Part shown: positions 1 through 64,000 of the stretch, piece after piece
Position numbering within the stretch: position 1 is the first letter of the stretch
How the letters are laid out: the number at the start of each line of letters is the position of its first letter
Virus record (IMG/VR): IMGVR_UViG_3300036770_004143
Span: 1-64,000 of that record
DNA: 64,000 nt
Reading direction: 5' to 3' (one strand)
The notes under the pieces: model-generated
Seen by the model: only the letters and a program-made list of their open reading frames with translations
Told to the model about the DNA's origin: nothing
Databases searched by the model: none
Translations under genes and position numbers: made by a program

Positions 1-238
1 AACAACTAATAGGTAATCCTTTTTCTTTACCAAAATTAATCCAGACTGGTGTTGATAGGCTGTAAAAACCCCTTGCCATATAATCTTCAAACTTAATAGC
101 AAACCCATCAATTTTTAAATATTCTTCCGCTTTATTTGCAATATCTTTAATCCTTTGCTCGGGGGTTTCATTTATATACCCCCTTGATAAGAAAAGCCTA
201 CTCTCATCATTTAACCAATAATATTTTTCTTTATTCAT
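1..238 (-). CDS. nrdA: Ribonucleotide reductase class I alpha subunit, N-terminal part (runs off window)
   Basis: Manual translation from ATG at 238: MNKEKYYWLNDESRLFLSRGY...FYSLSTPVWINFGKEKGLPISC, with the STP..N.G....SC motif of R1. Directly downstream of nrdB. Confidence 0.85.
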   Translation of the reverse strand, partial: MNKEKYYWLNDESRLFLSRGYINETPEQRIKDIANKAEEYLKIDGFAIKFEDYMARGFYSLSTPVWINFGKEKGLPISC

Positions 239-249
239 TTTTTTGTTTT

Positions 250-1956
250 TTAAAATAAATCATCTTCTGTTATGCTCTTGCTCTTTTTATTATAATCAAC
301 TGATTTCTTATAAAAAAAATCTCCCTCCTTTGTTGATAAAATCTCCACATCAAACCATAATGTCTTCTCAATCTCTGTAAAATCAACTTCAAATACTGAT
401 TTCATCCCAATTCTATTTAATGAATTATTAAATCTATTTTGAATGAAATGTTTAATTGTATCTTTTGATAAAAAACTTAATTCACCATTCTCAAATATCC
501 AATCCAATATTCCACATTCAGCTGCATATGCTTTATGACAAGCTGACACAATCAACGCTTCAAATTCTTCGTCAAACCATTCTGGATTTTCTTCTTTGAT
601 AATGTTGATAAGTTCTGATCCAAAATTACCATGGATTTCTTCCTCCTTTGAGGTAGCTTCAACCACATTTGAAATACCTTTGAATAGATTTTTCTCCTTG
701 TTGAAGGACATCATAATCAAGAACTGACTAAATAAACTTACATGTTCAATAAACAAGGAAAATAATAATACAGACTTTGTGTACATTTTATTCTCTTTAC
801 TCCTTGTCCCATCTAAATATTTTGCCAAATAACTGATTCTATTCTTTATAGCAGGAATTTCAATAACAGTCTGGAACTCATTCTCCAATCCAAGAATTCT
901 TAATAATTGAGCATAAGCATCCTTATGACGAACTTCCGAGTTTCCTGAAATTAAAACTTTGTCATTATATCTAGTCACAATACATCCAGTAGGAACTGTA
1001 ACACAATAGATGTTACCATCATAATCTTCAATGGTAGGTTTATCAGTTATAGAAGAAAAGGTGTTAGTTTTTACAAAACTTACATTGTATATATCTTTAT
1101 CATTAGTTATATCAACTACATACCCAGCAAAAATACCTATAACTTGCAAATTATCTGCAAACAATTTACTAATAGTTTGGTGTTTAATAACATAATCACC
1201 ATTCTGAGTGTCACTATCAAGTTTAGACCCCTCCAATTTTGTTAATTCATAAATAAAAGAATTGCACCACTTTTCAGATTTATCTGATAAATCAATACAA
1301 TCAAAGTTTCCAATATTAATTTTATCATCCAAACTCAACTCATCCACACCCTCATTAACAAATTTACCAGAAAAAGGCAATTTCATATCACTACTAAATT
1401 TACCAATATCTTTTATAGCCTTCTTTATAATATTACCACTCCTTGTTTTGTAGTAGATATTATGGTTGGGGGTTAGTAATGCATTATATGTTTGGTTCTC
1501 AATCCTATGCATCTTTCCCTTGTAAGGTTCATTGATAATATTACTTGGTAAAACAGATGTCATTGTATTGGTTTCTAAATCATATTGAATAACCTCTGTA
1601 TTATTATCAATATCCTTAAAGTTAACCCAACCTTTTGGTGTTAATATTTCAGTTCCCTCACCATGACATTCGGCAAAAGTCATACCAACATCACCAATTT
1701 CAGTTATTGGCATCCTCTTATACAAGTCAGCCCAGAATGTTTTTACATTTACCTCAATTTGAGCAATTGCCAACATTGACCTTTTAATAACCTCCCTCTC
1801 CTCATTTGATATCTTTGTTTTATAATCATCAATATCAGTTGTGAAATTGAATTCAGAGTGTATCCAGTATGAGTGTCTAATTGCATCCTTATATGCTAAT
1901 AAGGATGGATATTCATAAGGCAAAATGTTTATCCTCTTTTCAAAAATGTTCTTCAT
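250..1956 (-). CDS. nrdB: Ribonucleotide reductase class I beta subunit containing an intein
   Basis: Ferritin-like R2 motifs (QIE, E-VRH, IEHVSLFSQF, EEEIH, C-terminal DFF...Y), interrupted by a 243-aa insert. Confidence 0.92.
   Translation of the reverse strand: MKNIFEKRINILPYEYPSLLAYKDAIRHSYWIHSEFNFTTDIDDYKTKISNEEREVIKRSMLAIAQIEVNVKTFWADLYKRMPITEIGDVGMTFAECHGEGTEILTPKGWVNFKDIDNNTEVIQYDLETNTMTSVLPSNIINEPYKGKMHRIENQTYNALLTPNHNIYYKTRSGNIIKKAIKDIGKFSSDMKLPFSGKFVNEGVDELSLDDKINIGNFDCIDLSDKSEKWCNSFIYELTKLEGSKLDSDTQNGDYVIKHQTISKLFADNLQVIGIFAGYVVDITNDKDIYNVSFVKTNTFSSITDKPTIEDYDGNIYCVTVPTGCIVTRYNDKVLISGNSEVRHKDAYAQLLRILGLENEFQTVIEIPAIKNRISYLAKYLDGTRSKENKMYTKSVLLFSLFIEHVSLFSQFLIMMSFNKEKNLFKGISNVVEATSKEEEIHGNFGSELINIIKEENPEWFDEEFEALIVSACHKAYAAECGILDWIFENGELSFLSKDTIKHFIQNRFNNSLNRIGMKSVFEVDFTEIEKTLWFDVEILSTKEGDFFYKKSVDYNKKSKSITEDDLF
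940..1668 (-). mobile_element. cis intein in nrdB (243 aa) with degenerate LAGLIDADG remnant
   Basis: Begins CHGEGTEILTPKGW, block B LTPNH, ends YCVTVPTGCIVTRYNDKVLISGN/S. Excision restores FAE-SEVRH. Confidence 0.9.
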
Positions 1957-2033
1957 ATATTTTTTTTTATTGGTTAAGATAAATATGAAACCAGGTTATA
2001 AAAGTATTCAATTTTGATTATAAAATCAAATTT

Positions 2034-2492
2034 TTATAAAAAATTGTCATTGCTATTTTTCTTAACCAATAACTCCTTAATCCTTTCTTTCTTACGTTCC
2101 ACTTGTTGTTCCTCAAACCCTAGGAATGTTGCTGTTGTATCGGTATCAATTTCAAGCATTTCATTATCAAACTTGCAATTCTCAAACACAATACCATCTT
2201 TACCAATCCTTGACTTGGTTATTGCCACAGTTGCCAAATTCATCTCTTTCTGTTGCAAACTCTTTGCAATACTAATAATAACATGGCCAACCTGGGCTTT
2301 CTTTATTGACCCCCCCATTTGGTCATTTGTTACCACATTTGCAGAAATAGATGAGTTGTGTGTGTAAATGTCATTGGCATAAAACATATGGGTGTCATCA
2401 ACAGTAATGTCAATTGTATCCTCTTCACCTACCAATTCAATTGATTCAATTTCATCTAAAATAAAATCATTCTTGTTTAAAATTTGTTCCAT
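2034..2492 (-). CDS. Split-intein C-part (46 aa, 2355-2492) fused to the C-terminal fragment of a DnaB/gp41-like helicase
   Basis: ...DTIDITVDDTHMFYANDIYTHN/SS followed by helicase motifs (SIKKAQVGHVII, ITKSRIGKDG). Confidence 0.9.
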   Translation of the reverse strand: MEQILNKNDFILDEIESIELVGEEDTIDITVDDTHMFYANDIYTHNSSISANVVTNDQMGGSIKKAQVGHVIISIAKSLQQKEMNLATVAITKSRIGKDGIVFENCKFDNEMLEIDTDTTATFLGFEEQQVERKKERIKELLVKKNSNDNFL

Positions 2493-3699
2493 TTTTTAAA
2501 AAATTTAAGCAGTTATTTATTACAAAATCTTTATTACTCATATATTCAGATTCCTTGACCCTTTTAACAATATAACCTTTTTTAACCAAAAAATCATCTC
2601 TATTGCTATCTATCTTTTTTTGTTCATCTTTTGAATGCCAGTAATCCCCATCAAATTCTATTATTTTATTACCTAATTTAAAATCAACACTTATTATAGT
2701 CATATTATTCTCCCAAACATAAAAAACATACTCATTATTTAGTTCGTAAAAATAACAATTTAACCTATCATCATTTTCTAATTTAGAAAAAATACCCCAA
2801 AATAAATCTTGTGAAATTTTTGAATACTTATCTTTGAATACAGAGATTTTTGCCATCAAAAATTCTTTATACTTAATCTCCCCATCAAATTCCCCGTATT
2901 TTTCAATAAAAAATTCTTTGCTTTGTGAAAATTTTATCTTGGATATAAAGTCATCATATCTAATTTTACCATCAATATCACCATATCTATCTATAAATGA
3001 GTTTAAAGTTGTTTTAACCATACTAACACAATACTCATTCCAAAATTTCAACCCCTCTGTCTCCCCATGTTTATCAATATAATATGTCAAACTAAACCTA
3101 TATGATTGCCTTTGATTCCTATCATACCATTTCTTATAACCTAATTCAACACCATATCTATTTTGATATTCAGGTAATGTCCTCCCATTCCTATATGGTC
3201 TAATTTTTTTGTTTTTAGCCATAGTTGCAATTTTGGAATTTAATGTGTTTTCCCATCTTTTTCTACCCTCTTCTTCGCCATATCTCTCTATTGCTGGTTT
3301 TAAGCCATATGAAACAGCTTTTTTATTTCTTTGTTCCCATTTTTTTGTGCCAAGATCAATTCCATATTTTTTTATAAAGTTATTTTTATCCATCTTAACT
3401 TTATCTTTATATTCATCTTGTTTTATTTTCCAATTATCCCCGTATCTTATTTTACAAGCATACTCACTAATGGCATCATTTTTTAACTTTCTAACAATAA
3501 CACCTAACCTACCTAACCATTTAGATTCAACATTGTTTAATATGAAATCACTTATATTTAGTAATCTATTTTTTATAGAATTAGTATCATAATATTCTAT
3601 AATTTTATAAATTTCACAATATTGATTTTTAGTTATCAAATGTTTAACTTCTTTAATTTTCTTATAATTAAGAAATTGTTCAATAGTAATTACCCCCAT
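2467..3699 (-). CDS. Free-standing putative homing endonuclease with a Vsr/DUF559-like C-terminal nuclease domain
   Basis: C-terminal VDFKLGNKIIEFDGDYWH...D..RD...GYIVKRV; repeated (K/R)YG...G...W/Y units; lies between the two split-intein halves. Confidence 0.8.
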   Translation of the reverse strand: MGVITIEQFLNYKKIKEVKHLITKNQYCEIYKIIEYYDTNSIKNRLLNISDFILNNVESKWLGRLGVIVRKLKNDAISEYACKIRYGDNWKIKQDEYKDKVKMDKNNFIKKYGIDLGTKKWEQRNKKAVSYGLKPAIERYGEEEGRKRWENTLNSKIATMAKNKKIRPYRNGRTLPEYQNRYGVELGYKKWYDRNQRQSYRFSLTYYIDKHGETEGLKFWNEYCVSMVKTTLNSFIDRYGDIDGKIRYDDFISKIKFSQSKEFFIEKYGEFDGEIKYKEFLMAKISVFKDKYSKISQDLFWGIFSKLENDDRLNCYFYELNNEYVFYVWENNMTIISVDFKLGNKIIEFDGDYWHSKDEQKKIDSNRDDFLVKKGYIVKRVKESEYMSNKDFVINNCLNFLKNGTNFKQE

Positions 3700-3751
3700 C
3701 TAATTTTATTTTAATATAAATATCACAAATGTTAAATAAGTTAGATGGGGG
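3693..3751 (-). promoter_or_regulatory. RNA hairpin sequestering the endonuclease start codon, with a TATTTATA motif in the loop
   Basis: 11-bp perfect inverted repeat CCCCCATCTAA (3693-3703) / TTAGATGGGGG (3741-3751); one arm contains the ATG; motif at 3715-3722. Confidence 0.7.
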
Positions 3752-3756
3752 CACAA

Positions 3757-5082
3757 TTATTTTTTAATAAAAAGTGTATTACCAACAGACAATCCACTGT
3801 CAATGGATAAGAAACCCCCACCTAATGTTGGAAATTTGTGTTTTGCTGACACTTTTATTTCCTTTCCATTTTTTGTCTTAATTCTATAAACAGGCTGTTT
3901 CTCAATAGGGAATACATAACTAATTTCTTTATATCCTTTATGTGTTAGAATATTATCTCCAACAACAACATCCTTTATTTGAATCAATCCTTTATTCTCA
4001 ATATCCACAATAGTATCTAAAGAAACACAGCGATTTCCTTGTGTACCTAACCATCCAGCAATATTTAATTCATGACACATAGCCTCAAAGTGTCTAATAA
4101 CTGATCCTTCATTCTTCCACTCATCATTACCTTGTCTATCTGGAACAACACAATCAATATAATCCAAAACAACCAAATCAAGTTTAATACCATCAGCAAT
4201 AATCTTTCTAATTTGATTCTTAATTTGATTCATTGTCAATGTGTCAGATGGCAATTTCTTTAAAATCAACTTATTTGTATGAGTTTCTTTTATATTATTA
4301 ACAGTTTCATAAACAACATCCTTATGATTTGGTAATTCATCTGGGGATATTTTTGTCCAAAGAGTAATGTGTTTTCTCTGAATAATTTTTGGATTATCTT
4401 CAAAAAAGATATGTAGAACATTATAATTGTTATTGAATGCTGTGTTTGCAACCAAGGTCAATAGAGTTGATTTACCAATACCTGGACCTGCAAATATAAT
4501 ACCAACCTCACCTTTGGCTAACCCCCCCTTTAAGAGAACGTCTATGCCCTTTACACCCATTGGTATGGGGTGTCTATAATCCTCATCCAATACACCCACC
4601 AAGTCATTAAAAACCTCAAAACCGTTTGATTCCTTAACACCAACTTGCAAGGCATATCTTAATAACTCCTCAAGTTGATCATAAGATTCAAAGTCACCCT
4701 CATTAATGACTTTCTGTGCCTTTTCCAAAACAATCTTAACTTCTTCTTGTTTGCAGAATTTAAGTGCTTTTTCTTGAACAAGTTCAACACCATCTAATGG
4801 CGCTGAACTTATTTTAGTTATAGTGTCAATCACAATCTTCAATGCCAATTCTTGTGATATTTCAGATTTGGCAATCATATTTAGTGTTTCAAAGTTTGGG
4901 GCTGCATCATATTTCTTATGATACTCCTTAATCATTTGTATGATTAACTTAAAATACTTATTCTCAAAATAAGATATTTTAATAAAATCTAATATGGCTC
5001 TTGCAAATTCCTTATCTAAAATAATCTGATTGATTAATTGCAACTGGAACGTCTGACCCAGGTAATCAAAATTCTTTGACAT
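3757..5082 (-). CDS. DnaB/gp41-like replicative helicase N-terminal fragment fused to split-intein N-part (90 aa, 3760-4029)
   Basis: Walker A AGPGIGKST, Walker B LVVLDYID, GTQGNR, then CVSLDT...SAKHKFPT...GLSVGNTLFIKK-stop. Confidence 0.92.
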   Translation of the reverse strand: MSKNFDYLGQTFQLQLINQIILDKEFARAILDFIKISYFENKYFKLIIQMIKEYHKKYDAAPNFETLNMIAKSEISQELALKIVIDTITKISSAPLDGVELVQEKALKFCKQEEVKIVLEKAQKVINEGDFESYDQLEELLRYALQVGVKESNGFEVFNDLVGVLDEDYRHPIPMGVKGIDVLLKGGLAKGEVGIIFAGPGIGKSTLLTLVANTAFNNNYNVLHIFFEDNPKIIQRKHITLWTKISPDELPNHKDVVYETVNNIKETHTNKLILKKLPSDTLTMNQIKNQIRKIIADGIKLDLVVLDYIDCVVPDRQGNDEWKNEGSVIRHFEAMCHELNIAGWLGTQGNRCVSLDTIVDIENKGLIQIKDVVVGDNILTHKGYKEISYVFPIEKQPVYRIKTKNGKEIKVSAKHKFPTLGGGFLSIDSGLSVGNTLFIKK

Positions 5083-5093
5083 AAAAATAAAGA

Positions 5094-5552
5094 TTAATGG
5101 TTAGATAATAAATTTTTCTCTAAATACTGATGTGTTAAGTTTTGGTTGATTAGGATATTTGTCAAATCCTTCAATGAATCTTTAATGAAATGGCGAATAT
5201 CAACAGTATATCTAACCTTTGGTGGATATAACTTCCCATCAACTATTCTATGGGATACAACTTGGTCTCCAATTTTTACATAAATGTTGAATAATTCAGC
5301 TTCATCTGTTGATGAGGTCTCCATAATTGAAGGGTCATACAAAATACTCTCTTTGTTCTCAACAAGATACCCAATTGATTTCATCTTTAAGTATTGTGTC
5401 AAATCCTCTGAAAAATACTTGACAAACTCATAGAGTTCAAAAGAATCCTTAGCATCAGGATTGATACCCTTAATGTTTAAAAACCTCTGAACAATAATGT
5501 TGTTGTTCAATGTTAGCAAAAACTCCACCTTTGTTGTTTCACTCTGTCTCAT
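5094..5552 (-). CDS. Hypothetical protein in replication operon
   Basis: 152-aa ORF, co-oriented and tightly packed. Confidence 0.7.
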   Translation of the reverse strand: MRQSETTKVEFLLTLNNNIIVQRFLNIKGINPDAKDSFELYEFVKYFSEDLTQYLKMKSIGYLVENKESILYDPSIMETSSTDEAELFNIYVKIGDQVVSHRIVDGKLYPPKVRYTVDIRHFIKDSLKDLTNILINQNLTHQYLEKNLLSNH

Positions 5553-5569
5553 AATAGTTTTTTTTGTTG

Positions 5570-6568
5570 TTAAAATTTTTTCTCTTTTCTACTTAATTTC
5601 ATAAATGGCTTAACAAAATCAACCCAAGCATCATCCCTTTTTGGTAAGAATTTAAAAAACCCATCATCCCTCATTAACTTCAATAAGTTTGTATAACTCC
5701 TATCAGTTGGGTCTAATCTCTCACTATAAATTTCATAAACCATTGTCTTGCCTTCATCTGTGATTAACGGATTTCTTAAATCAATTATTTTTCCTGTCTT
5801 CTCAAAAAACTCATCCCCAACCAAACCAGATTTGCTAATTCCAGATAATAGATTACTCAATGTCTTGCTCTTTGTTTTTTCAAACAATACTTTTGCCTCA
5901 TCTAAAACTTCTTGTAAGGTATAATCTCTCTTATCAAAATTAGGAAAAAATGTCTTTAATTTCTTCTCACCAAAATTTGTGATGCCATAAATGTTGTCAG
6001 ATGTATCACCAATCAATACTTTGTAAAGATAAACATTATTATGCGGAATATCAATGTTTTTGAAATGAATTAAATCCCCTTTTTTGGAATATGTTTTTGA
6101 TACAGGGGAAAATAACATAACATTCTCACCAATCAACTGGGTCAAATCCTTATCCCCAGAAAAAATAATCATATTCTCATCCTTTGCAATATGAGTGTAT
6201 TGTGCAATCAAATCATCTGCCTCATTTTGGTCAACTTGGCATTGTCTTACAAAAACTTCCTCAAGATATTCTTTAACCCTTTCCCTTTGGTATAGGTAAG
6301 ATTCATATTTATGATCATCCAAAGAAATTCTACGATTCTCTTTGTATCTTGGATAGATGTTTTTTCTTATTAGTGAGTTTTCATTCCCATCCCAGAATAC
6401 AACAACTTTATCATGATTATGTTTCTCAAGAAATAATCTAATTGTATTTAGAAAATGGAAAACCCCACCAATATGTTTGCCTTCAGAATAAAATTCACGA
6501 ACGCCATGAAAACCAATTGTAAATAAATTGTTTCCATCTATTAGTAGGGTTTTCTTCATATTATTCAA
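5570..6568 (-). CDS. 5'-3' exonuclease / flap endonuclease (T4 RNase H-like)
   Basis: LLIDGNN, VFWDG, YKENR, EADDLIA, SGDKD, GDTSDNI motifs. Confidence 0.9.
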   Translation of the reverse strand: MNNMKKTLLIDGNNLFTIGFHGVREFYSEGKHIGGVFHFLNTIRLFLEKHNHDKVVVFWDGNENSLIRKNIYPRYKENRRISLDDHKYESYLYQRERVKEYLEEVFVRQCQVDQNEADDLIAQYTHIAKDENMIIFSGDKDLTQLIGENVMLFSPVSKTYSKKGDLIHFKNIDIPHNNVYLYKVLIGDTSDNIYGITNFGEKKLKTFFPNFDKRDYTLQEVLDEAKVLFEKTKSKTLSNLLSGISKSGLVGDEFFEKTGKIIDLRNPLITDEGKTMVYEIYSERLDPTDRSYTNLLKLMRDDGFFKFLPKRDDAWVDFVKPFMKLSRKEKKF

Positions 6569-7565
6569 AAATTATAGTTTCCTCTTCTTCCTTTTCAGAA
6601 AAAGTAATATCCCCATCCCCAGATAAAATACCATTCCAGTATTGAGAATATTCTTTCTTATACTTTTCAATGGATTCCTTTGTATCTGGCAAATAACCTT
6701 GTGGAACCGCCAATATCTTTCCATCTTTATATGCTATACCAGTGACATGGTTCTTCAATATGGATACTTTTGTCCTAATTGCATAGGAAACAGTCCTTCC
6801 ATTCTTTGTTGCTGTTATATGGTTAATACCAGCATTCTTCTGATTTCCAAATAAGAATATTAATGAAGATGCCAACCATAAAGCCTCACCACCTTTTGCT
6901 TTGATTGTTGGTTGTCCAAATGGCGAATCTGGTAATTCTACCCAAGGTTGATTGATTACTACCATTGTGTTATGGTAGGGGTATTCTTCTTTCTTTGATT
7001 TTGAAATCCTTGAATGTAATCCCATTCCAACCTTATCTGCAAGAACTGCTGCATTATGCATTTTACCCCCCTTGCCATCATAAGTCATCTTGCAAGGTAT
7101 TGATCCAATACTATCAATTAAGAATAAAACAGAATATGGTAAATCCCCCTTTTCCTGGGCATCCAGAATCTCATTGATGAAATCTGTCATCTGTTCAATA
7201 TAATCAAATGAATCATTAAAGATAAAATCACCATCCCATTCACCCTCATCATTAAGTTCAGCATTCAATCCCAATTCAACAGCATGGGTCCAATTCCACT
7301 TCTTTTCTGTAATAATGAATATAGGTAAATGACCTTTCTTTTGGGCGTCGGCTGCTGCCAATATCATTGCTGTTGTCTTACTTGTATTGGAATGTCCTAA
7401 GAACATATTAATACCACCCATTACTGGACCAGGAACACCACAAGCATTATAAAAAGCATCACCACATGAATAATAATCCTCTGGTTTATATTTTGTTTTT
7501 GTAGAAAACTTTTCCTTGATAGCATCCACACTGGTTTTTGCTACCTTTTTCTTTATTCCTGCCAT
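6561..7565 (-). CDS. RecA/UvsX-like recombinase
   Basis: P-loop-like GHSNTSKT, LIDSIG, VINQ, KGGEAL, KNH motifs; sits between SSB and exonuclease. Confidence 0.8.
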   Translation of the reverse strand: MAGIKKKVAKTSVDAIKEKFSTKTKYKPEDYYSCGDAFYNACGVPGPVMGGINMFLGHSNTSKTTAMILAAADAQKKGHLPIFIITEKKWNWTHAVELGLNAELNDEGEWDGDFIFNDSFDYIEQMTDFINEILDAQEKGDLPYSVLFLIDSIGSIPCKMTYDGKGGKMHNAAVLADKVGMGLHSRISKSKKEEYPYHNTMVVINQPWVELPDSPFGQPTIKAKGGEALWLASSLIFLFGNQKNAGINHITATKNGRTVSYAIRTKVSILKNHVTGIAYKDGKILAVPQGYLPDTKESIEKYKKEYSQYWNGILSGDGDITFSEKEEEETIIFE

Positions 7566-7587
7566 ATATTTTTTTTGATTTTAAAAG

Positions 7588-7640
7588 AGAGATTTTTTGC
7601 TCAAAGTATTGTTTTATGGTACTTTTTGCAAAAAATCTCT
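7588..7640. promoter_or_regulatory. Long imperfect hairpin between SSB and recombinase genes
   Basis: AGAGATTTTTTGC...GCAAAAAATCTCT 13-bp arms plus an inner AAAGTA/TACTTT stem. Confidence 0.55.
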
Positions 7641-7650
7641 TTTAGGTTAA

Positions 7651-8508
7651 TTAAAATGGTAATTCATCATCACTATACTCCTCTTCAACAACAACACTTG
7701 TTTGTTGAACTGTTGCATTTTTAGCAACAGTTGCCCCACCAAATGATGCCTCTGAATTTGAACTATTCAGATAAACATATTTACCTTGGGAATCATCCCA
7801 TCTTGGGGATTCACCTCTTGAAATTGCTTCAAGATATTCTAATGGTTTCCTGCTATAAACATCTCTCCATGTTGATTCATCATTTGCCCATTTCTTTGCA
7901 AGATTCACATCTGTTGATAATGGTGTTGGGTCATCATACATGATTGTTGAAACAGTTGTGTATTCCTTACCTTTTGGACTTTTTGATTTAACTAATTCAA
8001 TAATTAAATCTCTTCCTGTATCCATATCAGATATATCCCCCTTGTTTCTAAAGATTGGAATAATCTTATCAAGAATACCATCTTTCTTGTAATTGTGCTT
8101 GAACCTCCAATATTTTGGCCCATCTTGTTCATTGTCACGGTCAATTACCTTAACAACATAGAATAATTTGGCTTTATAATCTTTTGCCAATTCGTCATCA
8201 TCCTTTCTCTTTGTTGCTTTTAGTGCATTATACACATCAGCCAATGGAGATGCTTCATTGTCATTTCCTGCTGGGTCATAAATCTTTTGGTAGTAACCAC
8301 CAACTTGTAATTCATGAAACCAAGCCTCCTTAAAAACAGATGACCCATCTGTTGTAGGTAAAATCCTAATCCTTCTTTGCCCTGTACTTTCTTTGTCATT
8401 TAACAATAATGTAAAATAACGTTTCATTCTGTCTTCCTGTGATAATTTTTGGGAATCCCCTTTTTGGTTTTTTTCATACTGCGCCATTATGGCATCTAAA
8501 TTCGACAT
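7651..8508 (-). CDS. Single-stranded DNA-binding protein (gp32-like)
   Basis: RIRILP, VIDRD, GRDL motifs; acidic tail ending DDELPF; start taken at MSNLDAI. Confidence 0.8.
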   Translation of the reverse strand: MSNLDAIMAQYEKNQKGDSQKLSQEDRMKRYFTLLLNDKESTGQRRIRILPTTDGSSVFKEAWFHELQVGGYYQKIYDPAGNDNEASPLADVYNALKATKRKDDDELAKDYKAKLFYVVKVIDRDNEQDGPKYWRFKHNYKKDGILDKIIPIFRNKGDISDMDTGRDLIIELVKSKSPKGKEYTTVSTIMYDDPTPLSTDVNLAKKWANDESTWRDVYSRKPLEYLEAISRGESPRWDDSQGKYVYLNSSNSEASFGGATVAKNATVQQTSVVVEEEYSDDELPF

Positions 8509-8565
8509 ATTATATAGTTTTTGTTTACAATGCTTCAACTCTACAATGATAGGTAAGTTTAAAGG

Positions 8566-8593
8566 AAAAAAAAAGGGGTGTTACCCCCTTTTT
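8566..8593. terminator. Rho-independent terminator (bidirectional-looking)
   Basis: A9-GGGGTG-TTA-CCCCC-T5. Confidence 0.65.
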
Positions 8594-8613
8594 CTAAAAA
8601 AAATATTAATTAC

Positions 8614-9342
8614 TTAAAATCTATTTTTATACCCTTGATTACTATTAAAATCATCATCTTCACCTTCATCATCTGTTGGGAAAAAAGTATCTTTAATCTC
8701 ATTTGGATTAATATTTGTAACATCATCAGATGTCAAAACATATTCATTTTTTCCACTCTTTTCCATTTCAACTTGTTTATCATCAAAAAATTGGGATAAC
8801 TTTTGATTAAAAGGATAAGAATCATATGTCCTTAATTCAAGTTTTTCCTCTGGAGTTTTTTCTCTATATTTTTCCACTTTGGAATCTATGGCATTCAATT
8901 TATCAAAAATACCATCCATTGTTGCCAACTTCTGCTCCAATTTATCAATCTGGGCAAACAAATTATCAAAATATTCATTCTGTTTTGTTTCCATGTTCTT
9001 CTGGCTTGAAACCAAATCTGTAATATCCAATTCTTCTGAATCTTCATCACCTTCTTTACTATCACCCTCATCATCAATAACTGTAACATCATCATCAGCT
9101 TCAACATCTATTGGTTGGGGATTTGCAGCACTTAAAGGGTCTTCACCCCCACCTGGAGGTATTGGAGAAACTTCACCTGGGGGTGTCATAGGTGCATTAG
9201 GCATTGGTGCAGCATTGGGGTCTGACATAGGGTCACCTAAAGGTGGTGGGGGTGCATCCTGCTCTGTAATATACCTATTTATTTTGTGGTATCTATTAAT
9301 TTCATTTAATATTCTCTGATCTATTTTCATTTTATTAATCAT
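8614..9342 (-). CDS. Hypothetical protein, Pro-rich and acidic with coiled coil (possible head internal or scaffold protein)
   Basis: 242-aa ORF; N-terminal ILNE...ITEQ; low-complexity region. Confidence 0.6.
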   Translation of the reverse strand: MINKMKIDQRILNEINRYHKINRYITEQDAPPPPLGDPMSDPNAAPMPNAPMTPPGEVSPIPPGGGEDPLSAANPQPIDVEADDDVTVIDDEGDSKEGDEDSEELDITDLVSSQKNMETKQNEYFDNLFAQIDKLEQKLATMDGIFDKLNAIDSKVEKYREKTPEEKLELRTYDSYPFNQKLSQFFDDKQVEMEKSGKNEYVLTSDDVTNINPNEIKDTFFPTDDEGEDDDFNSNQGYKNRF

Positions 9343-9541
9343 TTAACAATTCTTTTATACCCCCATGAGTTTTAACCTTAACTTGTCTATTCACTGTTTT
9401 AGTTTCAGTTCTTTCTATTAAACCATCTTTCTCCTTAACAACATAGCATTCTCCTGTAATTAAGTCACATACTTCTTTTGACCCATCATCCAATGTTTGT
9501 TGTGTTGTTGATTTTAAGTAGTTATTCAAATTTTCAATCAT
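9335..9541 (-). CDS. Hypothetical protein
   Basis: 68-aa ORF preceded by TATTTATA motif (9558-9565), overlaps next gene. Confidence 0.6.
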   Translation of the reverse strand: MIENLNNYLKSTTQQTLDDGSKEVCDLITGECYVVKEKDGLIERTETKTVNRQVKVKTHGGIKELLND

Positions 9542-9593
9542 GTCAATTTATTTTACATATAAATATATCAATATTTTGAATTATCAAAATAAT

Positions 9594-12500
9594 TTACTCC
9601 AATTTTGGGTGTAAAATTAATTTTGTATAATTTGTCCACCAATATTTAATATTTAATAATTTGTTTTCATTTGAAACTATACCCCCAATTATATCATTCT
9701 CTTCAATTTTTTGATTTCCCTTGCTAAAATTGGAACTATTTTCAATTGAATCTCTAATAGTTTTTTCAGTTATTTTGTAAATATTTGCTTCTGTTTGCCC
9801 AGATTCTGCAATAAACTTAAAGCCAGTATAAGGAATTTTATTAGGGTTTCTATCTATCTTTAAACTCACAGCTATTGTATATGTATCTCCTGAATTAACC
9901 TTAACATCAAAAAATGAAATAACTGGTGCACTATCTAGTATATATAATCTCACCAAGGTATCTTCTATGGTTTTATTCATTGCATCCAAATATAATAATT
10001 CTTTTGGATTATTTGCCTCAAAAAACATATCAAGAACATATGGTAAAGTATATTCTGGTTCTGCTGGTGTTCTTACAATTTTAATATTATTATAGGTATA
10101 TTCACACACTCTATTTAATTTAGCACCCTCTGACTTATTCCTAGCACTAACATATAATTCCTTTTGGTCTTCTGTAAGTTTTGCTGGGGGTGTCAAAGCC
10201 TTTAATGATGCATTTGCATCTGCAAATTTTTTATCCAATTTGGCATAAAATTTATTCTTATATAATCTATCAAAATTTTGGGCAGCATCAAGGTTTGTAT
10301 TATTACTTAAAGCCTGATTATATAACCAATCTATAATATAAAATTTAACAAAACTTTCACTTTTGTCACCCTCCAAACTAGAAAATTTAGTCATAAAAGG
10401 AATTACATAAATACTCATAAATTGAATATATAATTCAATTGATTTGAAAATAGCAAAAGGTGTTTTTATCTTATCATTTTCATTACTAGTTGCACAAAAG
10501 TATAATGGTTGTCCTCCATTATAAGATGAAATTTCCCCCTTATTATAAGTTAACCACACATTTCCAAAATTATTATGATTTGCCTTAAAACCATCTTTTT
10601 CATAAGATGCCAAATAACTAATAAGGTATATATAGTCTGCCAATTTCTTATCTGGAACCAATGAATTTATCATTGTATGAATTTGTGTGGCTGATGAATA
10701 AACTATTAATTCTTCTGTAGTTTGTTCATATTCAGAATAACCTGAATATAAGTAGTTACTACACTCACTTGAATTTGTTTGTTTTGAACCTTGTGTTTGT
10801 GTGTTATTTGTTGCAGTAGCTTCTTCATTTTTATCATTAACAATAGATTTTGCAAAATTGCTTTCAATCTTTGTTAATAAGTTCTCATTAATACTTGTGA
10901 GGTATGTATCTGTGCTTGGAGGTGAATAAATACTTTGTCTAACACCTGTGAATGTTGTTTCAAATGAACCTGGTGCAATATTATGTGAAACTTCTGTAAT
11001 AAAATAAGGACCCCCAAACATAGGAACATGTTCCAAATTGAAATACATTGTTGGTTGTATCAATGCATTGCCCATACAGTTAATTGTTGACTTGTAACTC
11101 AAGTTCTTATACAAATTAAATAATGACACACTTTGTGTTGCCACCCCCCTATTTGATGATGAATTTCTTAAAGCCTCCTGTTGAATTAATGATTCAAGAG
11201 TTGCTGTACCACTATTCTGATCAACTTGTATGCCATAGAATATTGCTTGATTTCTAATCCCTGCATCTACCAAGAAACTAACACATTTATTTGATTGTGA
11301 CCAATCTTTCTTATTTGTCTGGTCCTCCAAGAAAGGTATCTTAGATGGTTTTAACATATCAATAGCATCATCACCATATCTAAAATCTTTTGGTCCAGCT
11401 GGGGTTGTTGACCCCCTACCAGAATATATACAAACAAGTTTTGGTCCTGATTTTCTATAATCAACATCAGAATAATTCCCCCAGACATCATTTGCTATTT
11501 CTGTTGCAGTACCAATAACTTCATTAATATCATCATTTGCTGATAATGCCCCATAAAAATTAACATAAGATGGCATTGGCAAAACATTAAAATTATTTTT
11601 AACCAAAATTCCACCAATAAAATTAAAGACAGGGGTTTTTAAGTTTGTTCTTGTTCCAATAAAAATCTTCTTTAAATCAAAAATATCAACATAATACAAA
11701 TCACCTATGTTCCTATTACCCCTATCCAAGAATATTACATCTTCAAATAATGTACGAGTTGTATATTCACTACCAGATATCCATTTATCATTTATGGCTT
11801 TAAATGTTTCATATAAATCATATTTTGAAAACTTGCTATCCAATCCTGAATTTATCTCATTAATTTCAACAATATCAATATTATTTATTTCCCTCTCCAA
11901 TAAGGATAATGTCTGATTCACATTGTCTTCCAAGAATGTATCCAATGCTTTTTGGTTATTATCCATCAGTATTAAGAATTGTTCCCTTGTAATGTTTGGA
12001 TTTTTTAATTTTTGTGTTGCATATATCTTTATTGGTTTTGCAAGTGCAATGATATTCTCTGATGAAAACTCAATATTATTATCAATAAAGAAATCTGTAA
12101 TATATGAACCAGTATTCTTATATGTCAAAGATTCAATGGTGGAGAATCCAACATGTAATCTTAATGTTTCCCAAGCAGGGGCATTTGTTAATTCTGATGA
12201 TTGAAGTGATATGTTATTTGGTAAAGTGTTTGCAACATATCCTTTGAACCTTTTCTGATTCTCTATGGTTGACCTCCCCCCTAAATGACTTATCAATGAA
12301 TTATATTCATATCTATCATATTGTGTTGGATTTCCATACTTAAACAAAACATCATAACTCAAAAACCCATCCAAAAATTCTCTAATATTTTGGAATTGAT
12401 AATCTGCTGTTTTATTGTAAAAATCAGTATCATTCAAATTACTATAATTAGATGGGACTTCCATCAAATTTCTATATAATAATTGGAAATTTCTATATGC

Positions 12501-15500
12501 TGCCACAGGATTTCCATATTCCAATCCAACCAAATTTATCTGATCTTTGTTTTCATTTATGTCATAAATTGATTTGCTAAAATCCAAAAACTCATTCTCA
12601 AATAAATTTAATGTGTCATAATCAAAAACAGAAAACATATCCTCAATTGAGGCATAATCCCCAGAACTTAAGATTGAAAATGAACTAATGTCTTTCTTTC
12701 TATTCAAATATTCTGTCGGTAAAGGCTTTTTCAAGTTTTTAAATGTAAATGAATTAAATGTATCTTGCATTGTGACATTAACAGCACCATTATGTGCAAC
12801 ATCCAATAATTCATCCAAAGAAGAATAATAAATATCTGAACTATTTTTTAAAAAATTATTATCAGTAATATTATTATTTGTTGATGGTAAAATATAATAT
12901 TTTGATGTTAAACTAAAGTTAACATCCTCACAATAATCACTAAATGTGGAACTATCATATATATTTTTTGGCACTAAAGTTGTATAACAATTAAATGTCA
13001 ATCCACTCTTTTCAAAACTAAATGATTTAAGCACTTTTAAACCCCTCTTTTCATTTACATTCAATTCATTATTTGTAAATCCAGAGAATAAATCATACCC
13101 ATTCAAGAATGCATTGTAATCATTCATCATAACTGGATAAAACCCAACATTCACATTATTATCAGATTTAAGGGATATAGTTTGATTTCCATTTATGATA
13201 TACTGGAAATTTTCATTTGCATTATAATTTGACTTATAATCAAAGTCTTTCCATACATCATCCAAAAAGTCATCCCCTGTCTTAACATAATTCTTATATC
13301 TATGCCAAATGGATCCATATTTCAATATCCAAGCATATGGTAACTTATGTAAAGCAGAGTACTTTATGAAGGTTGAAAAAACGTGTCCATTCTTCTCACT
13401 TTGCCCCCTGGTGATAAAAAAATCAGTAAGTGGGGATAAGGGTAGGCTATTCAAAAAAAGATAAGCAGAAGCAATATATGGATGTTTTTCACCTATCCTC
13501 CACTTGCTAACTCCAAGTTGGATTGCATTTGTAAAGATAGGTGTGTTAATTAATGCTCTAAATTGGTTTGATGAAAAATTATCCTGGAATATTTGCCCAT
13601 ATGTTGCCCCACCTTGTGATGCAAAAAACTTAAATGGTCTATTTGTTACAACCTGATTATATTCCTTAAAATTTGTAATCACATTCCTTTTTTGATTGAA
13701 AAGAATTGTATTCTTTGTATCAAATTTATTTGGAAATAAATTGATTAAATTATCATTAACCCATATTGGATCTGTAAAAGGATATGTGAAATTTATGCTA
13801 TTTTCAGTTGGTGCTTTCTGTATTACATCTGTAATTGTTTTGACATTACCCTCATTCAAATTATTTGAGAACTTATCTGTTGTTAATTTAAATTCACTTA
13901 TATCATATATCTTGCTTGGGGTATCTAATAAGTCACTTATATACCTTGAATTTGGTACTCCATCCAGATATTTATTATACCTTTCTGAAACACCTCCTGA
14001 CATTTCTTCCAGAAATTCCTTATAGTTATCATAATCCAACCCCCCTTCTGAAAATAATATATTCTTTAATTGTTGGATAAAAATTATGGAATTTGTCTTT
14101 AATGTATTACTTATATTCTTAAATTCATTTTCCTTTATCAATAAACCAATTCTTTTATCCTTTTCATAAATGGCTGAAAACCCTGAATGGTATGATGCTA
14201 AAACAAGTCTATCCCATAATTCATAAAAGAATTTAACATTTGTTGTTAACTCATATGGTAAAGTGGCAAAGGGGTATTCTATTGTATTTGGAACATAACT
14301 ATTCCTAATTGTCTTATCTAAATCAAGTGCATCCTTTGGGGAGGGGGTTTCCAAACGTTTGGAATAACCATTTATATATTCCTCAACAAATTCAACTTCA
14401 GGCCATTTACTATAATTAAATCCCTTTGTAGCATTAACAATAGATGGGTCTCCTGGATATATTAATTCATATTTATTTGCTTCCTTCTTATCATTTGTAT
14501 AAAACACAGAAGGCCAAGGAAATACAATTTTATCATTTTCATTATCATCACGTTGACTATTATCATCAACTGCAATTTTATCATTACCTAATACTGCATT
14601 TTTTCTATCAGTATCAAGTCTAACATTCCAGGCTGAACTATGAACATCTTCCATCAATCTAAGGAATCCTTCTGTTGTTGCCATAATTACTGCAACAACA
14701 TTTTTAATTGTTGGCTTAAACCCAATTCCTGTTTCCTTTTTCTCAATCTTTAATGCCAACTCCTCTGATAAGGCTTTTTCAAGTGCATTTAATTCATTAA
14801 TGAATTTTGATTCCATTATATTCCTTTCATTAATAAAATTTGTAATATTGAAAACTGGAGTGGTTTTTGATTCACCTGATAATGTATATTTGTAATATAT
14901 AGTACTTTCAATTCTACTACGGCAAATTTCTTCAGTTAAATTTTCAACTTCAATTGGCGAAATGGATTTGTTCTTTGATTTATAAGTCTCACACCAATTA
15001 ATATCAGGATTGGTAACATGAAACAAATCATAATTTATATTGTTAGCAATAGGTAATGTTCCATAAATTCCAAAAGTGGGATTATCATTTAATTCAGCTG
15101 TATATTTTGATATTATGGTTTTTAAATCACTTTCAACCAAAAATAACCTTCCATCCTTAATATTGTCAATCAATTCTTTTTTAACACCAAATATAACATC
15201 AGTTGCATTATTTAAAATAATTGGTCTTGTATCCAAGTATTTGTTAAACCAAGACCTAAGATTACCCCTAATTTCCTGGTAATAATTGGCAAGAAATTTC
15301 TTATACCTTTTCCCATCTGTTAACTTCTGAACATCAACCTTATTCAATGAGTTCAAGACATTCTGCTCAAACATCTCAAGTTTGTATGTTAATTCAGTTA
15401 ATGTTAATTCAGGAAAATTAGCATCAATTAAACCCTTTGATTTATAATCCTTATATACTTCTATTATCTTCTGATAACCAAGTTGGGTATTCACCTCAAA

Positions 15501-16367
15501 ATTAGTTGTATCCTCAAGTGAAACTTGAGTTTGATTATCTGTTTGAGTAATTATATTATTGACTTGAGATGCTGTTAAATTTGAAACGTTTGTAATATTT
15601 GATTGACTTATCTTATATTTTTTTGAATACATATTTGGACAAGCAATCAAATGCCCAACACTTATGTCAGATAACACATTATACTTAAATCCAAGAAACT
15701 CCAAAGTAACTGTATAATCTCCATTATTTGCATTATAAGATGCATTAAACTTCAATAAAACTAATTCATACCTAACAGCCTTTCCATAATATCCTTTAAT
15801 GGTCAAATAAAATGGGGGGTAAGGTAAATTGAAGAATGCTGCATATGGTGATTCATTTCCTAAACTAAACAATGCTCTCCCTTGAACATCTTCCATAATA
15901 ACTGTAACGGTTGGTACAAAAGATGAATTTGTCCTAATAGCAATACTCTTTATACCAAATAATGTATTATCTTCAATATTAGTAGCATAATTTAATGTAT
16001 AAGTTTCATTGTTCTCCTTTACTTGTTTGGAGTTCTGTTGATTTTTCCCTCCATTTTCAGTTAAAGAATCTTTTCCAGTAATTTCATCATAATATCCAGA
16101 TGTAAAATAATTATCTTTAGTATTTGGTTTCAAGAAATTTAATGTAGCAATATTCACATTCCTAACATTATCATTAACTGGACCCCCAACCAATAGTTTT
16201 GTTCTTGGAATCAACTTTGTTTCCAGATTGGCATACATAACAAAGTCTTCAGGTATTACTGCCCTGTCAATAACTTCCCCAGTATTTGTAATTACCTTGT
16301 TGGGGTCTATATATATAACATTCTGATAATCATATATAACATGTACATCACCTTGCTCATTTGCCAT
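9594..16367 (-). CDS. Very large virion protein, probable baseplate hub
   Basis: 2257 aa in tail module; hub-like segment MGNALIQPTMYFNL...GPYFITEVSHNI...FETTFTGVR. Confidence 0.6.
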   Translation of the reverse strand: MANEQGDVHVIYDYQNVIYIDPNKVITNTGEVIDRAVIPEDFVMYANLETKLIPRTKLLVGGPVNDNVRNVNIATLNFLKPNTKDNYFTSGYYDEITGKDSLTENGGKNQQNSKQVKENNETYTLNYATNIEDNTLFGIKSIAIRTNSSFVPTVTVIMEDVQGRALFSLGNESPYAAFFNLPYPPFYLTIKGYYGKAVRYELVLLKFNASYNANNGDYTVTLEFLGFKYNVLSDISVGHLIACPNMYSKKYKISQSNITNVSNLTASQVNNIITQTDNQTQVSLEDTTNFEVNTQLGYQKIIEVYKDYKSKGLIDANFPELTLTELTYKLEMFEQNVLNSLNKVDVQKLTDGKRYKKFLANYYQEIRGNLRSWFNKYLDTRPIILNNATDVIFGVKKELIDNIKDGRLFLVESDLKTIISKYTAELNDNPTFGIYGTLPIANNINYDLFHVTNPDINWCETYKSKNKSISPIEVENLTEEICRSRIESTIYYKYTLSGESKTTPVFNITNFINERNIMESKFINELNALEKALSEELALKIEKKETGIGFKPTIKNVVAVIMATTEGFLRLMEDVHSSAWNVRLDTDRKNAVLGNDKIAVDDNSQRDDNENDKIVFPWPSVFYTNDKKEANKYELIYPGDPSIVNATKGFNYSKWPEVEFVEEYINGYSKRLETPSPKDALDLDKTIRNSYVPNTIEYPFATLPYELTTNVKFFYELWDRLVLASYHSGFSAIYEKDKRIGLLIKENEFKNISNTLKTNSIIFIQQLKNILFSEGGLDYDNYKEFLEEMSGGVSERYNKYLDGVPNSRYISDLLDTPSKIYDISEFKLTTDKFSNNLNEGNVKTITDVIQKAPTENSINFTYPFTDPIWVNDNLINLFPNKFDTKNTILFNQKRNVITNFKEYNQVVTNRPFKFFASQGGATYGQIFQDNFSSNQFRALINTPIFTNAIQLGVSKWRIGEKHPYIASAYLFLNSLPLSPLTDFFITRGQSEKNGHVFSTFIKYSALHKLPYAWILKYGSIWHRYKNYVKTGDDFLDDVWKDFDYKSNYNANENFQYIINGNQTISLKSDNNVNVGFYPVMMNDYNAFLNGYDLFSGFTNNELNVNEKRGLKVLKSFSFEKSGLTFNCYTTLVPKNIYDSSTFSDYCEDVNFSLTSKYYILPSTNNNITDNNFLKNSSDIYYSSLDELLDVAHNGAVNVTMQDTFNSFTFKNLKKPLPTEYLNRKKDISSFSILSSGDYASIEDMFSVFDYDTLNLFENEFLDFSKSIYDINENKDQINLVGLEYGNPVAAYRNFQLLYRNLMEVPSNYSNLNDTDFYNKTADYQFQNIREFLDGFLSYDVLFKYGNPTQYDRYEYNSLISHLGGRSTIENQKRFKGYVANTLPNNISLQSSELTNAPAWETLRLHVGFSTIESLTYKNTGSYITDFFIDNNIEFSSENIIALAKPIKIYATQKLKNPNITREQFLILMDNNQKALDTFLEDNVNQTLSLLEREINNIDIVEINEINSGLDSKFSKYDLYETFKAINDKWISGSEYTTRTLFEDVIFLDRGNRNIGDLYYVDIFDLKKIFIGTRTNLKTPVFNFIGGILVKNNFNVLPMPSYVNFYGALSANDDINEVIGTATEIANDVWGNYSDVDYRKSGPKLVCIYSGRGSTTPAGPKDFRYGDDAIDMLKPSKIPFLEDQTNKKDWSQSNKCVSFLVDAGIRNQAIFYGIQVDQNSGTATLESLIQQEALRNSSSNRGVATQSVSLFNLYKNLSYKSTINCMGNALIQPTMYFNLEHVPMFGGPYFITEVSHNIAPGSFETTFTGVRQSIYSPPSTDTYLTSINENLLTKIESNFAKSIVNDKNEEATATNNTQTQGSKQTNSSECSNYLYSGYSEYEQTTEELIVYSSATQIHTMINSLVPDKKLADYIYLISYLASYEKDGFKANHNNFGNVWLTYNKGEISSYNGGQPLYFCATSNENDKIKTPFAIFKSIELYIQFMSIYVIPFMTKFSSLEGDKSESFVKFYIIDWLYNQALSNNTNLDAAQNFDRLYKNKFYAKLDKKFADANASLKALTPPAKLTEDQKELYVSARNKSEGAKLNRVCEYTYNNIKIVRTPAEPEYTLPYVLDMFFEANNPKELLYLDAMNKTIEDTLVRLYILDSAPVISFFDVKVNSGDTYTIAVSLKIDRNPNKIPYTGFKFIAESGQTEANIYKITEKTIRDSIENSSNFSKGNQKIEENDIIGGIVSNENKLLNIKYWWTNYTKLILHPKLE

Positions 16368-16368
16368 A

Positions 16369-16409
16369 TTGAACTACCCACAAACTATAGATTTGCGGGA
16401 TTCTGAAAT
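16369..16409 (-). ncRNA. 3' part of TnpB omegaRNA / IS200-IS605 right end
   Basis: On the - strand: hairpin CCCGCAAA-TCTATAG-TTTGTGGG followed by TAGTTCAA; the predicted guide begins TATGGCAAATGAG. Confidence 0.6.
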
Positions 16410-17585
16410 TTAAGTATTCAGAATTTTGGAAGTTTCATTGGTTGTGCCAATTAAAGTTGGTCTTATTTCACCTCCACTTCTGTAATCGTCAGTCCCTGAC
16501 GATATAAGTTTATATCCTTCATTAAGGATGTTTTTACTAGCATTTAAATCTCTATCTAATTTTGTATGACAAGATGGACAAGTCCATTCCCTCATATCTA
16601 ATTTTAGATTTTGATTAATATATCCACAACAGTTGCAAGTTTTTGAACTAGGGAAGAACCTATCAATTTTGACAATCTGCTTATCATTCCATTCTGCTTT
16701 ATAGGTTAAAAGTTCTATGAACTTTGACCAACTAACATCAGAAATGTGTTTTGCAAGTTTATGATTCTTTATCATTCCTTTAATATTTAAATCTTCCAAT
16801 ATGATTGTATCATATTTTTTGATTAACTCTGTGGAAACTTTGTGCAAATTATCTAAACGAGAATTGGCTATCTTCTTATAAATAGTTGCAACTTTTAATT
16901 TTTGTTTTTGGTATCTATTACTACCTTTTATTTTTCTAGTTAAATGTTGTTGATTTTGTTTTAATTTTCTTGCATAAGTTTTAGTATATCTATTATTTTT
17001 ATATATAAACCCTTCAGATGTGACTAAAAAATCTTTAATACCTAAATCAATCCCAATTGTTTTTCCTGTTTTAGGTGTAGCAGTATGTGTTGTTTCTACC
17101 AAGATTGAAACAAAATATTCATTTGTTGGTGTTTTTGATATGGTGCATTGTTTAATTTTACCAGTGAAACTTTGGGATAAAATAAAATCAATAGGTTCTT
17201 TAAATTTTGGTATTCTTAATTTTCCATTTTCTATTTTAACAAATTGTGGAATTTTAAAACTATTTTTTACATGTTTGGACTTAAATCTTGGAAATTTGGT
17301 TCTTTTCTTAAAGAATCCATTATAAGCATCATCAAGATTTTTTAATGATGTTTGTAATGACTGTGAATTAATTTCATTTAACCAGGAATATTGTTCTTGT
17401 CTCTTTAATTCAGTTAATGATTTTGCATTGTCGTAGTAATTAATAGTTTGTTTGTTTGTCTCATATTCCTGTTTTCTTTCATTAAGAAAATAATTATAAA
17501 TAAACCTTATAGCACCAAAATGCTTATTTAAAAGCACTTTTTGGTCTTCATTAGGAATGATTTTATATTTGTATGTTTTTAACAT
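16410..17585 (-). mobile_element. tnpB: Solo TnpB RNA-guided endonuclease (IS200/IS605 family)
   Basis: HTH N-terminus (KTYKYKIIP...FG..RFIYN), RuvC GIDLG / LEDL / DRDLNA, Zn finger CNCCG...CPSC; no tnpA nearby. Confidence 0.92.
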
Positions 17586-17605
17586 CTTTTTAAAATTCAA
17601 TATAT

Positions 17606-17929
17606 TTATTTTCCATAATAAAAGAAATAATTTTCTACTGCATTTTTATAATCTAATAAAGATGTCTCCAATGGAAAGGGTATTTTTAGCATAGCCCCAT
17701 CATATATGTTATTTTCAAGACCACCATGCTCTGGATTTGCTGCCAAAATAAGCCAGCCAAAGAAGGGGGTTTGATAATATTGCTGTGACACCTTATCCAA
17801 TCTGCTAACATTTTTCTTATAAAAGAAAACATTATCACTTGACTTGGATGGTATCTTGACAAAAGGTACAACTTTCTGCTCACCATTAAATGTGAATTGT
17901 GAATATCTATTATAATATTTTAAACTCAT
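17606..17929 (-). CDS. Baseplate wedge protein (gp53/LysM-like)
   Basis: RLDKVSQQYY...WLILAANP...LKIP pattern; position in tail module. Confidence 0.65.
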   Translation of the reverse strand: MSLKYYNRYSQFTFNGEQKVVPFVKIPSKSSDNVFFYKKNVSRLDKVSQQYYQTPFFGWLILAANPEHGGLENNIYDGAMLKIPFPLETSLLDYKNAVENYFFYYGK

Positions 17930-20900
17930 CTCATTAATTTATTTTTAACTAGAATAAATCCATCACTATTTTTATTCCATGTAGTTTTATTGCTATCATA
18001 ATTATTAACACCATTCAAAGTTAATATTGCATTTTTAGTGTCATTATCAGGAGATTCAACTATCTCATATTGACTTATATAACCTACTGTACCATTTGGC
18101 TTAATCTCTTTTAACTCAACAAGCATATCATTTATATATTTAGTTAAGTTTGTTAAGAACTTAATAGTAACTTCTTTATGTTTATTATTATATCTAATCA
18201 ACTTCTCACCCCAATAACTCTTAAATATCTTTGATATCTTTTCATTGTTTGAAATGAAGTTTTTATCAGGATTAATTGATTTTAAAAGAATTTGTTTTTC
18301 AAAATTTTCTAAACCATTTTTATCTCTAAATGCTCCATATAATAATAAATAGAGTAAACTATCTTGATCACTTGAAAATATATCCTTTGGATTATCTATA
18401 TTTATTTTTAAATACGGCAAGAAATTTGTTTCAATACGTTGTGCAATTCCAGATAATACATCCTGTATTCCAGTTAATGAATTAAGTAATTTATAAACAA
18501 AGAAATTTCCAGTTTTATCAACATACCCATCATAACCAAAATATGAATTGTGAGTTGAAATCACAAATAATGCTTTACTTAAAACCTTTTGATATTTCTC
18601 CTGAGCATCAAGAATTGCTTTTGTTAGAATGTTAATATTGTTATTAACCTTAACCATTTCATTATCAATATATAACTGATAATTATTTGACACATCAAAC
18701 TTTATAGTCTTTTCAGAACTAAATTCTTCATTTATTTGTTCAATAAATCCATCAGAATTAGTCTTTATATTATCTTTAATTATTTTTACATAATCATCTA
18801 TTGTTTTTTGATAATCTGTTGGAACACCCAATAACTTAAATTCACCTCCTGTTGTTGGGTTGTAAACCCCATTAACATTATTCAATGATTTTAATATCAA
18901 AGAAACCAATTCAATATTATATGCTTTTGAATTTTCTTGAATAACTGAATTAATTGTATTAACATAAGCAGTGGAGGCTTCAACTAGTTCTGTTGCCAAA
19001 GTAATATAATTCAATGTGGTTGCTGTAGTGTTAATTTCACCTATTGTCTTATATGCATTTACAACTTTAATATCATCAAAATTCTCAGTCTTACCTTTTT
19101 CCTTTTCTCTTATAAAATCCAATATTTTCTCATCCATATCATCCAAACTATTGTCAGTCTTATCAGCCCTTGCATCATAAACCTCTGTGTTTGCATAATA
19201 ATTAAATGACAAAGCATTTTGTAATTTATCAACAGCATTACTCAATCCACTTGCACCAACAAACTTGAAACTCAAAGTAACCTTTGCAATCATAGGTTGA
19301 AATCCAATCCCTTCAGGATTTATATCCCAATGTAATGGATCATAACTAATAGCTAAATTATCAGGTATAATCTTTGTATGAAAGAAATCCCCTACCCTCA
19401 ATACCAAAACTGGAGGTACGCCAAATGCTGTGTTTCTTGCATCCTTAAACTCCCTCACACCACCTTCCCTTATGGTAGGTATGGTATCCCCAGGTCTAAC
19501 ACATTGTTGAAGAAATGTCAATCTACCATTCAAACCTTCTGGGGTTGTGGAATGGAAAGCTGGACTAAAATATTTTAATTTTTCCTTTATGTTATTATAT
19601 ATGAATGGGTTTGTTTCCTCTATGGTCTCAAAATAATCACATTCTGTTAAAAGTTTTTGTAAAACCCTTTTTGATACATTCTTATATAATTTATTTTCTG
19701 TTGTTGTAATTTCTTTTTCAATCTTTTGTTTTGTTACCTTAACTTCAGATTCATTTGTTACCAATGTTGGTTCAACCTTTGGTGCAACACTTTTTTGAAT
19801 GGCATTAACATCTTTTATGGCAACTCTTCTACAAGCCATAGCTTGAACACTTGTTATAGCATTTTCTGTAAAAGCACTACAATTTGCAACAGAAATAGAT
19901 GATTTACCAGTTGTTGAATTGGCAACAACTCCTGTTTCCTCACCAAGAATATTTGTCTTTATGGTAAAGTTTTTTGACTTTATATTGTTTGTTAAATAAG
20001 TTGTAACACTACTACTACGTCTTTGACTTAATGCTTTGTTATAACTAATAGATGCTGGTTTTGATGCAGATGAGTTAAGTGTTAATTCAATAGTATTCCC
20101 CTCATTCTGTGCAAGAAACTCATTACATTCAGTTATGAAGTTATTAAGATATGCAAAATTATCTTTTACATGTAAATCCATAAAACTTTTTAATTGTGCT
20201 TGAGTATATAATGTTGATGCAGTATATGAATTAAATGCACTAACATAATCAGCATTACTTGATTTTGGAACATCATTATCAAAATAAAATGCATACTCCT
20301 TATACTTGTCAAATCTTGTATCTTTTTTATCTGGGGGTGTATCAACTTGTGATGGATTTATTGGGTCAACATTTGTAACCACTGTTCTCTTGATATAACT
20401 AACATCATCTTTAATAGATGTGCTTTCCTTAACAATTTTTTGAATTTCCTCAAGTTCAGATAATGTCATTGTGTTATATATCTTTGCTAAATCATATATG
20501 TCATATTTCAAACATCCAGCAAAAAAAGATGATAATATACCATTAATAACCTCTGAATTATTCTCTTTCTCTAAAATCCTATTTGTAATTAAATTTAACA
20601 CAGATGGATGATCCACAACAATTGAAAACTCCAATGACCCTGTTCTTGTTGTATTTTTATAGGTGAAAACAGGCTCTGGTCTTCCCAAAAACTCATTTGA
20701 ATTCCAAGTGGATGATGATGAATCTGTAACCTTTAAATCATATGGTGGAAACCACATTAACCTTCCCCCATTTGGACCTTTCTCACATTCTGGCAAATCC
20801 AAAAACTTATTTGTTGTTCTCCATGCCAAATTCTCAATTGATAACATATATTTCTTTGAATCATTTCCCTTCCTTGGGGCAATGCTCAAATCATATGTTT

Positions 20901-22602
20901 TATTGATAACTGAACCTTTTAATCTCCTTCCTTCATTTGTAATACCACTTGTCTTTTGCAAACGGTCATATGACATATAAGGTGAATCCTTTGTAAATAA
21001 TCTACAATATTCTTGGAATGAACCCCCAACCAAATTCTGTGGGTCTTGATATTTATATGCCTTAACTCTTGAACCTTTTGTTATTTCCTTATACCCATCA
21101 TTAAAAACCTTGCTAACTTGATCCATAGCATTACCCACATGTTTTAACCTATTTGCCCCATTTGGCTGTGAGTTAATTATCCTTTGTGTATCATCCAATA
21201 TCGAACCATCCTTAAAATCATAATTGGTTGATTCTGTTCCATCAAAAGTGGTTTGTTTTGTTCCATTATCCCCAAATATCTCACCACCTTTCCCTGCACT
21301 CTTTCCTGCATTATTCTTATATTTTGGTGAAACCCATGTTAAACCCCCTTCAATACCACCACCATCAATATCACTTTTTCCATTAAATCCAATGGCTGGA
21401 TTGAAGTTTTCACCCTCATATACCTTTGAAACCTCTGTTGAACTATATACACTCTTTTGAATGCGCCTTCCAAATTGGTCAATTGGTAAATCATCTTCTG
21501 GTGAAAGAATGTCAATAATGTCCAAATTATCATTTCCTACATAATAGGTACTCTTGTTATTTGTGAATAAATCCAAAAATGAACCTATTATGCCACTTCT
21601 TTCATAATTTGGCTTGTATAAATTCTTATTAATATTTTTATATAAGACTGACCGTTGACCAGCTCCCATATTATCATAAAATAATTGTGAACCTGTTTTC
21701 TTCTGTTGGAATAATCCACCAAGAAAACCCTTATCTCCTTTACCATTTAAACTTATTGATTCATCAAAATAACTTCCAATAATAGTTGGAAATGGTAATT
21801 CACCACCAACAAACTCCAATGCCAATTGTGCTGCACCAACAAGCAAATTATTTGGCTTTGTTATACTCCAGTTTGGTTGAATAATTGGATTTGGTCCTAT
21901 TATGAGATTATATACATCAAAGGGGTCATTCAAACTTGCAATAGTCTGGTCAAACTTCTTTATGATGTCATATCTTGTTGTTAACTTTGCAACCCTTTCA
22001 TTAAAATAATTTGTTAAAGTCTTTGCACCCAATCTTGTAATATAAGAATCCGCAGATAAATTCGATTTGGTTTCAGCAGTATCCGTAAGTATGCCAAATG
22101 CTGTATATTTAGAGGGTTTGAAACTATTAACACCTACACCCCAATAATATAATATCCCCTTCTTTGCTAAATTTGCATCAAACCACTCATCATCATTCTC
22201 AATATAAATTGCTGAATCGGTTAAATCATCTTTTGTTGTGTAAAAATTCTCAAACAAATTTTTATTTAAACTTTCTCTATTAATCTTTAATGCAACAGAA
22301 TTTTTTATACTATATTCACCATAATTTGTTTTTTTATTATTTAATACATTTACATCTTGTGTTTGAATATAACCACCAACTCTACCATATTGGTTTTTGC
22401 CATATAACTCATTTGCATATATTGGCTGGTCAATTAATTTGTCAGGAGAATCCACAACATTTAATATCTTTGAAAAAGGTGATACCTCATAGTTAAATGG
22501 GGGACTATTACCAAGAGGAGTTTTCTTGTATGGAACTAAATTTTTTGTTATTAAAAACTTCCTAAAATTCTCACTATTTCCAAAATCTAAGGGACTTCTC
22601 AT
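17926..22602 (-). CDS. Large baseplate / tube-initiator-like protein with an inserted OmpA-like domain
   Basis: W...LGRPEPVFTYKNTTR tube-initiator-like segment; FYFDND...SAS...YNKALSQRR...RRV OmpA-like motif; follows tape measure. Confidence 0.55.
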   Translation of the reverse strand: MRSPLDFGNSENFRKFLITKNLVPYKKTPLGNSPPFNYEVSPFSKILNVVDSPDKLIDQPIYANELYGKNQYGRVGGYIQTQDVNVLNNKKTNYGEYSIKNSVALKINRESLNKNLFENFYTTKDDLTDSAIYIENDDEWFDANLAKKGILYYWGVGVNSFKPSKYTAFGILTDTAETKSNLSADSYITRLGAKTLTNYFNERVAKLTTRYDIIKKFDQTIASLNDPFDVYNLIIGPNPIIQPNWSITKPNNLLVGAAQLALEFVGGELPFPTIIGSYFDESISLNGKGDKGFLGGLFQQKKTGSQLFYDNMGAGQRSVLYKNINKNLYKPNYERSGIIGSFLDLFTNNKSTYYVGNDNLDIIDILSPEDDLPIDQFGRRIQKSVYSSTEVSKVYEGENFNPAIGFNGKSDIDGGGIEGGLTWVSPKYKNNAGKSAGKGGEIFGDNGTKQTTFDGTESTNYDFKDGSILDDTQRIINSQPNGANRLKHVGNAMDQVSKVFNDGYKEITKGSRVKAYKYQDPQNLVGGSFQEYCRLFTKDSPYMSYDRLQKTSGITNEGRRLKGSVINKTYDLSIAPRKGNDSKKYMLSIENLAWRTTNKFLDLPECEKGPNGGRLMWFPPYDLKVTDSSSSTWNSNEFLGRPEPVFTYKNTTRTGSLEFSIVVDHPSVLNLITNRILEKENNSEVINGILSSFFAGCLKYDIYDLAKIYNTMTLSELEEIQKIVKESTSIKDDVSYIKRTVVTNVDPINPSQVDTPPDKKDTRFDKYKEYAFYFDNDVPKSSNADYVSAFNSYTASTLYTQAQLKSFMDLHVKDNFAYLNNFITECNEFLAQNEGNTIELTLNSSASKPASISYNKALSQRRSSSVTTYLTNNIKSKNFTIKTNILGEETGVVANSTTGKSSISVANCSAFTENAITSVQAMACRRVAIKDVNAIQKSVAPKVEPTLVTNESEVKVTKQKIEKEITTTENKLYKNVSKRVLQKLLTECDYFETIEETNPFIYNNIKEKLKYFSPAFHSTTPEGLNGRLTFLQQCVRPGDTIPTIREGGVREFKDARNTAFGVPPVLVLRVGDFFHTKIIPDNLAISYDPLHWDINPEGIGFQPMIAKVTLSFKFVGASGLSNAVDKLQNALSFNYYANTEVYDARADKTDNSLDDMDEKILDFIREKEKGKTENFDDIKVVNAYKTIGEINTTATTLNYITLATELVEASTAYVNTINSVIQENSKAYNIELVSLILKSLNNVNGVYNPTTGGEFKLLGVPTDYQKTIDDYVKIIKDNIKTNSDGFIEQINEEFSSEKTIKFDVSNNYQLYIDNEMVKVNNNINILTKAILDAQEKYQKVLSKALFVISTHNSYFGYDGYVDKTGNFFVYKLLNSLTGIQDVLSGIAQRIETNFLPYLKINIDNPKDIFSSDQDSLLYLLLYGAFRDKNGLENFEKQILLKSINPDKNFISNNEKISKIFKSYWGEKLIRYNNKHKEVTIKFLTNLTKYINDMLVELKEIKPNGTVGYISQYEIVESPDNDTKNAILTLNGVNNYDSNKTTWNKNSDGFILVKNKLMR

Positions 22603-22645
22603 TATCTTTTATATATAAATATAATTAGTTGGGGTTTTAATGTTA

Positions 22646-24445
22646 TTATTTATTTGGTTCACTAATAGTTATTAGACTACCAAAATAATTATCTTTTGAA
22701 TTTAATATAACTTTATCTACTTGACCCATTGGTTTAACCACACCAGTTGCATCCATCATCTTATGAATAACATCTATTTTAAGGTTGAACTCTGTATTGT
22801 TAATCTTTGTAGTTTCTTTCTCCTTCATATATGTCAAAATCTGGTTATTCTTATCATAATCTGCCCCACCAGTTCCACCTGTACTTGTTGGTGCAATTGC
22901 TCCAACACCAGTTGTAACCATATTTTTGCTAAAATTTGAAAGATTATCCAAACCACTTTTAATCCAACTATCATTAAACCCACCTTTTTCAGCTGCTTTT
23001 GAAAAATGCTCCACAATCTTATCCATACTTGGTATAAAGTTTGTTATTAATTTTTCCATTCCTGTTGTAAAGTTTGTTGTATTTTTAAACAAATCAGTAA
23101 AATCTGTGTAAGTATTTTTCAAGAAAGACCTCATATCTTTCATCTCTGGAACTAATTCATACAAAGTATCATAAACTGGCTCAACAAATTTTCCTCTTGT
23201 TTCTTCTTGAAATTCAGCAATACCAGGTGTTCCAACTGCGCCAAACAAAATCTTATATTTTATTGCTTGAACATCATTCTTTATAATATCTGTAATACTC
23301 ATTGATTCTCTTGCAAGGTCTTCCATTGTCTTTGGTTTTTCATTTGACAAGTCTTGCAATTTACTTATTTGTTTATCTGTTAATTCTGAAACTTTTTTTG
23401 CAATTGACTCCCCTGTTTTTTCATCCTTAACATTAATAACATATTCACCCTTATCATTCAAATAAGATAAATTGGCAATAAACATTTTCTGATCATCTGT
23501 AATATCAAATTTAAAATCTATCTCTGCTGCTCTCTCATTAAATTCTCTAAGTGCAATTGCCATCTTCTTAACCTTATCTGCACCAAGACCTGTGGCATCA
23601 CCAAGTTCCTTGAACATTCCCATTGCAGATGGATTTATTTCAATTCTACCTGTTTCTGCATTTAACTCTGTGAACATCTCACCAGCCTTTGCAATACTAT
23701 TTATAAGACCTTGTGGATTATTTAATGAACTATTCATCAATGCAAATGGATCAGCCAAATCACCCATAAAAACTCCCAACCTTTGAAATGCTGCTGCTGT
23801 ATCAACAGCACCTTGAATATCAAAAACCTTATCAGCAAATGATTGAATAGATTGCATATCAACTTTAAGCATTGCAGCAGTTGCAGCCATCTTTGAAAAA
23901 CCAAGAACACCCTCCTTAAAATTAAATCTATTTAATAAATCAACATTAGTAACAACCTCTTTCATCACAACTTTTGCATTCATGCCAATACTATTGACAT
24001 AACTTATTGATTTTTCAACCTCCCCACCAACTTTAGCAATTGATATACCTACATCAGAAAAATTCTTAGTAAGCGTACCAAAACTTTCCCCCAATAAATC
24101 TGATGTAGCATATAATTTTTCATAAACATCAGGTGAGAAAATAACAGTTCTTGCAAGAGCTGTACTTGTTTGCTCAACCATTTGAACAATATCACCAATA
24201 TCACCACCCAATCTTCTAACAAGTGGTGCTGCATCTGCAATAACTCCCTTAAACTCATTAACCCTTGACCTGCCAAGAAGAAAACTTTTACTTAAATTAG
24301 AAGATTCAACATCTAAAGCAACCAAAGCACCAGTAAAGTTTGTCATCTCTTTTATTTGTTCCTTTAGGAAATTAGGATCAAGACCAAAAAGTTTCTGTTG
24401 TACCCCATCTACACCACCTAATATTGCATCATAAAGTCCTGCCAT
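22646..24445 (-). CDS. Probable tape measure protein
   Basis: Helical Ala/Gly/Lys-rich 599 aa, immediately after tube and chaperone genes. Confidence 0.55.
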   Translation of the reverse strand: MAGLYDAILGGVDGVQQKLFGLDPNFLKEQIKEMTNFTGALVALDVESSNLSKSFLLGRSRVNEFKGVIADAAPLVRRLGGDIGDIVQMVEQTSTALARTVIFSPDVYEKLYATSDLLGESFGTLTKNFSDVGISIAKVGGEVEKSISYVNSIGMNAKVVMKEVVTNVDLLNRFNFKEGVLGFSKMAATAAMLKVDMQSIQSFADKVFDIQGAVDTAAAFQRLGVFMGDLADPFALMNSSLNNPQGLINSIAKAGEMFTELNAETGRIEINPSAMGMFKELGDATGLGADKVKKMAIALREFNERAAEIDFKFDITDDQKMFIANLSYLNDKGEYVINVKDEKTGESIAKKVSELTDKQISKLQDLSNEKPKTMEDLARESMSITDIIKNDVQAIKYKILFGAVGTPGIAEFQEETRGKFVEPVYDTLYELVPEMKDMRSFLKNTYTDFTDLFKNTTNFTTGMEKLITNFIPSMDKIVEHFSKAAEKGGFNDSWIKSGLDNLSNFSKNMVTTGVGAIAPTSTGGTGGADYDKNNQILTYMKEKETTKINNTEFNLKIDVIHKMMDATGVVKPMGQVDKVILNSKDNYFGSLITISEPNK

Positions 24446-24471
24446 AAAATATAATTTATATATATAAATAG

Positions 24472-24504
24472 AATAAGGGATGATTTTTTACATCATCCCT
24501 TATT
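24472..24504 (-). terminator. Hairpin after chaperone extension ORF
   Basis: AATAAGGGATGA / TCATCCCTTATT 12-bp inverted repeat. Confidence 0.55.
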
Positions 24505-24660
24505 ATTATTGTTGTTAACATCCTCTGTCCATTTGCTTATCAAAAATTTCCGAAGAAATATTGGCATAATCAAGAACTCAGAATATGAAACATGTAAAAG
24601 TTTTTTTAAATAATAAAATTCTGTTGATTGTGATAACCTATAATCCGAAGAAAGGGCGAA
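24493..24660 (-). CDS. Tail assembly chaperone C-terminal extension, probably reached by +1 frameshift
   Basis: Open in the +1 frame overlapping the chaperone 3' end; SYSEFLIMPIFLRKFLI resembles gp51/GT-type extensions; no convincing start of its own. Confidence 0.55.
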   Translation of the reverse strand, partial: FALSSDYRLSQSTEFYYLKKLLHVSYSEFLIMPIFLRKFLISKWTEDVNNNNNKG

Positions 24661-25387
24661 AGAACTCCACCCCAAACCCAGCATTCACTGTGGTCACATC
24701 TCCTGATGGGGTCTTGATGTCTTTTTTCATATTAAGTTTAGGTTCATTTTCAACCAAATATCTACGAACAAATTTTGAATCAGCAATTGGCATATTCTCC
24801 ACATATTTAACAATATTTGTCTTATCAACATCACCATTAATTTCAACAATCTCCCTGGATAACCTTAATGTAACTCTTGGTGCTACCCTAGTAGGGGGAT
24901 AATTATCAATTATTTCATTTACCTCCAATATTTCACCATATGTCAAAGGTTTTAGTTTAACCACATCACCACTCTTAGGTAATGTAACAGTATATGTTCC
25001 ATCATCATTTGGTTTATTGCCAGGTTCAATACTTAACTCACTCAAATCAACAGTTGCTTTAAAAGATTTCCCTGTTTTTGGGTCAGTAACTGAAAGTTCA
25101 ATATCCGAACCAAAAGAAGTATTTCTCAAAAAGATTAAAATTGCTTCTATATCACTTTCAATCATATCCTCTGGTCTTATATCATATTCATATATTTTGT
25201 TCTTTAAAAGTTGTAATGTAAAATTCTTGCTATTACCTAACAATAGATTCTCATCAGCTGCTGTTAAATAACCAACCTTAACTGCTTTCTTCTTGTTTTT
25301 GTAAAATATGCCACCAGAAGGTAATTGAACCACATCGTGGGGTAAATCAAAATTTGATTGCCCATATTCTTTAGATTTATCTTCCAT
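24638..25387 (-). CDS. Tail/baseplate assembly chaperone (gp26-like)
   Basis: VVQLPSGG..Y, LTAADE, D..AILIFLR..SFG, LKPLTYG, ends VEFFRPFF; between tube and tape measure. Confidence 0.7.
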   Translation of the reverse strand: MEDKSKEYGQSNFDLPHDVVQLPSGGIFYKNKKKAVKVGYLTAADENLLLGNSKNFTLQLLKNKIYEYDIRPEDMIESDIEAILIFLRNTSFGSDIELSVTDPKTGKSFKATVDLSELSIEPGNKPNDDGTYTVTLPKSGDVVKLKPLTYGEILEVNEIIDNYPPTRVAPRVTLRLSREIVEINGDVDKTNIVKYVENMPIADSKFVRRYLVENEPKLNMKKDIKTPSGDVTTVNAGFGVEFFRPFFGL

Positions 25388-25441
25388 ATATTTTATTTTA
25401 AAAATAGATTTAAATTGAATAAAAGAAAATAGTTAAATAAA

Positions 25442-25481
25442 AAATCCATATGTAAATGTTAATACATAAACATATGGATTT
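25442..25481 (-). terminator. Hairpin downstream of tail tube gene
   Basis: AAATCCATATGT / ACATATGGATTT inverted repeat followed by a U-run on the - strand. Confidence 0.5.
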
Positions 25482-25504
25482 AATCCTAAATATACTTAAT
25501 AATC

Positions 25505-25993
25505 TTAATAAACTAATATACACCTATCTGGTTGAATACTAACACTAATACCTGCAATATTGTCTGAACTATAGCTTAAACTTCCAAAGTCAACACTAGT
25601 CAATATACAACCTTCAAGTAACCATTTTTCAATAACAACCCCTGTTGGGTCAAGCATTTCCAATGTTAAATTCTGTTTATAACCACTTGCATAACCCATC
25701 CTGCCTGTAACTGATTCAGCATGTAATCTAACCCATTCCATTAAGGCTTGTGAAGCTGATGGACCAATTGGATCCCTAAACTTAACACTAATAGGATCCC
25801 ATTTAAATCTTCCTGACACAAATGTTGATGTATTCAAGAACTGTATTTCTGTTGAACCTATGCTAATCTTGGGTCTTGCTGCTGTTTCAACAAACCATTC
25901 ATTTATACCCATACTTGCTGGAAACCTCAAGATGAACCTATTTTCCCTTTTTGGTTCGTAAGGTAACGGCATTTTCATTAATAAGTCCGCCAT
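25505..25993 (-). CDS. Tail tube protein (gp19-like)
   Basis: EPKRENRF, GRFKWDPISV, YK....LEMLDPTG...EKWLLEG...VDFGSLSY. Confidence 0.85.
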   Translation of the reverse strand: MADLLMKMPLPYEPKRENRFILRFPASMGINEWFVETAARPKISIGSTEIQFLNTSTFVSGRFKWDPISVKFRDPIGPSASQALMEWVRLHAESVTGRMGYASGYKQNLTLEMLDPTGVVIEKWLLEGCILTSVDFGSLSYSSDNIAGISVSIQPDRCILVY

Positions 25994-26208
25994 ATTTTAT
26001 TTTTTTAATTTTTATTATTTTTATTTATTGTTTTTATATAACAAATATAATTACTTATAATAAATATAGGAAATATAAAAATATATTAAAATATTTCAAC
26101 TTTTTGAAAAAATAGTTCAAAAAACACTATTTACTTTTTTTATTGAGTGGTTTAATTTTGTATTATTATATTACTATTATTAATAATAATATTATATATT
26201 ATATGTAA

Positions 26209-27030
26209 TTATTTATCTTGATTAACTCTTTCTTTTTCTCCTTTATTAGTTGAATATATTGTTAATCCTTTTCTTTTAACTTTATCTCTCATAACTTCAA
26301 TGTTTTTAGGATCATCATCAGAAAATCCTATTGTAAAATTAAGTATATCACCTTTTTCTCCAAACATATCATTTTTAAAGTAAAATGCTTTTTTAACTTT
26401 CTCTGAAATTGATTCACAATAATCATAAAATTCATTTAATGCTTTTACTTTCTCAATTTCAGGATTTGCTGCGCTACCAGATCCAAATGATACTGGATAA
26501 AACCTACACATATCAAGATATTCATCAATGATATCATCATATTCTGTTTCTGATGAAACCAAATCTCTATATTTTTGTAGATTTTTAATTAATTTTTGTT
26601 CATCAATTCCATGAAAACCATTTGTTATATATTTCTTAACACCTTTTTTTAAGGTTTCTGGATTATGTCCCCTTGCTGTAATAATGGAAAAAATTGAACC
26701 ATTATTAATTGCTTCCTCAAAATCATCAAATGCTGGTCCTTTCTTTGCTATAAGCACATCAGATAAGAAACCTTCATCTCCTTCAACTCTAAATTGTCTA
26801 AATGGATTTTCAGCATACCCAACAATAGTTGTTCCTCTATACTTAAAGTCATTCTTCCCAACTTCTGATCTATATTTGGCAAAATCATGGGTTGACATAC
26901 CAACTTCATCACCAACATCATCAATTAAGATGATTTCAGTTGGCATAAAAACAATATTGTCATCCCAATCAAATGCATAATATTTCATATCAGGTGTACC
27001 TTTTTCATAAAAATCTTCAAGTAAATTCAT
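26209..27030 (-). CDS. HAD-superfamily phosphatase-like protein
   Basis: AFDWDDNI (DxD), ITARG, K, GFSDDD motifs. Confidence 0.6.
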   Translation of the reverse strand: MNLLEDFYEKGTPDMKYYAFDWDDNIVFMPTEIILIDDVGDEVGMSTHDFAKYRSEVGKNDFKYRGTTIVGYAENPFRQFRVEGDEGFLSDVLIAKKGPAFDDFEEAINNGSIFSIITARGHNPETLKKGVKKYITNGFHGIDEQKLIKNLQKYRDLVSSETEYDDIIDEYLDMCRFYPVSFGSGSAANPEIEKVKALNEFYDYCESISEKVKKAFYFKNDMFGEKGDILNFTIGFSDDDPKNIEVMRDKVKRKGLTIYSTNKGEKERVNQDK

Positions 27031-27068
27031 AATAATTTTTTTAATATAAATATCATTAATTAATTAAA

Positions 27069-27956
27069 TTAAAATTCTTCAATAATAATTGGAAGGTTTT
27101 CTGATTTAAATTTCCAAAACTCTGCCATAAATTGTGCTCTAAACTTATATTTTGGGTCTGTATGATACCCAGATTCATAAACACATTTACATATGCTTTC
27201 ATATAACTGTTTCTTTGGTAATTTATAATTTGCTTTCTTACATTCATAATATCTTCCAGAATTTAATACTTTTGCCCAAGCCTCTATTCCTTCCTTAGTA
27301 GTTTTTGCACTCATAAACTTTGCTTTCATAGTTACATTTTTTCCTCTAATCACTTCATAGGTTCTATATGTGACAGAACCATACCCCTTAAATGCCTTCA
27401 TTCCCCCCGCATTTGCGTGCAGTCGCCATAAGTTGGTCTCAATGCCATTAGTGGTTGCCTCAATGATAAAGAATGAATAGAGCATAGATATGGGGAATTC
27501 AGTCAATAGATGTAAATTCATTAACATACTCTCATAATGAAATGCCATCCACATTCTTCTCATCTGAACTAATGTTGCATTTTCCAAATTTCTAAAACCA
27601 TTAGTTTTTAGATGTTTTCTTAAAGCAGTCTTGTCCATATTCCGGATGTCATAGACATATGACCTTTTCCCATAAGAATCCTCATTAATTATTGTAACAC
27701 CTTCAAGTGCATCATTCTCTGGCACAATTTTTTCTGCCGTATCAACTTTCACTTTAATAGGCTCAATAACCTTTTCAATAAAAACGGTTTCAATTTTTGT
27801 TTGTGCTGGTTCAATATTTGGAATGATTGATTGGGTTGTGTATCTAAATTTGTTTGGAGAATTAACTAACCCCAAGAAAAATGAAAAAAGTAAACCAAAT
27901 ACAATATAGATTGGTAGATTATTTCTTTCTTTTGTTTTTTTAATATTTGTTTTCAT
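27069..27956 (-). CDS. Membrane-anchored GH73/glucosaminidase-like peptidoglycan hydrolase
   Basis: N-terminal TM segment (IYIVFGLLFSFFLGLV); IIEAT...ANAGGMK...GYHTDPKY matching GH73 LES..NxFGIK..GYATDP.Y. Confidence 0.6.
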   Translation of the reverse strand: MKTNIKKTKERNNLPIYIVFGLLFSFFLGLVNSPNKFRYTTQSIIPNIEPAQTKIETVFIEKVIEPIKVKVDTAEKIVPENDALEGVTIINEDSYGKRSYVYDIRNMDKTALRKHLKTNGFRNLENATLVQMRRMWMAFHYESMLMNLHLLTEFPISMLYSFFIIEATTNGIETNLWRLHANAGGMKAFKGYGSVTYRTYEVIRGKNVTMKAKFMSAKTTKEGIEAWAKVLNSGRYYECKKANYKLPKKQLYESICKCVYESGYHTDPKYKFRAQFMAEFWKFKSENLPIIIEEF

Positions 27957-28020
27957 CTGTTGATTTTTATATATTAAAAAAATAAAAATATGTAAACAAT
28001 AAGTAAATGAATGTATAATA

Positions 28021-28058
28021 AAAAACCCCCAAATCTAATTAAAGAAATGGGGGTTTTT
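28021..28058 (-). terminator. Rho-independent terminator after sheath gene
   Basis: AAAAACCCCCA...TGGGGGTTTTT. Confidence 0.7.
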
Positions 28059-28073
28059 ATTAAAACTTATTCA

Positions 28074-31000
28074 TTATATATCTTCAAATGAAGCACCAGT
28101 AGGTGTTATCACAAATTCAAGACTTATGAATTCTAATGACCTTGTAGGTTTAATATAAATTTTACCACTCATTGTATTCCTATCAATATCCTCTGGGTCA
28201 TTTGAAACTGTAACACGGAAATCGGTAAGACCCCTATCCCTTCTAATACCATCTAGGATTGGATTTACTGTATCCAAAAACTGTTGGCGGACTATCTGGT
28301 CATTTTGTTCAAAAAGTAGCCTCACAGCAACCGCAGAGATTAATTTACGTGCTTGTAGTAATAACCTACGAACATTAATTCTATTTAATGCTGATTCTCT
28401 AACTTGCAAGGTTTTATTTCCCCAAATTACAGTATTCACATCAGAGAATGTTGCAATTGGATTTATTCTTCCTTGATATAAAGTATCTCTATCATCTTGA
28501 GTTAATTTTAATCTTGCTTTAACTGAATTAACTAAACCCCTATTATAACCTGCTGATGCAAACCAAGGGAAAGCCACATTGTCAGTTAATGCCAAGTTTC
28601 TACAAACTTCTGCTGTTGGTGGAATATATACTTGTGTATTATTCACTTGGTCTCTAACCAAAATCCAAGGATAATAAGTTGCTGTATAATTTGAATCAAT
28701 GTTTGTTTCCTCCAATGATACAATGGATTCTTGGGGGTAAATAACATCATTCACATTTGTTGTTAAAAGATTTGCATCAGGTGTTGTAACAATATAAATG
28801 GAGTCTGCTCTATCTGATTCAACCATATCAATCGCATTTTCAACCAAGTTGCTATTATTTACATAATCTATGCCTGGGGTAACAAACACATTTATGTTTG
28901 TTGATTCTGGATTTTGGAATGTTAAAATTCCTTTATAATATGCATAATAATCTGTTGTTGCAAAATCAATAGTACCATCACCTTCTGTTATCTCCTTAAA
29001 CGTTCCTTGACCAGTTGCAGCAGCATATTTGCCAGGAATAGATAATGCTCCCCTCATATAGTCTGTTCCACCAATTTGATAAGAATCCCCATTTGTTCTT
29101 TTTTCAGAATAAACATCCCAACCATCAAATCCACCTTCAAACATCAATGTGAACTTTCTTGAATATAGGTAATAGTATGGGCTTGTATTGTCCTCTGGTT
29201 CAACATTAAAACTTCCTGTACCAACCTCAAAAGCCGTTTGACCACTTGTTGTGTAAGCATTTGCAATGGTAACAACTGTTGCACCTGAATCCATATGGAA
29301 ACCTTTTGTAACCACATTCCATTCTGATCCATCTGCAATAATGCTATTTGGATTTTGTTTTCCCTTATAATTTAATAATGAATTATCATATCCATAACTT
29401 GTTGAGAAACCAAGATATGTCCTTTTAACATTGTCAGCAGGAACAGCATTTGATGATGCAAACGGTTCATTATATACCACCTCATTATTGAAATAATATT
29501 TTGTCTTATATAAAACAGTAGGTGATAATTTTGTTCCATACTTTCTGTGGGGATAACCCATAAAACCACATGGGATTGCATCAGATGGGAATTCATCTCC
29601 CATTTCAAGCATAATATATTTTGAAATTAGATTATATTTACCATCACTTGTTCCAATCTTCTTACCAATGAAAGAATTTTGTGTTTCATCCAATGTGCAA
29701 TTTGTGTATTTTTCTAATACAACTGGTGCAGTATCTGAGTCATAAAAACTTCTAACCAATACATCAAATGTTCTATTTTTGAATGACATATTAATGATTG
29801 AAATCTTCACTTCTGTATTTGCATTATTTCCATCAGAAATTGAAATAAATTTGAATAAATTATAAACCTTATTTCCTCTCAATTCAGAAACCACAAATGG
29901 TGTCTTTGGTGATTGATATTTTTCAAGATACCATCCAATTGAGGTTGAAGGGTTTGTTGTTGTTCTTGCTGATGGTAGATAGGTTAAATTGGTTTTCAAT
30001 CCTCTAATATACCCAAGTTTATATGCTTGGTTCAATAAGGTTGGATAATGCTCTTCAACAAAAATTGGAACATCATTTCTATCTTTTCCAAAATTATCTG
30101 TTCCCAACACATTTGTTAAGTAATTTGAATTTGTTGGTCTTAATGAAACATTAAATGTAAAGTTTGAATTGCCTGTTGTATTCCCACTTAAAACAAAGTT
30201 TCCAAATGGATCACCACTCATTGTTGTGCTATTTGCTCCATCAATTGTTAAAGTATTACCTGTTAAGGAATAAATTTGACCATGATTGGTGGATGAATAA
30301 CTTGTGATACCTCTTGACCTAATGGTTGCAACAACCATATCACTATAACCTGTATAGGCTGTTCCAGAGAATACATAAGTGTTTCCTGTAACTGTTCCTG
30401 TAAATGACCCAGCAACTTGATTCCAAGCAGATGTGTTATAATAGAATGAAAATCCATTATAAATATTAGTGTCTGGTTCATTTGTGAATGTTGCATAATT
30501 CCAAACATCATTTTCATCAACTGGTGTTCCATTTGAATTTAATGCAACTGGCGTTCCAAAGTAGTTATAACTTGTTAATCCTGATTGTGTTGAACCTGTG
30601 ATTGTGTTATATGCTGATACTGGGATTGAACCATAAGTTGATGTCTGACCTGTTAAGGTGTTTGAACTTGCCACATTATTTGCAAATGCTTTTAAATCAT
30701 CATAGAAAGTTGATACTACGCCTGTGCTATTTGTATAAGTGTCAGATGAGAATGTTGCAAGAGTCATTCCATTTGGATAGCTTCCTGAAATACTAAATGT
30801 CCCAGTTGTACCTGTTGTTCCTGTAAATGAAATGGAAAATGTTGAACTACTACCACTTAAACCAATAGTTGAATTATTTACATTTGCAATGGTTGTTATT
30901 GACCATGATGGACCAGCATCATAACCAGATAATCCAAGAACTCTTGTAACATACATTTGATTTGATTGCTGTAAATATGATTTTGCAATATATGCAGATT

Positions 31001-31223
31001 CATATTTTGGTATTTGTGTGTTAATATACTTTTCAGGTGATGTGCCACCAAAAAAAGTTTGAAATTCATCATAACTTGTGATAAAGATAGGCTCAAATGC
31101 GGGGCCTTTGATTGTCTCACCAACCATTCCTAATGTAGTAACACCAATACTCTGTGAAACAAAACTTAAATCTGTTTCAGAGGTATATACACCAGGAGAT
31201 ACGAATACTTTTTGATTTGCCAT
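28074..31223 (-). CDS. Contractile tail sheath protein (gp18-like)
   Basis: FVSPGVYTSETD N-terminus; PWFASAGYNRG, RINPI, WGNKTLQ, RINVRRL, LFEQND, PTRSLEFI. Confidence 0.95.
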   Translation of the reverse strand: MANQKVFVSPGVYTSETDLSFVSQSIGVTTLGMVGETIKGPAFEPIFITSYDEFQTFFGGTSPEKYINTQIPKYESAYIAKSYLQQSNQMYVTRVLGLSGYDAGPSWSITTIANVNNSTIGLSGSSSTFSISFTGTTGTTGTFSISGSYPNGMTLATFSSDTYTNSTGVVSTFYDDLKAFANNVASSNTLTGQTSTYGSIPVSAYNTITGSTQSGLTSYNYFGTPVALNSNGTPVDENDVWNYATFTNEPDTNIYNGFSFYYNTSAWNQVAGSFTGTVTGNTYVFSGTAYTGYSDMVVATIRSRGITSYSSTNHGQIYSLTGNTLTIDGANSTTMSGDPFGNFVLSGNTTGNSNFTFNVSLRPTNSNYLTNVLGTDNFGKDRNDVPIFVEEHYPTLLNQAYKLGYIRGLKTNLTYLPSARTTTNPSTSIGWYLEKYQSPKTPFVVSELRGNKVYNLFKFISISDGNNANTEVKISIINMSFKNRTFDVLVRSFYDSDTAPVVLEKYTNCTLDETQNSFIGKKIGTSDGKYNLISKYIMLEMGDEFPSDAIPCGFMGYPHRKYGTKLSPTVLYKTKYYFNNEVVYNEPFASSNAVPADNVKRTYLGFSTSYGYDNSLLNYKGKQNPNSIIADGSEWNVVTKGFHMDSGATVVTIANAYTTSGQTAFEVGTGSFNVEPEDNTSPYYYLYSRKFTLMFEGGFDGWDVYSEKRTNGDSYQIGGTDYMRGALSIPGKYAAATGQGTFKEITEGDGTIDFATTDYYAYYKGILTFQNPESTNINVFVTPGIDYVNNSNLVENAIDMVESDRADSIYIVTTPDANLLTTNVNDVIYPQESIVSLEETNIDSNYTATYYPWILVRDQVNNTQVYIPPTAEVCRNLALTDNVAFPWFASAGYNRGLVNSVKARLKLTQDDRDTLYQGRINPIATFSDVNTVIWGNKTLQVRESALNRINVRRLLLQARKLISAVAVRLLFEQNDQIVRQQFLDTVNPILDGIRRDRGLTDFRVTVSNDPEDIDRNTMSGKIYIKPTRSLEFISLEFVITPTGASFEDI

Positions 31224-31274
31224 TATTATTTTTTATTTATTCATATAAATATCTAAAAAATAATCAAAAAACTA

Positions 31275-31838
31275 TCACTCCTTTATTAATCTAATGGGGA
31301 AACCATCTTTTTTCCACATGCCGCCTTTCCCAAATTCATATCCAGAAAACAAAAACACATATTTGCACAAATTTTCATCAATGGATTCTTGTGTGAAATA
31401 TGGTGATAATAAATCTGTTGCAAAGTTTCCATCCATATGCCTAAACCCTGTTGGCTTTGCATTAAAACCAAATTCATCCGTTCCGCCAACATTAATGGTT
31501 GTTTCAATCCCTTCCATATTCTGCGTGATTGCTGTCCATCCATTAATTGATTTTAATTTATGCCCTGCAACATCATTACCATTGGCAAAATTAATTAATA
31601 CATTCCAATCATTATCATTTGGAACTCTCCACCCAGTAGGGGCAATATTTCTATTATCTGTAATAACCCAATAATTATAAAGATAATCATTGTTTTCATT
31701 GATGCAGTATGCCGGGGATGTTAATTCATTCCATTCACTAATATTTGGTACAAATGGAATATCATCACCATTTTTAAATTTTGTTATTGTTGCATTTTCT
31801 GTGGACCAAATTTGAGTTCCAATTTGAATTTCATTCAT
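31275..31838 (-). CDS. Fibrobacter succinogenes major domain (FISUMP) protein
   Basis: IQIGTQIW..EN, YLYNY, APTGWRVPN..DW, AGHKLKS..GW, GFNAKPTGFR, GFPIRLIKE. Confidence 0.8.
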   Translation of the reverse strand: MNEIQIGTQIWSTENATITKFKNGDDIPFVPNISEWNELTSPAYCINENNDYLYNYWVITDNRNIAPTGWRVPNDNDWNVLINFANGNDVAGHKLKSINGWTAITQNMEGIETTINVGGTDEFGFNAKPTGFRHMDGNFATDLLSPYFTQESIDENLCKYVFLFSGYEFGKGGMWKKDGFPIRLIKE

Positions 31839-31843
31839 ATAAA

Positions 31844-32230
31844 TTAAATTATTAATTCCCAATTTAATGCTTCTTCATTCCAATAATAATTATTTCCATC
31901 AGTTGGATAAGGTATTGGTGGATCCCACAAGCAACTAAACTCATCTAATATCCAGCTTGGATATGGTTTTGGTGGAATGAACGCGTCCCTTTGTTCATCA
32001 TAGGTGTATCCAATTCCTGCATAGTTTTTTCTAAATGCTTTGGTTTGGTCTTCTGATGGTGTATTATTATCAGACCTATAATGAACACCACCTCTTGTAT
32101 TGTATGACGTTCTTCTATATTTATCACCTGTTTGTTGGCTAATTTCAAGTTCTCTATCATCATCTTCATCCCTTGAGACAGTAACAAAGACTACAATATT
32201 TTCACTATTTAATAAAGCAAAATGTCCCAT
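31844..32230 (-). CDS. Conserved phage fibre-associated protein
   Basis: MGHFA...RTSYN...RKNYAGIGYTYD...DAFIPPKPYPSW...W.PP..YP pattern, typical downstream of Gly-rich fibre genes. Confidence 0.7.
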   Translation of the reverse strand: MGHFALLNSENIVVFVTVSRDEDDDRELEISQQTGDKYRRTSYNTRGGVHYRSDNNTPSEDQTKAFRKNYAGIGYTYDEQRDAFIPPKPYPSWILDEFSCLWDPPIPYPTDGNNYYWNEEALNWELII

Positions 32231-32266
32231 GATTATGTATTTTTTTATAAAAAATTAATACTATTT

Positions 32267-32506
32267 TTAGTTGGTTTTTAGGTTGGGTTCAACAACTTCA
32301 AATGTTTCAGGTGTGCCAAGTATTTGACTTTCGTCGCAAAAGGTAATATACCAAAAGGGAGGTACATTTAAAGACGCAAATTGCACGTCAACTGCTTGTA
32401 ATGTTGTTCCACCTGGCTTTGGTAAGCCTTCGTTTATTCGGCAAATGTCCTGTGCGTGCAAAACATTAGCCTCATTGGTGTATTTATATCCGTTAATAAA
32501 TGCCAT
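32267..32506 (-). CDS. Hypothetical protein
   Basis: 79-aa ORF overlapping the fibre gene stop. Confidence 0.55.
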
Positions 32507-35500
32507 AATAAGTATTTACGTTGCTTTGAATATTTGTTCTATTTAAGGATTGGTCTATTGACCAAAAAATACTTTCTTGTAAATTTCCATCCATGCCACC
32601 ACCGCCATCACCATAACTACCTAATTGAAAGTTCTGTGAAGCATTTCCTGTTGAAGGTGTTCCAGTTGATGTATTTCCTTGATTTACAGAACCATTATTA
32701 AAATATACTTTTGCCCTATTTGCAACAGTAGCGTTACTTGCATCTAATTCAATAGACAATAGTGTTTGAGTATTTGTAGTTATTGTTTGTGATGTTTGAA
32801 AAGATATAGGCGAAGTAGATGGTAAGCCAGAGGAATTAGTCATAAAAACATTAATAGTATTGTTAGCTAATTTATAAACAGATAAACCTGTCTGAGCTGA
32901 TGTTCCGCCATTATTACCAAACAATGGTTTTTGTCCAGAATTGTTGTACTTTAAAACATTTAAAACAAATGATTTTGTACCATTATGTAAAAAATTAAAT
33001 GAAGCCGTAGATGTTGGGACTGTTAAAATATCATTAGTAGAATCAAAACTTAAAGCAGGTTTATTATTAATCATGATAATTGTACCACTACTTACTATTT
33101 GCGGCTGATTTGCAGCAGTTGTTTGCATTGCATTCCTTGCATTCCCACTTTGGTCATACCACGTTGTCACAAATACATTTTGATTACTACCACCTGTATT
33201 CCAAAAAGTACTAAATGTAACTTGTTGTCCAAGGCTAAGCCCACTTGTTCCAACAGCAGTAACTATAACTGTACTGCTTGCACTTATTGTATTATTCACA
33301 TCAAAAAATACATCACCTTCTGCACCACTTGTACTTGCTCTTACCTTTATTGCACTTCCATTGTATGTTACTCTTAATTTGCGCAAAGAATATGCTACAG
33401 CTGCACTTGGATATGAATCAAGTAATAATGGAGTGTAATCCAATAATGTTACAGTCTCACCTGTTGTTGTTGTTGTTGTTACATTATATGTATTAAAATT
33501 TGCTGCTGAACCTGATAAACTTGTTGGTATAAATGGTCCACTTGCTGTTTGCCCATTGACAGTACAACCTGATGAGAATTGCGCAACATAGGTGTTTGGT
33601 ATTTTAATTACAACAACACCTGACCCACCATTACCACCTACATTTTGGACACCACCACCAGCACTTGTATATGAACCACCACCACCACCACCACCAGTAA
33701 AGTTAGTGCCTGGCAATCCAGCAGCAACCGTATTACCAGAACCATCACCACCACCACCTATTCCTCCTGTTCCTCCAGCACCAACGTATCCACCACCACC
33801 ACCGCCACCACCTCGTGGTGTTAATATTCCAGTAATAGAATTATATAATCCAGCTCCACCATTACCACCGACATTTTGTGTACCAGTTCCACCTGCAGCA
33901 CTTGCGCCTCCGCCTCCACCTCCACCAAAAGTGGCATCTCCACCACCAGGGAATCCCTCAACAGGAGTATATCCACCAATATTTCCAGCTGCACCAGCAG
34001 AATCAAAACCACCACCTCCACCAGATCCACCTGGGCTTGCTGATTGTTGAAACCTTGAACCACCACCACCACCACCTGATGAATTTATGATAAAACTAGA
34101 AGTTGAACCACTAGTACCTCTTAAACTTGATGATGTTGCACCATTACCACCACCACCAACAATTATGGAATATGGTGTTCCTTTTGATAATGTTTGCAAT
34201 GTTAATGATCTGTGGCCTCCAGCTCCGCCACCACCTCCATGACCACTACCACCGCCACCACCACCAGCAACTACAAGGTAATCAACAGATACTGTTGTTG
34301 GAATTGGTGAGGTTGTTGGTGTAACTGTATTTGTTGGTGTTATGGTGTTAGTTGGTGTTATAGTTTGAGTTGGAGTTTCTGTTGGTGTGATTGTGTTGGT
34401 AGGCGTAACTGTATTTGTTGGTGTTATGGTGTTAGTTGGAGTTTCTGTTGGTGTGATTGTGTTGGTAGGCGTAACTGTATTTGTTGGTGTTATGGTGTTA
34501 GTTGGAGTTTCTGTTGGTGTGATTGTGTTGGTAGGCGTAACTGTATTTGTTGGTGTTATGGTGTTAGTTGGAGTTTCTGTTGGTGTGATTGTGTTGGTAG
34601 GTGTAACTGTATTTGTTGGTGTTTCTGTTGGTGTGATTGTGTTGGTAGGCGTAACTGTATTTGTTGGTGTTATGGTGTTAGTTGGAGTTTCTGTTGGTGT
34701 GATTGTGTTGGTAGGCGTAACTGTATTTGTTGGAGTTTCTGTTGGTGTAACTGTATTTGTTGGTGTTATGGTGTTAGTTGGTGTTATGGTGTTAGTAGGT
34801 GTTATGGTGTTAGTTGGAGTTTCTGTTGGTGTGATTGTGTTGGTAGGAGTGATTGTGTTGGTAGGCGTAATAGTTTGGGTTGGAGTTTCTGTTGGTGTGA
34901 TTGTGTTAGTTGGTGTAACTGTATTGGTTGGAGTTTCTGTTGGTGTGATTGTGTTGGTAGGCGTAACTGTATTTGTTGGTGTTATGGTGTTAGTAGGTGT
35001 TATGGTGTTAGTTGGAGTTTCTGTTGGTGTGATTGTGTTGGTAGGAGTGATTGTGTTGGTAGGCGTAATAGTTTGGGTTGGAGTTTCTGTTGGTGTGATT
35101 GTGTTAGTTGGTGTAACTGTATTGGTTGGTGTTTCTGTTGGTGTTATGGTGTTAGTTGGAGTTTCTGTTGGTGTGATTGTGTTGGTAGGCGTAACTGTAT
35201 TTGTTGGTGTTATGGTGTTAGTTGGTGTTATAGTTTGAGTTGGAGTTTCTGTTGGTGTGATTGTGTTGGTAGGCGTAACTGTATTTGTTGGTGTTATGGT
35301 GTTAGTTGGTGTTATAGTTTGAGTTGGAGTTTCTGTTGATGTAACTGTATTGGTAGGTGTAACTGTATTAGTTGGTGTTATAGTTTGAGTTGCATCCGGA
35401 GATGCTCCTGGTGTTTTTGTGGTTGAAGGTGTAATTGTATTTGTTGGAGTTATGGTGTTAGTTGGTGTTATAGTTTGAGTTGGAGTTTCTGTTGGTGTGA

Positions 35501-36485
35501 TTGTATTAGTAGGCGTAACTGTATTTGTTGGAGTTTCTGTTGGTGTGATTGTATTAGTAGGCGTAACTGTATTTGTTGGAGTTTCTGTTGGTGTGATTGT
35601 GTTAGTTGGTGTTTCTGTTGGCTTAAATGTATTGGTAGGTGTTACCGTATTTGTTGGAGTTTCTGTTGGTGTAAATGTATTGGTAGGTGTTACCGTATTT
35701 GTTGTAGTTTCTGTTGGTGTGATTGTGTTGGTAGGCGTAACTGTATTAGTTGGTGTTATAGTTTGAGTTGCATCCGGAGAAGCTCCTGGTGTTTTTGTGG
35801 TTGAAGGTGTAATTGTATTTGTTGGAGTTTCTGTTGGTGTGATTGTGTTGGTAGGTGTCATAGTTTGAGTTGCATCTGGAGACGCTCCTGGTGTTTTTGT
35901 AGTTGAAGGTGTAATTGTATTAGTTGGTGTGATTGTGTTTGTAGGAGTTATAGTAGGTGTTGCTGTTACATCTAAACCACTTGTAATACTAGGTGTTGGT
36001 GTATTAGTAATACTTGGTGTAATTGTTTGAGTTGGTGTTATAGTTTGAGTTGGCGTTTCTGTGCTTGTTGGCGTTATAGTGTTTGAAGGTGTAATAGTTA
36101 CTGTTATTGTTGGAGTTATAGTTTGAGTTGGTGTAACTGTGTTTGTTGGTGTATTTGTAGTAGTAATTGATGGTGTTATAGTATTTGAAGGTGTTATTGA
36201 TGGGGTTACAGTTATTGTTGGAGTAATTGAAGGTGTAACTGTATTTGTTGGCGTATTTGTTGGAGTTGCATCAACTACTTCTGGAACAATTATTTCATAA
36301 TTTGTAAGATATTTTGGAACATATAATGTATATAAACCACTTAATTTACCTGTTTCGGGTCTTGAATAAACATCAAAAGGAATAACATTTTCACCAATAT
36401 TATAAGTGATATTGTTTTGCAATAACGTTACAAAAACAATCTCACCATTTAAATTTACACTTGTTATCCTTAATGCTGATGCCAT
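32493..36485 (-). CDS. Fibre/adhesin-like virion protein: Thr/Pro mucin-like stalk, Gly-rich domain, C-terminal lectin-like beta-sandwich
   Basis: About 650 aa of TPT(N/E/Q)T(I/V) repeats; [13 protein letters not shown]...GGSGVVVI Gly-rich domain; AYSLRKL...[11 protein letters not shown] domain. Confidence 0.75.
34310..36270 (-). repeat. Coding tandem repeat region (12/18-nt units, higher-order 66-nt units)
   Basis: Three perfect 66-nt copies starting at 34371, 34437 and 34503; three copies of [19 protein letters not shown]. Confidence 0.95.
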
Positions 36486-36486
36486 A

Positions 36487-37305
36487 TTAAATTATTTCAT
36501 AAGTCAAATCGTTTATTGGAATTGTTTCAGTTATCTGTACGCTTGGCACTTGGCTTCCTAATTCTGTTTCAAAGACTTGGCTAATTCTATTTATTGCTGG
36601 TTTAACTTCAAATTCTTCTTCATCAATCAAAAACCCCAACATTGTAAAATCATAAGATTGAATATAAAATTTTCTACTATCTGTATTGATTTGAGATTCA
36701 TCTTGAATATTGGTCAATATTATTGGTATATAATGCCCATTTATGGTTGCATATGATTGTCTGGATGAGAACTTTTGCAATACTTTTGTGTTGAATTTAT
36801 TCAAATCTCTAATCCTATTTGTTATTATCTTAACACTAAAATTTATATCAATTGGGACTGGCTGTGGAATTGAATAAATATCCATTCCATTTCTTTGTCC
36901 ATCCCATGTTGGAACGCTTGCAAAATAAAATGGTTTTCTATTTGGTATGGTATAAAGTGTTGCTGGGTTTGATCCGTATTTTGTATCATTCATTCGCACC
37001 AATGTAACAAATGGTGGAAGAGGATTATTATCTTCATCAATAAATGTCCATGTTTCTGTATATTGCGACCAATTCTGTGTGCTAACTATTCTATCTAATG
37101 TTTGTATTATTTTTCCTTGTGAAGTTATTTGCAAATCATTTTTAACAAAATCAAGCATTCCCCTATCCAAATCATCGTGTAATAATGATTTGGGTAAATA
37201 AGTTCCATTTTTGGTTATATTGTCCAATAATTCCTCTCTTCTTTCAAGGAGGGTTTTATCATAAGTTATATCCAAATCTGTTTTTATCTTTTTGGGTAAT
37301 GGCAT
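36487..37305 (-). CDS. Probable tail terminator/completion protein (gp15-like)
   Basis: [12 protein letters not shown]...F..YIPIIL..I.DES....RKFY...F...GFL pattern; next to neck gene. Confidence 0.55.
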
Positions 37306-37306
37306 A

Positions 37307-37480
37307 TTATTTATTTAAATTACTTTCATTATTATGCCAACATTTGTGGCATATATAAGGGTCATCACCACCTTCTGATAATTTCCAAGACCAACCACAA
37401 TTGTCACAAATAACTTTATTTTTTGTTACAATTTCAATAATTCTATTTAATTGTGCTTCTGTTATATGTAGTTTTCTCAT
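37307..37480 (-). CDS. Small Zn-ribbon protein (57 aa, absent from ORF track)
   Basis: MRKLHITEAQLNRIIEIVTKNKVICDNCGWSWKLSEGGDDPYICHKCWHNNESNLNK; ATGA-coupled upstream and fills the gap exactly. Confidence 0.75.
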   Translation of the reverse strand: MRKLHITEAQLNRIIEIVTKNKVICDNCGWSWKLSEGGDDPYICHKCWHNNESNLNK

Positions 37481-37989
37481 AATCCTCTAAATTCATCTTT
37501 ATTCACAAATGTTGCAACAACTGACCTATAAAACGGTTTATAACCTCCATAAGTATGTTTATTATCCATATTTACAATTCCATCATCAATAACAGAATAA
37601 TATCTAACCTTATCTTCTGTAACATAATATCCCAAATAATCACCTTTCAATAGTTCAACATTAAGGTCATCAAGTTGTTTTTGGTAAAATGAGAATTTCA
37701 TATTCCCAGGTTCTTTCTGTTCAACTTTGGAATTTCCAAGTTGTTTTAATGTTGATTCTGTAATTTGAACAACTCCTTTTACTTCAATGGGTGGCATAAA
37801 GACAATTCCATCTTTTGGCGCTTCACCATATATATCATCTTTCTTTGTCTTCTTTCGGTCTATTCTATATAATACGACACTCATGTTCAAGTCACCGCCC
37901 AAATATTCCATTCCCATCTCAATATCCAGATTAAAATCTTCTTCCCCAAAAAACTTACCAATCCTTGATATTGGAACTAATTTTGCCAT
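37477..37989 (-). CDS. Probable neck/head-closure protein (gp14-like)
   Basis: VVLYRID....DDIYGEA....F.PP.E pattern; TATTTATA motif upstream. Confidence 0.55.
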   Translation of the reverse strand: MAKLVPISRIGKFFGEEDFNLDIEMGMEYLGGDLNMSVVLYRIDRKKTKKDDIYGEAPKDGIVFMPPIEVKGVVQITESTLKQLGNSKVEQKEPGNMKFSFYQKQLDDLNVELLKGDYLGYYVTEDKVRYYSVIDDGIVNMDNKHTYGGYKPFYRSVVATFVNKDEFRGL

Positions 37990-38080
37990 GTTTTTAACTT
38001 ATATTAATATAAATATATAGTAGTTAATAAATTGATAATTTGTTTGATTTTTATTATAATTAAAATTATGTAAATTACTT

Positions 38081-39838
38081 ATGGTAAAAAAGAAAATAAC
38101 AAAAGATGATGCTTTAGAAATATTGAAAAATTATAATGGTGATAATAATTATTTAATTAACATCCGTAATTTATCATTTGATAATCCAAATTTCTATTTG
38201 ACAGATAGTCAGATTGAGTATATATCATTATTTAATGAAACAAAACCAAAGGTTGCAAGAAAGTGGGTTGAATTGGATCCTTATTATGCAAAAATGATTG
38301 CTGATGATAAGTTATTGGTTAGAATCCCAGAGAAAATGTGGGTTGAAAAATTATTGGTTGAGAAGGAAAAATCATATCATATTTTTGGTAGATTTTTTGA
38401 AAATGATAGATTAAATCTTTATTGGATTCCAAAGGATGCAATTGTTGTTGATAAAACAAATAAGGATGTTGTGGTTGATTTTGAAAAGTATTCTCATAGA
38501 ATGCCATTTGAACACCAGAAGGAGGCAATTATAAAGTTGCTTGAGAATGATAAATTCATATTGGCAGATGACATGGGTTTGGGTAAGACAAGTTCTGCCA
38601 TTGTGGCTTCAATTGAAGCAAAACCAACTAAAATATTAATAATATGTCCAGCAAGTTTGAAGCAGAATTGGGAAAGAGAAATTAGGAATTACACAGATAA
38701 GCCCATTTATATTTGCGAAGGTAAAAAATATGATGATAATGCTAATTTTGTTATTATTAATTATGATATTTTAAAGAACTTTCATTCATTGAAATCAAAA
38801 GAGGAATCAATTATTCAAAAATCAAAATTTGATTTAATCATATTGGATGAATGTCATCTTGTTAAAAATCCACAAGCATCAAGAACCAAATTAATAAATG
38901 ATATTTGCAAAGATATAAAGAAAATTTGGCTATTAACTGGAACACCATTAACATCACGACCAATTGATTATTTCAATTTATTATCATTGGTTGATAGTCC
39001 TGTTGCAAGAAACTGGATGGCATATGTTAAAAGATATTGTGCTGGGTATCAATTTACTGTTGGGTTTAATAAGGTATGGAATGTGAATGGTGCATCAAAT
39101 CTGGATGAATTAAGGGAGAGAACAGCACCATTATTATTAAGGCGTTTAAAAGAGAATGTGTTAGATTTGCCAGAAAAGATAATAACACCAGTTTATTTAA
39201 CATTAAAATCAAAAGAATATGAGAATGTGATGGGTGAATATTTTGATTGGGTAAAGAACAATCCAAAGGAATCAAAATCATTGAGTGTTCAATTTACTAA
39301 ACTTATGAAAGTTAGGCAAATAATTGCTGATGAAAAGATTAAGAACACCATAGAATTGATTGAGAATACCTTGGAACAAGAAAGGAAGGTGATTGTGTTT
39401 TCAAATTTCACAAACTCATTAGATAAGATATATGAGCATTTTAAGAAAATTGCAGTAAAATTGGATGGAAGTTCAACAATGAAACAAAGACAAGATAGTG
39501 TGGATAAATTTCAAAATGAAGATAATATTAAAGTTTTTGTTGGGAATATAAAGGCTGCAGGTGTTGGTTTAACATTAACACGTGGTGATGTTGTTATCTT
39601 TAATGATTTATCTTTTGTTCCAGCCGATCATAGTCAGGCAGAAGATAGAGCATATAGAATTGGTCAGAAAAATTCTGTATCTGTATTATATCCAATATTT
39701 GAGAATACCATTGAGGGAATTATATATGATATGTTGGATAGGAAGAAAAAGATTATATCAACAGTATTGGGTGATAACTTAATTGAAGGGGATGTTAGTG
39801 AAGATATTTTAACACAAATATTAAATTTTGGAAAATAA
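38081..39838 (+). CDS. SNF2-family helicase/ATPase (SMARCAL1/HARP-like)
   Basis: ADDMGLGKT, ICPASL, DECH, LTGTP, LRRLK, AAGVGLTL, QAEDRAYRIGQ. Confidence 0.92.
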   Translation: MVKKKITKDDALEILKNYNGDNNYLINIRNLSFDNPNFYLTDSQIEYISLFNETKPKVARKWVELDPYYAKMIADDKLLVRIPEKMWVEKLLVEKEKSYHIFGRFFENDRLNLYWIPKDAIVVDKTNKDVVVDFEKYSHRMPFEHQKEAIIKLLENDKFILADDMGLGKTSSAIVASIEAKPTKILIICPASLKQNWEREIRNYTDKPIYICEGKKYDDNANFVIINYDILKNFHSLKSKEESIIQKSKFDLIILDECHLVKNPQASRTKLINDICKDIKKIWLLTGTPLTSRPIDYFNLLSLVDSPVARNWMAYVKRYCAGYQFTVGFNKVWNVNGASNLDELRERTAPLLLRRLKENVLDLPEKIITPVYLTLKSKEYENVMGEYFDWVKNNPKESKSLSVQFTKLMKVRQIIADEKIKNTIELIENTLEQERKVIVFSNFTNSLDKIYEHFKKIAVKLDGSSTMKQRQDSVDKFQNEDNIKVFVGNIKAAGVGLTLTRGDVVIFNDLSFVPADHSQAEDRAYRIGQKNSVSVLYPIFENTIEGIIYDMLDRKKKIISTVLGDNLIEGDVSEDILTQILNFGK

Positions 39839-39840
39839 TA

Positions 39841-39871
39841 TTTGTTTTTTGGGATTTAAATTATACCTTTG
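39841..39871 (+). promoter_or_regulatory. Bacteroidota housekeeping-sigma promoter
   Basis: TTTG (39841-44), 19 nt, TACCTTTG (39864-71). Confidence 0.75.
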
Positions 39872-39901
39872 CAAAATATTTATAACAAAAACCAAAGCAA
39901 A

Positions 39902-40135
39902 ATGAAAGAAAGTATTATTAAAACATCAGACTTATTTAATTGGATTTCTGAAAAGGAACAACTTATAAATGCTGAAATGGGTGCATTTGAAAAAACAGAT
40001 GCCATTATGGTTCAGAAACTTACATCTTTGCAAAAAGAGTTGGAGTTGTTGAGAGAGTTGAATGCTTTTATTGACCACAATTACCAAGAAGAAACATTCA
40101 TATTTGAAAATGAACTCTTTGAAGTTAATGCCTAA
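39902..40135 (+). CDS. Hypothetical coiled-coil protein
   Basis: ATG at 39902 downstream of promoter, followed by a terminator. Confidence 0.65.
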   Translation: MKESIIKTSDLFNWISEKEQLINAEMGAFEKTDAIMVQKLTSLQKELELLRELNAFIDHNYQEETFIFENELFEVNA

Positions 40136-40138
40136 CTT

Positions 40139-40170
40139 AAAACCCCCAACCATAAAGATTGGGGGTTTTT
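40139..40170. terminator. Bidirectional terminator between convergent units
   Basis: AAAACCCCCAA-CCATAAAGA-TTGGGGGTTTTT. Confidence 0.75.
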
Positions 40171-40172
40171 CA

Positions 40173-40757
40173 TTATACTATTATTTGACCTTTTATAACT
40201 CCAGGCTTAATCATATCTCTTAATTCATTAAATGAATATTGTTCTAATTCTGTATATCTTATATATAAATTCTCACCAACTTCTAAGCCTTCTGGTAATG
40301 AAGTTATTTTTGTTCCACTTATATTCAAATCACCCCCAACTTTCAACCCTTTTGGTAATGAGGTAATTTCTAATCCTTCTAAATTTAAATACCCTTTAAC
40401 ATTTAATCCTTCCGGTATTGATGTTATTTTTGATTGAAAAAGGGTTAAACTATTCCCAACTTTTAAGCCTTGTGGTAATGATTTTATTTTTGAATAATGT
40501 AAATACAAATCATCACCAACTTCCAATCCTTCTGGTAATGATATTATTTTTGAATATGATAAATCTAAAGTACCACTAACTTTTAATCCTTTTGGTAATG
40601 ATTTTATTTTTGAATCAAATAAATCCAAATCACCTTTAACATTTAAATCTTTTTCTGTTAATTGAATTTTACTCTTCACTTTCCACAAGAATGGAGGGTT
40701 ACAATTTTCCTTTCCTTGAAGGAAATCAAATATTCTTTTTAGTACTTCTTTTTCCAT
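40173..40757 (-). CDS. LRR array protein 8 (6 repeats)
   Basis: 20-aa ITSLPEGLKVGGxLxLxxSx repeats with conserved caps. Confidence 0.85.
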   Translation of the reverse strand: MEKEVLKRIFDFLQGKENCNPPFLWKVKSKIQLTEKDLNVKGDLDLFDSKIKSLPKGLKVSGTLDLSYSKIISLPEGLEVGDDLYLHYSKIKSLPQGLKVGNSLTLFQSKITSIPEGLNVKGYLNLEGLEITSLPKGLKVGGDLNISGTKITSLPEGLEVGENLYIRYTELEQYSFNELRDMIKPGVIKGQIIV

Positions 40758-41239
40758 TATCTAATTATTTCTCCTTTTATAAATCCAGGTTTAATCATTT
40801 CCCTTAATTCTTCATCTGAATATTTTATTAATGGTGTGTACTTTATATACAAAATCTTACCAACTTCCAATCCTTTTGGTAATGAGGTTATGGCATCACA
40901 ACCAATTATGTTTAATTCACCACCAACTTTTAAATTATCTGGCAATGAGGTTATTTTTTTTTGGGCTCTTAAATCCAAACTACCCCCAACTTCTAATCCT
41001 TCTGGTAATGATGTTATTTTTGTTTTATATAAATGCAAATAACCACTAATTTTCAATCCTTTTGGTAGTGATTTTATTTTTGATTTATACAAATCCAAAT
41101 TACCTTTGAAATTTAAATCTTCTTCTGTTAATGGGTAATTAAGCATAATTTTCCATGTTAGAGTTCTTTTATATTTTGGTATTTTATTTTCCTTCTCTTC
41201 AAGAAAATCAAATATTCTTTTTAGTGCTTGTTTTTCCAT
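40757..41239 (-). CDS. LRR array protein 7 (4 repeats)
   Basis: Same caps and repeats. Confidence 0.85.
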   Translation of the reverse strand: MEKQALKRIFDFLEEKENKIPKYKRTLTWKIMLNYPLTEEDLNFKGNLDLYKSKIKSLPKGLKISGYLHLYKTKITSLPEGLEVGGSLDLRAQKKITSLPDNLKVGGELNIIGCDAITSLPKGLEVGKILYIKYTPLIKYSDEELREMIKPGFIKGEIIR

Positions 41240-41242
41240 TAT

Positions 41243-41644
41243 CTAATATATATTTCCATTTATATAACCAGGTTTTATCATTTCTCTTAATTCATCATCT
41301 GAAAGTTTTTCTAATTTTGATCCTCTAGTAAATAAATCACCCTCTAATTTCAAACCTTTTGGCAATAATGTTATTGATGTGTATCTTAAATACAAATCGC
41401 CACCAATTTTCAATCCTTCTGGTAATGAGGTTATTGCTGATCCAAATAATAACAAATTTCCCATAACTTTTAACCCTTCTGGTAGTGAAGTTATATTTGA
41501 ATTATGTAAATCTAAATCACCTTCAATATTTAAATCATCTTCTATTAATGGTATATCATGCCTCAATTTCCATAATAATGGTGGATTACAATTTTCCTTC
41601 TCTTCAAGAAAATCAAATATTCTTTTTAGTTGTTCTTTTTTCAT
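41243..41644 (-). CDS. LRR array protein 6 (3 repeats)
   Basis: Same caps and repeats. Confidence 0.85.
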   Translation of the reverse strand: MKKEQLKRIFDFLEEKENCNPPLLWKLRHDIPLIEDDLNIEGDLDLHNSNITSLPEGLKVMGNLLLFGSAITSLPEGLKIGGDLYLRYTSITLLPKGLKLEGDLFTRGSKLEKLSDDELREMIKPGYINGNIY

Positions 41645-42126
41645 TATATTAATATTTCTCCATGTATAAATCCAGGATAAACCATTTCTCTTAATTCATC
41701 CTCATAATCATCATTATAATCATAGTCATCAGCTAATGGAGTTCCAATTAAGTCCAAATCACCGCCAACTTCCAATCCTTTTGGTAATGATTTTATATCT
41801 GTATATACTATATTCAAATCACCGCCAACTTCTAATCCTTCTGGTAGTGATGTTATTTTTGTATTAGCCAAAGACAAATCACCCCCAACTTTCAACCCTT
41901 TTGGTAATAACATTATCTTTGAAATGGATAAATCTAAATCACCTTCAACTTTCAACCCTTCTGGCAATGAAGTTATATTTGATTGAAACAAATTCAAATT
42001 GCCTTTAACATTTAAATCTTCTTCTATTAATGGTTCATTATTTTTAAATTTCCATAAAAATGGTGCTCTATGCTCTCCCTTCTCTTCAAGGAAATCAAAT
42101 ATTCTTTTTAGTGCTTCTTTTTCCAT
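41644..42126 (-). CDS. LRR array protein 5 (4 repeats)
   Basis: Same caps and repeats. Confidence 0.85.
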   Translation of the reverse strand: MEKEALKRIFDFLEEKGEHRAPFLWKFKNNEPLIEEDLNVKGNLNLFQSNITSLPEGLKVEGDLDLSISKIMLLPKGLKVGGDLSLANTKITSLPEGLEVGGDLNIVYTDIKSLPKGLEVGGDLDLIGTPLADDYDYNDDYEDELREMVYPGFIHGEILI

Positions 42127-42653
42127 TATCTAATTATTTTTCCTTTTATAAATCCAGGTTTAATCATTTCTCTTAATTCCTCTTCAGTGTATTTAGTTAA
42201 ACTTGTGAGTTTTACATTTACACCACCATCAACTTTCAATCCTTTTGGTAATGATGTCAAATTTTTACACATTATTAAAAATAAATTCTTGCCAACATAT
42301 AATCCTTCTGGTAATGATGTTATATTTGTATAATCTAAATGCAAATCCTTCCCAACTTTCAATCCTTCTGGTAATGATTTAATATTTGAATGTTCTAAAT
42401 CCAAATCACCGCCAACTTCTAAACCTTTTGGCAATGATTCTATTTTTGAACCATATAAATCCAAATTACCACCAACTACTAGTCCTTCTGGCAATGAGGT
42501 TATATCTGAATTTAAGAGACTCAAAGTCCCTTCAACATTTAATTCTTCTTTGGTTAATGGTATATCATTTTTCAACTTCCACATAAATGGTGCAATATGT
42601 TCTCCCTTTGCTTCAAGGAAATCAAATATTCTTTTTAGTGCTTCTTTTTTCAT
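42126..42653 (-). CDS. LRR array protein 4 (5 repeats)
   Basis: Same caps and repeats. Confidence 0.85.
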   Translation of the reverse strand: MKKEALKRIFDFLEAKGEHIAPFMWKLKNDIPLTKEELNVEGTLSLLNSDITSLPEGLVVGGNLDLYGSKIESLPKGLEVGGDLDLEHSNIKSLPEGLKVGKDLHLDYTNITSLPEGLYVGKNLFLIMCKNLTSLPKGLKVDGGVNVKLTSLTKYTEEELREMIKPGFIKGKIIR

Positions 42654-43237
42654 GTCCTATATATCTTTCCTTTTATAACTCCAGGTTTTATCATTTCTCT
42701 TAATTGTTTATTTGTGTATTTTTTTAATGGTGTGTTATATATATGTAAATTACCACCAACTTTCAAGTCTTCTGGTAATGAGGTTATATTTGAATATGCT
42801 AAATTCAAATAACCACCAACTTTCAAACCTTTTGGTAATGAGGTTATATTTGAATATGATAAATACAAATTACCTCTAACTATTAACCCTTCTGGTAATG
42901 ATTTTATTTTTGAATAATGTAAATACAAATCATCACCAACTTCCAATCCTTCTGGTAATGATATTATTTCTGAATATGATAAATCCAAATAACCAAAAAC
43001 TTTCAAGCCTTCTGGTAATGAGGTTATGTTTGAATCATTTAAATTTAAATTCCCCTCAACCTCTAATCCTTCTGGCAATGAGGTTAGAATTGTTCTTCTT
43101 AAATCCAAAGTACCACTAACTTTCAAATCTTCTTTTGTTAATGGTATATTATTAATTAATTTCCATTTAACTGGTGCATTTTGCTCTCCTTTCTCTTCAA
43201 GGAAATCAAATATTCTTTTTAGTGCTTCTTTTTTCAT
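42650..43237 (-). CDS. LRR array protein 3 (6 repeats)
   Basis: Same caps and repeats. Confidence 0.85.
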   Translation of the reverse strand: MKKEALKRIFDFLEEKGEQNAPVKWKLINNIPLTKEDLKVSGTLDLRRTILTSLPEGLEVEGNLNLNDSNITSLPEGLKVFGYLDLSYSEIISLPEGLEVGDDLYLHYSKIKSLPEGLIVRGNLYLSYSNITSLPKGLKVGGYLNLAYSNITSLPEDLKVGGNLHIYNTPLKKYTNKQLREMIKPGVIKGKIYRT

Positions 43238-43641
43238 CTCCTATATATCTTTCCTTTTATAACTCCAGGTTTTATCATTTCTATTAATTGTTTATTTGTG
43301 TATTTTTTTAATGGTGTGTTATTTATATGTAAATTCCCACCAACTTTCAATCCTTCTGGTAGTGAGGTTATTTTTGAACCCATTAAAAATAAAGCACCTT
43401 CAACTGTTAAATCATTTGGTAATGAGGTTATGTCTGTTAAATATAAATTCAAATAACCACCAACTTTCAATCCTCTTGGTAATGAGGTTATTTTTGAGTA
43501 ATGTAAATTCAAATCACCTTTAACATTTAAATCTTCTTCTATTAATGGTTCATTATTTTTAAATTTCCATAAAAATGGTGCTCTATGCTCTTCCTTCTCT
43601 TCAAGGAAATCAAATATTCTTTTTAGTGCTTGTTTTTCCAT
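43234..43641 (-). CDS. LRR array protein 2 (3 repeats)
   Basis: Same caps and repeats. Confidence 0.85.
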   Translation of the reverse strand: MEKQALKRIFDFLEEKEEHRAPFLWKFKNNEPLIEEDLNVKGDLNLHYSKITSLPRGLKVGGYLNLYLTDITSLPNDLTVEGALFLMGSKITSLPEGLKVGGNLHINNTPLKKYTNKQLIEMIKPGVIKGKIYRR

Positions 43642-44045
43642 TATCTAACTATATCATATTTTATAAATCCAGGTTTAATCATTTCCCTTAATTCTTCACC
43701 TGAATATTTTGTTAATGGTGTTCCATAAATATACAAATCACCCCCAACTTCCAATCCTTTTGGTAATGTTTGTATTGGCAAAAAAGCTAATAGTAAATTA
43801 TTCCCAACTTTCAATCCTTCTGGTAATGTTTCTATATTTAATTGTATTAAATCTAATGTCCCCCCAACTTTCAATCCTTTTGGTAATGAAGTTATGTTTG
43901 TTCCTGATAAATCCAAATTGCCTTTAACATTTAATTCTTCTTCTCTTAATGGTATATCATGCATCAATTTCCATAATAATGGTGGATTACAATTTTCCTT
44001 CTCTTCAAGAAAATCAAATATTATTTTTAGTACAGTATTATCCAT
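43641..44045 (-). CDS. LRR array protein 1 (3 repeats)
   Basis: Start taken at MDNTVLKIIFDFLEEK by alignment with paralogs. Confidence 0.85.
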   Translation of the reverse strand: MDNTVLKIIFDFLEEKENCNPPLLWKLMHDIPLREEELNVKGNLDLSGTNITSLPKGLKVGGTLDLIQLNIETLPEGLKVGNNLLLAFLPIQTLPKGLEVGGDLYIYGTPLTKYSGEELREMIKPGFIKYDIVR

Positions 44046-44053
44046 TATCTTAA

Positions 44054-44070
44054 TATTTATATTATAAATA
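44054..44070. promoter_or_regulatory. Palindromic pair of TATTTATA motifs serving the divergent LRR array and SOD
   Basis: TATTTATA-T-TATAAATA; each copy is 17-18 nt upstream of the start codon on its own strand. Confidence 0.6.
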
Positions 44071-44079
44071 TAATCTTTT

Positions 44080-44769
44080 ATGAAAATACTGGAAACAATC
44101 AAAGAAGAAATAATATCAAGAATACATAAAGATAATGTTGATTTCTTAATTCAAGAAATGAAAAAAGTTGGCATTGAAAAACTTCCTTATTCATATGCTT
44201 CATTAAAACCTTTTGTTGATGAAAAGACAATGAATATTCATTATAATAAACATTATATTGGTTATGTGGATAAATTGAATAAAGCATTAAAGAACACAAA
44301 ATCAAATGGTGATTTAAAGCAAATCATATCAAATATAAGCAAATATGATGATAAGATTAGGAATAATGCTGGTGGTGCATTTAATCATGCTTTATTCTGG
44401 AATATGTTAACCCCCACCAAAAAGAATGTTCCAAGTGAATTAAAAACAAAAATAAATGCAAGTTTTGGGACATTTAATGCTTTCAAGAAAAAGTTTGAGG
44501 AGGTTGCAAAAGACCATTTTGGATCCGGATGGGTCTGGCTTGTTGCAACCAAAAATAATAGATTAAAAGTAATAAGCACACCAAACCAGGATAATCCCCT
44601 TATGAATGTGATTAAGGATGGGGGTTTTCCAATATTGGGATTGGATTTATGGGAACATGCTTATTATCTAAAATATCAAAACAAAAGGGATGAATATATT
44701 CATAACTTTTGGGATTATGTAAATTGGGATTTTGTTCTTGAATTATATCAAAATGCAAATGATAAGTAG
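44080..44769 (+). CDS. sodA: Fe/Mn superoxide dismutase (Mn-type signature) with N-terminal extension
   Basis: LPYSY..L.P, H..KH..YV, NNAGGAFNH.LFW, FGSGWVWL, NQD, DLWEHAYYL.YQN.R. Confidence 0.9.
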   Translation: MKILETIKEEIISRIHKDNVDFLIQEMKKVGIEKLPYSYASLKPFVDEKTMNIHYNKHYIGYVDKLNKALKNTKSNGDLKQIISNISKYDDKIRNNAGGAFNHALFWNMLTPTKKNVPSELKTKINASFGTFNAFKKKFEEVAKDHFGSGWVWLVATKNNRLKVISTPNQDNPLMNVIKDGGFPILGLDLWEHAYYLKYQNKRDEYIHNFWDYVNWDFVLELYQNANDK

Positions 44770-44808
44770 CCAAAAGAATAGTTTCTTATATTTATATATA
44801 AAAGAAAT

Positions 44809-45927
44809 ATGTCAGTAATAGCCGAGCCGGAAAGAACACAAATTTATACAAGAATTCGTCATTTACTTGGTGCTCCATTAAGGGGTGTTGAAATAACTGA
44901 TGAAATGATGGATTCATTAATGGAACTTTCTGTTCAAGATTATGAACAGTATGTTTTGGATTGGTTGACAGAAAGCCAATGGGTTAATCTTGTCAATCTT
45001 AATATGAGTGAAAAATCTGTTGCAAATGCTTTAATTACAAGAACAATGGATTTTGAAAAACAATATGAATATTCCTATTCAAAGATTGTTGGATTGCAAT
45101 CTGGGGGTCCTTGGGTTTTACAAAAGGATTATTTTACATTGGAAAAAAACCAACAAGTTTATGAAATTCCAGCAGGAAGAGAAATAAATGAATTATTATG
45201 GTTTAGCAATCAGCCTTGGACAGCATTTGGTTTAGGTGGTGCTGGTGGCTTTGGATTTGGTGGGATTGGTCTTGGTGCATCAGATGCAGGTTTTGCCCAA
45301 ATGGGAAATCAAGGATCATATTTTATGATGTCAGGTTTTGACTACCTTGTTAGGATGCAAAGTGCAAATGTATTAACAAGGATATTAGGGGGTTCATTAA
45401 CTTATAGAATTACAGGTTTGCCAGATGGCAAAAAAGCAATACATATCTATAATACACCTGGCGGCAAATTTAATTGGGGAAATTACTCCTCATATGTTGG
45501 AAAACAAGTTTGGTATTGGTATTATGATGTGGATGGTGATAGCCGTGGGAAATGTTTGGAAGATAATCCAGATATTATAAAATTACCATCTGATGTTCCA
45601 TTGGCAGAACTAACTTGGGATAAGTTAAACCAACCAGCAAAACATTGGGTAAGAAGGTGGTTTACAGCCTATGTGAAGGAGAGTTTGGGTAGAGTTAGGG
45701 GAAAGTATAGTGGAGCAATAAAAGCCCCAGATTCAGAACTTAAATTGGATTATGAATCATTAATTAGTGAAGGTAAAGATGAAAAATCAAAACTTGAAGA
45801 AGAATTGAAACTAAGATTAGAAAGGTTAAGACCTGAAAAACAAATGGAAAAAGAAGCATTACTTGCAGAAAATTTAAACAAACAATTAAAGTTTACTGCA
45901 ATGCCAAGACAAATATATGTGATTTAA
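44809..45927 (+). CDS. Probable neck/adaptor protein (gp13-like)
   Basis: LLGAP...VEITDEM N-terminus; WVRRW..A.VKE.LG.VRGKY...P...L....L.SEG..E...L C-terminus; TATTTATA at 44789-44796. Confidence 0.65.
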   Translation: MSVIAEPERTQIYTRIRHLLGAPLRGVEITDEMMDSLMELSVQDYEQYVLDWLTESQWVNLVNLNMSEKSVANALITRTMDFEKQYEYSYSKIVGLQSGGPWVLQKDYFTLEKNQQVYEIPAGREINELLWFSNQPWTAFGLGGAGGFGFGGIGLGASDAGFAQMGNQGSYFMMSGFDYLVRMQSANVLTRILGGSLTYRITGLPDGKKAIHIYNTPGGKFNWGNYSSYVGKQVWYWYYDVDGDSRGKCLEDNPDIIKLPSDVPLAELTWDKLNQPAKHWVRRWFTAYVKESLGRVRGKYSGAIKAPDSELKLDYESLISEGKDEKSKLEEELKLRLERLRPEKQMEKEALLAENLNKQLKFTAMPRQIYVI

Positions 45928-45928
45928 T

Positions 45929-45959
45929 TTTGATTATTTAAAATTTTAATTTATCTTTG
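45929..45959 (+). promoter_or_regulatory. Bacteroidota housekeeping-sigma promoter
   Basis: TTTG (45929-32), 19 nt, TATCTTTG (45952-59). Confidence 0.7.
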
Positions 45960-45971
45960 AAATAAAAAACA

Positions 45972-46304
45972 ATGGCAATAATAAAAACAATCCCAATTCA
46001 GAAGGTCATAAATGGTGCATTTGTCAATACATCAGATATGTCCATTGTATCAGAAACAGAATATTCCACATCTGGTGAGAGTTTTATTATTGTTAGGGCA
46101 ATACCCCAATGTAAATTATTCCTGCATTCAAAGAATACAGATAATGTAACTGTAAAAGCAATGACCACTGTTATTGTTGTTCCAGACAATAATAAAATTG
46201 ATGAGGAATATGATGAAATAACATTAGAGAAAGGTGCATGTGTTGAGTTCAAGCATTGTTCAGGAACTTGGTATATTGTAAGTTCTGATGGGTTAAAAGG
46301 TTAA
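45972..46304 (+). CDS. Hypothetical beta-rich protein
   Basis: 110-aa ORF after promoter. Confidence 0.65.
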   Translation: MAIIKTIPIQKVINGAFVNTSDMSIVSETEYSTSGESFIIVRAIPQCKLFLHSKNTDNVTVKAMTTVIVVPDNNKIDEEYDEITLEKGACVEFKHCSGTWYIVSSDGLKG

Positions 46305-46325
46305 TTAAATAACAAAATAGTAAAT

Positions 46326-46637
46326 ATGATATCAACAATTAAAACAATCAAAAACCGTTTGACCAAAATATTTTGGAGAAATTTTGGTAAAAGAAAGCCA
46401 ACCCTCAATCAAGGGCATCAACCTCCATATATGTTAAATCCAATCACTAGAACCTGGTATGATGCTAATGATAGAGAGGTTAATGAACCAAAACATTACA
46501 CAGATGAAAGAACATTTGGTACTAATGACTATGAAGATTTTATAAAATATTTAGGGGATAGCAAAACAAACTGGAATTTAAAAAGTAAAGGTTTCTATGA
46601 CTTATATGCTAAATATGGTCTTAAAATGAGAAAGTAA
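46326..46637 (+). CDS. Hypothetical protein
   Basis: 103-aa ORF followed by a terminator. Confidence 0.6.
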   Translation: MISTIKTIKNRLTKIFWRNFGKRKPTLNQGHQPPYMLNPITRTWYDANDREVNEPKHYTDERTFGTNDYEDFIKYLGDSKTNWNLKSKGFYDLYAKYGLKMRK

Positions 46638-46640
46638 AAG

Positions 46641-46674
46641 AAAACCCCCAACCTTGATTAGATTGGGGGTTTTT
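46641..46674. terminator. Bidirectional terminator
   Basis: AAAACCCCCAA...TTGGGGGTTTTT between convergent genes. Confidence 0.75.
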
Positions 46675-46678
46675 AATT

Positions 46679-49357
46679 TTAAACATTATCATATATTAAG
46701 TTTGGGTTCACATCTATTTTTTCCCAAAACTTAACCTCATCTTCGGATATAAGCATAACCTCATTTAAATCATCTTGATTCTTCTCCTCATAAGGAATAC
46801 CATTAATCAATGTGCATTCTTCTTTTGTGAAGAATTGTCTATCTGCTGGGTCTTTTATTAAAATTCTATCCCTAATCTCTGGGCTAAAAGCAACCAATAA
46901 TGGAGTTATCCTTTTATTAAAAGTTACAACAGCCCGTGGCACATTATATTCACCAGTCAAGTCAGGGGTTTTTTCAAACACATTCTGATCAATATAATAG
47001 CAATTTAATTTAATACCATCCTTTGTCTTTGACACATCACCATGTGATTGTTTTGTCCCATTATTTACATAGTAAATTATATCCCCAAGATTAACATGTA
47101 GTTTCTCCTTTATGATTAATTCCATATGCGCCATCTTACTTGTAGTACTCCCAGCCTTATTTAAGGTTTTTGATTTCTTTATATAATCTTGGACACTTTG
47201 CCTAACCCTTGCTTTGTTTGCAATTTCAATTAGGGGAATTTCTTTATTATAAATCTTTTCAAAATAATTATAATATTCCTCAATAAATTCTTTTCCTTTC
47301 CCTTCAAGTAATAACTTAACCCCAACGTCAATAAACCTTTCAATGTATTGTGGAAGTTTCTTTGATTTGATTGAATTACCTGTCAACTTTATTTTGCCAT
47401 CATTTTTCATAATAGCATAGTTTTTTCTTGCAAAATTTACACAAGATGCCCAATGACCATCTAAATCCAGAGCCATCTCTTTTTTCATATATAAGTCATT
47501 GTATTCTGCAACATCAGCATATATACCTTTATAAACCTTATCTAGTTTAACTTTCCAGTTATTACCCTTACCAACATATTCCCTATTCTCAAAATCATCT
47601 GGTGCTGAAAAGTTGACACCATCTGTATCACAAACTAATGGAACATAACCCCTATCCATAAAGAATTTAATCATATGTCTTAAATATAGTCTCCCTGTGC
47701 AAGTTATCTCTTCACCCTTATCCATTTCAGCCCAGGGGAAAACTAATGGTGCAGATAATGAACCAAACAAAGAGTTGATGAAAATCTTTATTGGTAATTG
47801 CTTATTATCATAAGTTGCTGAAATTTTCTTGTCTTTGTCCTTCCACTCTTCTGCCAAATTCTTATAATCTATCCTTGCATTTCTAAAAAACTTTAACATA
47901 CCTTTCAAAACACCAGTTATATCACAAGAGGGGAATACGTCATGTGCCAATTGTATGGATGGATATAGGGATGAAAAGTCAAGTTTTATAATATTCTTTG
48001 AATACCCCACTTTAACTAACCTAGATAATCCCCCAACAAAGTTTCTCTTACCCTCACTTTGGGGTATGGCTAACTGATTATTATATGACCAAGCCAACAT
48101 CAACACCTTCCATAAACCTGCTGTACCCATTGTATAAATCCTTTCAAAAGGTAATGGGACCATTTTTGCCAATAAAAATGATGCTTGACTAAATTCTGAA
48201 TCAACTCTCATTGTTTCTTCCAAGTCATCATCAAGATATGCTTCAACAAGTTTATCACCTGTAATTCTTTTATATACTTTTGGAAATCTAATATCAAGAT
48301 CAGGATAATCTGATGCTAATTTATATTTACCATTATTAACATTTAAGAAATATTCTTCTTTATCTTGATACATTTTACCAATCTTTGTGTGTTCAATATA
48401 CACACGATCTTCATCTTCTGCATTTATATATTTTGTAATATATTTAAGACCAGCAGATTTTATATCACTATTAATTGCTTGTGCCCTTCTTACAGAGTGA
48501 ATTACATCAATAACATTATAACCCCAAATAGAGGTCTGTGTGTAATTCTCAACATCACCACCTAATTTCAACATAGAATCCCTTCTTGTATAGGATTTTG
48601 TTGGATTCAATGACTTACAAGCAGTTGGTGCATGTATCTTTAATATCTCACATCTTTTGAAAATCCACTCCCAGTCAAACGTTGATGAATTATAACCTGA
48701 TATAATTGTTGGTTTTATTTCATCAATAACTTTAAAGAACTCAATAATACCATTTGCCTCATCCTCTGGATTGATACATTCTATAATCTTAGAATAACCT
48801 TTATTGGTTTTAATACCAATCATAAATATTCTACCATCTGTAGGCTCTAATGCTGTGGTTTCTAAGTCAAATACAAGTCTTGTTATATCATCATAAGATT
48901 CAAAACCTTTAAATAATCTTTTACCTTTGGATATGAGATATTGGTCAACTGGGGGCAACATAATCATTTTAGTTCTCCCAATTTCACTCTTTGGATCCAA
49001 TCCACCCTCTTTAAAGAACGCATTTAAATGTCTATAACCCTTTAATGATTGAACCAAGAACTTCATTCCATTTTCCAATCTTGGATGGTCATCTGTTCTT
49101 AATTTTGTTATCATAATTCCATGTTTAGTCATAGCTTCCTTTTGTAAAGCCTTTGACTTATTATAGAAATTTAATGAATTTAAATTCCCAACCCAACAGA
49201 ATGCTGTGAAAGTATCTCTTGAAATTTGTTTACCTTTATTTGGGACTTCCTTTATTTTATATATGTCATTTGACATAAAATCATATTCCAAAGCAACAAT
49301 ATGCTCCTCTGGATCTGTTCCATTAAGGAATTCCTCAATATCTTGAGTTGATATCAT
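46679..49357 (-). CDS. Family B DNA polymerase
   Basis: Exo DLETT and YNSSTFD; Pol LDFSSLYPS, KIFINSLFG, CDTDG, KNYA. Confidence 0.95.
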   Translation of the reverse strand: MISTQDIEEFLNGTDPEEHIVALEYDFMSNDIYKIKEVPNKGKQISRDTFTAFCWVGNLNSLNFYNKSKALQKEAMTKHGIMITKLRTDDHPRLENGMKFLVQSLKGYRHLNAFFKEGGLDPKSEIGRTKMIMLPPVDQYLISKGKRLFKGFESYDDITRLVFDLETTALEPTDGRIFMIGIKTNKGYSKIIECINPEDEANGIIEFFKVIDEIKPTIISGYNSSTFDWEWIFKRCEILKIHAPTACKSLNPTKSYTRRDSMLKLGGDVENYTQTSIWGYNVIDVIHSVRRAQAINSDIKSAGLKYITKYINAEDEDRVYIEHTKIGKMYQDKEEYFLNVNNGKYKLASDYPDLDIRFPKVYKRITGDKLVEAYLDDDLEETMRVDSEFSQASFLLAKMVPLPFERIYTMGTAGLWKVLMLAWSYNNQLAIPQSEGKRNFVGGLSRLVKVGYSKNIIKLDFSSLYPSIQLAHDVFPSCDITGVLKGMLKFFRNARIDYKNLAEEWKDKDKKISATYDNKQLPIKIFINSLFGSLSAPLVFPWAEMDKGEEITCTGRLYLRHMIKFFMDRGYVPLVCDTDGVNFSAPDDFENREYVGKGNNWKVKLDKVYKGIYADVAEYNDLYMKKEMALDLDGHWASCVNFARKNYAIMKNDGKIKLTGNSIKSKKLPQYIERFIDVGVKLLLEGKGKEFIEEYYNYFEKIYNKEIPLIEIANKARVRQSVQDYIKKSKTLNKAGSTTSKMAHMELIIKEKLHVNLGDIIYYVNNGTKQSHGDVSKTKDGIKLNCYYIDQNVFEKTPDLTGEYNVPRAVVTFNKRITPLLVAFSPEIRDRILIKDPADRQFFTKEECTLINGIPYEEKNQDDLNEVMLISEDEVKFWEKIDVNPNLIYDNV

Positions 49358-49389
49358 AAGTATGTAATTTAAGGTTAAAGATTAAACTA

Positions 49390-49764
49390 TTAATTGAACT
49401 TCTTAATAAATGAGTCCAAAATAATAATAGTTAATTCTTCCCTTAAAGGCAATATGAGGTCTCCATCTTCATTTCTAATTAAGAATTCTCCTTTATATAT
49501 ACCTGGTGTGTTGGTCTCTCTTTTTTTGAATTGATAATATATATAATACTCTATGGTGGGGGTTGGTTCTGTTGTTTCTTTTGCAACTAAATAAGCCTCT
49601 GCATTTGTGATTTTATATGAATTATTCTTTGTATCAATCATAGAAAATAATATGGATGAAGATTCCAAATCTTCCATAAATTTCTTATAATCTGATCTAC
49701 CATCTTTTATAGGTTCAACTTTTAATATAGGTAAATCTGCATTTTTTTTTATATAAAAATTCAT
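49390..49764 (-). CDS. Hypothetical protein, possibly a BppU-like Ig-fold virion protein
   Basis: FYIKK....P.L...IYYQF....T...G.YKGEF.I......LP pattern. Confidence 0.5.
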   Translation of the reverse strand: MNFYIKKNADLPILKVEPIKDGRSDYKKFMEDLESSSILFSMIDTKNNSYKITNAEAYLVAKETTEPTPTIEYYIYYQFKKRETNTPGIYKGEFLIRNEDGDLILPLREELTIIILDSFIKKFN

Positions 49765-49810
49765 ATTATCTTTATTAATAAATATATGAAAAATATAAAT
49801 TCAAAAAAAC

Positions 49811-49842
49811 GTTGCCTAAAATATTTTGTTTGGTTATACTTG
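49811..49842 (+). promoter_or_regulatory. Candidate Bacteroidota-type promoter for the receptor gene
   Basis: GTTG, 20 nt, TATACTTG (one mismatch per box). Confidence 0.45.
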
Positions 49843-49891
49843 TAAAGTCTTATTTAAAATAAATTAATTTTTTTCACAAAACAATTTTACT

Positions 49892-52800
49892 ATGAAAAAC
49901 ATTTTTAAAACGTTGCTATTCACATTTGCAACGTTAACAATTAGTTATGGCCAAGTAACAACTTCAGCCATATCAGGAACAATCAAAGATGCAAGTAATG
50001 AGGTGCTTATTGGTGCAACAATTGAAGCAGTTCATTTACCATCTGGAACAAGTTATGGTACATCCACAGATGTTGATGGTACATATAGGATTTCAGGAAT
50101 GCGCATTGGTGGTCCTTATAGCATCACAGTTAGCTATGTAGGTTATGCCACAAAAACCCAATCAAATGTCATTTTGAACTTGGGGTCAACAGCAAATCTA
50201 AGTTATTCACTTGATGTGGTTGAATATGGTTTGACTGAAGTTACTATTAATGCAAACAAAAGTGGTATTTTTTCATCTAATAGAACAGGTGCTGCCACAC
50301 AGTTTAATTCAACTATGATTAATAGTTTACCAACAATTGGAAGAACAATTGATGATATCACAAAATATAATGCTTATGGAAATGGGCGTTCATTTGGTGG
50401 TCAAGATAGCCGTTTTAACAACTTCACAATTGATGGTTCTGTATTCAACAATGGCTTTGGTCTTGGGTCTTCTGCTGCTGCTGGTGGTAGAACAGGAACA
50501 ACAGCAATCTCCATTGATGCACTTGAAGAAGTGCAATTGAATATTGCCCCCTTTGATGTTAGACAATCAGGGTTTGTTGGTGCTGGTGTAAATGCTGTAA
50601 CCCGCTCTGGAACAAATGATATTGAAGGATCATTCTATCGTTTGTTTAGGTCAAGTGATTTAGTTGGTAAAATAGTAAATGGTGTTAAACTACCTACAAT
50701 CTTTGTTGATGAAAAAACAACAGGGTTTAGGATTGGTGCACCAATTATTAAGAACAAGTTGTTTATCTTTGCAAATGCTGAACAATTTGTTGGGTCAACT
50801 CCAGCATTAAGTTGGCAAACAAACAAGCCTGGTGCAACAGGCAATGTATCAAGAGTAACTGAAAGTGATTTGAAGGATTTGGCTTCATTTATGAAAACAA
50901 ACTTTAATTATGAGTTGGGACAACTTGATAATTTTAACAATGATGTAAAGAGTACAAAAGGGCTTATTCGTTTGGATTATAACATTAATCAAAAACATAA
51001 AGCGTCTTTAAGGTATTCTCATCATAATTCTGAATCTGAACAACTTATTAGTTCATCAAATAGTTCTAATACTGCAGGTAATGGAAATAGACAAAACTCT
51101 GCCTTTGCAATTTCAGGGGAAAACACAGGTTATCTTATTCAAGATAATACAAGGTCAGTAGCATTTGAATTGAATTCAGTTCTAACATCAAAAATATCAA
51201 ACAATTTTATTGCAACTTACAATAAGCAAATTGAAGATAGAAAATATAGAACAGATTTATTCCCAACTGTGGACATTTTAAAAGATGGTACAACTTATAC
51301 AACAGTTGGTTTTGACCCCTTTACACCAAATAATAAATTGAATTATAGTACATTGAATTTGACAAACAATTTTAATTTACTATCTGGAAAACATTATTTC
51401 ACTTTTGGTGTAGGTTATGAGTATTTCCAATCAAATAATGTGTTCTTCCCAGCATCAAATGGTGTCTATGTATATAACTCTATTGATGACTTCAAGAAAG
51501 CAGCATTACAATTCAAAAATGACCCAAACAATCCACTTTCACCAGTTACTGTTAATCGTTACAATTTAAGATATTCATTACTACCAGGGGGTATTGAGCC
51601 AATGCAAACCTTAAAAGTTTCAACATTAAGTGCTTATGTTCAAGATGAATATACATTAACTGAAAAGTTAAAAATAACTGCAGGTTTAAGAGGCGATGTT
51701 GTTATGTATGACAATTCAACAGCAGCAGATTTCTATAATCCAGTTGTTGGTGGTTTGACATTCACAGATAAAAATGGCCAACCTACTAAGATTAACACAA
51801 ATAAATTCCCAAGCAGAGCATTATTGTTATCCCCAAGATTAGGATTCAACTATGATGTGGATGGTGAGAGAACAACCCAAGTTAGGGGTGGAACAGGAAT
51901 ATTTGTTTCTCGTATTCCACAAGTATTAGTTTCAAATCAATTAGGTAATAATGGTGTAAATACAGCTGTAATCAATGTAACAAATACAACAGCATACCCA
52001 TTCACAACTGACCCAAGCAGATTTGCACCAACAACAACAGATATTACAAGTTTACGTCCTTATGTTATTAATGCGTCAAGTCAGGATTTGAAATACCCAT
52101 CAGTATGGAAATCAAATATTGCTGTTGACCACAAATTACCTTTTGGGTTAGTTGCTACATTAGAAGGTGTATATGGTAAGACATTATCTGGTTTAAGATA
52201 TATTGATGCTAACTTAAAAGCACCAGATAGATATTTGGCAGATGAAAGACCACGTTTCCCAGCATCAGGTGTAACAAGTTCAGGTTCTGGTGCAACAAAT
52301 ACAGTTGCTGTTGCAAGATTCTTAAACCCAACCATTGCAAATGCGTTTGTTCTTACAAATACAGATAGAGGTTATTCTTATGCTTTAACTGCAAAGATTG
52401 AAAAACCAGCAGTTAATGGTTTAGGTGGTATGATTGGTTATACCAATGCAAAATCCACTGACCTCCAATCAGTTGGTAGCACAGTTCAAGCAAATGCCCC
52501 TACTGTTGGCGGACAAAACTTCTTAACGCCTTCCTTTACAGATAATGATTTACGTCATAGATTTGTTGGATATGTTAACTATAGAATAAATTATGGTGGC
52601 AAGTTTGGAGGTTCAACAGAAGTTACATTAGGTGCAACATCTGCAAGTGGAAGCAAATTAAGTTATATTTATGGAAATGATTTAAATGGTGATGGTCAGA
52701 TTAATGATTTGATTTATATACCACAAAATGCCACAGAATTGACATTTGCAACACTTACAGCAGGTGGTAAGACTTTCACCCCAGAACAACAACAAGTAGC

Positions 52801-53215
52801 ATTAGATGCTCTTATTTCAAGCGATGAATACCTTAACTCACGTAGAGGAACATATGCACAAAGAAATGGTGGATTTTTTCCTTGGTTAACAAGAGTTGAT
52901 TTATCAGCAGTTCAAGAAGTTTATGTTAATGTTAATGGTAAGTTAAATAGATTACAATTTAGAGCAGATATTCTTAACTTTGGAAATATGTTAAACAATG
53001 CTTGGGGTGTAGGGTATTCCACAACATCTGGTAGTTTTGGCACAGCAAGTCCTTTGACAGTTGCATCAGTTTCAGCAGCAGGTGTGCCAACATATAGAAT
53101 GGCAACAAGAGTTGTTGATGGTGCTACACAATTACTTGACAAGACATTTGTTAAGACAATTAGTGTTGGAAATGCTTGGCAGGCTCAATTAGGGTTAAGG
53201 TATTTCTTTAATTAA
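49892..53215 (+). CDS. TonB-dependent outer-membrane receptor (Oar-like, N-terminal carboxypeptidase-regulatory-like domain)
   Basis: Sec signal peptide; ISGTIKD..LIGATI..; plug NFTIDG...[11 protein letters not shown]...[21 protein letters not shown]; YVQDE; SPRLGFNYD; C-terminal beta-signal QLGLRYFFN. Confidence 0.9.
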
Positions 53216-53360
53216 TAAACAAGTGGTGTCCTCAATATAAGGTTGGGGGCATCTTTTAAAATTTTTAGATTATTTAAAATACAATAAAATATTTAAATCT
53301 TGCCAAAACAAAAAATAAAATAGAGATTTGGCAACTTATAAAAAATTCAAGAATTAGGGG

Positions 53361-53398
53361 AAAGGGGTAGAATACTACCCCTTTTTTTATTATATTTG
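53361..53398 (+). terminator. Terminator followed by a TAnnTTTG box for metK
   Basis: AAAGGGGTAG-AATA-CTACCCCTTTTTTT, then TATATTTG (53391-98). Confidence 0.65.
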
Positions 53399-53428
53399 TA
53401 TTCATTACATAACTTAAAACAAAAAAAT

Positions 53429-54562
53429 ATGAGATTAATAACATCAGAGAGTGTTTCTTGTGGGCATCCAGATAAGGTTGCTGATCAGATTTCAGATGCC
53501 ATTTTGGATGCTTACCTTACATTAGACCCCAATGCAAAGGTTGCAGTTGAAACAATGGTAAAAGACAATTGTGTGGTATTAGGGGGTGAAATTACTAGCA
53601 CTCATACAATTAATTATGAGAACATTATCAAAGCTGTGATTGAAGATATTGGCTACCATGATGCTAATCATGGGTTTTATTTCAATAATATCACTATAAT
53701 TAATTTGATTGGAAAACAAAGTCCTGAAATTAATTCTGCTGTTTTACAGAATGGTGAAGAATCTTTGGGGGCAGGCGATCAAGGTTTTATGACAGGATTT
53801 GCAACAAATGAAACAGAAACATATATGCCAATTGGTATGTATGTTGCAAAGAAATTGGCAGATTATGTTTATAGTCTTGATTTAGGTCCAGATATTAAAA
53901 CACAAGTGACAATTGAAGAATGGCCTGATTTTAAAAGAATCCATACCATTTTGGTTTCTACAATGCATAGGACATTTACCTTGGAAGAGTTGAGGACAAA
54001 ACTCACTAAATTCATCTATGATAATAATATGGAACTTCAAGATGATATATTTGCACTTATTGACAAGGAAACAAAAATTGTTATAAATCCAGCTGGTTCT
54101 TGGCATGTTGGTGGTCCAGTTGCAGATTGTGGTGTTACAGGAAGAAAGATTGTGGTTGACCAATATGGACCATATAACCCTGTTGGTGGGGGTGCATTTA
54201 GTGGAAAAGACCCAAGCAAGGTAGATAGAAGTGGTGCTTATTTAGCAAGGTATATTGCAAAAAACATTGTAGCAGCAGGGTTTGCAGATAAATGTGCTGT
54301 TGAAATTGCTTATATGATTGGCGTTGCTAAACCAGCATCACTAAACATAAACACATTTGGGCAATATTCTAATGAATGGTTAGAGGATATTGTTAGTAGG
54401 ATATTCCCAATGACACCATCTAGCATTATTGATCATTTTAATTTGAAAAGACCAATCTATCTTGATTCATCAAGAGGTCATTTTGGAAATGATATAATGC
54501 CTTGGGAAAAATTGGATATGGTTTATGAGTTAAAGCAATTAGCGGCTATTCATAAGGTTTAG
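53429..54562 (+). CDS. metK: S-adenosylmethionine synthetase
   Basis: TSESVSCGHPDKVADQISD, GAGDQG, KTQVT, G.TGRKIVVDQYG, GGGAFSGKDPSKVDRS, GHFG. Confidence 0.97.
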   Translation: MRLITSESVSCGHPDKVADQISDAILDAYLTLDPNAKVAVETMVKDNCVVLGGEITSTHTINYENIIKAVIEDIGYHDANHGFYFNNITIINLIGKQSPEINSAVLQNGEESLGAGDQGFMTGFATNETETYMPIGMYVAKKLADYVYSLDLGPDIKTQVTIEEWPDFKRIHTILVSTMHRTFTLEELRTKLTKFIYDNNMELQDDIFALIDKETKIVINPAGSWHVGGPVADCGVTGRKIVVDQYGPYNPVGGGAFSGKDPSKVDRSGAYLARYIAKNIVAAGFADKCAVEIAYMIGVAKPASLNINTFGQYSNEWLEDIVSRIFPMTPSSIIDHFNLKRPIYLDSSRGHFGNDIMPWEKLDMVYELKQLAAIHKV

Positions 54563-55702
54563 ATAATTGTCAATAAAATCCTGGGGGTAGTTAGACTTTT
54601 TCATAGTTCTAACTACCTCATTTATTTTATCTTCATCTGATAACCTTGGATTTGAACTAACACCATCCTCTATTGGCCAACCATTTAAATCTGATACTGG
54701 TAATTTATATTCTTTATTGTCTTTCTTTGATGTGATGTTTTTGACCTTCTCCCAAATTACAGCCAACAAAGTACTATCATGCCACTTGTATATCATACCT
54801 TTATAACCCATTTTCTCCAACATATTTGACATATATATCACCTGCATTTGGTATGGTACATTATCACTCCCATACATTTTAGCAGCAATATCATATAAGT
54901 TTAATGGATCTTTATTGAAGGGATATAAATCTTTCAAATCAACTTTTGCTGTATATAATGTACCAGAAACAATCCTTTCTTTTTGATTTAAATTTGTATA
55001 AAAGAATAATCTATTTTTCCCCCACCATTGCTCTGAACTTGTGTATGAATGTTTTCCAAAATGAGATGGATCTAAGTATTCCAAATCTGGTTCACCAAAA
55101 TGATATAACTTAACATAATCACCTTCTGTTTCCAATTGGGAAAGCCAAAAGTCATTAAATAATACTTTATTTGGTTTTTCTGGCAAATTATTTACATCTC
55201 CCTTTATAGTTGATTCTAATAATTGCTTCACCTCTGGATGAGATAAAAATAAATCAATATCTTTTTTTATTCTTTTTGAATCACAAATTGTTGCTTTTTT
55301 AAGAAAACGTTTTGGTATTTTATTGTATTCCTTATGCCAAATTTCTATTCTATAATCTTCTGGTAAATCTAGTAATTTTTTATCATACCAATCTTGCATT
55401 CTTTGATTTACATCTTCCTCTGTTGATAGTCCATTTGAATCTAAATATAGATTGTCTATTTTAACATAGGCATGGACAATAGTTGAATCCTCCAATTCAC
55501 CCTCATCATAATCATAAATTAAATCAGCCAATATTAAATAATATCTAATATTTCTATCTGGGTATTGTTTTTTTAATTTAACAATAAGATTATCCGCAAA
55601 ATAATTACAGAACCCATCTTGATAATTATATTCATTACTTGTGTTCCACTTTGGTTCAAGTTCTTCCCTTAATATTTCTTTTATTGATTGGATTAGTTTC
55701 AT
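54539..55702 (-). CDS. Hypothetical two-domain protein; C-half possibly ADP-ribosyltransferase-like
   Basis: N-terminal IKEILREE; G.C...HAYV...LDS papain-like hint; LYH...LDP..FG...FFYT...G.LY...V. Confidence 0.45.
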   Translation of the reverse strand: MKLIQSIKEILREELEPKWNTSNEYNYQDGFCNYFADNLIVKLKKQYPDRNIRYYLILADLIYDYDEGELEDSTIVHAYVKIDNLYLDSNGLSTEEDVNQRMQDWYDKKLLDLPEDYRIEIWHKEYNKIPKRFLKKATICDSKRIKKDIDLFLSHPEVKQLLESTIKGDVNNLPEKPNKVLFNDFWLSQLETEGDYVKLYHFGEPDLEYLDPSHFGKHSYTSSEQWWGKNRLFFYTNLNQKERIVSGTLYTAKVDLKDLYPFNKDPLNLYDIAAKMYGSDNVPYQMQVIYMSNMLEKMGYKGMIYKWHDSTLLAVIWEKVKNITSKKDNKEYKLPVSDLNGWPIEDGVSSNPRLSDEDKINEVVRTMKKSNYPQDFIDNYLNLMNSR

Positions 55703-55728
55703 ATACATAAATATATCATAATCACATT

Positions 55729-56985
55729 TTAACCAATATTAAGTTGCCCTGTAATTCTATCACACCAACCTTTTGATGTTGAATATGGCCAAACAACCCA
55801 ATATTTTGGCTGTTTTGTTGTTTGAAAATCTCTCCATATCTTGCAATATTTATCTGGGTCGTTCATCATTGAATTAATCTCATTCTTATCAGCATCCCTT
55901 CTATATAATGTTTCATCATTCTCATCATGGAATGCAACCACCCAATATTCATAATCTTTTTCTGGAACTGAACTATATTGGACATCAATGCAATGCCGGA
56001 ATATAATGGAAAAACTATTCTCCCATTCTTCTTCTGTCTTATATTCCTCCTTAACTGGGGGATTTTTCTTATCTATTGTCCATTGTTGAACTGCACGTTT
56101 TGCAAAATGAATTCCAGCATATTTTTCATAATCCCTTAATGTTCTAACTGGACCAAACCCATATAATCCATCATGACCCTCTTGTTCCACACCATCCACA
56201 CCAAACAATCTCTTATTTAAATAATGTGCCCTATCATTACGTTTAACCCATTCCTTATCATCATCCCATTGTTTAACCTTTCCCTTTCTTGTATATTCAT
56301 GATATATGATTGGAAAGTGGGGGTGAAACAAATCATAACCCCAAGTATAAGCCCTAACTGCAATGGATATCTCCTCACCATGAAAATAATATTCTGGATT
56401 ATGTTGAACCTCCTTTGCAAATTGCCCCAATGTGAAACAATAATGTGCTGAATAAAATCTTGCTGGAATTGGTTTTTGTAATGTCTTCCATTCATCAATT
56501 GTTTCCGGCATAAAAAATACATTCCCCTCTGGTGCAAACCTATCAAAAACCATCCTCCAAGGGTCTTGCACCCTCCCTGCTGGATCATTTGTTGGTTCAT
56601 AAGAACAAGCATAGGAAGTTAATAAAGGCTTCTTATAGCCATCTTTCTGTAACCCCTTAATTATTTTTATTAATGTGTCATCCCAATCTTGATTGAAACG
56701 CATATGTGAATCAAGTTGAAGGGTATATTCCTCATTATTATACAATTGCTGAAGTTTATTCCTTGCCCAACAAGCACCTTTTGATTCAGCATAAGGAATA
56801 TCCAATATTTTAAATCTTTTATCTTTTCTCCACTTATCAAGATTATCAAAACCATCCTCATCAGCATATTGTCTTGCAATGGCAAAAACAAGGTTCTTTG
56901 GTTTTTTTGCTTTATCCAGAATATCTTCAATGGTTTTAACTAGTTCAGGGTCACGATAACTTGCAATTTGAACAAATATTTTCAT
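55729..56985 (-). CDS. GT60-like polypeptide N-acetylglucosaminyltransferase
   Basis: IFVQIASYRDPEL..TI, SKGACWAR, LQLDSHMRF..DWD, F.GEE....RAYTWGYD...P....YH.Y. Confidence 0.8.
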   Translation of the reverse strand: MKIFVQIASYRDPELVKTIEDILDKAKKPKNLVFAIARQYADEDGFDNLDKWRKDKRFKILDIPYAESKGACWARNKLQQLYNNEEYTLQLDSHMRFNQDWDDTLIKIIKGLQKDGYKKPLLTSYACSYEPTNDPAGRVQDPWRMVFDRFAPEGNVFFMPETIDEWKTLQKPIPARFYSAHYCFTLGQFAKEVQHNPEYYFHGEEISIAVRAYTWGYDLFHPHFPIIYHEYTRKGKVKQWDDDKEWVKRNDRAHYLNKRLFGVDGVEQEGHDGLYGFGPVRTLRDYEKYAGIHFAKRAVQQWTIDKKNPPVKEEYKTEEEWENSFSIIFRHCIDVQYSSVPEKDYEYWVVAFHDENDETLYRRDADKNEINSMMNDPDKYCKIWRDFQTTKQPKYWVVWPYSTSKGWCDRITGQLNIG

Positions 56986-57031
56986 ATATATTTTTAATAA
57001 AATAATAAGCGTTTATACAAAAAATTAAACC

Positions 57032-59389
57032 TTAATTCTCCCTTCTTAAATCACCAGCATAATGGTCAAATCTATGATGTTCAACAGGGGTTAATAACAA
57101 TATGCTAGGCTTGATAACATTCTTAATTGTTTCTTGATACATAAAAGACATCCATGTATTTTCAAAAGGGTGGGCAAATTTTGTATCAATAAACATTTTT
57201 TTATTCCCAGCCTTTGTTATAAAATGCGTCCAGTTGCAATAATAAATCTCACCATCAGCATAAGGCAAACCATCAAGAGATTTTATATTATTGAATTTTG
57301 TTCTTGGTGCATTTGGATCCAATCCATGTACTGGAAGATTTGGTTTCTCTGGCCAATTCTTAATTCTAAAGTCTTGGGGAACATTATACCAACTCCATTG
57401 TGTTGAATTATCCCCATAGAATTCACTAAAATTAATCTTTAAAAAATCATAACTTTCCTTCTGGATGATATTCAAACATTTATCATATAAGTTGGGGGAA
57501 TATCTATTGAACCCATTTCTACATACCTCATTTGGCTTGTTATAGAAATTCATATCATCCTCGGAGAATATCATAACATCCAAATCACTTGCATCAAAAT
57601 GCTCCGCAATAAACTGCCTTCCACCACATATCCCCAGATTATCTTTCTTTATATGCTCAAATCCATATTCCTCACATAATTCAATATATCTTGGTGTTGT
57701 TGTTAAATCTGTTGAATTATCCAATAAAAACTTGCTTGTCTTATGGATAAAATTGGCATCATAGTCCAACATAGATTTTATCAACGTTTCAAACTGGTTG
57801 GGTGAATTAAACCCAATAACATATAAGCCAACTTTTGAAGTATCCAAAGGCGTGCTACTTATCATCTTATTTTCTGATTTTATCTCTAATGTGTTATTCT
57901 TTAAATCCTCAAAAAACTTTCCAAACAACCCATCACCCCCAATTTCAAAATAATTAATCAAATCAGAATGTTTATAACACATAATGCTAAATATGGATTC
58001 CTCTGTCCCCATATAACCCTCTTGCAAAGTGGATGTCAATATATTATAATATATTGAATTAATATCACTTATGGTATTCTTTGGTCCACCAAAAAATCCA
58101 CCCCTTGCCACCTTATTAACCTTATCACCAACAAGTGAAACCATTTTGTTATATTCAAACCCATGTATTTCTGTTGTTGTTTCATAAGGAAAACACACAA
58201 AGCTAAATTTTGATATATATTTTGACAAATTATTCAAAACCTTATCATGAGTGAAATACCCTGGATGAACCGTATTTGTTAAACCAGCATCAATCCAAAA
58301 CATATATTCTGAATCAAATGGATCCATAATCTTTGCATCATGCAACAAGAACATCTTGGACATAACTAGGGGGTTATAGTATTCTAATTTTGCTTGTGTG
58401 GATTCTTCTAACCATCCAGCTTGTTGATACCAGTGGGGGTTTGTTCTTATTTTTTGGATTAAATTAAAGTAATTATTATTTTTGAACCAATCTAAATCTT
58501 TTTCAATAAAAAAAGTATTTTCTTCATTTCTATGTGTAAAAACAAACTCTTTTAATTTAGCATCACCAAATATAATTAGGTTATTTTCAACATCTAATAA
58601 TTGTTTAAATTTATCCAAATAATGATTATAAGAACGATTCCAACCATCACCCAATGAATCTCTTTTTATATCCCATAATCCAGTTACTAGTGTAACATTC
58701 CTTTTTTCTTGAGTAAAATCCATTATATTATTTCTAATTTTATCTAAATCCCAAAAAGCTAATGTTTTTCTATTCCCATTGTCAAAATTATCCACTATAA
58801 CATCTTCCTCTAAATAAATCTCAGGATTAGGTAAATTAAATGGATTAGACATTAAATTAACAGGATAAAACCTGCCGTATTCAACACCTTCATTTTCTCT
58901 ATGAATATCATCTTTTTTACAAGGAAACCATTTTTCACCTATTTTTTTAGCCCAAGTTGTACTTAAAAGATATTTACATTTTGAGTTCAAAATGTTTTTT
59001 ATGATTTTAACCCCATCTTCAATTGGCATATGACCAATAACGTCTCTAACAATTAGCAAATCACCATTAGGTATTTTATCATTTATTATGTCAAATTCTA
59101 TAAATTTTATTCTATTATTAGAATATCTTTCATTATTATAATCAATTGCTTTTTTTACAATGTCACCACCAGTATAACTTTCAAAATTAAAAACAATCTC
59201 CTTCATCCAGTTAAAGTCACCACAAGGGATGTCAACAACTGACTTTATGTTTTTATCTTTTATTAGTCTTTTTATATTTTCTCTAAGTTTTTGAGTTTCT
59301 AATAAAGTACTACCTGGTCCTGATTTACTTTCAGTGCTACCAAAACCATTATTATCATATATATTATTAAAAATATCTTTATAATTCAT
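57032..59389 (-). CDS. Tri-domain fusion: SAM methyltransferase + HtrL/YibB-like glycosyltransferase + GT-A domain
   Basis: SGPGS...VVDIPCGDFNW; VTLVTGLWDI...WIDAG...GGFFGG...GTEESI; NLGICGGR...FSEDDM. Confidence 0.7.
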   Translation of the reverse strand: MNYKDIFNNIYDNNGFGSTESKSGPGSTLLETQKLRENIKRLIKDKNIKSVVDIPCGDFNWMKEIVFNFESYTGGDIVKKAIDYNNERYSNNRIKFIEFDIINDKIPNGDLLIVRDVIGHMPIEDGVKIIKNILNSKCKYLLSTTWAKKIGEKWFPCKKDDIHRENEGVEYGRFYPVNLMSNPFNLPNPEIYLEEDVIVDNFDNGNRKTLAFWDLDKIRNNIMDFTQEKRNVTLVTGLWDIKRDSLGDGWNRSYNHYLDKFKQLLDVENNLIIFGDAKLKEFVFTHRNEENTFFIEKDLDWFKNNNYFNLIQKIRTNPHWYQQAGWLEESTQAKLEYYNPLVMSKMFLLHDAKIMDPFDSEYMFWIDAGLTNTVHPGYFTHDKVLNNLSKYISKFSFVCFPYETTTEIHGFEYNKMVSLVGDKVNKVARGGFFGGPKNTISDINSIYYNILTSTLQEGYMGTEESIFSIMCYKHSDLINYFEIGGDGLFGKFFEDLKNNTLEIKSENKMISSTPLDTSKVGLYVIGFNSPNQFETLIKSMLDYDANFIHKTSKFLLDNSTDLTTTPRYIELCEEYGFEHIKKDNLGICGGRQFIAEHFDASDLDVMIFSEDDMNFYNKPNEVCRNGFNRYSPNLYDKCLNIIQKESYDFLKINFSEFYGDNSTQWSWYNVPQDFRIKNWPEKPNLPVHGLDPNAPRTKFNNIKSLDGLPYADGEIYYCNWTHFITKAGNKKMFIDTKFAHPFENTWMSFMYQETIKNVIKPSILLLTPVEHHRFDHYAGDLRREN

Positions 59390-59392
59390 ATC

Positions 59393-60022
59393 CTATTTTT
59401 TTATTTTACAAACCCATACAGCATTAGAAAACTCATTTGGTTTGTAAGATTCTAAATTATTTTCAAGTACAGATTCATTAATATCTTCTTCGGTTATTTC
59501 GCACCAATTCCAAATTTTATCTTTAATTTCAGTTTCATACACTTCTTTATTAACTGAATAGTCGTGCGCTAAAATATAATCACCTGATTTTATTTTTTTT
59601 GATAAAACTTTAAATTCCCCTATTTTCCAACCACCATCACACAATACAATAGTAACACCATCTTTTTGAATAAAATCTACAACTTCTTGTTTTACACTTG
59701 ACCAATCATCACTAAAAATATTTTCAACTCTCACATCAATACCTTTTTCAATTATTTGATTATACCAGGGTCTTTCAGAAATATCATAAGACAATATTTT
59801 TGTATCCAAATTTAATTCATCTGAAATTATTTTTAAAAACTCTGTAAAACCCCCCAAAGCTGTACCTATTTCTAAAATCCTACTTGGTTTAACGTCATTT
59901 AAAAAATTATAAAATAGTTGATAGGCATGATGGCTTTGTTGTGCTGTACACCCCATAAATGCAGATAAACTATCACCATCAATCAAGTTTGTAAATCTAG
60001 TTATTCTTTCTTGTATATTCAT
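59393..60022 (-). CDS. Class I SAM-dependent methyltransferase (CmcI/Methyltransf_24-like)
   Basis: ILEIGTALGG, SYDI, LCDGG, GDYILAHD. Confidence 0.75.
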   Translation of the reverse strand: MNIQERITRFTNLIDGDSLSAFMGCTAQQSHHAYQLFYNFLNDVKPSRILEIGTALGGFTEFLKIISDELNLDTKILSYDISERPWYNQIIEKGIDVRVENIFSDDWSSVKQEVVDFIQKDGVTIVLCDGGWKIGEFKVLSKKIKSGDYILAHDYSVNKEVYETEIKDKIWNWCEITEEDINESVLENNLESYKPNEFSNAVWVCKIKK

Positions 60023-60024
60023 AA

Positions 60025-60738
60025 TTAAAATCTTCTATGTAATTTATTTGTTTTATCATGGAATTCAAAACAATCTGGCAAATAATGTCTAAAACTATCC
60101 CAATCCCATTTCATATTAGCTTCTAACGCTGAAACCCCAATGTCAAAACCATCAGGGTAATTCCTAATGTTATTGTGTACTGAATACCATAAAAATTCTT
60201 CCCATCGTCTAACAAAATATCTAAATTTCCAATTATTCCTAAAAACCAAAAATTGTTCATTAACTACATGAGCTTCATCCCACTTATCATGTTCAAATAC
60301 ATTATAGTCATACATTTTTCGATCAAAAAAACAATTACTCATATCTTTTTTATAATCACCAATTTTAGATGGTCTTTCAAATAAAAAATCTAAATCATTT
60401 TTTTCCATATGATTAAATAAATTAAACAATTTATCTTCGGAAAAATTTTCAGTCATTCTCCAATCAGCATCATTATATATAATATAATCATATCCTTTAT
60501 CTAAACAATATTTTAAAGATAAAACTTTTAAATTTAAAAAAAATGAAAATCCTGGATTACCATCATCATACTTGTCTAACTCAAATAAATCTAAATTGAC
60601 TTTGGGTCCAACAATGCAATTTTCATTTGTTGTTATATTAAAAGATGCTGTACAAGATTCACTATATTTACTATAACTCTCTGTAGCATTATCCAAGTAT
60701 GGTTGGCCAACTGCTAATGTTGTAAAAATATATTTCAT
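60025..60738 (-). CDS. Putative GT-A glycosyltransferase
   Basis: TTLAVG..Y N-terminus, LK, YIIYNDAD (DxD); cluster context. Confidence 0.55.
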   Translation of the reverse strand: MKYIFTTLAVGQPYLDNATESYSKYSESCTASFNITTNENCIVGPKVNLDLFELDKYDDGNPGFSFFLNLKVLSLKYCLDKGYDYIIYNDADWRMTENFSEDKLFNLFNHMEKNDLDFLFERPSKIGDYKKDMSNCFFDRKMYDYNVFEHDKWDEAHVVNEQFLVFRNNWKFRYFVRRWEEFLWYSVHNNIRNYPDGFDIGVSALEANMKWDWDSFRHYLPDCFEFHDKTNKLHRRF

Positions 60739-61721
60739 TAGGCTTCAACAATTTTTTCTAAAAAACTAAGTGTATAATCAAAATCATAATACTCAGGTAG
60801 TTTATTATCAACAAAGATAGGGGTTTCAATATATTGTCTATATAGTGACTCATTATTATCAATTTCTTTTACCAAGGCTAAAAAATCATTCAAATCTGTA
60901 AAATTATGCAAATTAATGAAACTTTCAGGATTGAAACCTTCTTCTAAAATATATTTATTACCAAAGAATATAGGTATTGCTCCACTAAAAAACGCATGAT
61001 ATATTTTTTCTTGTAAAATGTAATCAGTGTTGGTATAATGTATTGAGATATTAAATTTATATTTTTCAAAAAATCCAATTTTTTCCCTATACGTTAACCC
61101 ATCTATACGACCATTATATATTGAATTTTGCCATTGGTATTTATTTAATGCGCCATTACCATGTAAATTTTGCCTCCATGGTCCAGAGGAGGTAACTTCT
61201 TTGTATTCAGATAATTTGTCAAAAACTTGCCCTCTAAATTCATTATTTGATGCTTGAGTGATTGAGCAAAACCCAATGTTTCTTTTAGATATTAAATCAA
61301 AATTTCTTTTTTTAGTTAACCAGCTATGTGGGCTATCAACCAATCTTGATTCATCAAATAAAGTCCAAACATCAAGAACACCAGAAGGTTGTCTCAAATA
61401 TCTTTCATGTTCAAATTTATTATAACCTAATGCCCATTGATTATTATGTAAAAGTAATGGTTGGTTAAAATCGGCAACTTCACCTGAAATATATACAAAT
61501 TTTTTGTTTTCATCAGATTGATGGTGTTTTGTTGGTAGCTGGCCTGTGTAGGTATCAATTTGGTTTTCATTATAATTCAAATCAGATTGTATAATAATAT
61601 CAGGATTTATTGGGTCAATAATTATATTATATTTTTTTGATAAAATAAATTTAATATAATTCATCCAACTATGTTGCCCTATATTTGGAAACCCTTGTCT
61701 AGTAATTCTAATTGTTTTCAT
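60738..61721 (-). CDS. GT10 alpha-1,3-fucosyltransferase-like protein
   Basis: YISGE, KYKFNISI...DYILQEKIYHAFFSGAIPIFFG, FNPESFIN. Confidence 0.8.
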   Translation of the reverse strand: MKTIRITRQGFPNIGQHSWMNYIKFILSKKYNIIIDPINPDIIIQSDLNYNENQIDTYTGQLPTKHHQSDENKKFVYISGEVADFNQPLLLHNNQWALGYNKFEHERYLRQPSGVLDVWTLFDESRLVDSPHSWLTKKRNFDLISKRNIGFCSITQASNNEFRGQVFDKLSEYKEVTSSGPWRQNLHGNGALNKYQWQNSIYNGRIDGLTYREKIGFFEKYKFNISIHYTNTDYILQEKIYHAFFSGAIPIFFGNKYILEEGFNPESFINLHNFTDLNDFLALVKEIDNNESLYRQYIETPIFVDNKLPEYYDFDYTLSFLEKIVEA

Positions 61722-62412
61722 TTAATAAGTTTGTTAGTTTAATTGTATTTTCAGTATATGGCCCATTATCATGTATAATGCAGGCATTTAAATTTAATAA
61801 TGAAATTTTATTATCTTCAATAATTATACTATCTTTTGTATCCAAAGTACTAAAGAAGAAATCACACTCTTGGTCAATAATAATATCGTCATTTAATAAA
61901 TATTGAATTGTCCATCTTCCTTGGTCATCAATCCCAGTTTGATATTCTTTTTCAATAATGTCTTTAAGGTGGTAAACAATCTTATCTGTGTACCCAAAAT
62001 AAGTGCCTGAGTTCAAATATTTAGAATCGTTTATGGATCTTTTATTGTCATATAAATGCGTATAATTTGTTGGAGGCCATAAACCTTTTTCTGCACCCAT
62101 AATAATATTGCAATTTAATAGTGTAAATTTATCAATAATATCATTTGGTGGTTTGATAAAGTTTGTATCTGTCGCATCTAAAAATAAAATATATTCATAT
62201 TTGCCAATAATATTTAATTCTATATATTCTAAAACCTTTACTGTTTTATAGTAAAATAATTTATCATAGTAAGACCCATTAGTTATTAATCCTGAGTTTC
62301 TAACAATATGAATGTTATCAATAGGAAAATATTTTATGGCGTTTTTGTAAAATGTTGGCTCATAATAATCAGGATAATCAAATAGTGCTGTGATTAATGC
62401 TATTTTATTCAT
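61708..62412 (-). CDS. PLOD/LH3-type glycosyltransferase domain protein
   Basis: ILFLDATD, IIMGAEKGLWP, YLNSGTYFGY, DDQ, IIIDQECDFF, IIHDNG. Confidence 0.75.
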   Translation of the reverse strand: MNKIALITALFDYPDYYEPTFYKNAIKYFPIDNIHIVRNSGLITNGSYYDKLFYYKTVKVLEYIELNIIGKYEYILFLDATDTNFIKPPNDIIDKFTLLNCNIIMGAEKGLWPPTNYTHLYDNKRSINDSKYLNSGTYFGYTDKIVYHLKDIIEKEYQTGIDDQGRWTIQYLLNDDIIIDQECDFFFSTLDTKDSIIIEDNKISLLNLNACIIHDNGPYTENTIKLTNLLNENN

Positions 62413-62413
62413 G

Positions 62414-63052
62414 TTAATTATTATTAATTTGTTTATAAAATTCATTTATAAGATTCTCATCACTCATATATATTTTGTCTTCACCAAAAAACTTAAATGG
62501 TATTTCATTTTCCCAAAAAAATATCAATTCGTTTCCTTTTGAATTTTCAATAATTTTATTTGAATCATCATAAACTTCAATAAATGAAAATTTGGGATAA
62601 ATACAAACCATATTATTACTAATATCAATAATTTGTTTATGATGAGCATTTCCTCTATATTTATTACCCCATAAAAAAGAAAATTCATTAAATTTTGATG
62701 GTACTGCAACATATCCTTTATGTGATATTTTGGGTAATAGTTCTAACAAATCTGTTGGAGTTATTATATCTTCCAAAGTATGAGAACAAATGCTATAATC
62801 AAATTTACCATACTTGTTAACGTACTCTAATAATTCAATCCAAGTAGTTTTATCTTGTATGTTAAAGTTAAAAAATTTTACATCATCTTTTTTTATTTCA
62901 ACAATATCCGCAACAAATTTACATTCAGGATATGACCAAAATTGTAATGATGCGCCAATATCAATAGTTTTTAAATTATTATCAGATATTATTTTTTTAA
63001 CTTCATCTATTAATTGTTTAACGGATTTGTTGTATTGCCAATGTGTTATCAT
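62414..63052 (-). CDS. Class I SAM-dependent methyltransferase-like protein
   Basis: IDIGAS, FDYSICSHTLEDI, GYVAVP. Confidence 0.65.
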   Translation of the reverse strand: MITHWQYNKSVKQLIDEVKKIISDNNLKTIDIGASLQFWSYPECKFVADIVEIKKDDVKFFNFNIQDKTTWIELLEYVNKYGKFDYSICSHTLEDIITPTDLLELLPKISHKGYVAVPSKFNEFSFLWGNKYRGNAHHKQIIDISNNMVCIYPKFSFIEVYDDSNKIIENSKGNELIFFWENEIPFKFFGEDKIYMSDENLINEFYKQINNN

Positions 63053-63659
63053 AATTTTTATTTAAGAAAAATATATCTTGTTGAATTAACTCATATGTTA
63101 TTGGGTGATTTATATTACCAATAAGTTCCACAGGTTTAAACCCCAAATTATCCATATATTCGTAAACAAATTCTTTTGCTGGTGAATTTTTATTATATTC
63201 AACCAAAGAGATTTCCATTAAAATACCCTTAGCTTTTTTGAATATATCTATTCCCCCATTTATAATATCAATCTCAGACCCTTGGACATCAATTTTTATT
63301 AAATCAAATGTTTTATTTAAAAATATATTAGAAATTGTTTTAGTTTGTTTTTTTTTAATAATGATTTGATCATCATCATAAAAAGATGTGTTCTCTCGAT
63401 AAATTGAATTACCTGTACACCTTGGTTCGTTTTTTCTAATGTAAAAATCAACTTGTTTTGCAACGTCACTTAATAAATCTATTGAGTAGTCAACCCCCAA
63501 AGTACGCAATACATCTTCACAAGTTTCATTACCCTCAATCAAATAATAATAAGCATTTGGAAATACAATCATACTTTCTTTATAAAACTGACCAACATTA
63601 GCACCTATATCTAAAATTGATTTAGGTTCAAAATAATCTTTAATTTTTTCTAAACCCAT
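63018..63659 (-). CDS. FkbM-family methyltransferase
   Basis: ILDIGANVG, IEGN, LIKIDVQGSE..I..G, LMEIS, QQDIFF. Confidence 0.85.
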   Translation of the reverse strand: MGLEKIKDYFEPKSILDIGANVGQFYKESMIVFPNAYYYLIEGNETCEDVLRTLGVDYSIDLLSDVAKQVDFYIRKNEPRCTGNSIYRENTSFYDDDQIIIKKKQTKTISNIFLNKTFDLIKIDVQGSEIDIINGGIDIFKKAKGILMEISLVEYNKNSPAKEFVYEYMDNLGFKPVELIGNINHPITYELIQQDIFFLNKNYDNTLAIQQIR

Positions 63660-63665
63660 AATGAA

Positions 63666-64000
63666 TTAAAAAATTACTACCCCAGTTCCGGTTAAATGAC
63701 CTAAATGTGAAATATCTATTTTATTAATATCAATAAACTTCCAAAAAGTAATCATTTCTTCATTTAATTTTATGTCATCTAGTAAAAGATAACCTTTGTA
63801 ATTTATTTCCTTTAAATAATTGAAAAAAGTTTTCTCAAATGTTCCATCATGGAAAGTATCAAGCAAAATATATCTTGAACTTAATATTAAATCTAAATAT
63901 TCTGGTTTTAATATGTCATCAATATATACATTAATATTTGTAGGGGTAACTGTTAAAGTTAATTGATTATGTAAATTAAATGTATTAATTTTATTACTTG
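63666..64000 (-). CDS. Methyltransf_24-like methyltransferase, C-terminal part (start outside window)
   Basis: Frame open to the window edge; LDTFHDG..E, GYLLLDDI, GH.TGTG. Confidence 0.65.
   Translation of the reverse strand, partial: SNKINTFNLHNQLTLTVTPTNINVYIDDILKPEYLDLILSSRYILLDTFHDGTFEKTFFNYLKEINYKGYLLLDDIKLNEEMITFWKFIDINKIDISHLGHLTGTGVVIF

What the first reader, a model, noticed from the sequence alone, without database searches (positions are those of the whole stretch)
40173..44045. Eight-gene LRR repertoire with constant caps, variable repeat number and cassette shuffling
Seen: eight tightly coupled paralogs share an N-cap (MEKEALKRIFDFLEEK) and C-cap (ELREMIKPGFIKGKI) around 3-6 copies of a 20-aa repeat (34 in total). 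The scaffold ITSLPEGLKV.G is fixed while positions in xLxLxx vary strongly. Near-identical patches link different gene pairs: 40473-40565 vs 42893-42985 (93 nt, 1 mismatch), 42002-42076 vs 43517-43591 (75 nt identical), 42656-42738 vs 43240-43322 (1 mismatch). Established: the LxLxx strand forms the ligand-binding concave face of LRRs, and lamprey VLRs and plant NLRs diversify by LRR module exchange. Inference: a recombination-diversified binder library, for example against host defence proteins or competing phages. There are no signal peptides, so the proteins are likely cytoplasmic or virion-borne.
Basis: partly seen in the sequence, partly recalled or inferred. Interest (0 to 1): 0.82.

Follow-up and report, generated by a model that had tools for sequence, protein, structure and literature searches.

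The report
Expanded LRR binder family, jumbo phage
An uncultured 270-kb T4-like phage carries at least 34 small leucine-rich-repeat genes. Eight are in this window, with one fixed frame and one highly variable surface, and they are reshuffled between copies and between related phages. This looks like a library of binding proteins, but the targets are unknown.

Summary
There are eight abutting minus-strand genes at 40173-44045, with 34 repeats of 20 aa, constant caps and the three near-identical patches as described.

Structure prediction (pLDDT 93) and profile matches to solved structures show a short-period LRR solenoid. The closest solved relative is Vibrio FlrP. The variable residues are the outward-facing x positions of xLxLxx on one beta-sheet.

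The array is one operon. A promoter-like motif shared with the tail sheath, neck and amidase genes precedes it, and a strong terminator hairpin follows it.

The window is the first 64 kb of a 270-kb phage contig that holds three more arrays, at least 34 genes in all. An independent assembly has an identical array, so mis-assembly is unlikely. Related phages keep the flanking genes but carry 7, 10 or 11 genes in this slot, or an IS607-like element instead. Some cassettes are 100% identical where the flanks are only 86-90% identical.

So recombination and gene turnover are shown. Positive selection is not: dN/dS is 0.69 at variable sites and 0.26 at scaffold sites. Nothing suggests programmed shuffling.

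The family has at least 1,783 relatives in metagenomes. The nearest clusters in a protein atlas are almost all labelled viral, and it has no Pfam or PHROG family. Its targets are unknown. Counter-defence or host-range binding is my best guess, and virion display is a serious rival.

The parts
43641..44045 (-). g1, first gene of the operon, 134 aa, 3 repeats
   Evidence: The ATG at 44045 matches the family N-terminus (MDNT.LK). The longer TTG start at 44102 is not supported by the relatives.
43234..43641 (-). g2, 135 aa, 3 repeats. It is a chimera: its N-cap is 98% identical to g5 and its C-cap 98% identical to g3.
   Evidence: It is 100% nt identical to L008_g7.
42650..43237 (-). g3, 195 aa, 6 repeats. 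This is the protein I modelled.
   Evidence: AF2 pLDDT 93.2, pTM 0.84. It is 100% nt identical to L008_g8.
42126..42653 (-). g4, 175 aa, 5 repeats (one of 21 aa)
   Evidence: It was the query, which found at least 1,783 relatives. It has no counterpart at 90% identity or more in L008.
41644..42126 (-). g5, 160 aa, 4 repeats, with an acidic insert in the C-cap
   Evidence: It is 99.4% identical to L008_g9.
41243..41644 (-). g6, 133 aa, 3 repeats
   Evidence: It is 99.5% identical to L008_g10. It shares a 59-nt exact match with g1.
40757..41239 (-). g7, 160 aa, 4 repeats (two of 21 aa), with a 4-residue insert in the N-cap
   Evidence: It is 97% identical to L008_g1, which sits at a different place in that array.
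40173..40757 (-). g8, last gene, 194 aa, 6 repeats
   Evidence: Compared with L008_g6, it differs almost only at the two ends of the gene.
44063..44071 (-). Promoter-like motif ATATTTATA, 18 nt upstream of the g1 start codon. A second copy at 44053-44061 (+) faces the divergent SOD gene.
   Evidence: There are 12 copies in the window against 6.1 expected. Ten or eleven of them lie 12-26 nt upstream of a start codon in the right orientation.
40139..40170 (-). Intrinsic-terminator-like hairpin followed by a U run, directly after the g8 stop codon
   Evidence: free energy -21.5 kcal/mol, z = -5.1, 0 of 200 shuffles fold as well.
40707..40764 (.). One of eight copies of a 58-nt junction repeat (end of the intergenic junction plus the first ~18 codons of each gene). 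Copies are 83-98% identical. The others start at 41189, 41594, 42076, 42603, 43187, 43591 and 43995.
   Evidence: family D6. In codons 2-16, 93% of codons are identical where the amino acid is the same, against 72% in the repeat scaffold.
40473..40565 (.). Mosaic patch g8/g3 (partner 42893-42985), 93 nt with 1 mismatch. It spans parts of two repeats.
42002..42076 (.). Mosaic patch g5/g2 (partner 43517-43591), 75 nt identical, in the N-cap.
42656..42738 (.). Mosaic patch g3/g2 (partner 43240-43322), 83 nt with 1 mismatch, in the C-cap.

Best explanation
What is shown. The eight genes form one operon of a phage-specific multigene family of small, single-domain, capped leucine-rich-repeat proteins. 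Each protein is a short beta-solenoid. Its invariant residues (I..LP.GL.V...L.L) build the core. The outward-facing residues of one parallel beta-sheet (x in xLxLxx) differ from repeat to repeat and from gene to gene, so each protein presents a different flat binding surface whose length depends on its 3-6 repeats.

The repertoire changes in four ways:
(i) whole genes are gained, lost and reordered, apparently by unequal recombination at the very conserved 58-nt gene junctions;
(ii) repeat number changes;
(iii) conversion tracts pass between paralogues;
(iv) whole cassettes are exchanged between related phages.

What is inferred. The proteins stay in the infected cell's cytoplasm, or are carried in the virion. 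There they act as stoichiometric binders of variable host proteins. That would make them a host-range or counter-defence arsenal, comparable to the repeat-protein multigene families of large eukaryotic viruses. The operon is probably switched on together with the late structural genes.
For: Fold:
- AF2 gives pLDDT 93 with a regular beta ladder every 20 residues.
- A family profile matches solved LRR proteins: a designed LRR at 5e-39, Vibrio FlrP at 3e-33, SlrP and SspH1 at about 1e-8.
- Foldseek's best hit is FlrP, followed by IpaH, SspH1 and VLR structures.

Variable face:
- Entropy is 2.4-3.5 bits at repeat positions 13, 15, 17, 18 and 20, and 3.3-3.8 bits at the same positions in 990 units.
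- These positions alternate with the core leucines on the modelled strand.
- They are rich in D, N, Y and S, as binding surfaces often are.
- pI ranges from 4.2 to 9.7 across the family.

Operon:
- Start and stop codons abut.
- The promoter-like motif is, and the terminator.

Turnover:
- The same slot between the helicase and SOD genes holds 8, 11, 10 or 7 genes, or an IS607-like element, in relatives whose flanks are 82-90% identical.
- g2 and g3 are 100% identical to genes of L008, whose flanks are 86-90% identical.
- g8 differs from its L008 counterpart almost only at the gene ends.
- The caps of g2 give incongruent relationships.

Scale:
- The 270-kb genome has at least 34 genes, about 167 repeats and 6,033 codons in four arrays.
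- There are at least 1,783 relatives in metagenomes.
- The nearest protein-atlas clusters are almost all labelled Viruses.
- The N-cap was not found in GTDB genomes, and occurs in no other architecture among 1.84 billion representatives.

Dispensable at this slot: L011 has no LRR gene there.

Weak parallel: a distantly related LRR gene in Edwardsiella phage Edno5 sits in the early-left accessory operon, between cI and exo/recT.
Against: - No target is known, and there is no similarity to any described anti-defence protein or to any PADLOC model.
- The promoter motif is shared with the sheath, gp13-like neck and amidase genes, and is absent before the helicase, DnaB-like and DNA polymerase genes. 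This points to late expression. Most counter-defence genes act early, unless their products are packaged into the virion.
- In a relative, arrays sit next to the gp23-type capsid gene, which fits a virion role.
- dN/dS at the variable positions is 0.69, not above 1.
- Some cassettes are identical between diverged phages, so individual genes are conserved units rather than fast-mutating ones.
- Expression timing, localisation and binding are all inferred.
Confidence: 0.4

Rival explanations
1. Virion-displayed host-recognition modules. The proteins are made late and dock on the capsid, neck or fibres through their conserved caps. Their variable faces bind host surface structures. Many paralogues would then broaden or hedge host range.
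For: - The promoter-like motif is shared with the sheath, neck and amidase genes.
- The array sits next to the gp13-like neck gene, and arrays flank the gp23-like capsid gene in a relative.
- Receptor-binding genes are typically the most mosaic and most exchanged genes of phages, which matches.
- The N-terminal helix is strongly conserved.
- LRR or beta-helix domains have been proposed as host-recognition elements in phage Goslar (bioRxiv 10.64898/2026.04.21.720040).
Against: - The proteins are very small (133-195 aa), single-domain, and have no recognisable anchoring or trimerisation domain.
- Thirty-four or more different decorations would be unusual.
- The conserved cap residues are mostly hydrophobic, as expected of plain LRR caps.
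- dN/dS of the caps (0.61) is not lower than that of the variable face.
- SOD, which is not a structural gene, carries the same motif.
Confidence: 0.25
2. Packaged and injected internal proteins, by analogy with the T4 IP locus. The proteins are made late, loaded into the head, ejected with the DNA, and neutralise host nucleases or sensors at entry.
For: - The phage is T4-like: the sheath gene is, and the gp13 and gp23 homologues are.
- The promoter class looks late.
- These are small tandem genes whose content varies between relatives, with a conserved N-terminus.
- T-even internal proteins are described as a highly diverse set of defence proteins that share only a capsid-targeting sequence (PMC3012670).
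Against: - The conserved N-terminus is an integral cap helix in the model.
- It occurs only in this family, not on unrelated proteins.
- A T4-type [LIV]xE site near it is present in only 103 of 224 genes.
- No virion data exist.
Confidence: 0.15
3. Binders of the phage's own proteins, for example assembly chaperones, scaffolds or regulators, so that the diversity is not aimed at the host.
For: Apparent late co-expression with the structural genes. LRRs are general protein-binding scaffolds, and FlrP is a structural spacer in a large machine.
Against: Phage-internal partners are conserved, which does not explain hypervariable faces, variation in copy number, or the complete loss of the array from this slot in L011.
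Confidence: 0.1
4. Programmed diversification within an infection or population, by VLR-like cassette assembly or a diversity-generating retroelement.
Against: - All eight genes are complete, capped ORFs.
- Two independent assemblies are identical over 21.7 kb.
- Some genes are identical in a diverged relative.
- I saw no donor cassettes and no template repeat.
Confidence: 0.02
5. Assembly artefact, or a functionless selfish expansion of a repetitive gene.
For: Repetitive arrays are prone to mis-assembly. The gene junctions are homogenised at the nucleotide level.
Against: - The array is identical in an independent sample.
- All genes have intact reading frames, here and in 259 unique relatives.
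- There is strong purifying selection on scaffold residues (dN/dS 0.01-0.2 at L, P and G).
- The operon signals are intact.
Confidence: 0.04

Closest known systems
Vibrio FlrP (PDB 8z5u chain 0), an LRR protein bound to the rod of the polar flagellar motor (bioRxiv 10.64898/2025.12.04.692373)
   Same: It has the same unusual 20-residue repeat with a V-G-G turn before the xLxL strand. The family profile matches it at E = 3e-33, and it is the best structural match (TM 0.57-0.62, 29% identity). It is also a small single-domain solenoid that works purely by binding.
   Different: FlrP is a bacterial periplasmic protein with a Sec signal peptide, a different head and tail, and one copy. The phage proteins have no signal peptide, carry their own conserved caps, and are massively multiplied.
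LRR domains of the IpaH, SspH1 and SlrP type III effectors (short bacterial LRR class)
   Same: They have a period of about 20 residues with an LxLxx(N/S/T)xLxxLP core. The matches are weak but consistent in sequence and fold. In those proteins the concave face selects host targets.
   Different: The phage proteins have no NEL ubiquitin-ligase domain and no secretion signal. The second LP motif is replaced by GL.V.GG. The Pfam LRR models score below threshold.
T-even phage internal proteins (IPI*, IPII, IPIII) and their polymorphic locus (PMC3012670)
   Same: They are small, non-essential tandem genes of a T4-type phage, highly variable between relatives, with a conserved N-terminus. IPI* is a binder that blocks a host nuclease.
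   Different: The IPs have unrelated folds and share only a cleavable targeting peptide. Here a single fold is diversified, the N-terminus is part of the fold and is confined to the family, and no packaging has been shown.
Repeat-protein multigene families of large eukaryotic viruses (poxvirus ankyrin host-range genes, ASFV MGF, giant-virus ankyrin and LRR families; PMC5753266 appeared in the hit list but I did not open it)
   Same: These are lineage-specific expansions of a binding scaffold in tandem arrays, with copy number varying between strains, in the largest genomes of their class. This comparison rests on my general knowledge.
   Different: Those viruses infect eukaryotes. Many of those proteins carry an effector-recruiting module such as an F-box, and none is seen here.
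Lamprey variable lymphocyte receptors
   Same: Constant N- and C-caps flank a variable number of LRR modules. Diversity is concentrated on the beta-strand face. VLRs appear among the fold and profile matches.
   Different: VLRs are assembled somatically from partial cassettes into one incomplete germline gene. Here every gene is complete and the shuffling happens on an evolutionary timescale.
Bacillus phage G zinc-ribbon expansion (about 35 copies; PMC7824862)
   Same: It is a comparable copy number of one small domain in a jumbo phage, called 'unprecedented' by the authors.
   Different: It has a different fold and a different presumed role (DNA binding or transcription). No hypervariable surface is described.
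Edwardsiella phage Edno5 gene 0047 (AYP69195.1)
   Same: It has the same VGG-type 20-aa repeat (41% identity over 172 residues of the query), and it is also a phage accessory gene.
   Different: It has different N- and C-terminal parts, is a single copy, belongs to a temperate lambdoid phage, and sits in the early-left operon.

Membership tests
Leucine-rich repeat superfamily | Tandem repeats of 20-30 residues with an LxxLxLxx(N/C/S/T)xL core | tested here: met
   There are 34 units with the pattern x-L-x-L-x-x-S/T-x-I-x-x-L-P. The same pattern holds in 990 units.
Leucine-rich repeat superfamily | Score above the curated threshold of a Pfam LRR model | tested here: not met
   All LRR_1, LRR_3, LRR_4 and LRR_8 hits are below the gathering score, and three of the eight proteins have no hit at all.
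Leucine-rich repeat superfamily | Solenoid fold with a parallel beta-sheet formed by the LxL strands | tested here: met
   This is a prediction only. AF2 gives pLDDT 93.2 with strands recurring every 20 residues. Foldseek hits are almost all LRR proteins. Profile E-values to solved LRR proteins reach 5e-39.
IpaH / SspH / SlrP effector family | C-terminal NEL E3 ligase domain | tested here: not met
   The proteins end 30-35 residues after the last repeat. Only the LRR part of SlrP is matched.
IpaH / SspH / SlrP effector family | Repeat period of about 20 residues with LxxLPxLP | tested here: inconclusive
   The period of 20 is met. The second LP is replaced by G-L-x-V-G-G.
FlrP-like flagellar LRR proteins | Sec signal peptide and periplasmic location | tested here: not met
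   The N-termini are charged helices (MEKEALKRIFDFLEEK) with no hydrophobic signal segment. FlrP has a signal peptide at M1-A19.
FlrP-like flagellar LRR proteins | Binding to the flagellar rod | not testable with these tools
   This needs biochemistry or cryo-EM.
VLR-type somatic LRR assembly | An incomplete germline gene completed from flanking partial cassettes | tested here: not met
   All eight genes are complete capped ORFs. The array is identical in two independent assemblies.
Diversity-generating retroelement target | Reverse transcriptase plus a template repeat that differs from the variable repeat at adenines | not tested
   No reverse transcriptase appeared among the ORFs I scanned, but the scan was not exhaustive. 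The shared patches are between coding paralogues.
T4-type internal proteins | A short N-terminal capsid-targeting sequence shared by otherwise unrelated proteins | tested here: not met
   The N-cap profile hits only this family among 3,473 ORFs from related phages. In 1.84 billion representatives it occurs only at the N-terminus of proteins of this type, apart from two marginal internal matches in longer proteins.
T4-type internal proteins | A prohead-protease site ([LIV]xE) after the targeting sequence | tested here: inconclusive
   The motif is present in residues 10-20 of 103 of 224 genes.
T4-type internal proteins | Presence inside the virion and ejection with the DNA | not testable with these tools
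   There is no cultured relative. The only related protein in 50,697 phage records is Edno5_0047.
Known defence or anti-defence protein families | Match to a curated model | tested here: not met
   PADLOC gives no hit. PHROGs gives one weak hit, to a family of unknown function.

The most novel reading that the evidence does not exclude
A T4-like jumbo phage of Bacteroidota keeps a germline library of dozens of LRR 'antibody-like' inhibitors. They are made late, loaded into the particle and injected with the DNA. Each particle would then arrive armed against many alternative host defence proteins. The library is updated by swapping cassettes between co-infecting phages at conserved gene junctions.
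Probability: 0.15. Interest if true: 0.85.

Novelty: new variant of a known kind. Interest (0 to 1): 0.62.

Why it matters
Tandem multigene families of repeat-scaffold binders are a hallmark of large eukaryotic viruses and of host immune systems. I found no description of one in phages in the searched literature. The nearest reported case is a roughly 35-copy zinc-ribbon expansion in phage G, which its authors called unprecedented.

Here about 6.7% of a 270-kb phage genome is one LRR family, with a textbook variable binding face, and with clear gene turnover and cassette exchange between related phages.

If the targets are host defence or surface proteins, the family would give three things:
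- a natural, compact (133-195 aa), cysteine-poor binder scaffold with known variable positions;
- a handle on host-range determination in uncultured freshwater Bacteroidota phages;
- a test case for arms-race gene amplification in phages.

If the proteins turn out to be simple virion decorations, the finding is less important, but it would still describe a new family.

Tried and rejected
- Pfam, PHROGs, NCBIfam and PADLOC gave no family. There were only sub-threshold LRR hits and weak matches to the SlrP, XopAC and XopL LRR regions.
- The blastn hit to Pelagibacter phage HTVC202P is a 58-nt chance resemblance to the C-cap codons (KKQLIEMI) in an unrelated 53-aa ORF.
- A GTDB scan with an N-cap pattern found no relative. 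That was a single pattern, so the result is weak negative evidence.
- The T4 late-promoter consensus TATAAATA is not enriched (18 found, 16.7 expected). The position-specific motif is ATATTTATA instead.
- The generic sigma-70 and terminator scan was uninformative, and it missed the terminator.
- A capsid-targeting-like N-terminal signal shared with other proteins was not found.
- A conserved protease site was not found.
- Positive selection was not found. A pooled Nei-Gojobori count on 57 independent close pairs gave omega below 1 in every class except position 13 (1.09) and three near-invariant positions with very few changes. This method is crude and ignores recombination.
The claim that the variable sites lie on one surface therefore rests on the strand pattern of the model and on LRR geometry, not on measured solvent exposure.

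Full report
OBSERVATION

The region 40173-44045 holds eight minus-strand ORFs of 194, 160, 133, 160, 175, 195, 135 and 134 aa. Their stop and start codons overlap by 1 or 4 nt, or lie 3 nt apart. I number them g1 to g8 in the direction of transcription, from 44045 down to 40173. They align over a common N-terminal segment of about 42 aa and a C-terminal segment of about 32 aa. Between these lie 3, 3, 6, 5, 4, 3, 4 and 6 repeats, 34 in all. Thirty-one are 20 aa and three are 21 aa.

Entropy per repeat position is 0-0.6 bits at the core scaffold residues I, L, P, G, L, V and L. It is 2.4-3.5 bits at the x positions of xLxLxx and the following x. The same profile appears in 990 units from 259 related genes.

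Repeats are on average 70% identical (sd 8%). The median longest exact match between gene pairs is 27 nt, against 77, 75 and 59 nt for the three best pairs, so these patches are far beyond chance.

WHAT THE PROTEINS ARE

No curated library recognises the family. The Pfam LRR models score below threshold, PHROGs gives one weak hit of unknown function, and PADLOC gives nothing.

A model of g3 built on 72 homologues has pLDDT 93.2, with short strands recurring every 20 residues. A family profile matches solved LRR proteins: a designed LRR at 5e-39, Vibrio FlrP at 3e-33, and SlrP and SspH1 at about 1e-8. The best structural match is FlrP (TM 0.57-0.62), followed by IpaH, SspH1 and VLR structures. 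FlrP is a small periplasmic LRR protein that binds the flagellar rod.

In the model, the strand L14-x15 of each unit forms one parallel sheet. The core leucines therefore alternate with the variable positions 13, 15 and 17, which must all point outward on the same face. The variable positions are rich in D, N, Y and S. pI ranges from 4.2 to 9.7 across the family. The N-termini are charged helices, so I see no signal peptides.

OPERON

The motif ATATTTATA occurs 12 times in the window, against 6.1 expected. Ten or eleven copies lie 12-26 nt upstream of a start codon in the right orientation. It precedes g1, the divergent superoxide dismutase gene, the tail sheath gene, the gp13-like neck gene, several large unknown genes and, elsewhere in the same genome, an amidase gene. 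It is absent before the SNF2 helicase, DnaB-like helicase and DNA polymerase genes. It also precedes arrays in many relatives. I infer a late or structural promoter class.

Directly after the g8 stop codon there is a hairpin of -21.5 kcal/mol (z = -5.1) followed by a U run.

GENOME AND FAMILY

The window is the first 64 kb of a 270,075-bp IMG/VR contig. The phage is a T4-like myovirus. It has a T4-type sheath gene, and relatives with the same gene order carry annotated gp13 and gp23 homologues. No cultured phage is a close relative.

The window also encodes a SusC-like TonB-dependent receptor. It is 80% identical to one in a Saprospiraceae MAG and 71-73% identical to those of Haliscomenobacter MAGs, which suggests a freshwater Bacteroidota host.

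The same genome carries three more arrays. Together they give at least 34 genes, about 167 repeats and 6,033 codons, or about 6.7% of the genome. In a tree of the caps, genes from the four arrays are intermixed.

The family has at least 1,783 relatives in metagenomes, with lengths quantised in steps of about 20 aa. Some members have up to 18 repeats and the same caps. The nearest protein-atlas clusters are almost all labelled Viruses. The N-cap is found at the N-terminus of proteins of this type and in no other clear architecture. It was not found in GTDB genomes.

TURNOVER AND RECOMBINATION

An independent assembly from another sample is identical over 21.7 kb including the array, which argues against mis-assembly.

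Relatives whose flanking genes are 82-90% identical at the nucleotide level carry different contents in the same slot: 11 genes (L008), 10 (L014), 7 (L050), at least 6 (L007), or an IS607-like TnpA/TnpB pair and no LRR gene (L011).

Gene order differs between the window and L008. Even so, g2 and g3 are 100% identical to L008 genes, g5 and g6 are 99.4-99.5% identical, and g7 and g8 are 97% identical. Compared with its L008 counterpart, g8 differs almost only in the first 63 and last 60 nt. g2 has g5's N-cap (98%) and g3's C-cap (98%).

A 58-nt junction repeat covers the first codons of every gene. In codons 2-16, 93% of codons are identical where the amino acid is the same, against 72% in the repeat scaffold. 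This fits homogenised junctions serving as crossover sites, but that reading is an inference.

SELECTION

I pooled Nei-Gojobori counts over 57 independent close pairs. dN/dS was 0.69 at the variable positions (1.09 at position 13), 0.26 at scaffold positions (0.05 or less at the core L and P), and 0.61 in the caps. In g7 against its L008 counterpart, 5 of 8 non-junction amino-acid changes fall on the variable strand positions, but the numbers are small. Constraint is therefore relaxed on the variable face, and positive selection is not demonstrated.

INTERPRETATION

Three things are shown: a capped LRR binder scaffold, a hypervariable face, and diversification by duplication, repeat-number change, conversion and cassette exchange. 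Nothing points to programmed shuffling.

The targets are unknown. I favour binding of variable host proteins, as a host-range or counter-defence function (0.4). My reasons are the accessory, dispensable and fast-turnover character of the arrays, the lack of any anchoring domain, and the analogy with viral repeat-protein multigene families.

The late-type promoter and the structural neighbours keep virion display (0.25) and IP-like packaging (0.15) as serious alternatives. T-even internal proteins are a documented precedent for a variable, late-made, injected set of inhibitors (PMC3012670). However, the N-terminus here is not a shared targeting peptide, and a protease site is not conserved.

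NOVELTY

My literature searches found no description of an LRR multigene family in phages. The nearest report is a roughly 35-copy zinc-ribbon expansion in phage G (PMC7824862). I rate this a new variant of a known kind.

Noticed in passing
window 49892-53215 (+): The phage encodes a SusC-like TonB-dependent outer-membrane receptor (CarboxypepD_reg plus OMP_b-brl_4 domains). It is 80% identical to one on a Saprospiraceae MAG contig and 71-73% identical to those of Haliscomenobacter MAGs. This suggests the host lineage and recent gene capture.
   Followed up: partly
window 44080-44769 (+): A complete Fe/Mn superoxide dismutase gene lies divergent from the LRR operon. It has its own copy of the ATATTTATA motif in the 34-nt gap between the two.
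   Followed up: partly
window 32493-36485 (-), and the wider segment 31.3-36.5 kb: A 1330-aa ORF has about 640 aa of [12 protein letters not shown]-like Thr/Pro repeats, then a Gly_rich_2 domain. This causes the extreme GC skew at 34-36 kb. The whole 5.3-kb segment is absent from relatives L008 and L007, so it is a second variable island.
   Followed up: partly
window, 12 sites, e.g. 31244-31252 (-), 44053-44061 (+), 44788-44796 (+): The position-specific motif ATATTTATA lies 12-26 nt upstream of start codons. It precedes the sheath, gp13-like neck, SOD and LRR-array genes and several unknown genes, but not the replication genes. It is probably the phage's late promoter, and it differs from T4's TATAAATA.
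   Followed up: partly
L011:12312-14086: An IS607-like element (serine-recombinase TnpA plus TnpB) occupies the helicase/SOD slot in a relative that has no LRR gene there.
   Followed up: partly
L096 (about 93-104 kb of the contig), L001 (about 150-154 kb), L091 (about 217-233 kb): The same 270-kb genome has three further arrays of the family, with 8, 7 and 11 genes. In L001 a 206-aa non-LRR ORF directly precedes the array.
   Followed up: partly
L142:12276-13841: This is the only fusion I saw. A 521-aa protein has an unknown N-terminal domain of about 270 aa, then five repeats, a C-cap and a Thr/Pro-rich tail. Pfam gives no hit.
   Followed up: partly
L003:5022-5765 (Edwardsiella phage Edno5 gene 0047): A temperate enterobacterial phage has a 247-aa protein with seven near-identical VGG-type LRR units and an unrelated C-terminal domain. 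The gene lies in the early-left operon between cI and exo/recT.
   Followed up: partly
   Followed up: yes
L025-L081 (relatives with 62-65% helicase identity), about 1.5-3 kb upstream of the helicase gene: Several small ORFs begin with MK[IV][IL]I[TN]E[SNR]Q, a recurring N-terminal motif on otherwise different proteins.
   Followed up: no
window 250-1956 (-): The ribonucleotide reductase small-subunit homologue carries an N-terminal extension of about 330 aa with no Pfam match.
   Followed up: no

What the first reader, a model, noticed from the sequence alone, without database searches (positions are those of the whole stretch)
49892..53215. Phage-encoded full-length TonB-dependent outer-membrane receptor
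Seen: an intact 1107-aa protein with signal peptide, plug, barrel and terminal beta-signal. It has its own candidate promoter and terminators, sits between PolB and metK, and uses A/T-ending codons like its neighbours. Established: such receptors import nutrients and often serve as phage receptors. Inference: the phage remodels the host outer membrane, either to import a limiting nutrient during infection or to compete for TonB or receptors and exclude superinfection. A 3.3-kb barrel gene is an unusual auxiliary gene.
Basis: partly seen in the sequence, partly recalled or inferred. Interest (0 to 1): 0.75.

Follow-up and report, generated by a model that had tools for sequence, protein, structure and literature searches.

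The report
Phage-borne Oar-type TonB-dependent outer-membrane transporter
A 270-kb freshwater phage that probably infects Saprospiraceae bacteria carries an intact, conserved and transcribed copy of its host lineage's large Oar-type outer-membrane transporter; this is a real example of a kind of phage gene that surveys have only recently described and whose function has not been tested.

Summary
Window 49892-53215 (+) is an intact 1107-aa ORF. It has a Bacteroidota-type signal peptide, a CarboxypepD_reg N-terminal extension, a TonB-box-like linker, a plug seen only by structure, and a 22-strand barrel. The best fold matches are Myxococcus Oar, FusA and YddB.

It is not a chimera. The window is the first 64 kb of a 270-kb IMG/VR phage record. 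The same gene sits at the same site (PolB, 124-aa ORF, gene, metK) in at least eight independent assemblies.

Phage copies form one clade. That clade is sister to the single-copy ortholog (81% identity) of a low-GC Saprospiraceae MAG.

dN/dS among phage copies is 0.07-0.11. The plug has no change on the phage stem branch, and surface loops are not accelerated.

Freshwater metatranscriptome contigs cover the gene but not its flanks.

One sibling phage lacks the gene, so it is accessory. A second, unrelated and very large phage group captured a different member of the family.

Best reading: a working transporter, energised by host TonB, that adds to the host's own transport capacity. Its substrate is unknown, and receptor remodelling is not excluded.

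Phage-encoded 22-strand OMPs were surveyed in an October 2026 preprint, so this is a new member of a known kind.

The parts
49809..49853 (+). Conserved upstream block with a Bacteroidota-type promoter-like element: TTG at 49812-49814, 20-nt spacer, TATACTTG at 49835-49842. It also matches TTGCCT-N17-TATACT.
   Evidence: 42-44 of 45 bases are identical among phage relatives whose synonymous sites differ by 25-50%. The motif class is enriched in the 270-kb genome, 87 found against 32 expected. The block is not conserved in the sibling phage that lacks the gene. Promoter function is inferred, not shown.
49892..53215 (+). Coding sequence of the 1107-aa Oar-subclass TonB-dependent-type outer-membrane protein, stop codon included.
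49892..49954 (+). Signal peptide, residues 1-21. Cleavage is predicted after SYG and leaves Q at +1.
   Evidence: Sequence read directly. Homologs align here. Q-rule from PMC5837995. No signal-peptide predictor was available.
49970..50209 (+). N-terminal extension, a CarboxypepD_reg beta-sandwich (residues 27-106).
   Evidence: Pfam PF13620, E 2.6e-19. The own-genome search places it at 49970-50209.
50222..50290 (+). Flexible linker (residues 111-133) holding the TonB-box-like motif LTEVTINA (residues 114-121, nt 50231-50254).
   Evidence: pLDDT is below 50 for residues 111-133. The pattern L-x-x-[V/L]-x-I is conserved in homologs. The position corresponds to the Oar TonB box between extension and plug (PMC6434023). 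The binding test gave no answer.
50294..50623 (+). Plug domain (about residues 135-244).
   Evidence: Seen only by structure. Solved transporters align from their plug onward. Pfam Plug is negative. 0 of 110 residues changed on the phage stem branch.
50624..53212 (+). 22-strand beta-barrel with long, structured outer loops (residues 245-1107).
   Evidence: PF25183, E 1.5e-50. Strand list from DSSP. Fold matches.
53225..53259 (+). Intrinsic-terminator-like hairpin followed by UCUUUU, 10 nt after the stop codon.
   Evidence: -16.4 kcal/mol, z -5.63. Relative L008 has a hairpin of different sequence at the same place.
53357..53388 (+). Second terminator-like hairpin with a T-run, just before metK.
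   Evidence: An RNA-library contig ends at 53352.
46679..49357 (-). Context: phage family-B DNA polymerase, transcribed away from the gene.
49390..49764 (-). Context: conserved 124-aa phage ORF of unknown function, which shares the intergenic spacer.
53429..54562 (+). Context: phage metK (SAM synthetase). The likely start is the ATG at 53429.
   Evidence: TIGR01034, E 1.6e-129. The relative has a 377-aa product. It is only 46-48% identical to bacterial metK.

Best explanation
This is a working outer-membrane transporter of the Oar subclass of TonB-dependent transporters. An ancestor of this jumbo-phage lineage captured it from a Saprospiraceae host lineage, and the lineage has kept it.

Proposed course of events, with each step marked as shown or inferred:
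1. During lytic infection the gene is transcribed as a single-gene unit from its own conserved Bacteroidota-type promoter. Transcription is supported; the promoter is inferred.
2. The product is exported by Sec. Signal peptidase I cuts it to leave an N-terminal glutamine (inferred from sequence).
3. The host BAM machinery inserts it into the outer membrane (inferred).
4. The host TonB-ExbBD system energises it, because the phage record holds no TonB or ExbB (absence shown; coupling inferred).
5. There it does the same biochemical job as the host's own single-copy ortholog. This is inferred from the pattern of constraint.

The net effect would be to raise or maintain the infected cell's capacity for that transport during a long infection.

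The substrate is unknown. The nearest characterised folds handle proteins: Oar is needed to secrete the protease PopC, and FusA imports ferredoxin.
For: Phage origin. The window is bases 1-64000 of a 270,075-bp IMG/VR virus record that CheckV rates 90% complete. It holds tail sheath, DnaB, UvsX, SSB, RNR and PolB genes. No integrase or resolvase was found.

Not a chimera. The same gene sits at the same site in independent assemblies L002, L006, L007, L008-L010, L025, L029 and L032. Contigs from another study's DNA run bridge both junctions.

Fold. AF2 model with pLDDT 82.4. The top Swiss-Prot fold match is Oar P38370, E 3.4e-61, over residues 6-1106. The top PDB matches are FusA and YddB, followed by classic TonB-dependent transporters, all spanning plug plus barrel.

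Origin. Phage copies are monophyletic (99*). They are sister (100*) to a bacterial clade that includes a Saprospiraceae MAG, and the whole group is nested among Haliscomenobacter and Saprospiraceae sequences. In that clade the gene lies among TamB, DnaK and Ldh genes. The MAG has one ortholog at 81% identity. Locus GC (0.35) and GC3 (0.19) are similar to the phage gene's.

Selection. dN/dS is 0.07-0.11 at dS 0.30-0.83 among phage copies.
- The phage stem branch carries 35 fixed changes and the bacterial sister stem 40.
- In the plug the counts are 0 of 110 (phage) and 2 of 110 (bacterial).
- In the outer loops they are 11 of 509 and 14 of 509.

Expression. Contigs from three freshwater metatranscriptome libraries lie only within 49867-53352. 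None lie on 49300-49863 or 53389-53500, while a DNA run covers everything evenly. Two of those libraries do not hold the adjacent 4.4-kb PolB-side stretch.

Energy coupling. No TonB_C or ExbB in the phage record. A TonB gene is present in the candidate host MAG.
Against: - No substrate, localisation or TonB dependence has been measured.
- The TonB box is only a motif. The complex prediction with the candidate host's TonB C-terminal domain gave no answer.
- The RNA evidence comes from assembled contigs of runs that were chosen because they hold this stretch. They carry no strand information, and the tool warns that DNA can be present in RNA libraries.
- Outer-membrane proteins are stable, so it is not obvious why a phage must resupply one.
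- A sibling phage lacks the gene, so it is dispensable.
- The host assignment rests on gene phylogeny and GC only.
- Purifying selection with the ancestral pattern also fits any role that needs a natively folded protein at the surface. That includes receptor-level interference.
Confidence: 0.5

Rival explanations
1. Receptor-landscape remodelling or superinfection exclusion. The phage copy is inserted into the outer membrane to alter, crowd or mask surface receptors, possibly the host ortholog itself, so that other phages adsorb less well. It might also compete for limiting TonB.
For: TonB-dependent transporters are common phage receptors (established knowledge). The survey preprint proposes this role for phage-encoded outer-membrane proteins (10.64898/2026.10.24.761521). 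Five of the 35 phage-stem changes cluster at residues 625-641 in outer loop 6. The gene sits beside a large glycan-modification island that could also change the cell surface. Two phage lineages captured the family independently.
Against: Outer loops as a whole are not accelerated on the phage branch (11 of 509 against 14 of 509). They are also not especially variable among about 48 phage copies (21% of loop positions vary, against 35% in the N-terminal extension). Adding a protein 81% identical to the host's does not remove host receptors already in the membrane. The invariant plug and the retained TonB-box motif suggest that transport itself is under selection.
Confidence: 0.25
2. Outward secretion channel. 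Like Myxococcus Oar, which is required for TonB-dependent secretion of the protease PopC, the protein exports a host or phage protein across the outer membrane during infection.
For: Oar is the best full-length fold match and has the same architecture: signal peptide, CarboxypepD_reg extension, TonB box, plug and barrel (PMC6434023).
Against: Sequence identity to Oar is only 14%. No PopC-like or other candidate cargo gene lies next to the gene in phage or bacteria. The Bacteroidota orthologs have no known secretion role.
Confidence: 0.1
3. Recently acquired passenger DNA with no role for the phage, or an assembly or binning artefact.
For: The locus is variable. A 129-aa ORF and a methylase are present in some relatives and absent in others, and one sibling lacks the gene.
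Against: The gene has been kept intact across phage divergence up to dS 0.83 with dN/dS about 0.1. Its upstream region is more conserved than synonymous sites. Its tree agrees with the PolB tree. It appears in many independent assemblies.
Confidence: 0.03

Closest known systems
Oar (MXAN_1450, P38370) of Myxococcus xanthus and the 'Oar-like' subclass of TonB-dependent receptors
   Same: Same order of parts: signal peptide, CarboxypepD_reg N-terminal extension, TonB box, plug, 22-strand barrel. Similar length (1107 against 1061 aa). Oar is the best full-length fold match, E 3.4e-61 (PMC6434023, PMC1790865).
   Different: Only 14% identity. Oar matches Pfam Plug and TonB_dep_Rec according to its paper; this protein matches neither and matches PF25183 instead. 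Oar lies in a Ton gene cluster and has a known cargo; here there is neither. This copy is phage-encoded.
FusA (4zgv) and YddB (6ofr), protein-importing TonB-dependent transporters
   Same: Best solved-structure matches, E 8e-38 and 1e-34, over plug plus barrel. Both have large outer loops.
   Different: 10-12% identity. They have no CarboxypepD_reg extension. Their partner M16 protease (FusC, PqqL) has no counterpart in the phage record.
Beta-barrel outer-membrane proteins of huge phages, including 22-strand TonB-dependent receptors (Yuan & Chen, bioRxiv 10.64898/2026.10.24.761521). Also the TonB-dependent transporters listed in phages of ammonia oxidisers (10.64898/2026.05.02.722434) and one SusC-like entry in BFVD (A0A8D9FQQ5).
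   Same: A phage of more than 200 kb carries a host-like 22-strand outer-membrane protein, next to glycosyltransferase genes, with metatranscriptomic support. The open question about its function is the same.
   Different: Those are survey-level reports. This case adds a close host-lineage ortholog (81%), a selection analysis by protein region, a natural gene-minus sibling, and a second independent capture of the same family.
SusC-like transporters of Bacteroidota polysaccharide utilisation loci
   Same: CarboxypepD_reg extension plus plug plus 22-strand barrel. Bacteroidota origin. Fold match to SusC Q8A1G1, E 8e-36.
   Different: No SusD-like partner gene beside it in the phage or in the bacterial ortholog loci. 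TM-scores are lower than for Oar.
Phage outer-membrane or receptor-modifying morons (lambda Lom, T5 Llp)
   Same: Phage-encoded proteins that end up in the host outer membrane and can change which phages adsorb (as summarised; T5 Llp from my own knowledge).
   Different: Those are small 8-strand barrels or lipoproteins that bind or block a receptor. This is a full-size copy of a host transporter with no sign of a changed function.

Membership tests
TonB-dependent transporter (TBDT) | 22-strand outer-membrane beta-barrel | tested here: met
   The AF2 model (pLDDT 82.4) shows 22 long strands, turns of 2-6 residues on one side and loops of 18-80 residues on the other. At least 500 PDB matches were counted at E <= 0.001, and all 50 listed are TonB-dependent transporters. 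This rests on a predicted structure, not a solved one.
TonB-dependent transporter (TBDT) | N-terminal plug domain inside the barrel | tested here: met
   Met by structure only. FepA, BtuB, Cir, PfeA and others align from their plug onward to query residues of about 105-135 and beyond. The sequence model PF07715 gives no hit even at E 10.
TonB-dependent transporter (TBDT) | TonB box that binds the TonB C-terminal domain | tested here: inconclusive
   The motif LTEVTINA (114-121) lies in a disordered linker at the expected place and is conserved as L-x-x-[V/L]-x-I. The complex prediction with the candidate host's TonB C-terminal domain returned 'no answer'.
TonB-dependent transporter (TBDT) | A Ton system (TonB-ExbB-ExbD) available to energise it | tested here: met
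   None in the phage record. A 303-aa TonB is encoded in the candidate host MAG G001. Coupling itself was not tested.
TonB-dependent transporter (TBDT) | Sec signal peptide and C-terminal beta-signal for BAM insertion | tested here: met
   The N-terminus has the n-, h- and c-regions of a signal peptide, with Q at +1. The last strand is 1097-1106, and F1106 is conserved in at least 90% of the family. The final residue is N rather than an aromatic, which is a family-wide trait. Read by eye; no predictor was run.
Oar-like subclass of TBDTs | CarboxypepD_reg (PF13620 / PF13715) N-terminal extension before the plug | tested here: met
   PF13620 E 2.6e-19 and PF13715 E 8.5e-11, residues 27-117. The definition of the subclass is in PMC6434023 and PMC1790865.
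Oar-like subclass of TBDTs | Role in protein secretion (PopC-type cargo) | not testable with these tools
   No cargo candidate lies next to the gene. This needs experiments.
SusC/SusD-type glycan importer | Adjacent SusD-like lipoprotein gene | tested here: not met
   The neighbours are a 124-aa ORF and metK in the phage. In the sister bacterial clade they are patatin and DDAH genes on the opposite strand. No neighbour is conserved beyond family level in 34 bacterial loci.
Phage auxiliary (host-derived, accessory) gene | Located on a bona fide phage genome, host-derived by phylogeny, under selection, not universal among relatives | tested here: met
   (phage). (nested in bacterial sequences). 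(dN/dS 0.07-0.11). (sibling L132 lacks it).

The most novel reading that the evidence does not exclude
At least two phage lineages infecting Bacteroidota, which share no other gene in the flanks I could compare, independently captured members of the same Oar-type transporter family, and each has kept its copy under purifying selection. This suggests that this particular outer-membrane protein is a specific lever of infection rather than a generic nutrient gene. Two forms of that idea remain open. In one, it is a TonB-powered outward channel, as for Oar and PopC, that releases a phage or host protein before lysis. In the other, it is a phage-supplied replacement of the very receptor that these or rival phages use, which would reprogram who can adsorb to infected cells or to their vesicles and debris.
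Probability: 0.15. Interest if true: 0.8.

Novelty: new member of a known kind. Interest (0 to 1): 0.45.

Why it matters
Phage genes that rebuild the host envelope are much less understood than those that rewire metabolism. This case is unusually clean for testing the idea. It offers:
- a 3.3-kb host-derived transporter with a close host-lineage ortholog (81%);
- clear purifying selection;
- transcript evidence from natural communities;
- a natural sibling phage without the gene;
- a second, abundant phage group that captured the same family independently.

It could show whether large phages boost the host's transport across the outer membrane or reshape the receptor surface. It could also give a first functional handle on the Oar-like transporters. 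These are near-ubiquitous in Saprospiraceae (48 of 61 sampled genomes), and I found no study of their function in Bacteroidota.

Tried and rejected
- Pfam Plug and TonB_dep_Rec models: no hit, even at E 10. NCBIfam and PHROGs: no family. Family profile against PDB sequences: nothing. The plug rests on the predicted structure only.
- Sigma-70 promoter scan: 17 hits against 22 expected, so it is uninformative.
- Complex prediction of residues 105-250 with the TonB C-terminal domain of the candidate host: 'no answer', not evidence either way.
- Conserved gene neighbours as a clue to the substrate: none beyond genus or family synteny in 34 bacterial loci.
- Co-transfer of the bacterial promoter: phage and bacterial upstream regions do not align convincingly. 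Rejected.
- Phage-encoded partners: no TonB_C, ExbB or M16 peptidase, and no second CarboxypepD_reg protein.
- Temperate lifestyle or lysogenic-conversion reading: no integrase or resolvase in the 90%-complete record. This makes it unlikely but does not exclude it.
- Accelerated evolution of surface loops, as a receptor arms race would predict: not seen.
- Close matches in the GenBank phage collection: none at DNA level. There is only a 33%-identical homolog on a 6-kb human-gut phage contig.
- No CRISPR-spacer or tRNA-based host assignment was attempted.
Full report
WHAT IS THERE

The ORF at 49892..53215 (+) is intact and encodes 1107 aa. Pfam finds a CarboxypepD_reg domain at residues 27-106 (E 2.6e-19). 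It also finds the outer-membrane barrel family OMP_b-brl_4 (PF25183) at residues 236-1053 (E 1.5e-50). NCBIfam and PHROGs give nothing. The Pfam Plug model gives no hit even at E 10. A profile of the family finds no PDB chain by sequence.

An AlphaFold2 model built on a 38-sequence alignment is confident (pLDDT 82.4, pTM 0.81).
- Its best Swiss-Prot fold match is the Myxococcus xanthus TonB-dependent transporter Oar. The match has E 3.4e-61, covers query residues 6-1106 against Oar 10-1061, and has 14% identity.
- Its best solved-structure matches are the ferredoxin importer FusA and E. coli YddB, followed by PfeA, FepA, Cir, BtuB and other classic transporters.
- All of these align from about residue 105-135 to the C-terminus, which covers plug plus barrel.

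From the secondary-structure string I count 22 barrel strands. One side has turns of 2-6 residues and the other has loops of 18-80 residues.

The N-terminus [20 protein letters not shown]|Q reads as a Sec signal peptide. The glutamine at +1 fits the Bacteroidetes Q-rule (PMC5837995).

Between the N-terminal extension and the plug lies a disordered linker (residues 111-133, pLDDT below 50). It contains LTEVTINA, and the pattern L-x-x-[V/L]-x-I is conserved in homologs. Oar has its experimentally tested TonB box at the corresponding place (PMC6434023).

The protein ends in ...RYFFN. The aromatic residue in second-to-last position is a family trait.

IS IT REALLY ON A PHAGE?

The window is bases 1-64000 of a 270,075-bp IMG/VR virus record that CheckV rates 90% complete. 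The window encodes a tail sheath, a gp13-like head completion protein, DnaB, UvsX, SSB, RNR and PolB. No integrase or resolvase was found in the record.

The gene sits at the same place (PolB, 124-aa ORF, gene, metK) in independent assemblies from other samples:
- a 324-kb JGI contig, with the gene 95.6% and PolB 97.1% identical to the window's;
- IMG/VR contigs of 35 to 113 kb, with the gene 85-100% and PolB 92-100% identical.

In a DNA run from another study, one contig spans 49300-50841 and another spans 52089-53500. Together they cross both junctions. Fourteen DNA runs from nine studies hold 78-99% of the stretch's sampled words. Chimeric assembly is excluded.

WHERE IT CAME FROM

The protein search returned about 50 clusters at 94-100% identity and one at 88%. 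After those come proteins at 80-81%, and then Haliscomenobacter and Saprospiraceae proteins at 65-74%.

The 80% protein lies in a bacterial chromosome context that includes TamB, DnaK, thioredoxin and Ldh genes. A protein of the same clade is encoded by a Saprospiraceae MAG. That 4.2-Mb genome has exactly one ortholog, at 81% identity.

In a 67-sequence tree the syntenic phage copies form one clade (99*). This clade is sister (100*) to the bacterial clade above and is nested within Saprospiraceae and Haliscomenobacter sequences.

The bacterial locus has GC 0.35 and its gene has GC3 0.19. The phage gene has GC3 0.185. By contrast, the phage metK is only 46-48% identical to the bacterial metK genes, so it is a much older phage gene.

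The family occurs in 48 of 61 sampled Saprospiraceae genomes, usually once or twice per genome.

Reading: one capture from a Saprospiraceae host lineage, followed by vertical descent in the phage. The gene tree and the PolB tree agree on this.

IS IT MAINTAINED AND USED?

Among phage copies, dN/dS is 0.07-0.11 at dS 0.30-0.83.

I polarised changes with Haliscomenobacter-type outgroups:
- The phage stem branch carries 35 fixed changes and the bacterial sister stem carries 40.
- The plug has 0 of 110 changes on the phage stem and 2 of 110 on the bacterial stem.
- The outer loops have 11 of 509 and 14 of 509.

The phage copy therefore evolves under the same constraints as the cellular gene. The only local oddity is five phage-stem changes at residues 625-641 in outer loop 6.

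The 128-bp upstream spacer is 91-95% identical among relatives whose synonymous sites differ by 25-50%. It contains TTG, a 20-nt spacer and TATACTTG. This resembles the Bacteroidota -33/-7 promoter type as I know it (my reading). That motif class is enriched in the phage genome: 87 found against 32 expected for the loose form, and 41 against 12 for the strict form. Sigma-70 consensus hits are not above chance.

A strong hairpin followed by UCUUUU comes 10 nt after the stop codon (z -5.6). A relative has a hairpin of different sequence at the same place. A second hairpin precedes metK.

Three freshwater metatranscriptome libraries contain contigs at 90-100% identity only between 49867 and 53352. 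They have none on the 560-bp left flank or the 110-bp right flank, whereas the DNA run covers all of it evenly. Two of those libraries do not hold the neighbouring 4.4-kb PolB-side stretch.

This supports transcription as a single-gene unit. Three caveats apply: these are assembled contigs without strand information, the runs were chosen by this stretch, and DNA carry-over cannot be formally excluded.

ACCESSORY STATUS AND RECURRENCE

One close relative, L132 (PolB 91.5% identical), has a 202-aa ORF and a 129-aa membrane ORF where the transporter gene would be. It also lacks the promoter block proximal to the gene. The PolB tree places L132 inside the gene-bearing clade (100/100). Loss or replacement is therefore the simpler reading, although the outgroup branch is very long.

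Separately, IMG/VR contigs L011-L027 carry a homolog that is 44-48% identical.
- They show a phage context: primase, PhoH, helicase, ThyX, a GH19 lysozyme and 2OG oxygenases.
- In the flanks I could compare they share no other gene with this phage.
- Their proteins form a separate clade near Cyclobacteriaceae and Sediminibacterium sequences.
- A protein search with one of them listed 120 unnamed clusters at 83-97% identity, on contigs of up to 226 kb.

The same transporter family has therefore been captured at least twice by large phages.

HOW IT MOST LIKELY WORKS

The phage record holds no TonB or ExbB. The candidate host MAG encodes a 303-aa TonB.

The simplest account has the protein made during lytic infection, exported by Sec, inserted by BAM, coupled to host TonB, and doing what the host ortholog does. 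That would add transport capacity. All of these steps are inferred from sequence, structure and selection, and none has been measured.

A complex prediction of the TonB-box and plug fragment with the host TonB C-terminal domain gave no answer.

The substrate is unknown.
- Neither the phage nor the bacteria have a SusD partner or any neighbour conserved beyond family level.
- The phage has no M16 protease of the FusC type.
- The nearest characterised folds move proteins: Oar is needed to secrete PopC, and FusA imports ferredoxin.

RIVALS

Receptor remodelling or superinfection exclusion is the idea favoured in the survey preprint. It is not excluded. It is weakened by the absence of loop acceleration and by the invariant plug. 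A secretion role like Oar's is possible but has no cargo candidate. A neutral passenger or an artefact is effectively refuted.

WHAT IS KNOWN

[quoted passage not shown] These include 22-strand TonB-dependent receptors, often lie next to glycosyltransferase or transport genes, and have metatranscriptomic support. Function was not tested.
- A preprint on phages of ammonia oxidisers lists six TonB-dependent transporters.
- BFVD holds a single full-length phage transporter of this fold.

The kind is therefore known at survey level, and this is a well-resolved new member. I score interest at 0.45. A specialist would not be very surprised after the survey. The case is nevertheless a good experimental entry point, because it has a host-lineage ortholog, a gene-minus sibling and a second independent capture.

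Noticed in passing
window 40173-44102 (-): Tandem array of eight paralogous small genes (133-195 aa) that match one another's homologs at about 38-68% identity. They have no Pfam hit and at most a weak PHROG hit. The number and order of copies differ between related phages.
   Followed up: partly
window 16410-17600 (-): A TnpB / IS605 OrfB-type gene inside the phage genome, with HTH_OrfB_IS605, OrfB_IS605 and Cas12f1-like TNB domains (phrog_506, E 4e-133). A 107-aa ORF follows at 17606-17929.
   Followed up: no
window 17926-22602 (-) and 9594-16367 (-): Two giant ORFs (1558 and 2257 aa) with no PHROG family. The 1558-aa one contains an OmpA-like peptidoglycan-binding domain at 19906-20121.
   Followed up: no
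window 32493-36485 (-): A 1330-aa virion structural protein gene. The stretch 34001-36000 has unusual composition (GC 0.405, GC skew +0.565), which suggests a repetitive or low-complexity region.
   Followed up: no
window 54539-63659 (-): A glycan-modification island next to metK. It holds a GlcNAc-transferase, an HtrL/YibB protein with a methyltransferase part, an RMNT/CmcI-like O-methyltransferase, a GT10 fucosyltransferase-like protein, a PLOD-type glycosyltransferase and an FkbM methyltransferase. Together with the transporter gene it could form a cell-surface module.
   Followed up: partly
L132 7477-8487 (IMGVR_UViG_3300028394_002801): A sibling phage (PolB 91.5% identical) has a 202-aa ORF and a 129-aa membrane ORF in place of the transporter gene. 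The 129-aa ORF is also present downstream of the gene in L002 and L008 but is absent from the window.
   Followed up: yes
L011-L027, L139: A second, very diverse group of large freshwater phage contigs carries its own Oar-type transporter, 44-48% identical to this one. A search with one of these proteins listed 120 clusters at 83-97% identity. It reflects an independent capture.
   Followed up: partly
L100 (CAYNGR010000116.1) and L066 (CAZYMK010000348.1): Short contigs binned into 'Cyanobium' and 'Geobacter' MAGs carry this Bacteroidota/phage gene. L100 groups with the second phage group, and L066 is 83% identical to the window's protein. Both look misbinned.
   Followed up: no
window 44080-44769 (+): A phage Fe/Mn superoxide dismutase with a 30-residue hydrophilic N-terminal extension and no signal peptide. 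It is conserved (85-100%) in all relatives.
   Followed up: no
MT837825.1 (hit H1): A 6-kb 'Bacteriophage sp.' contig from human faeces encodes a full-length homolog, 33% identical over 98% of the query. It was the only near-full-length hit among 50,697 GenBank phage records.
   Followed up: no
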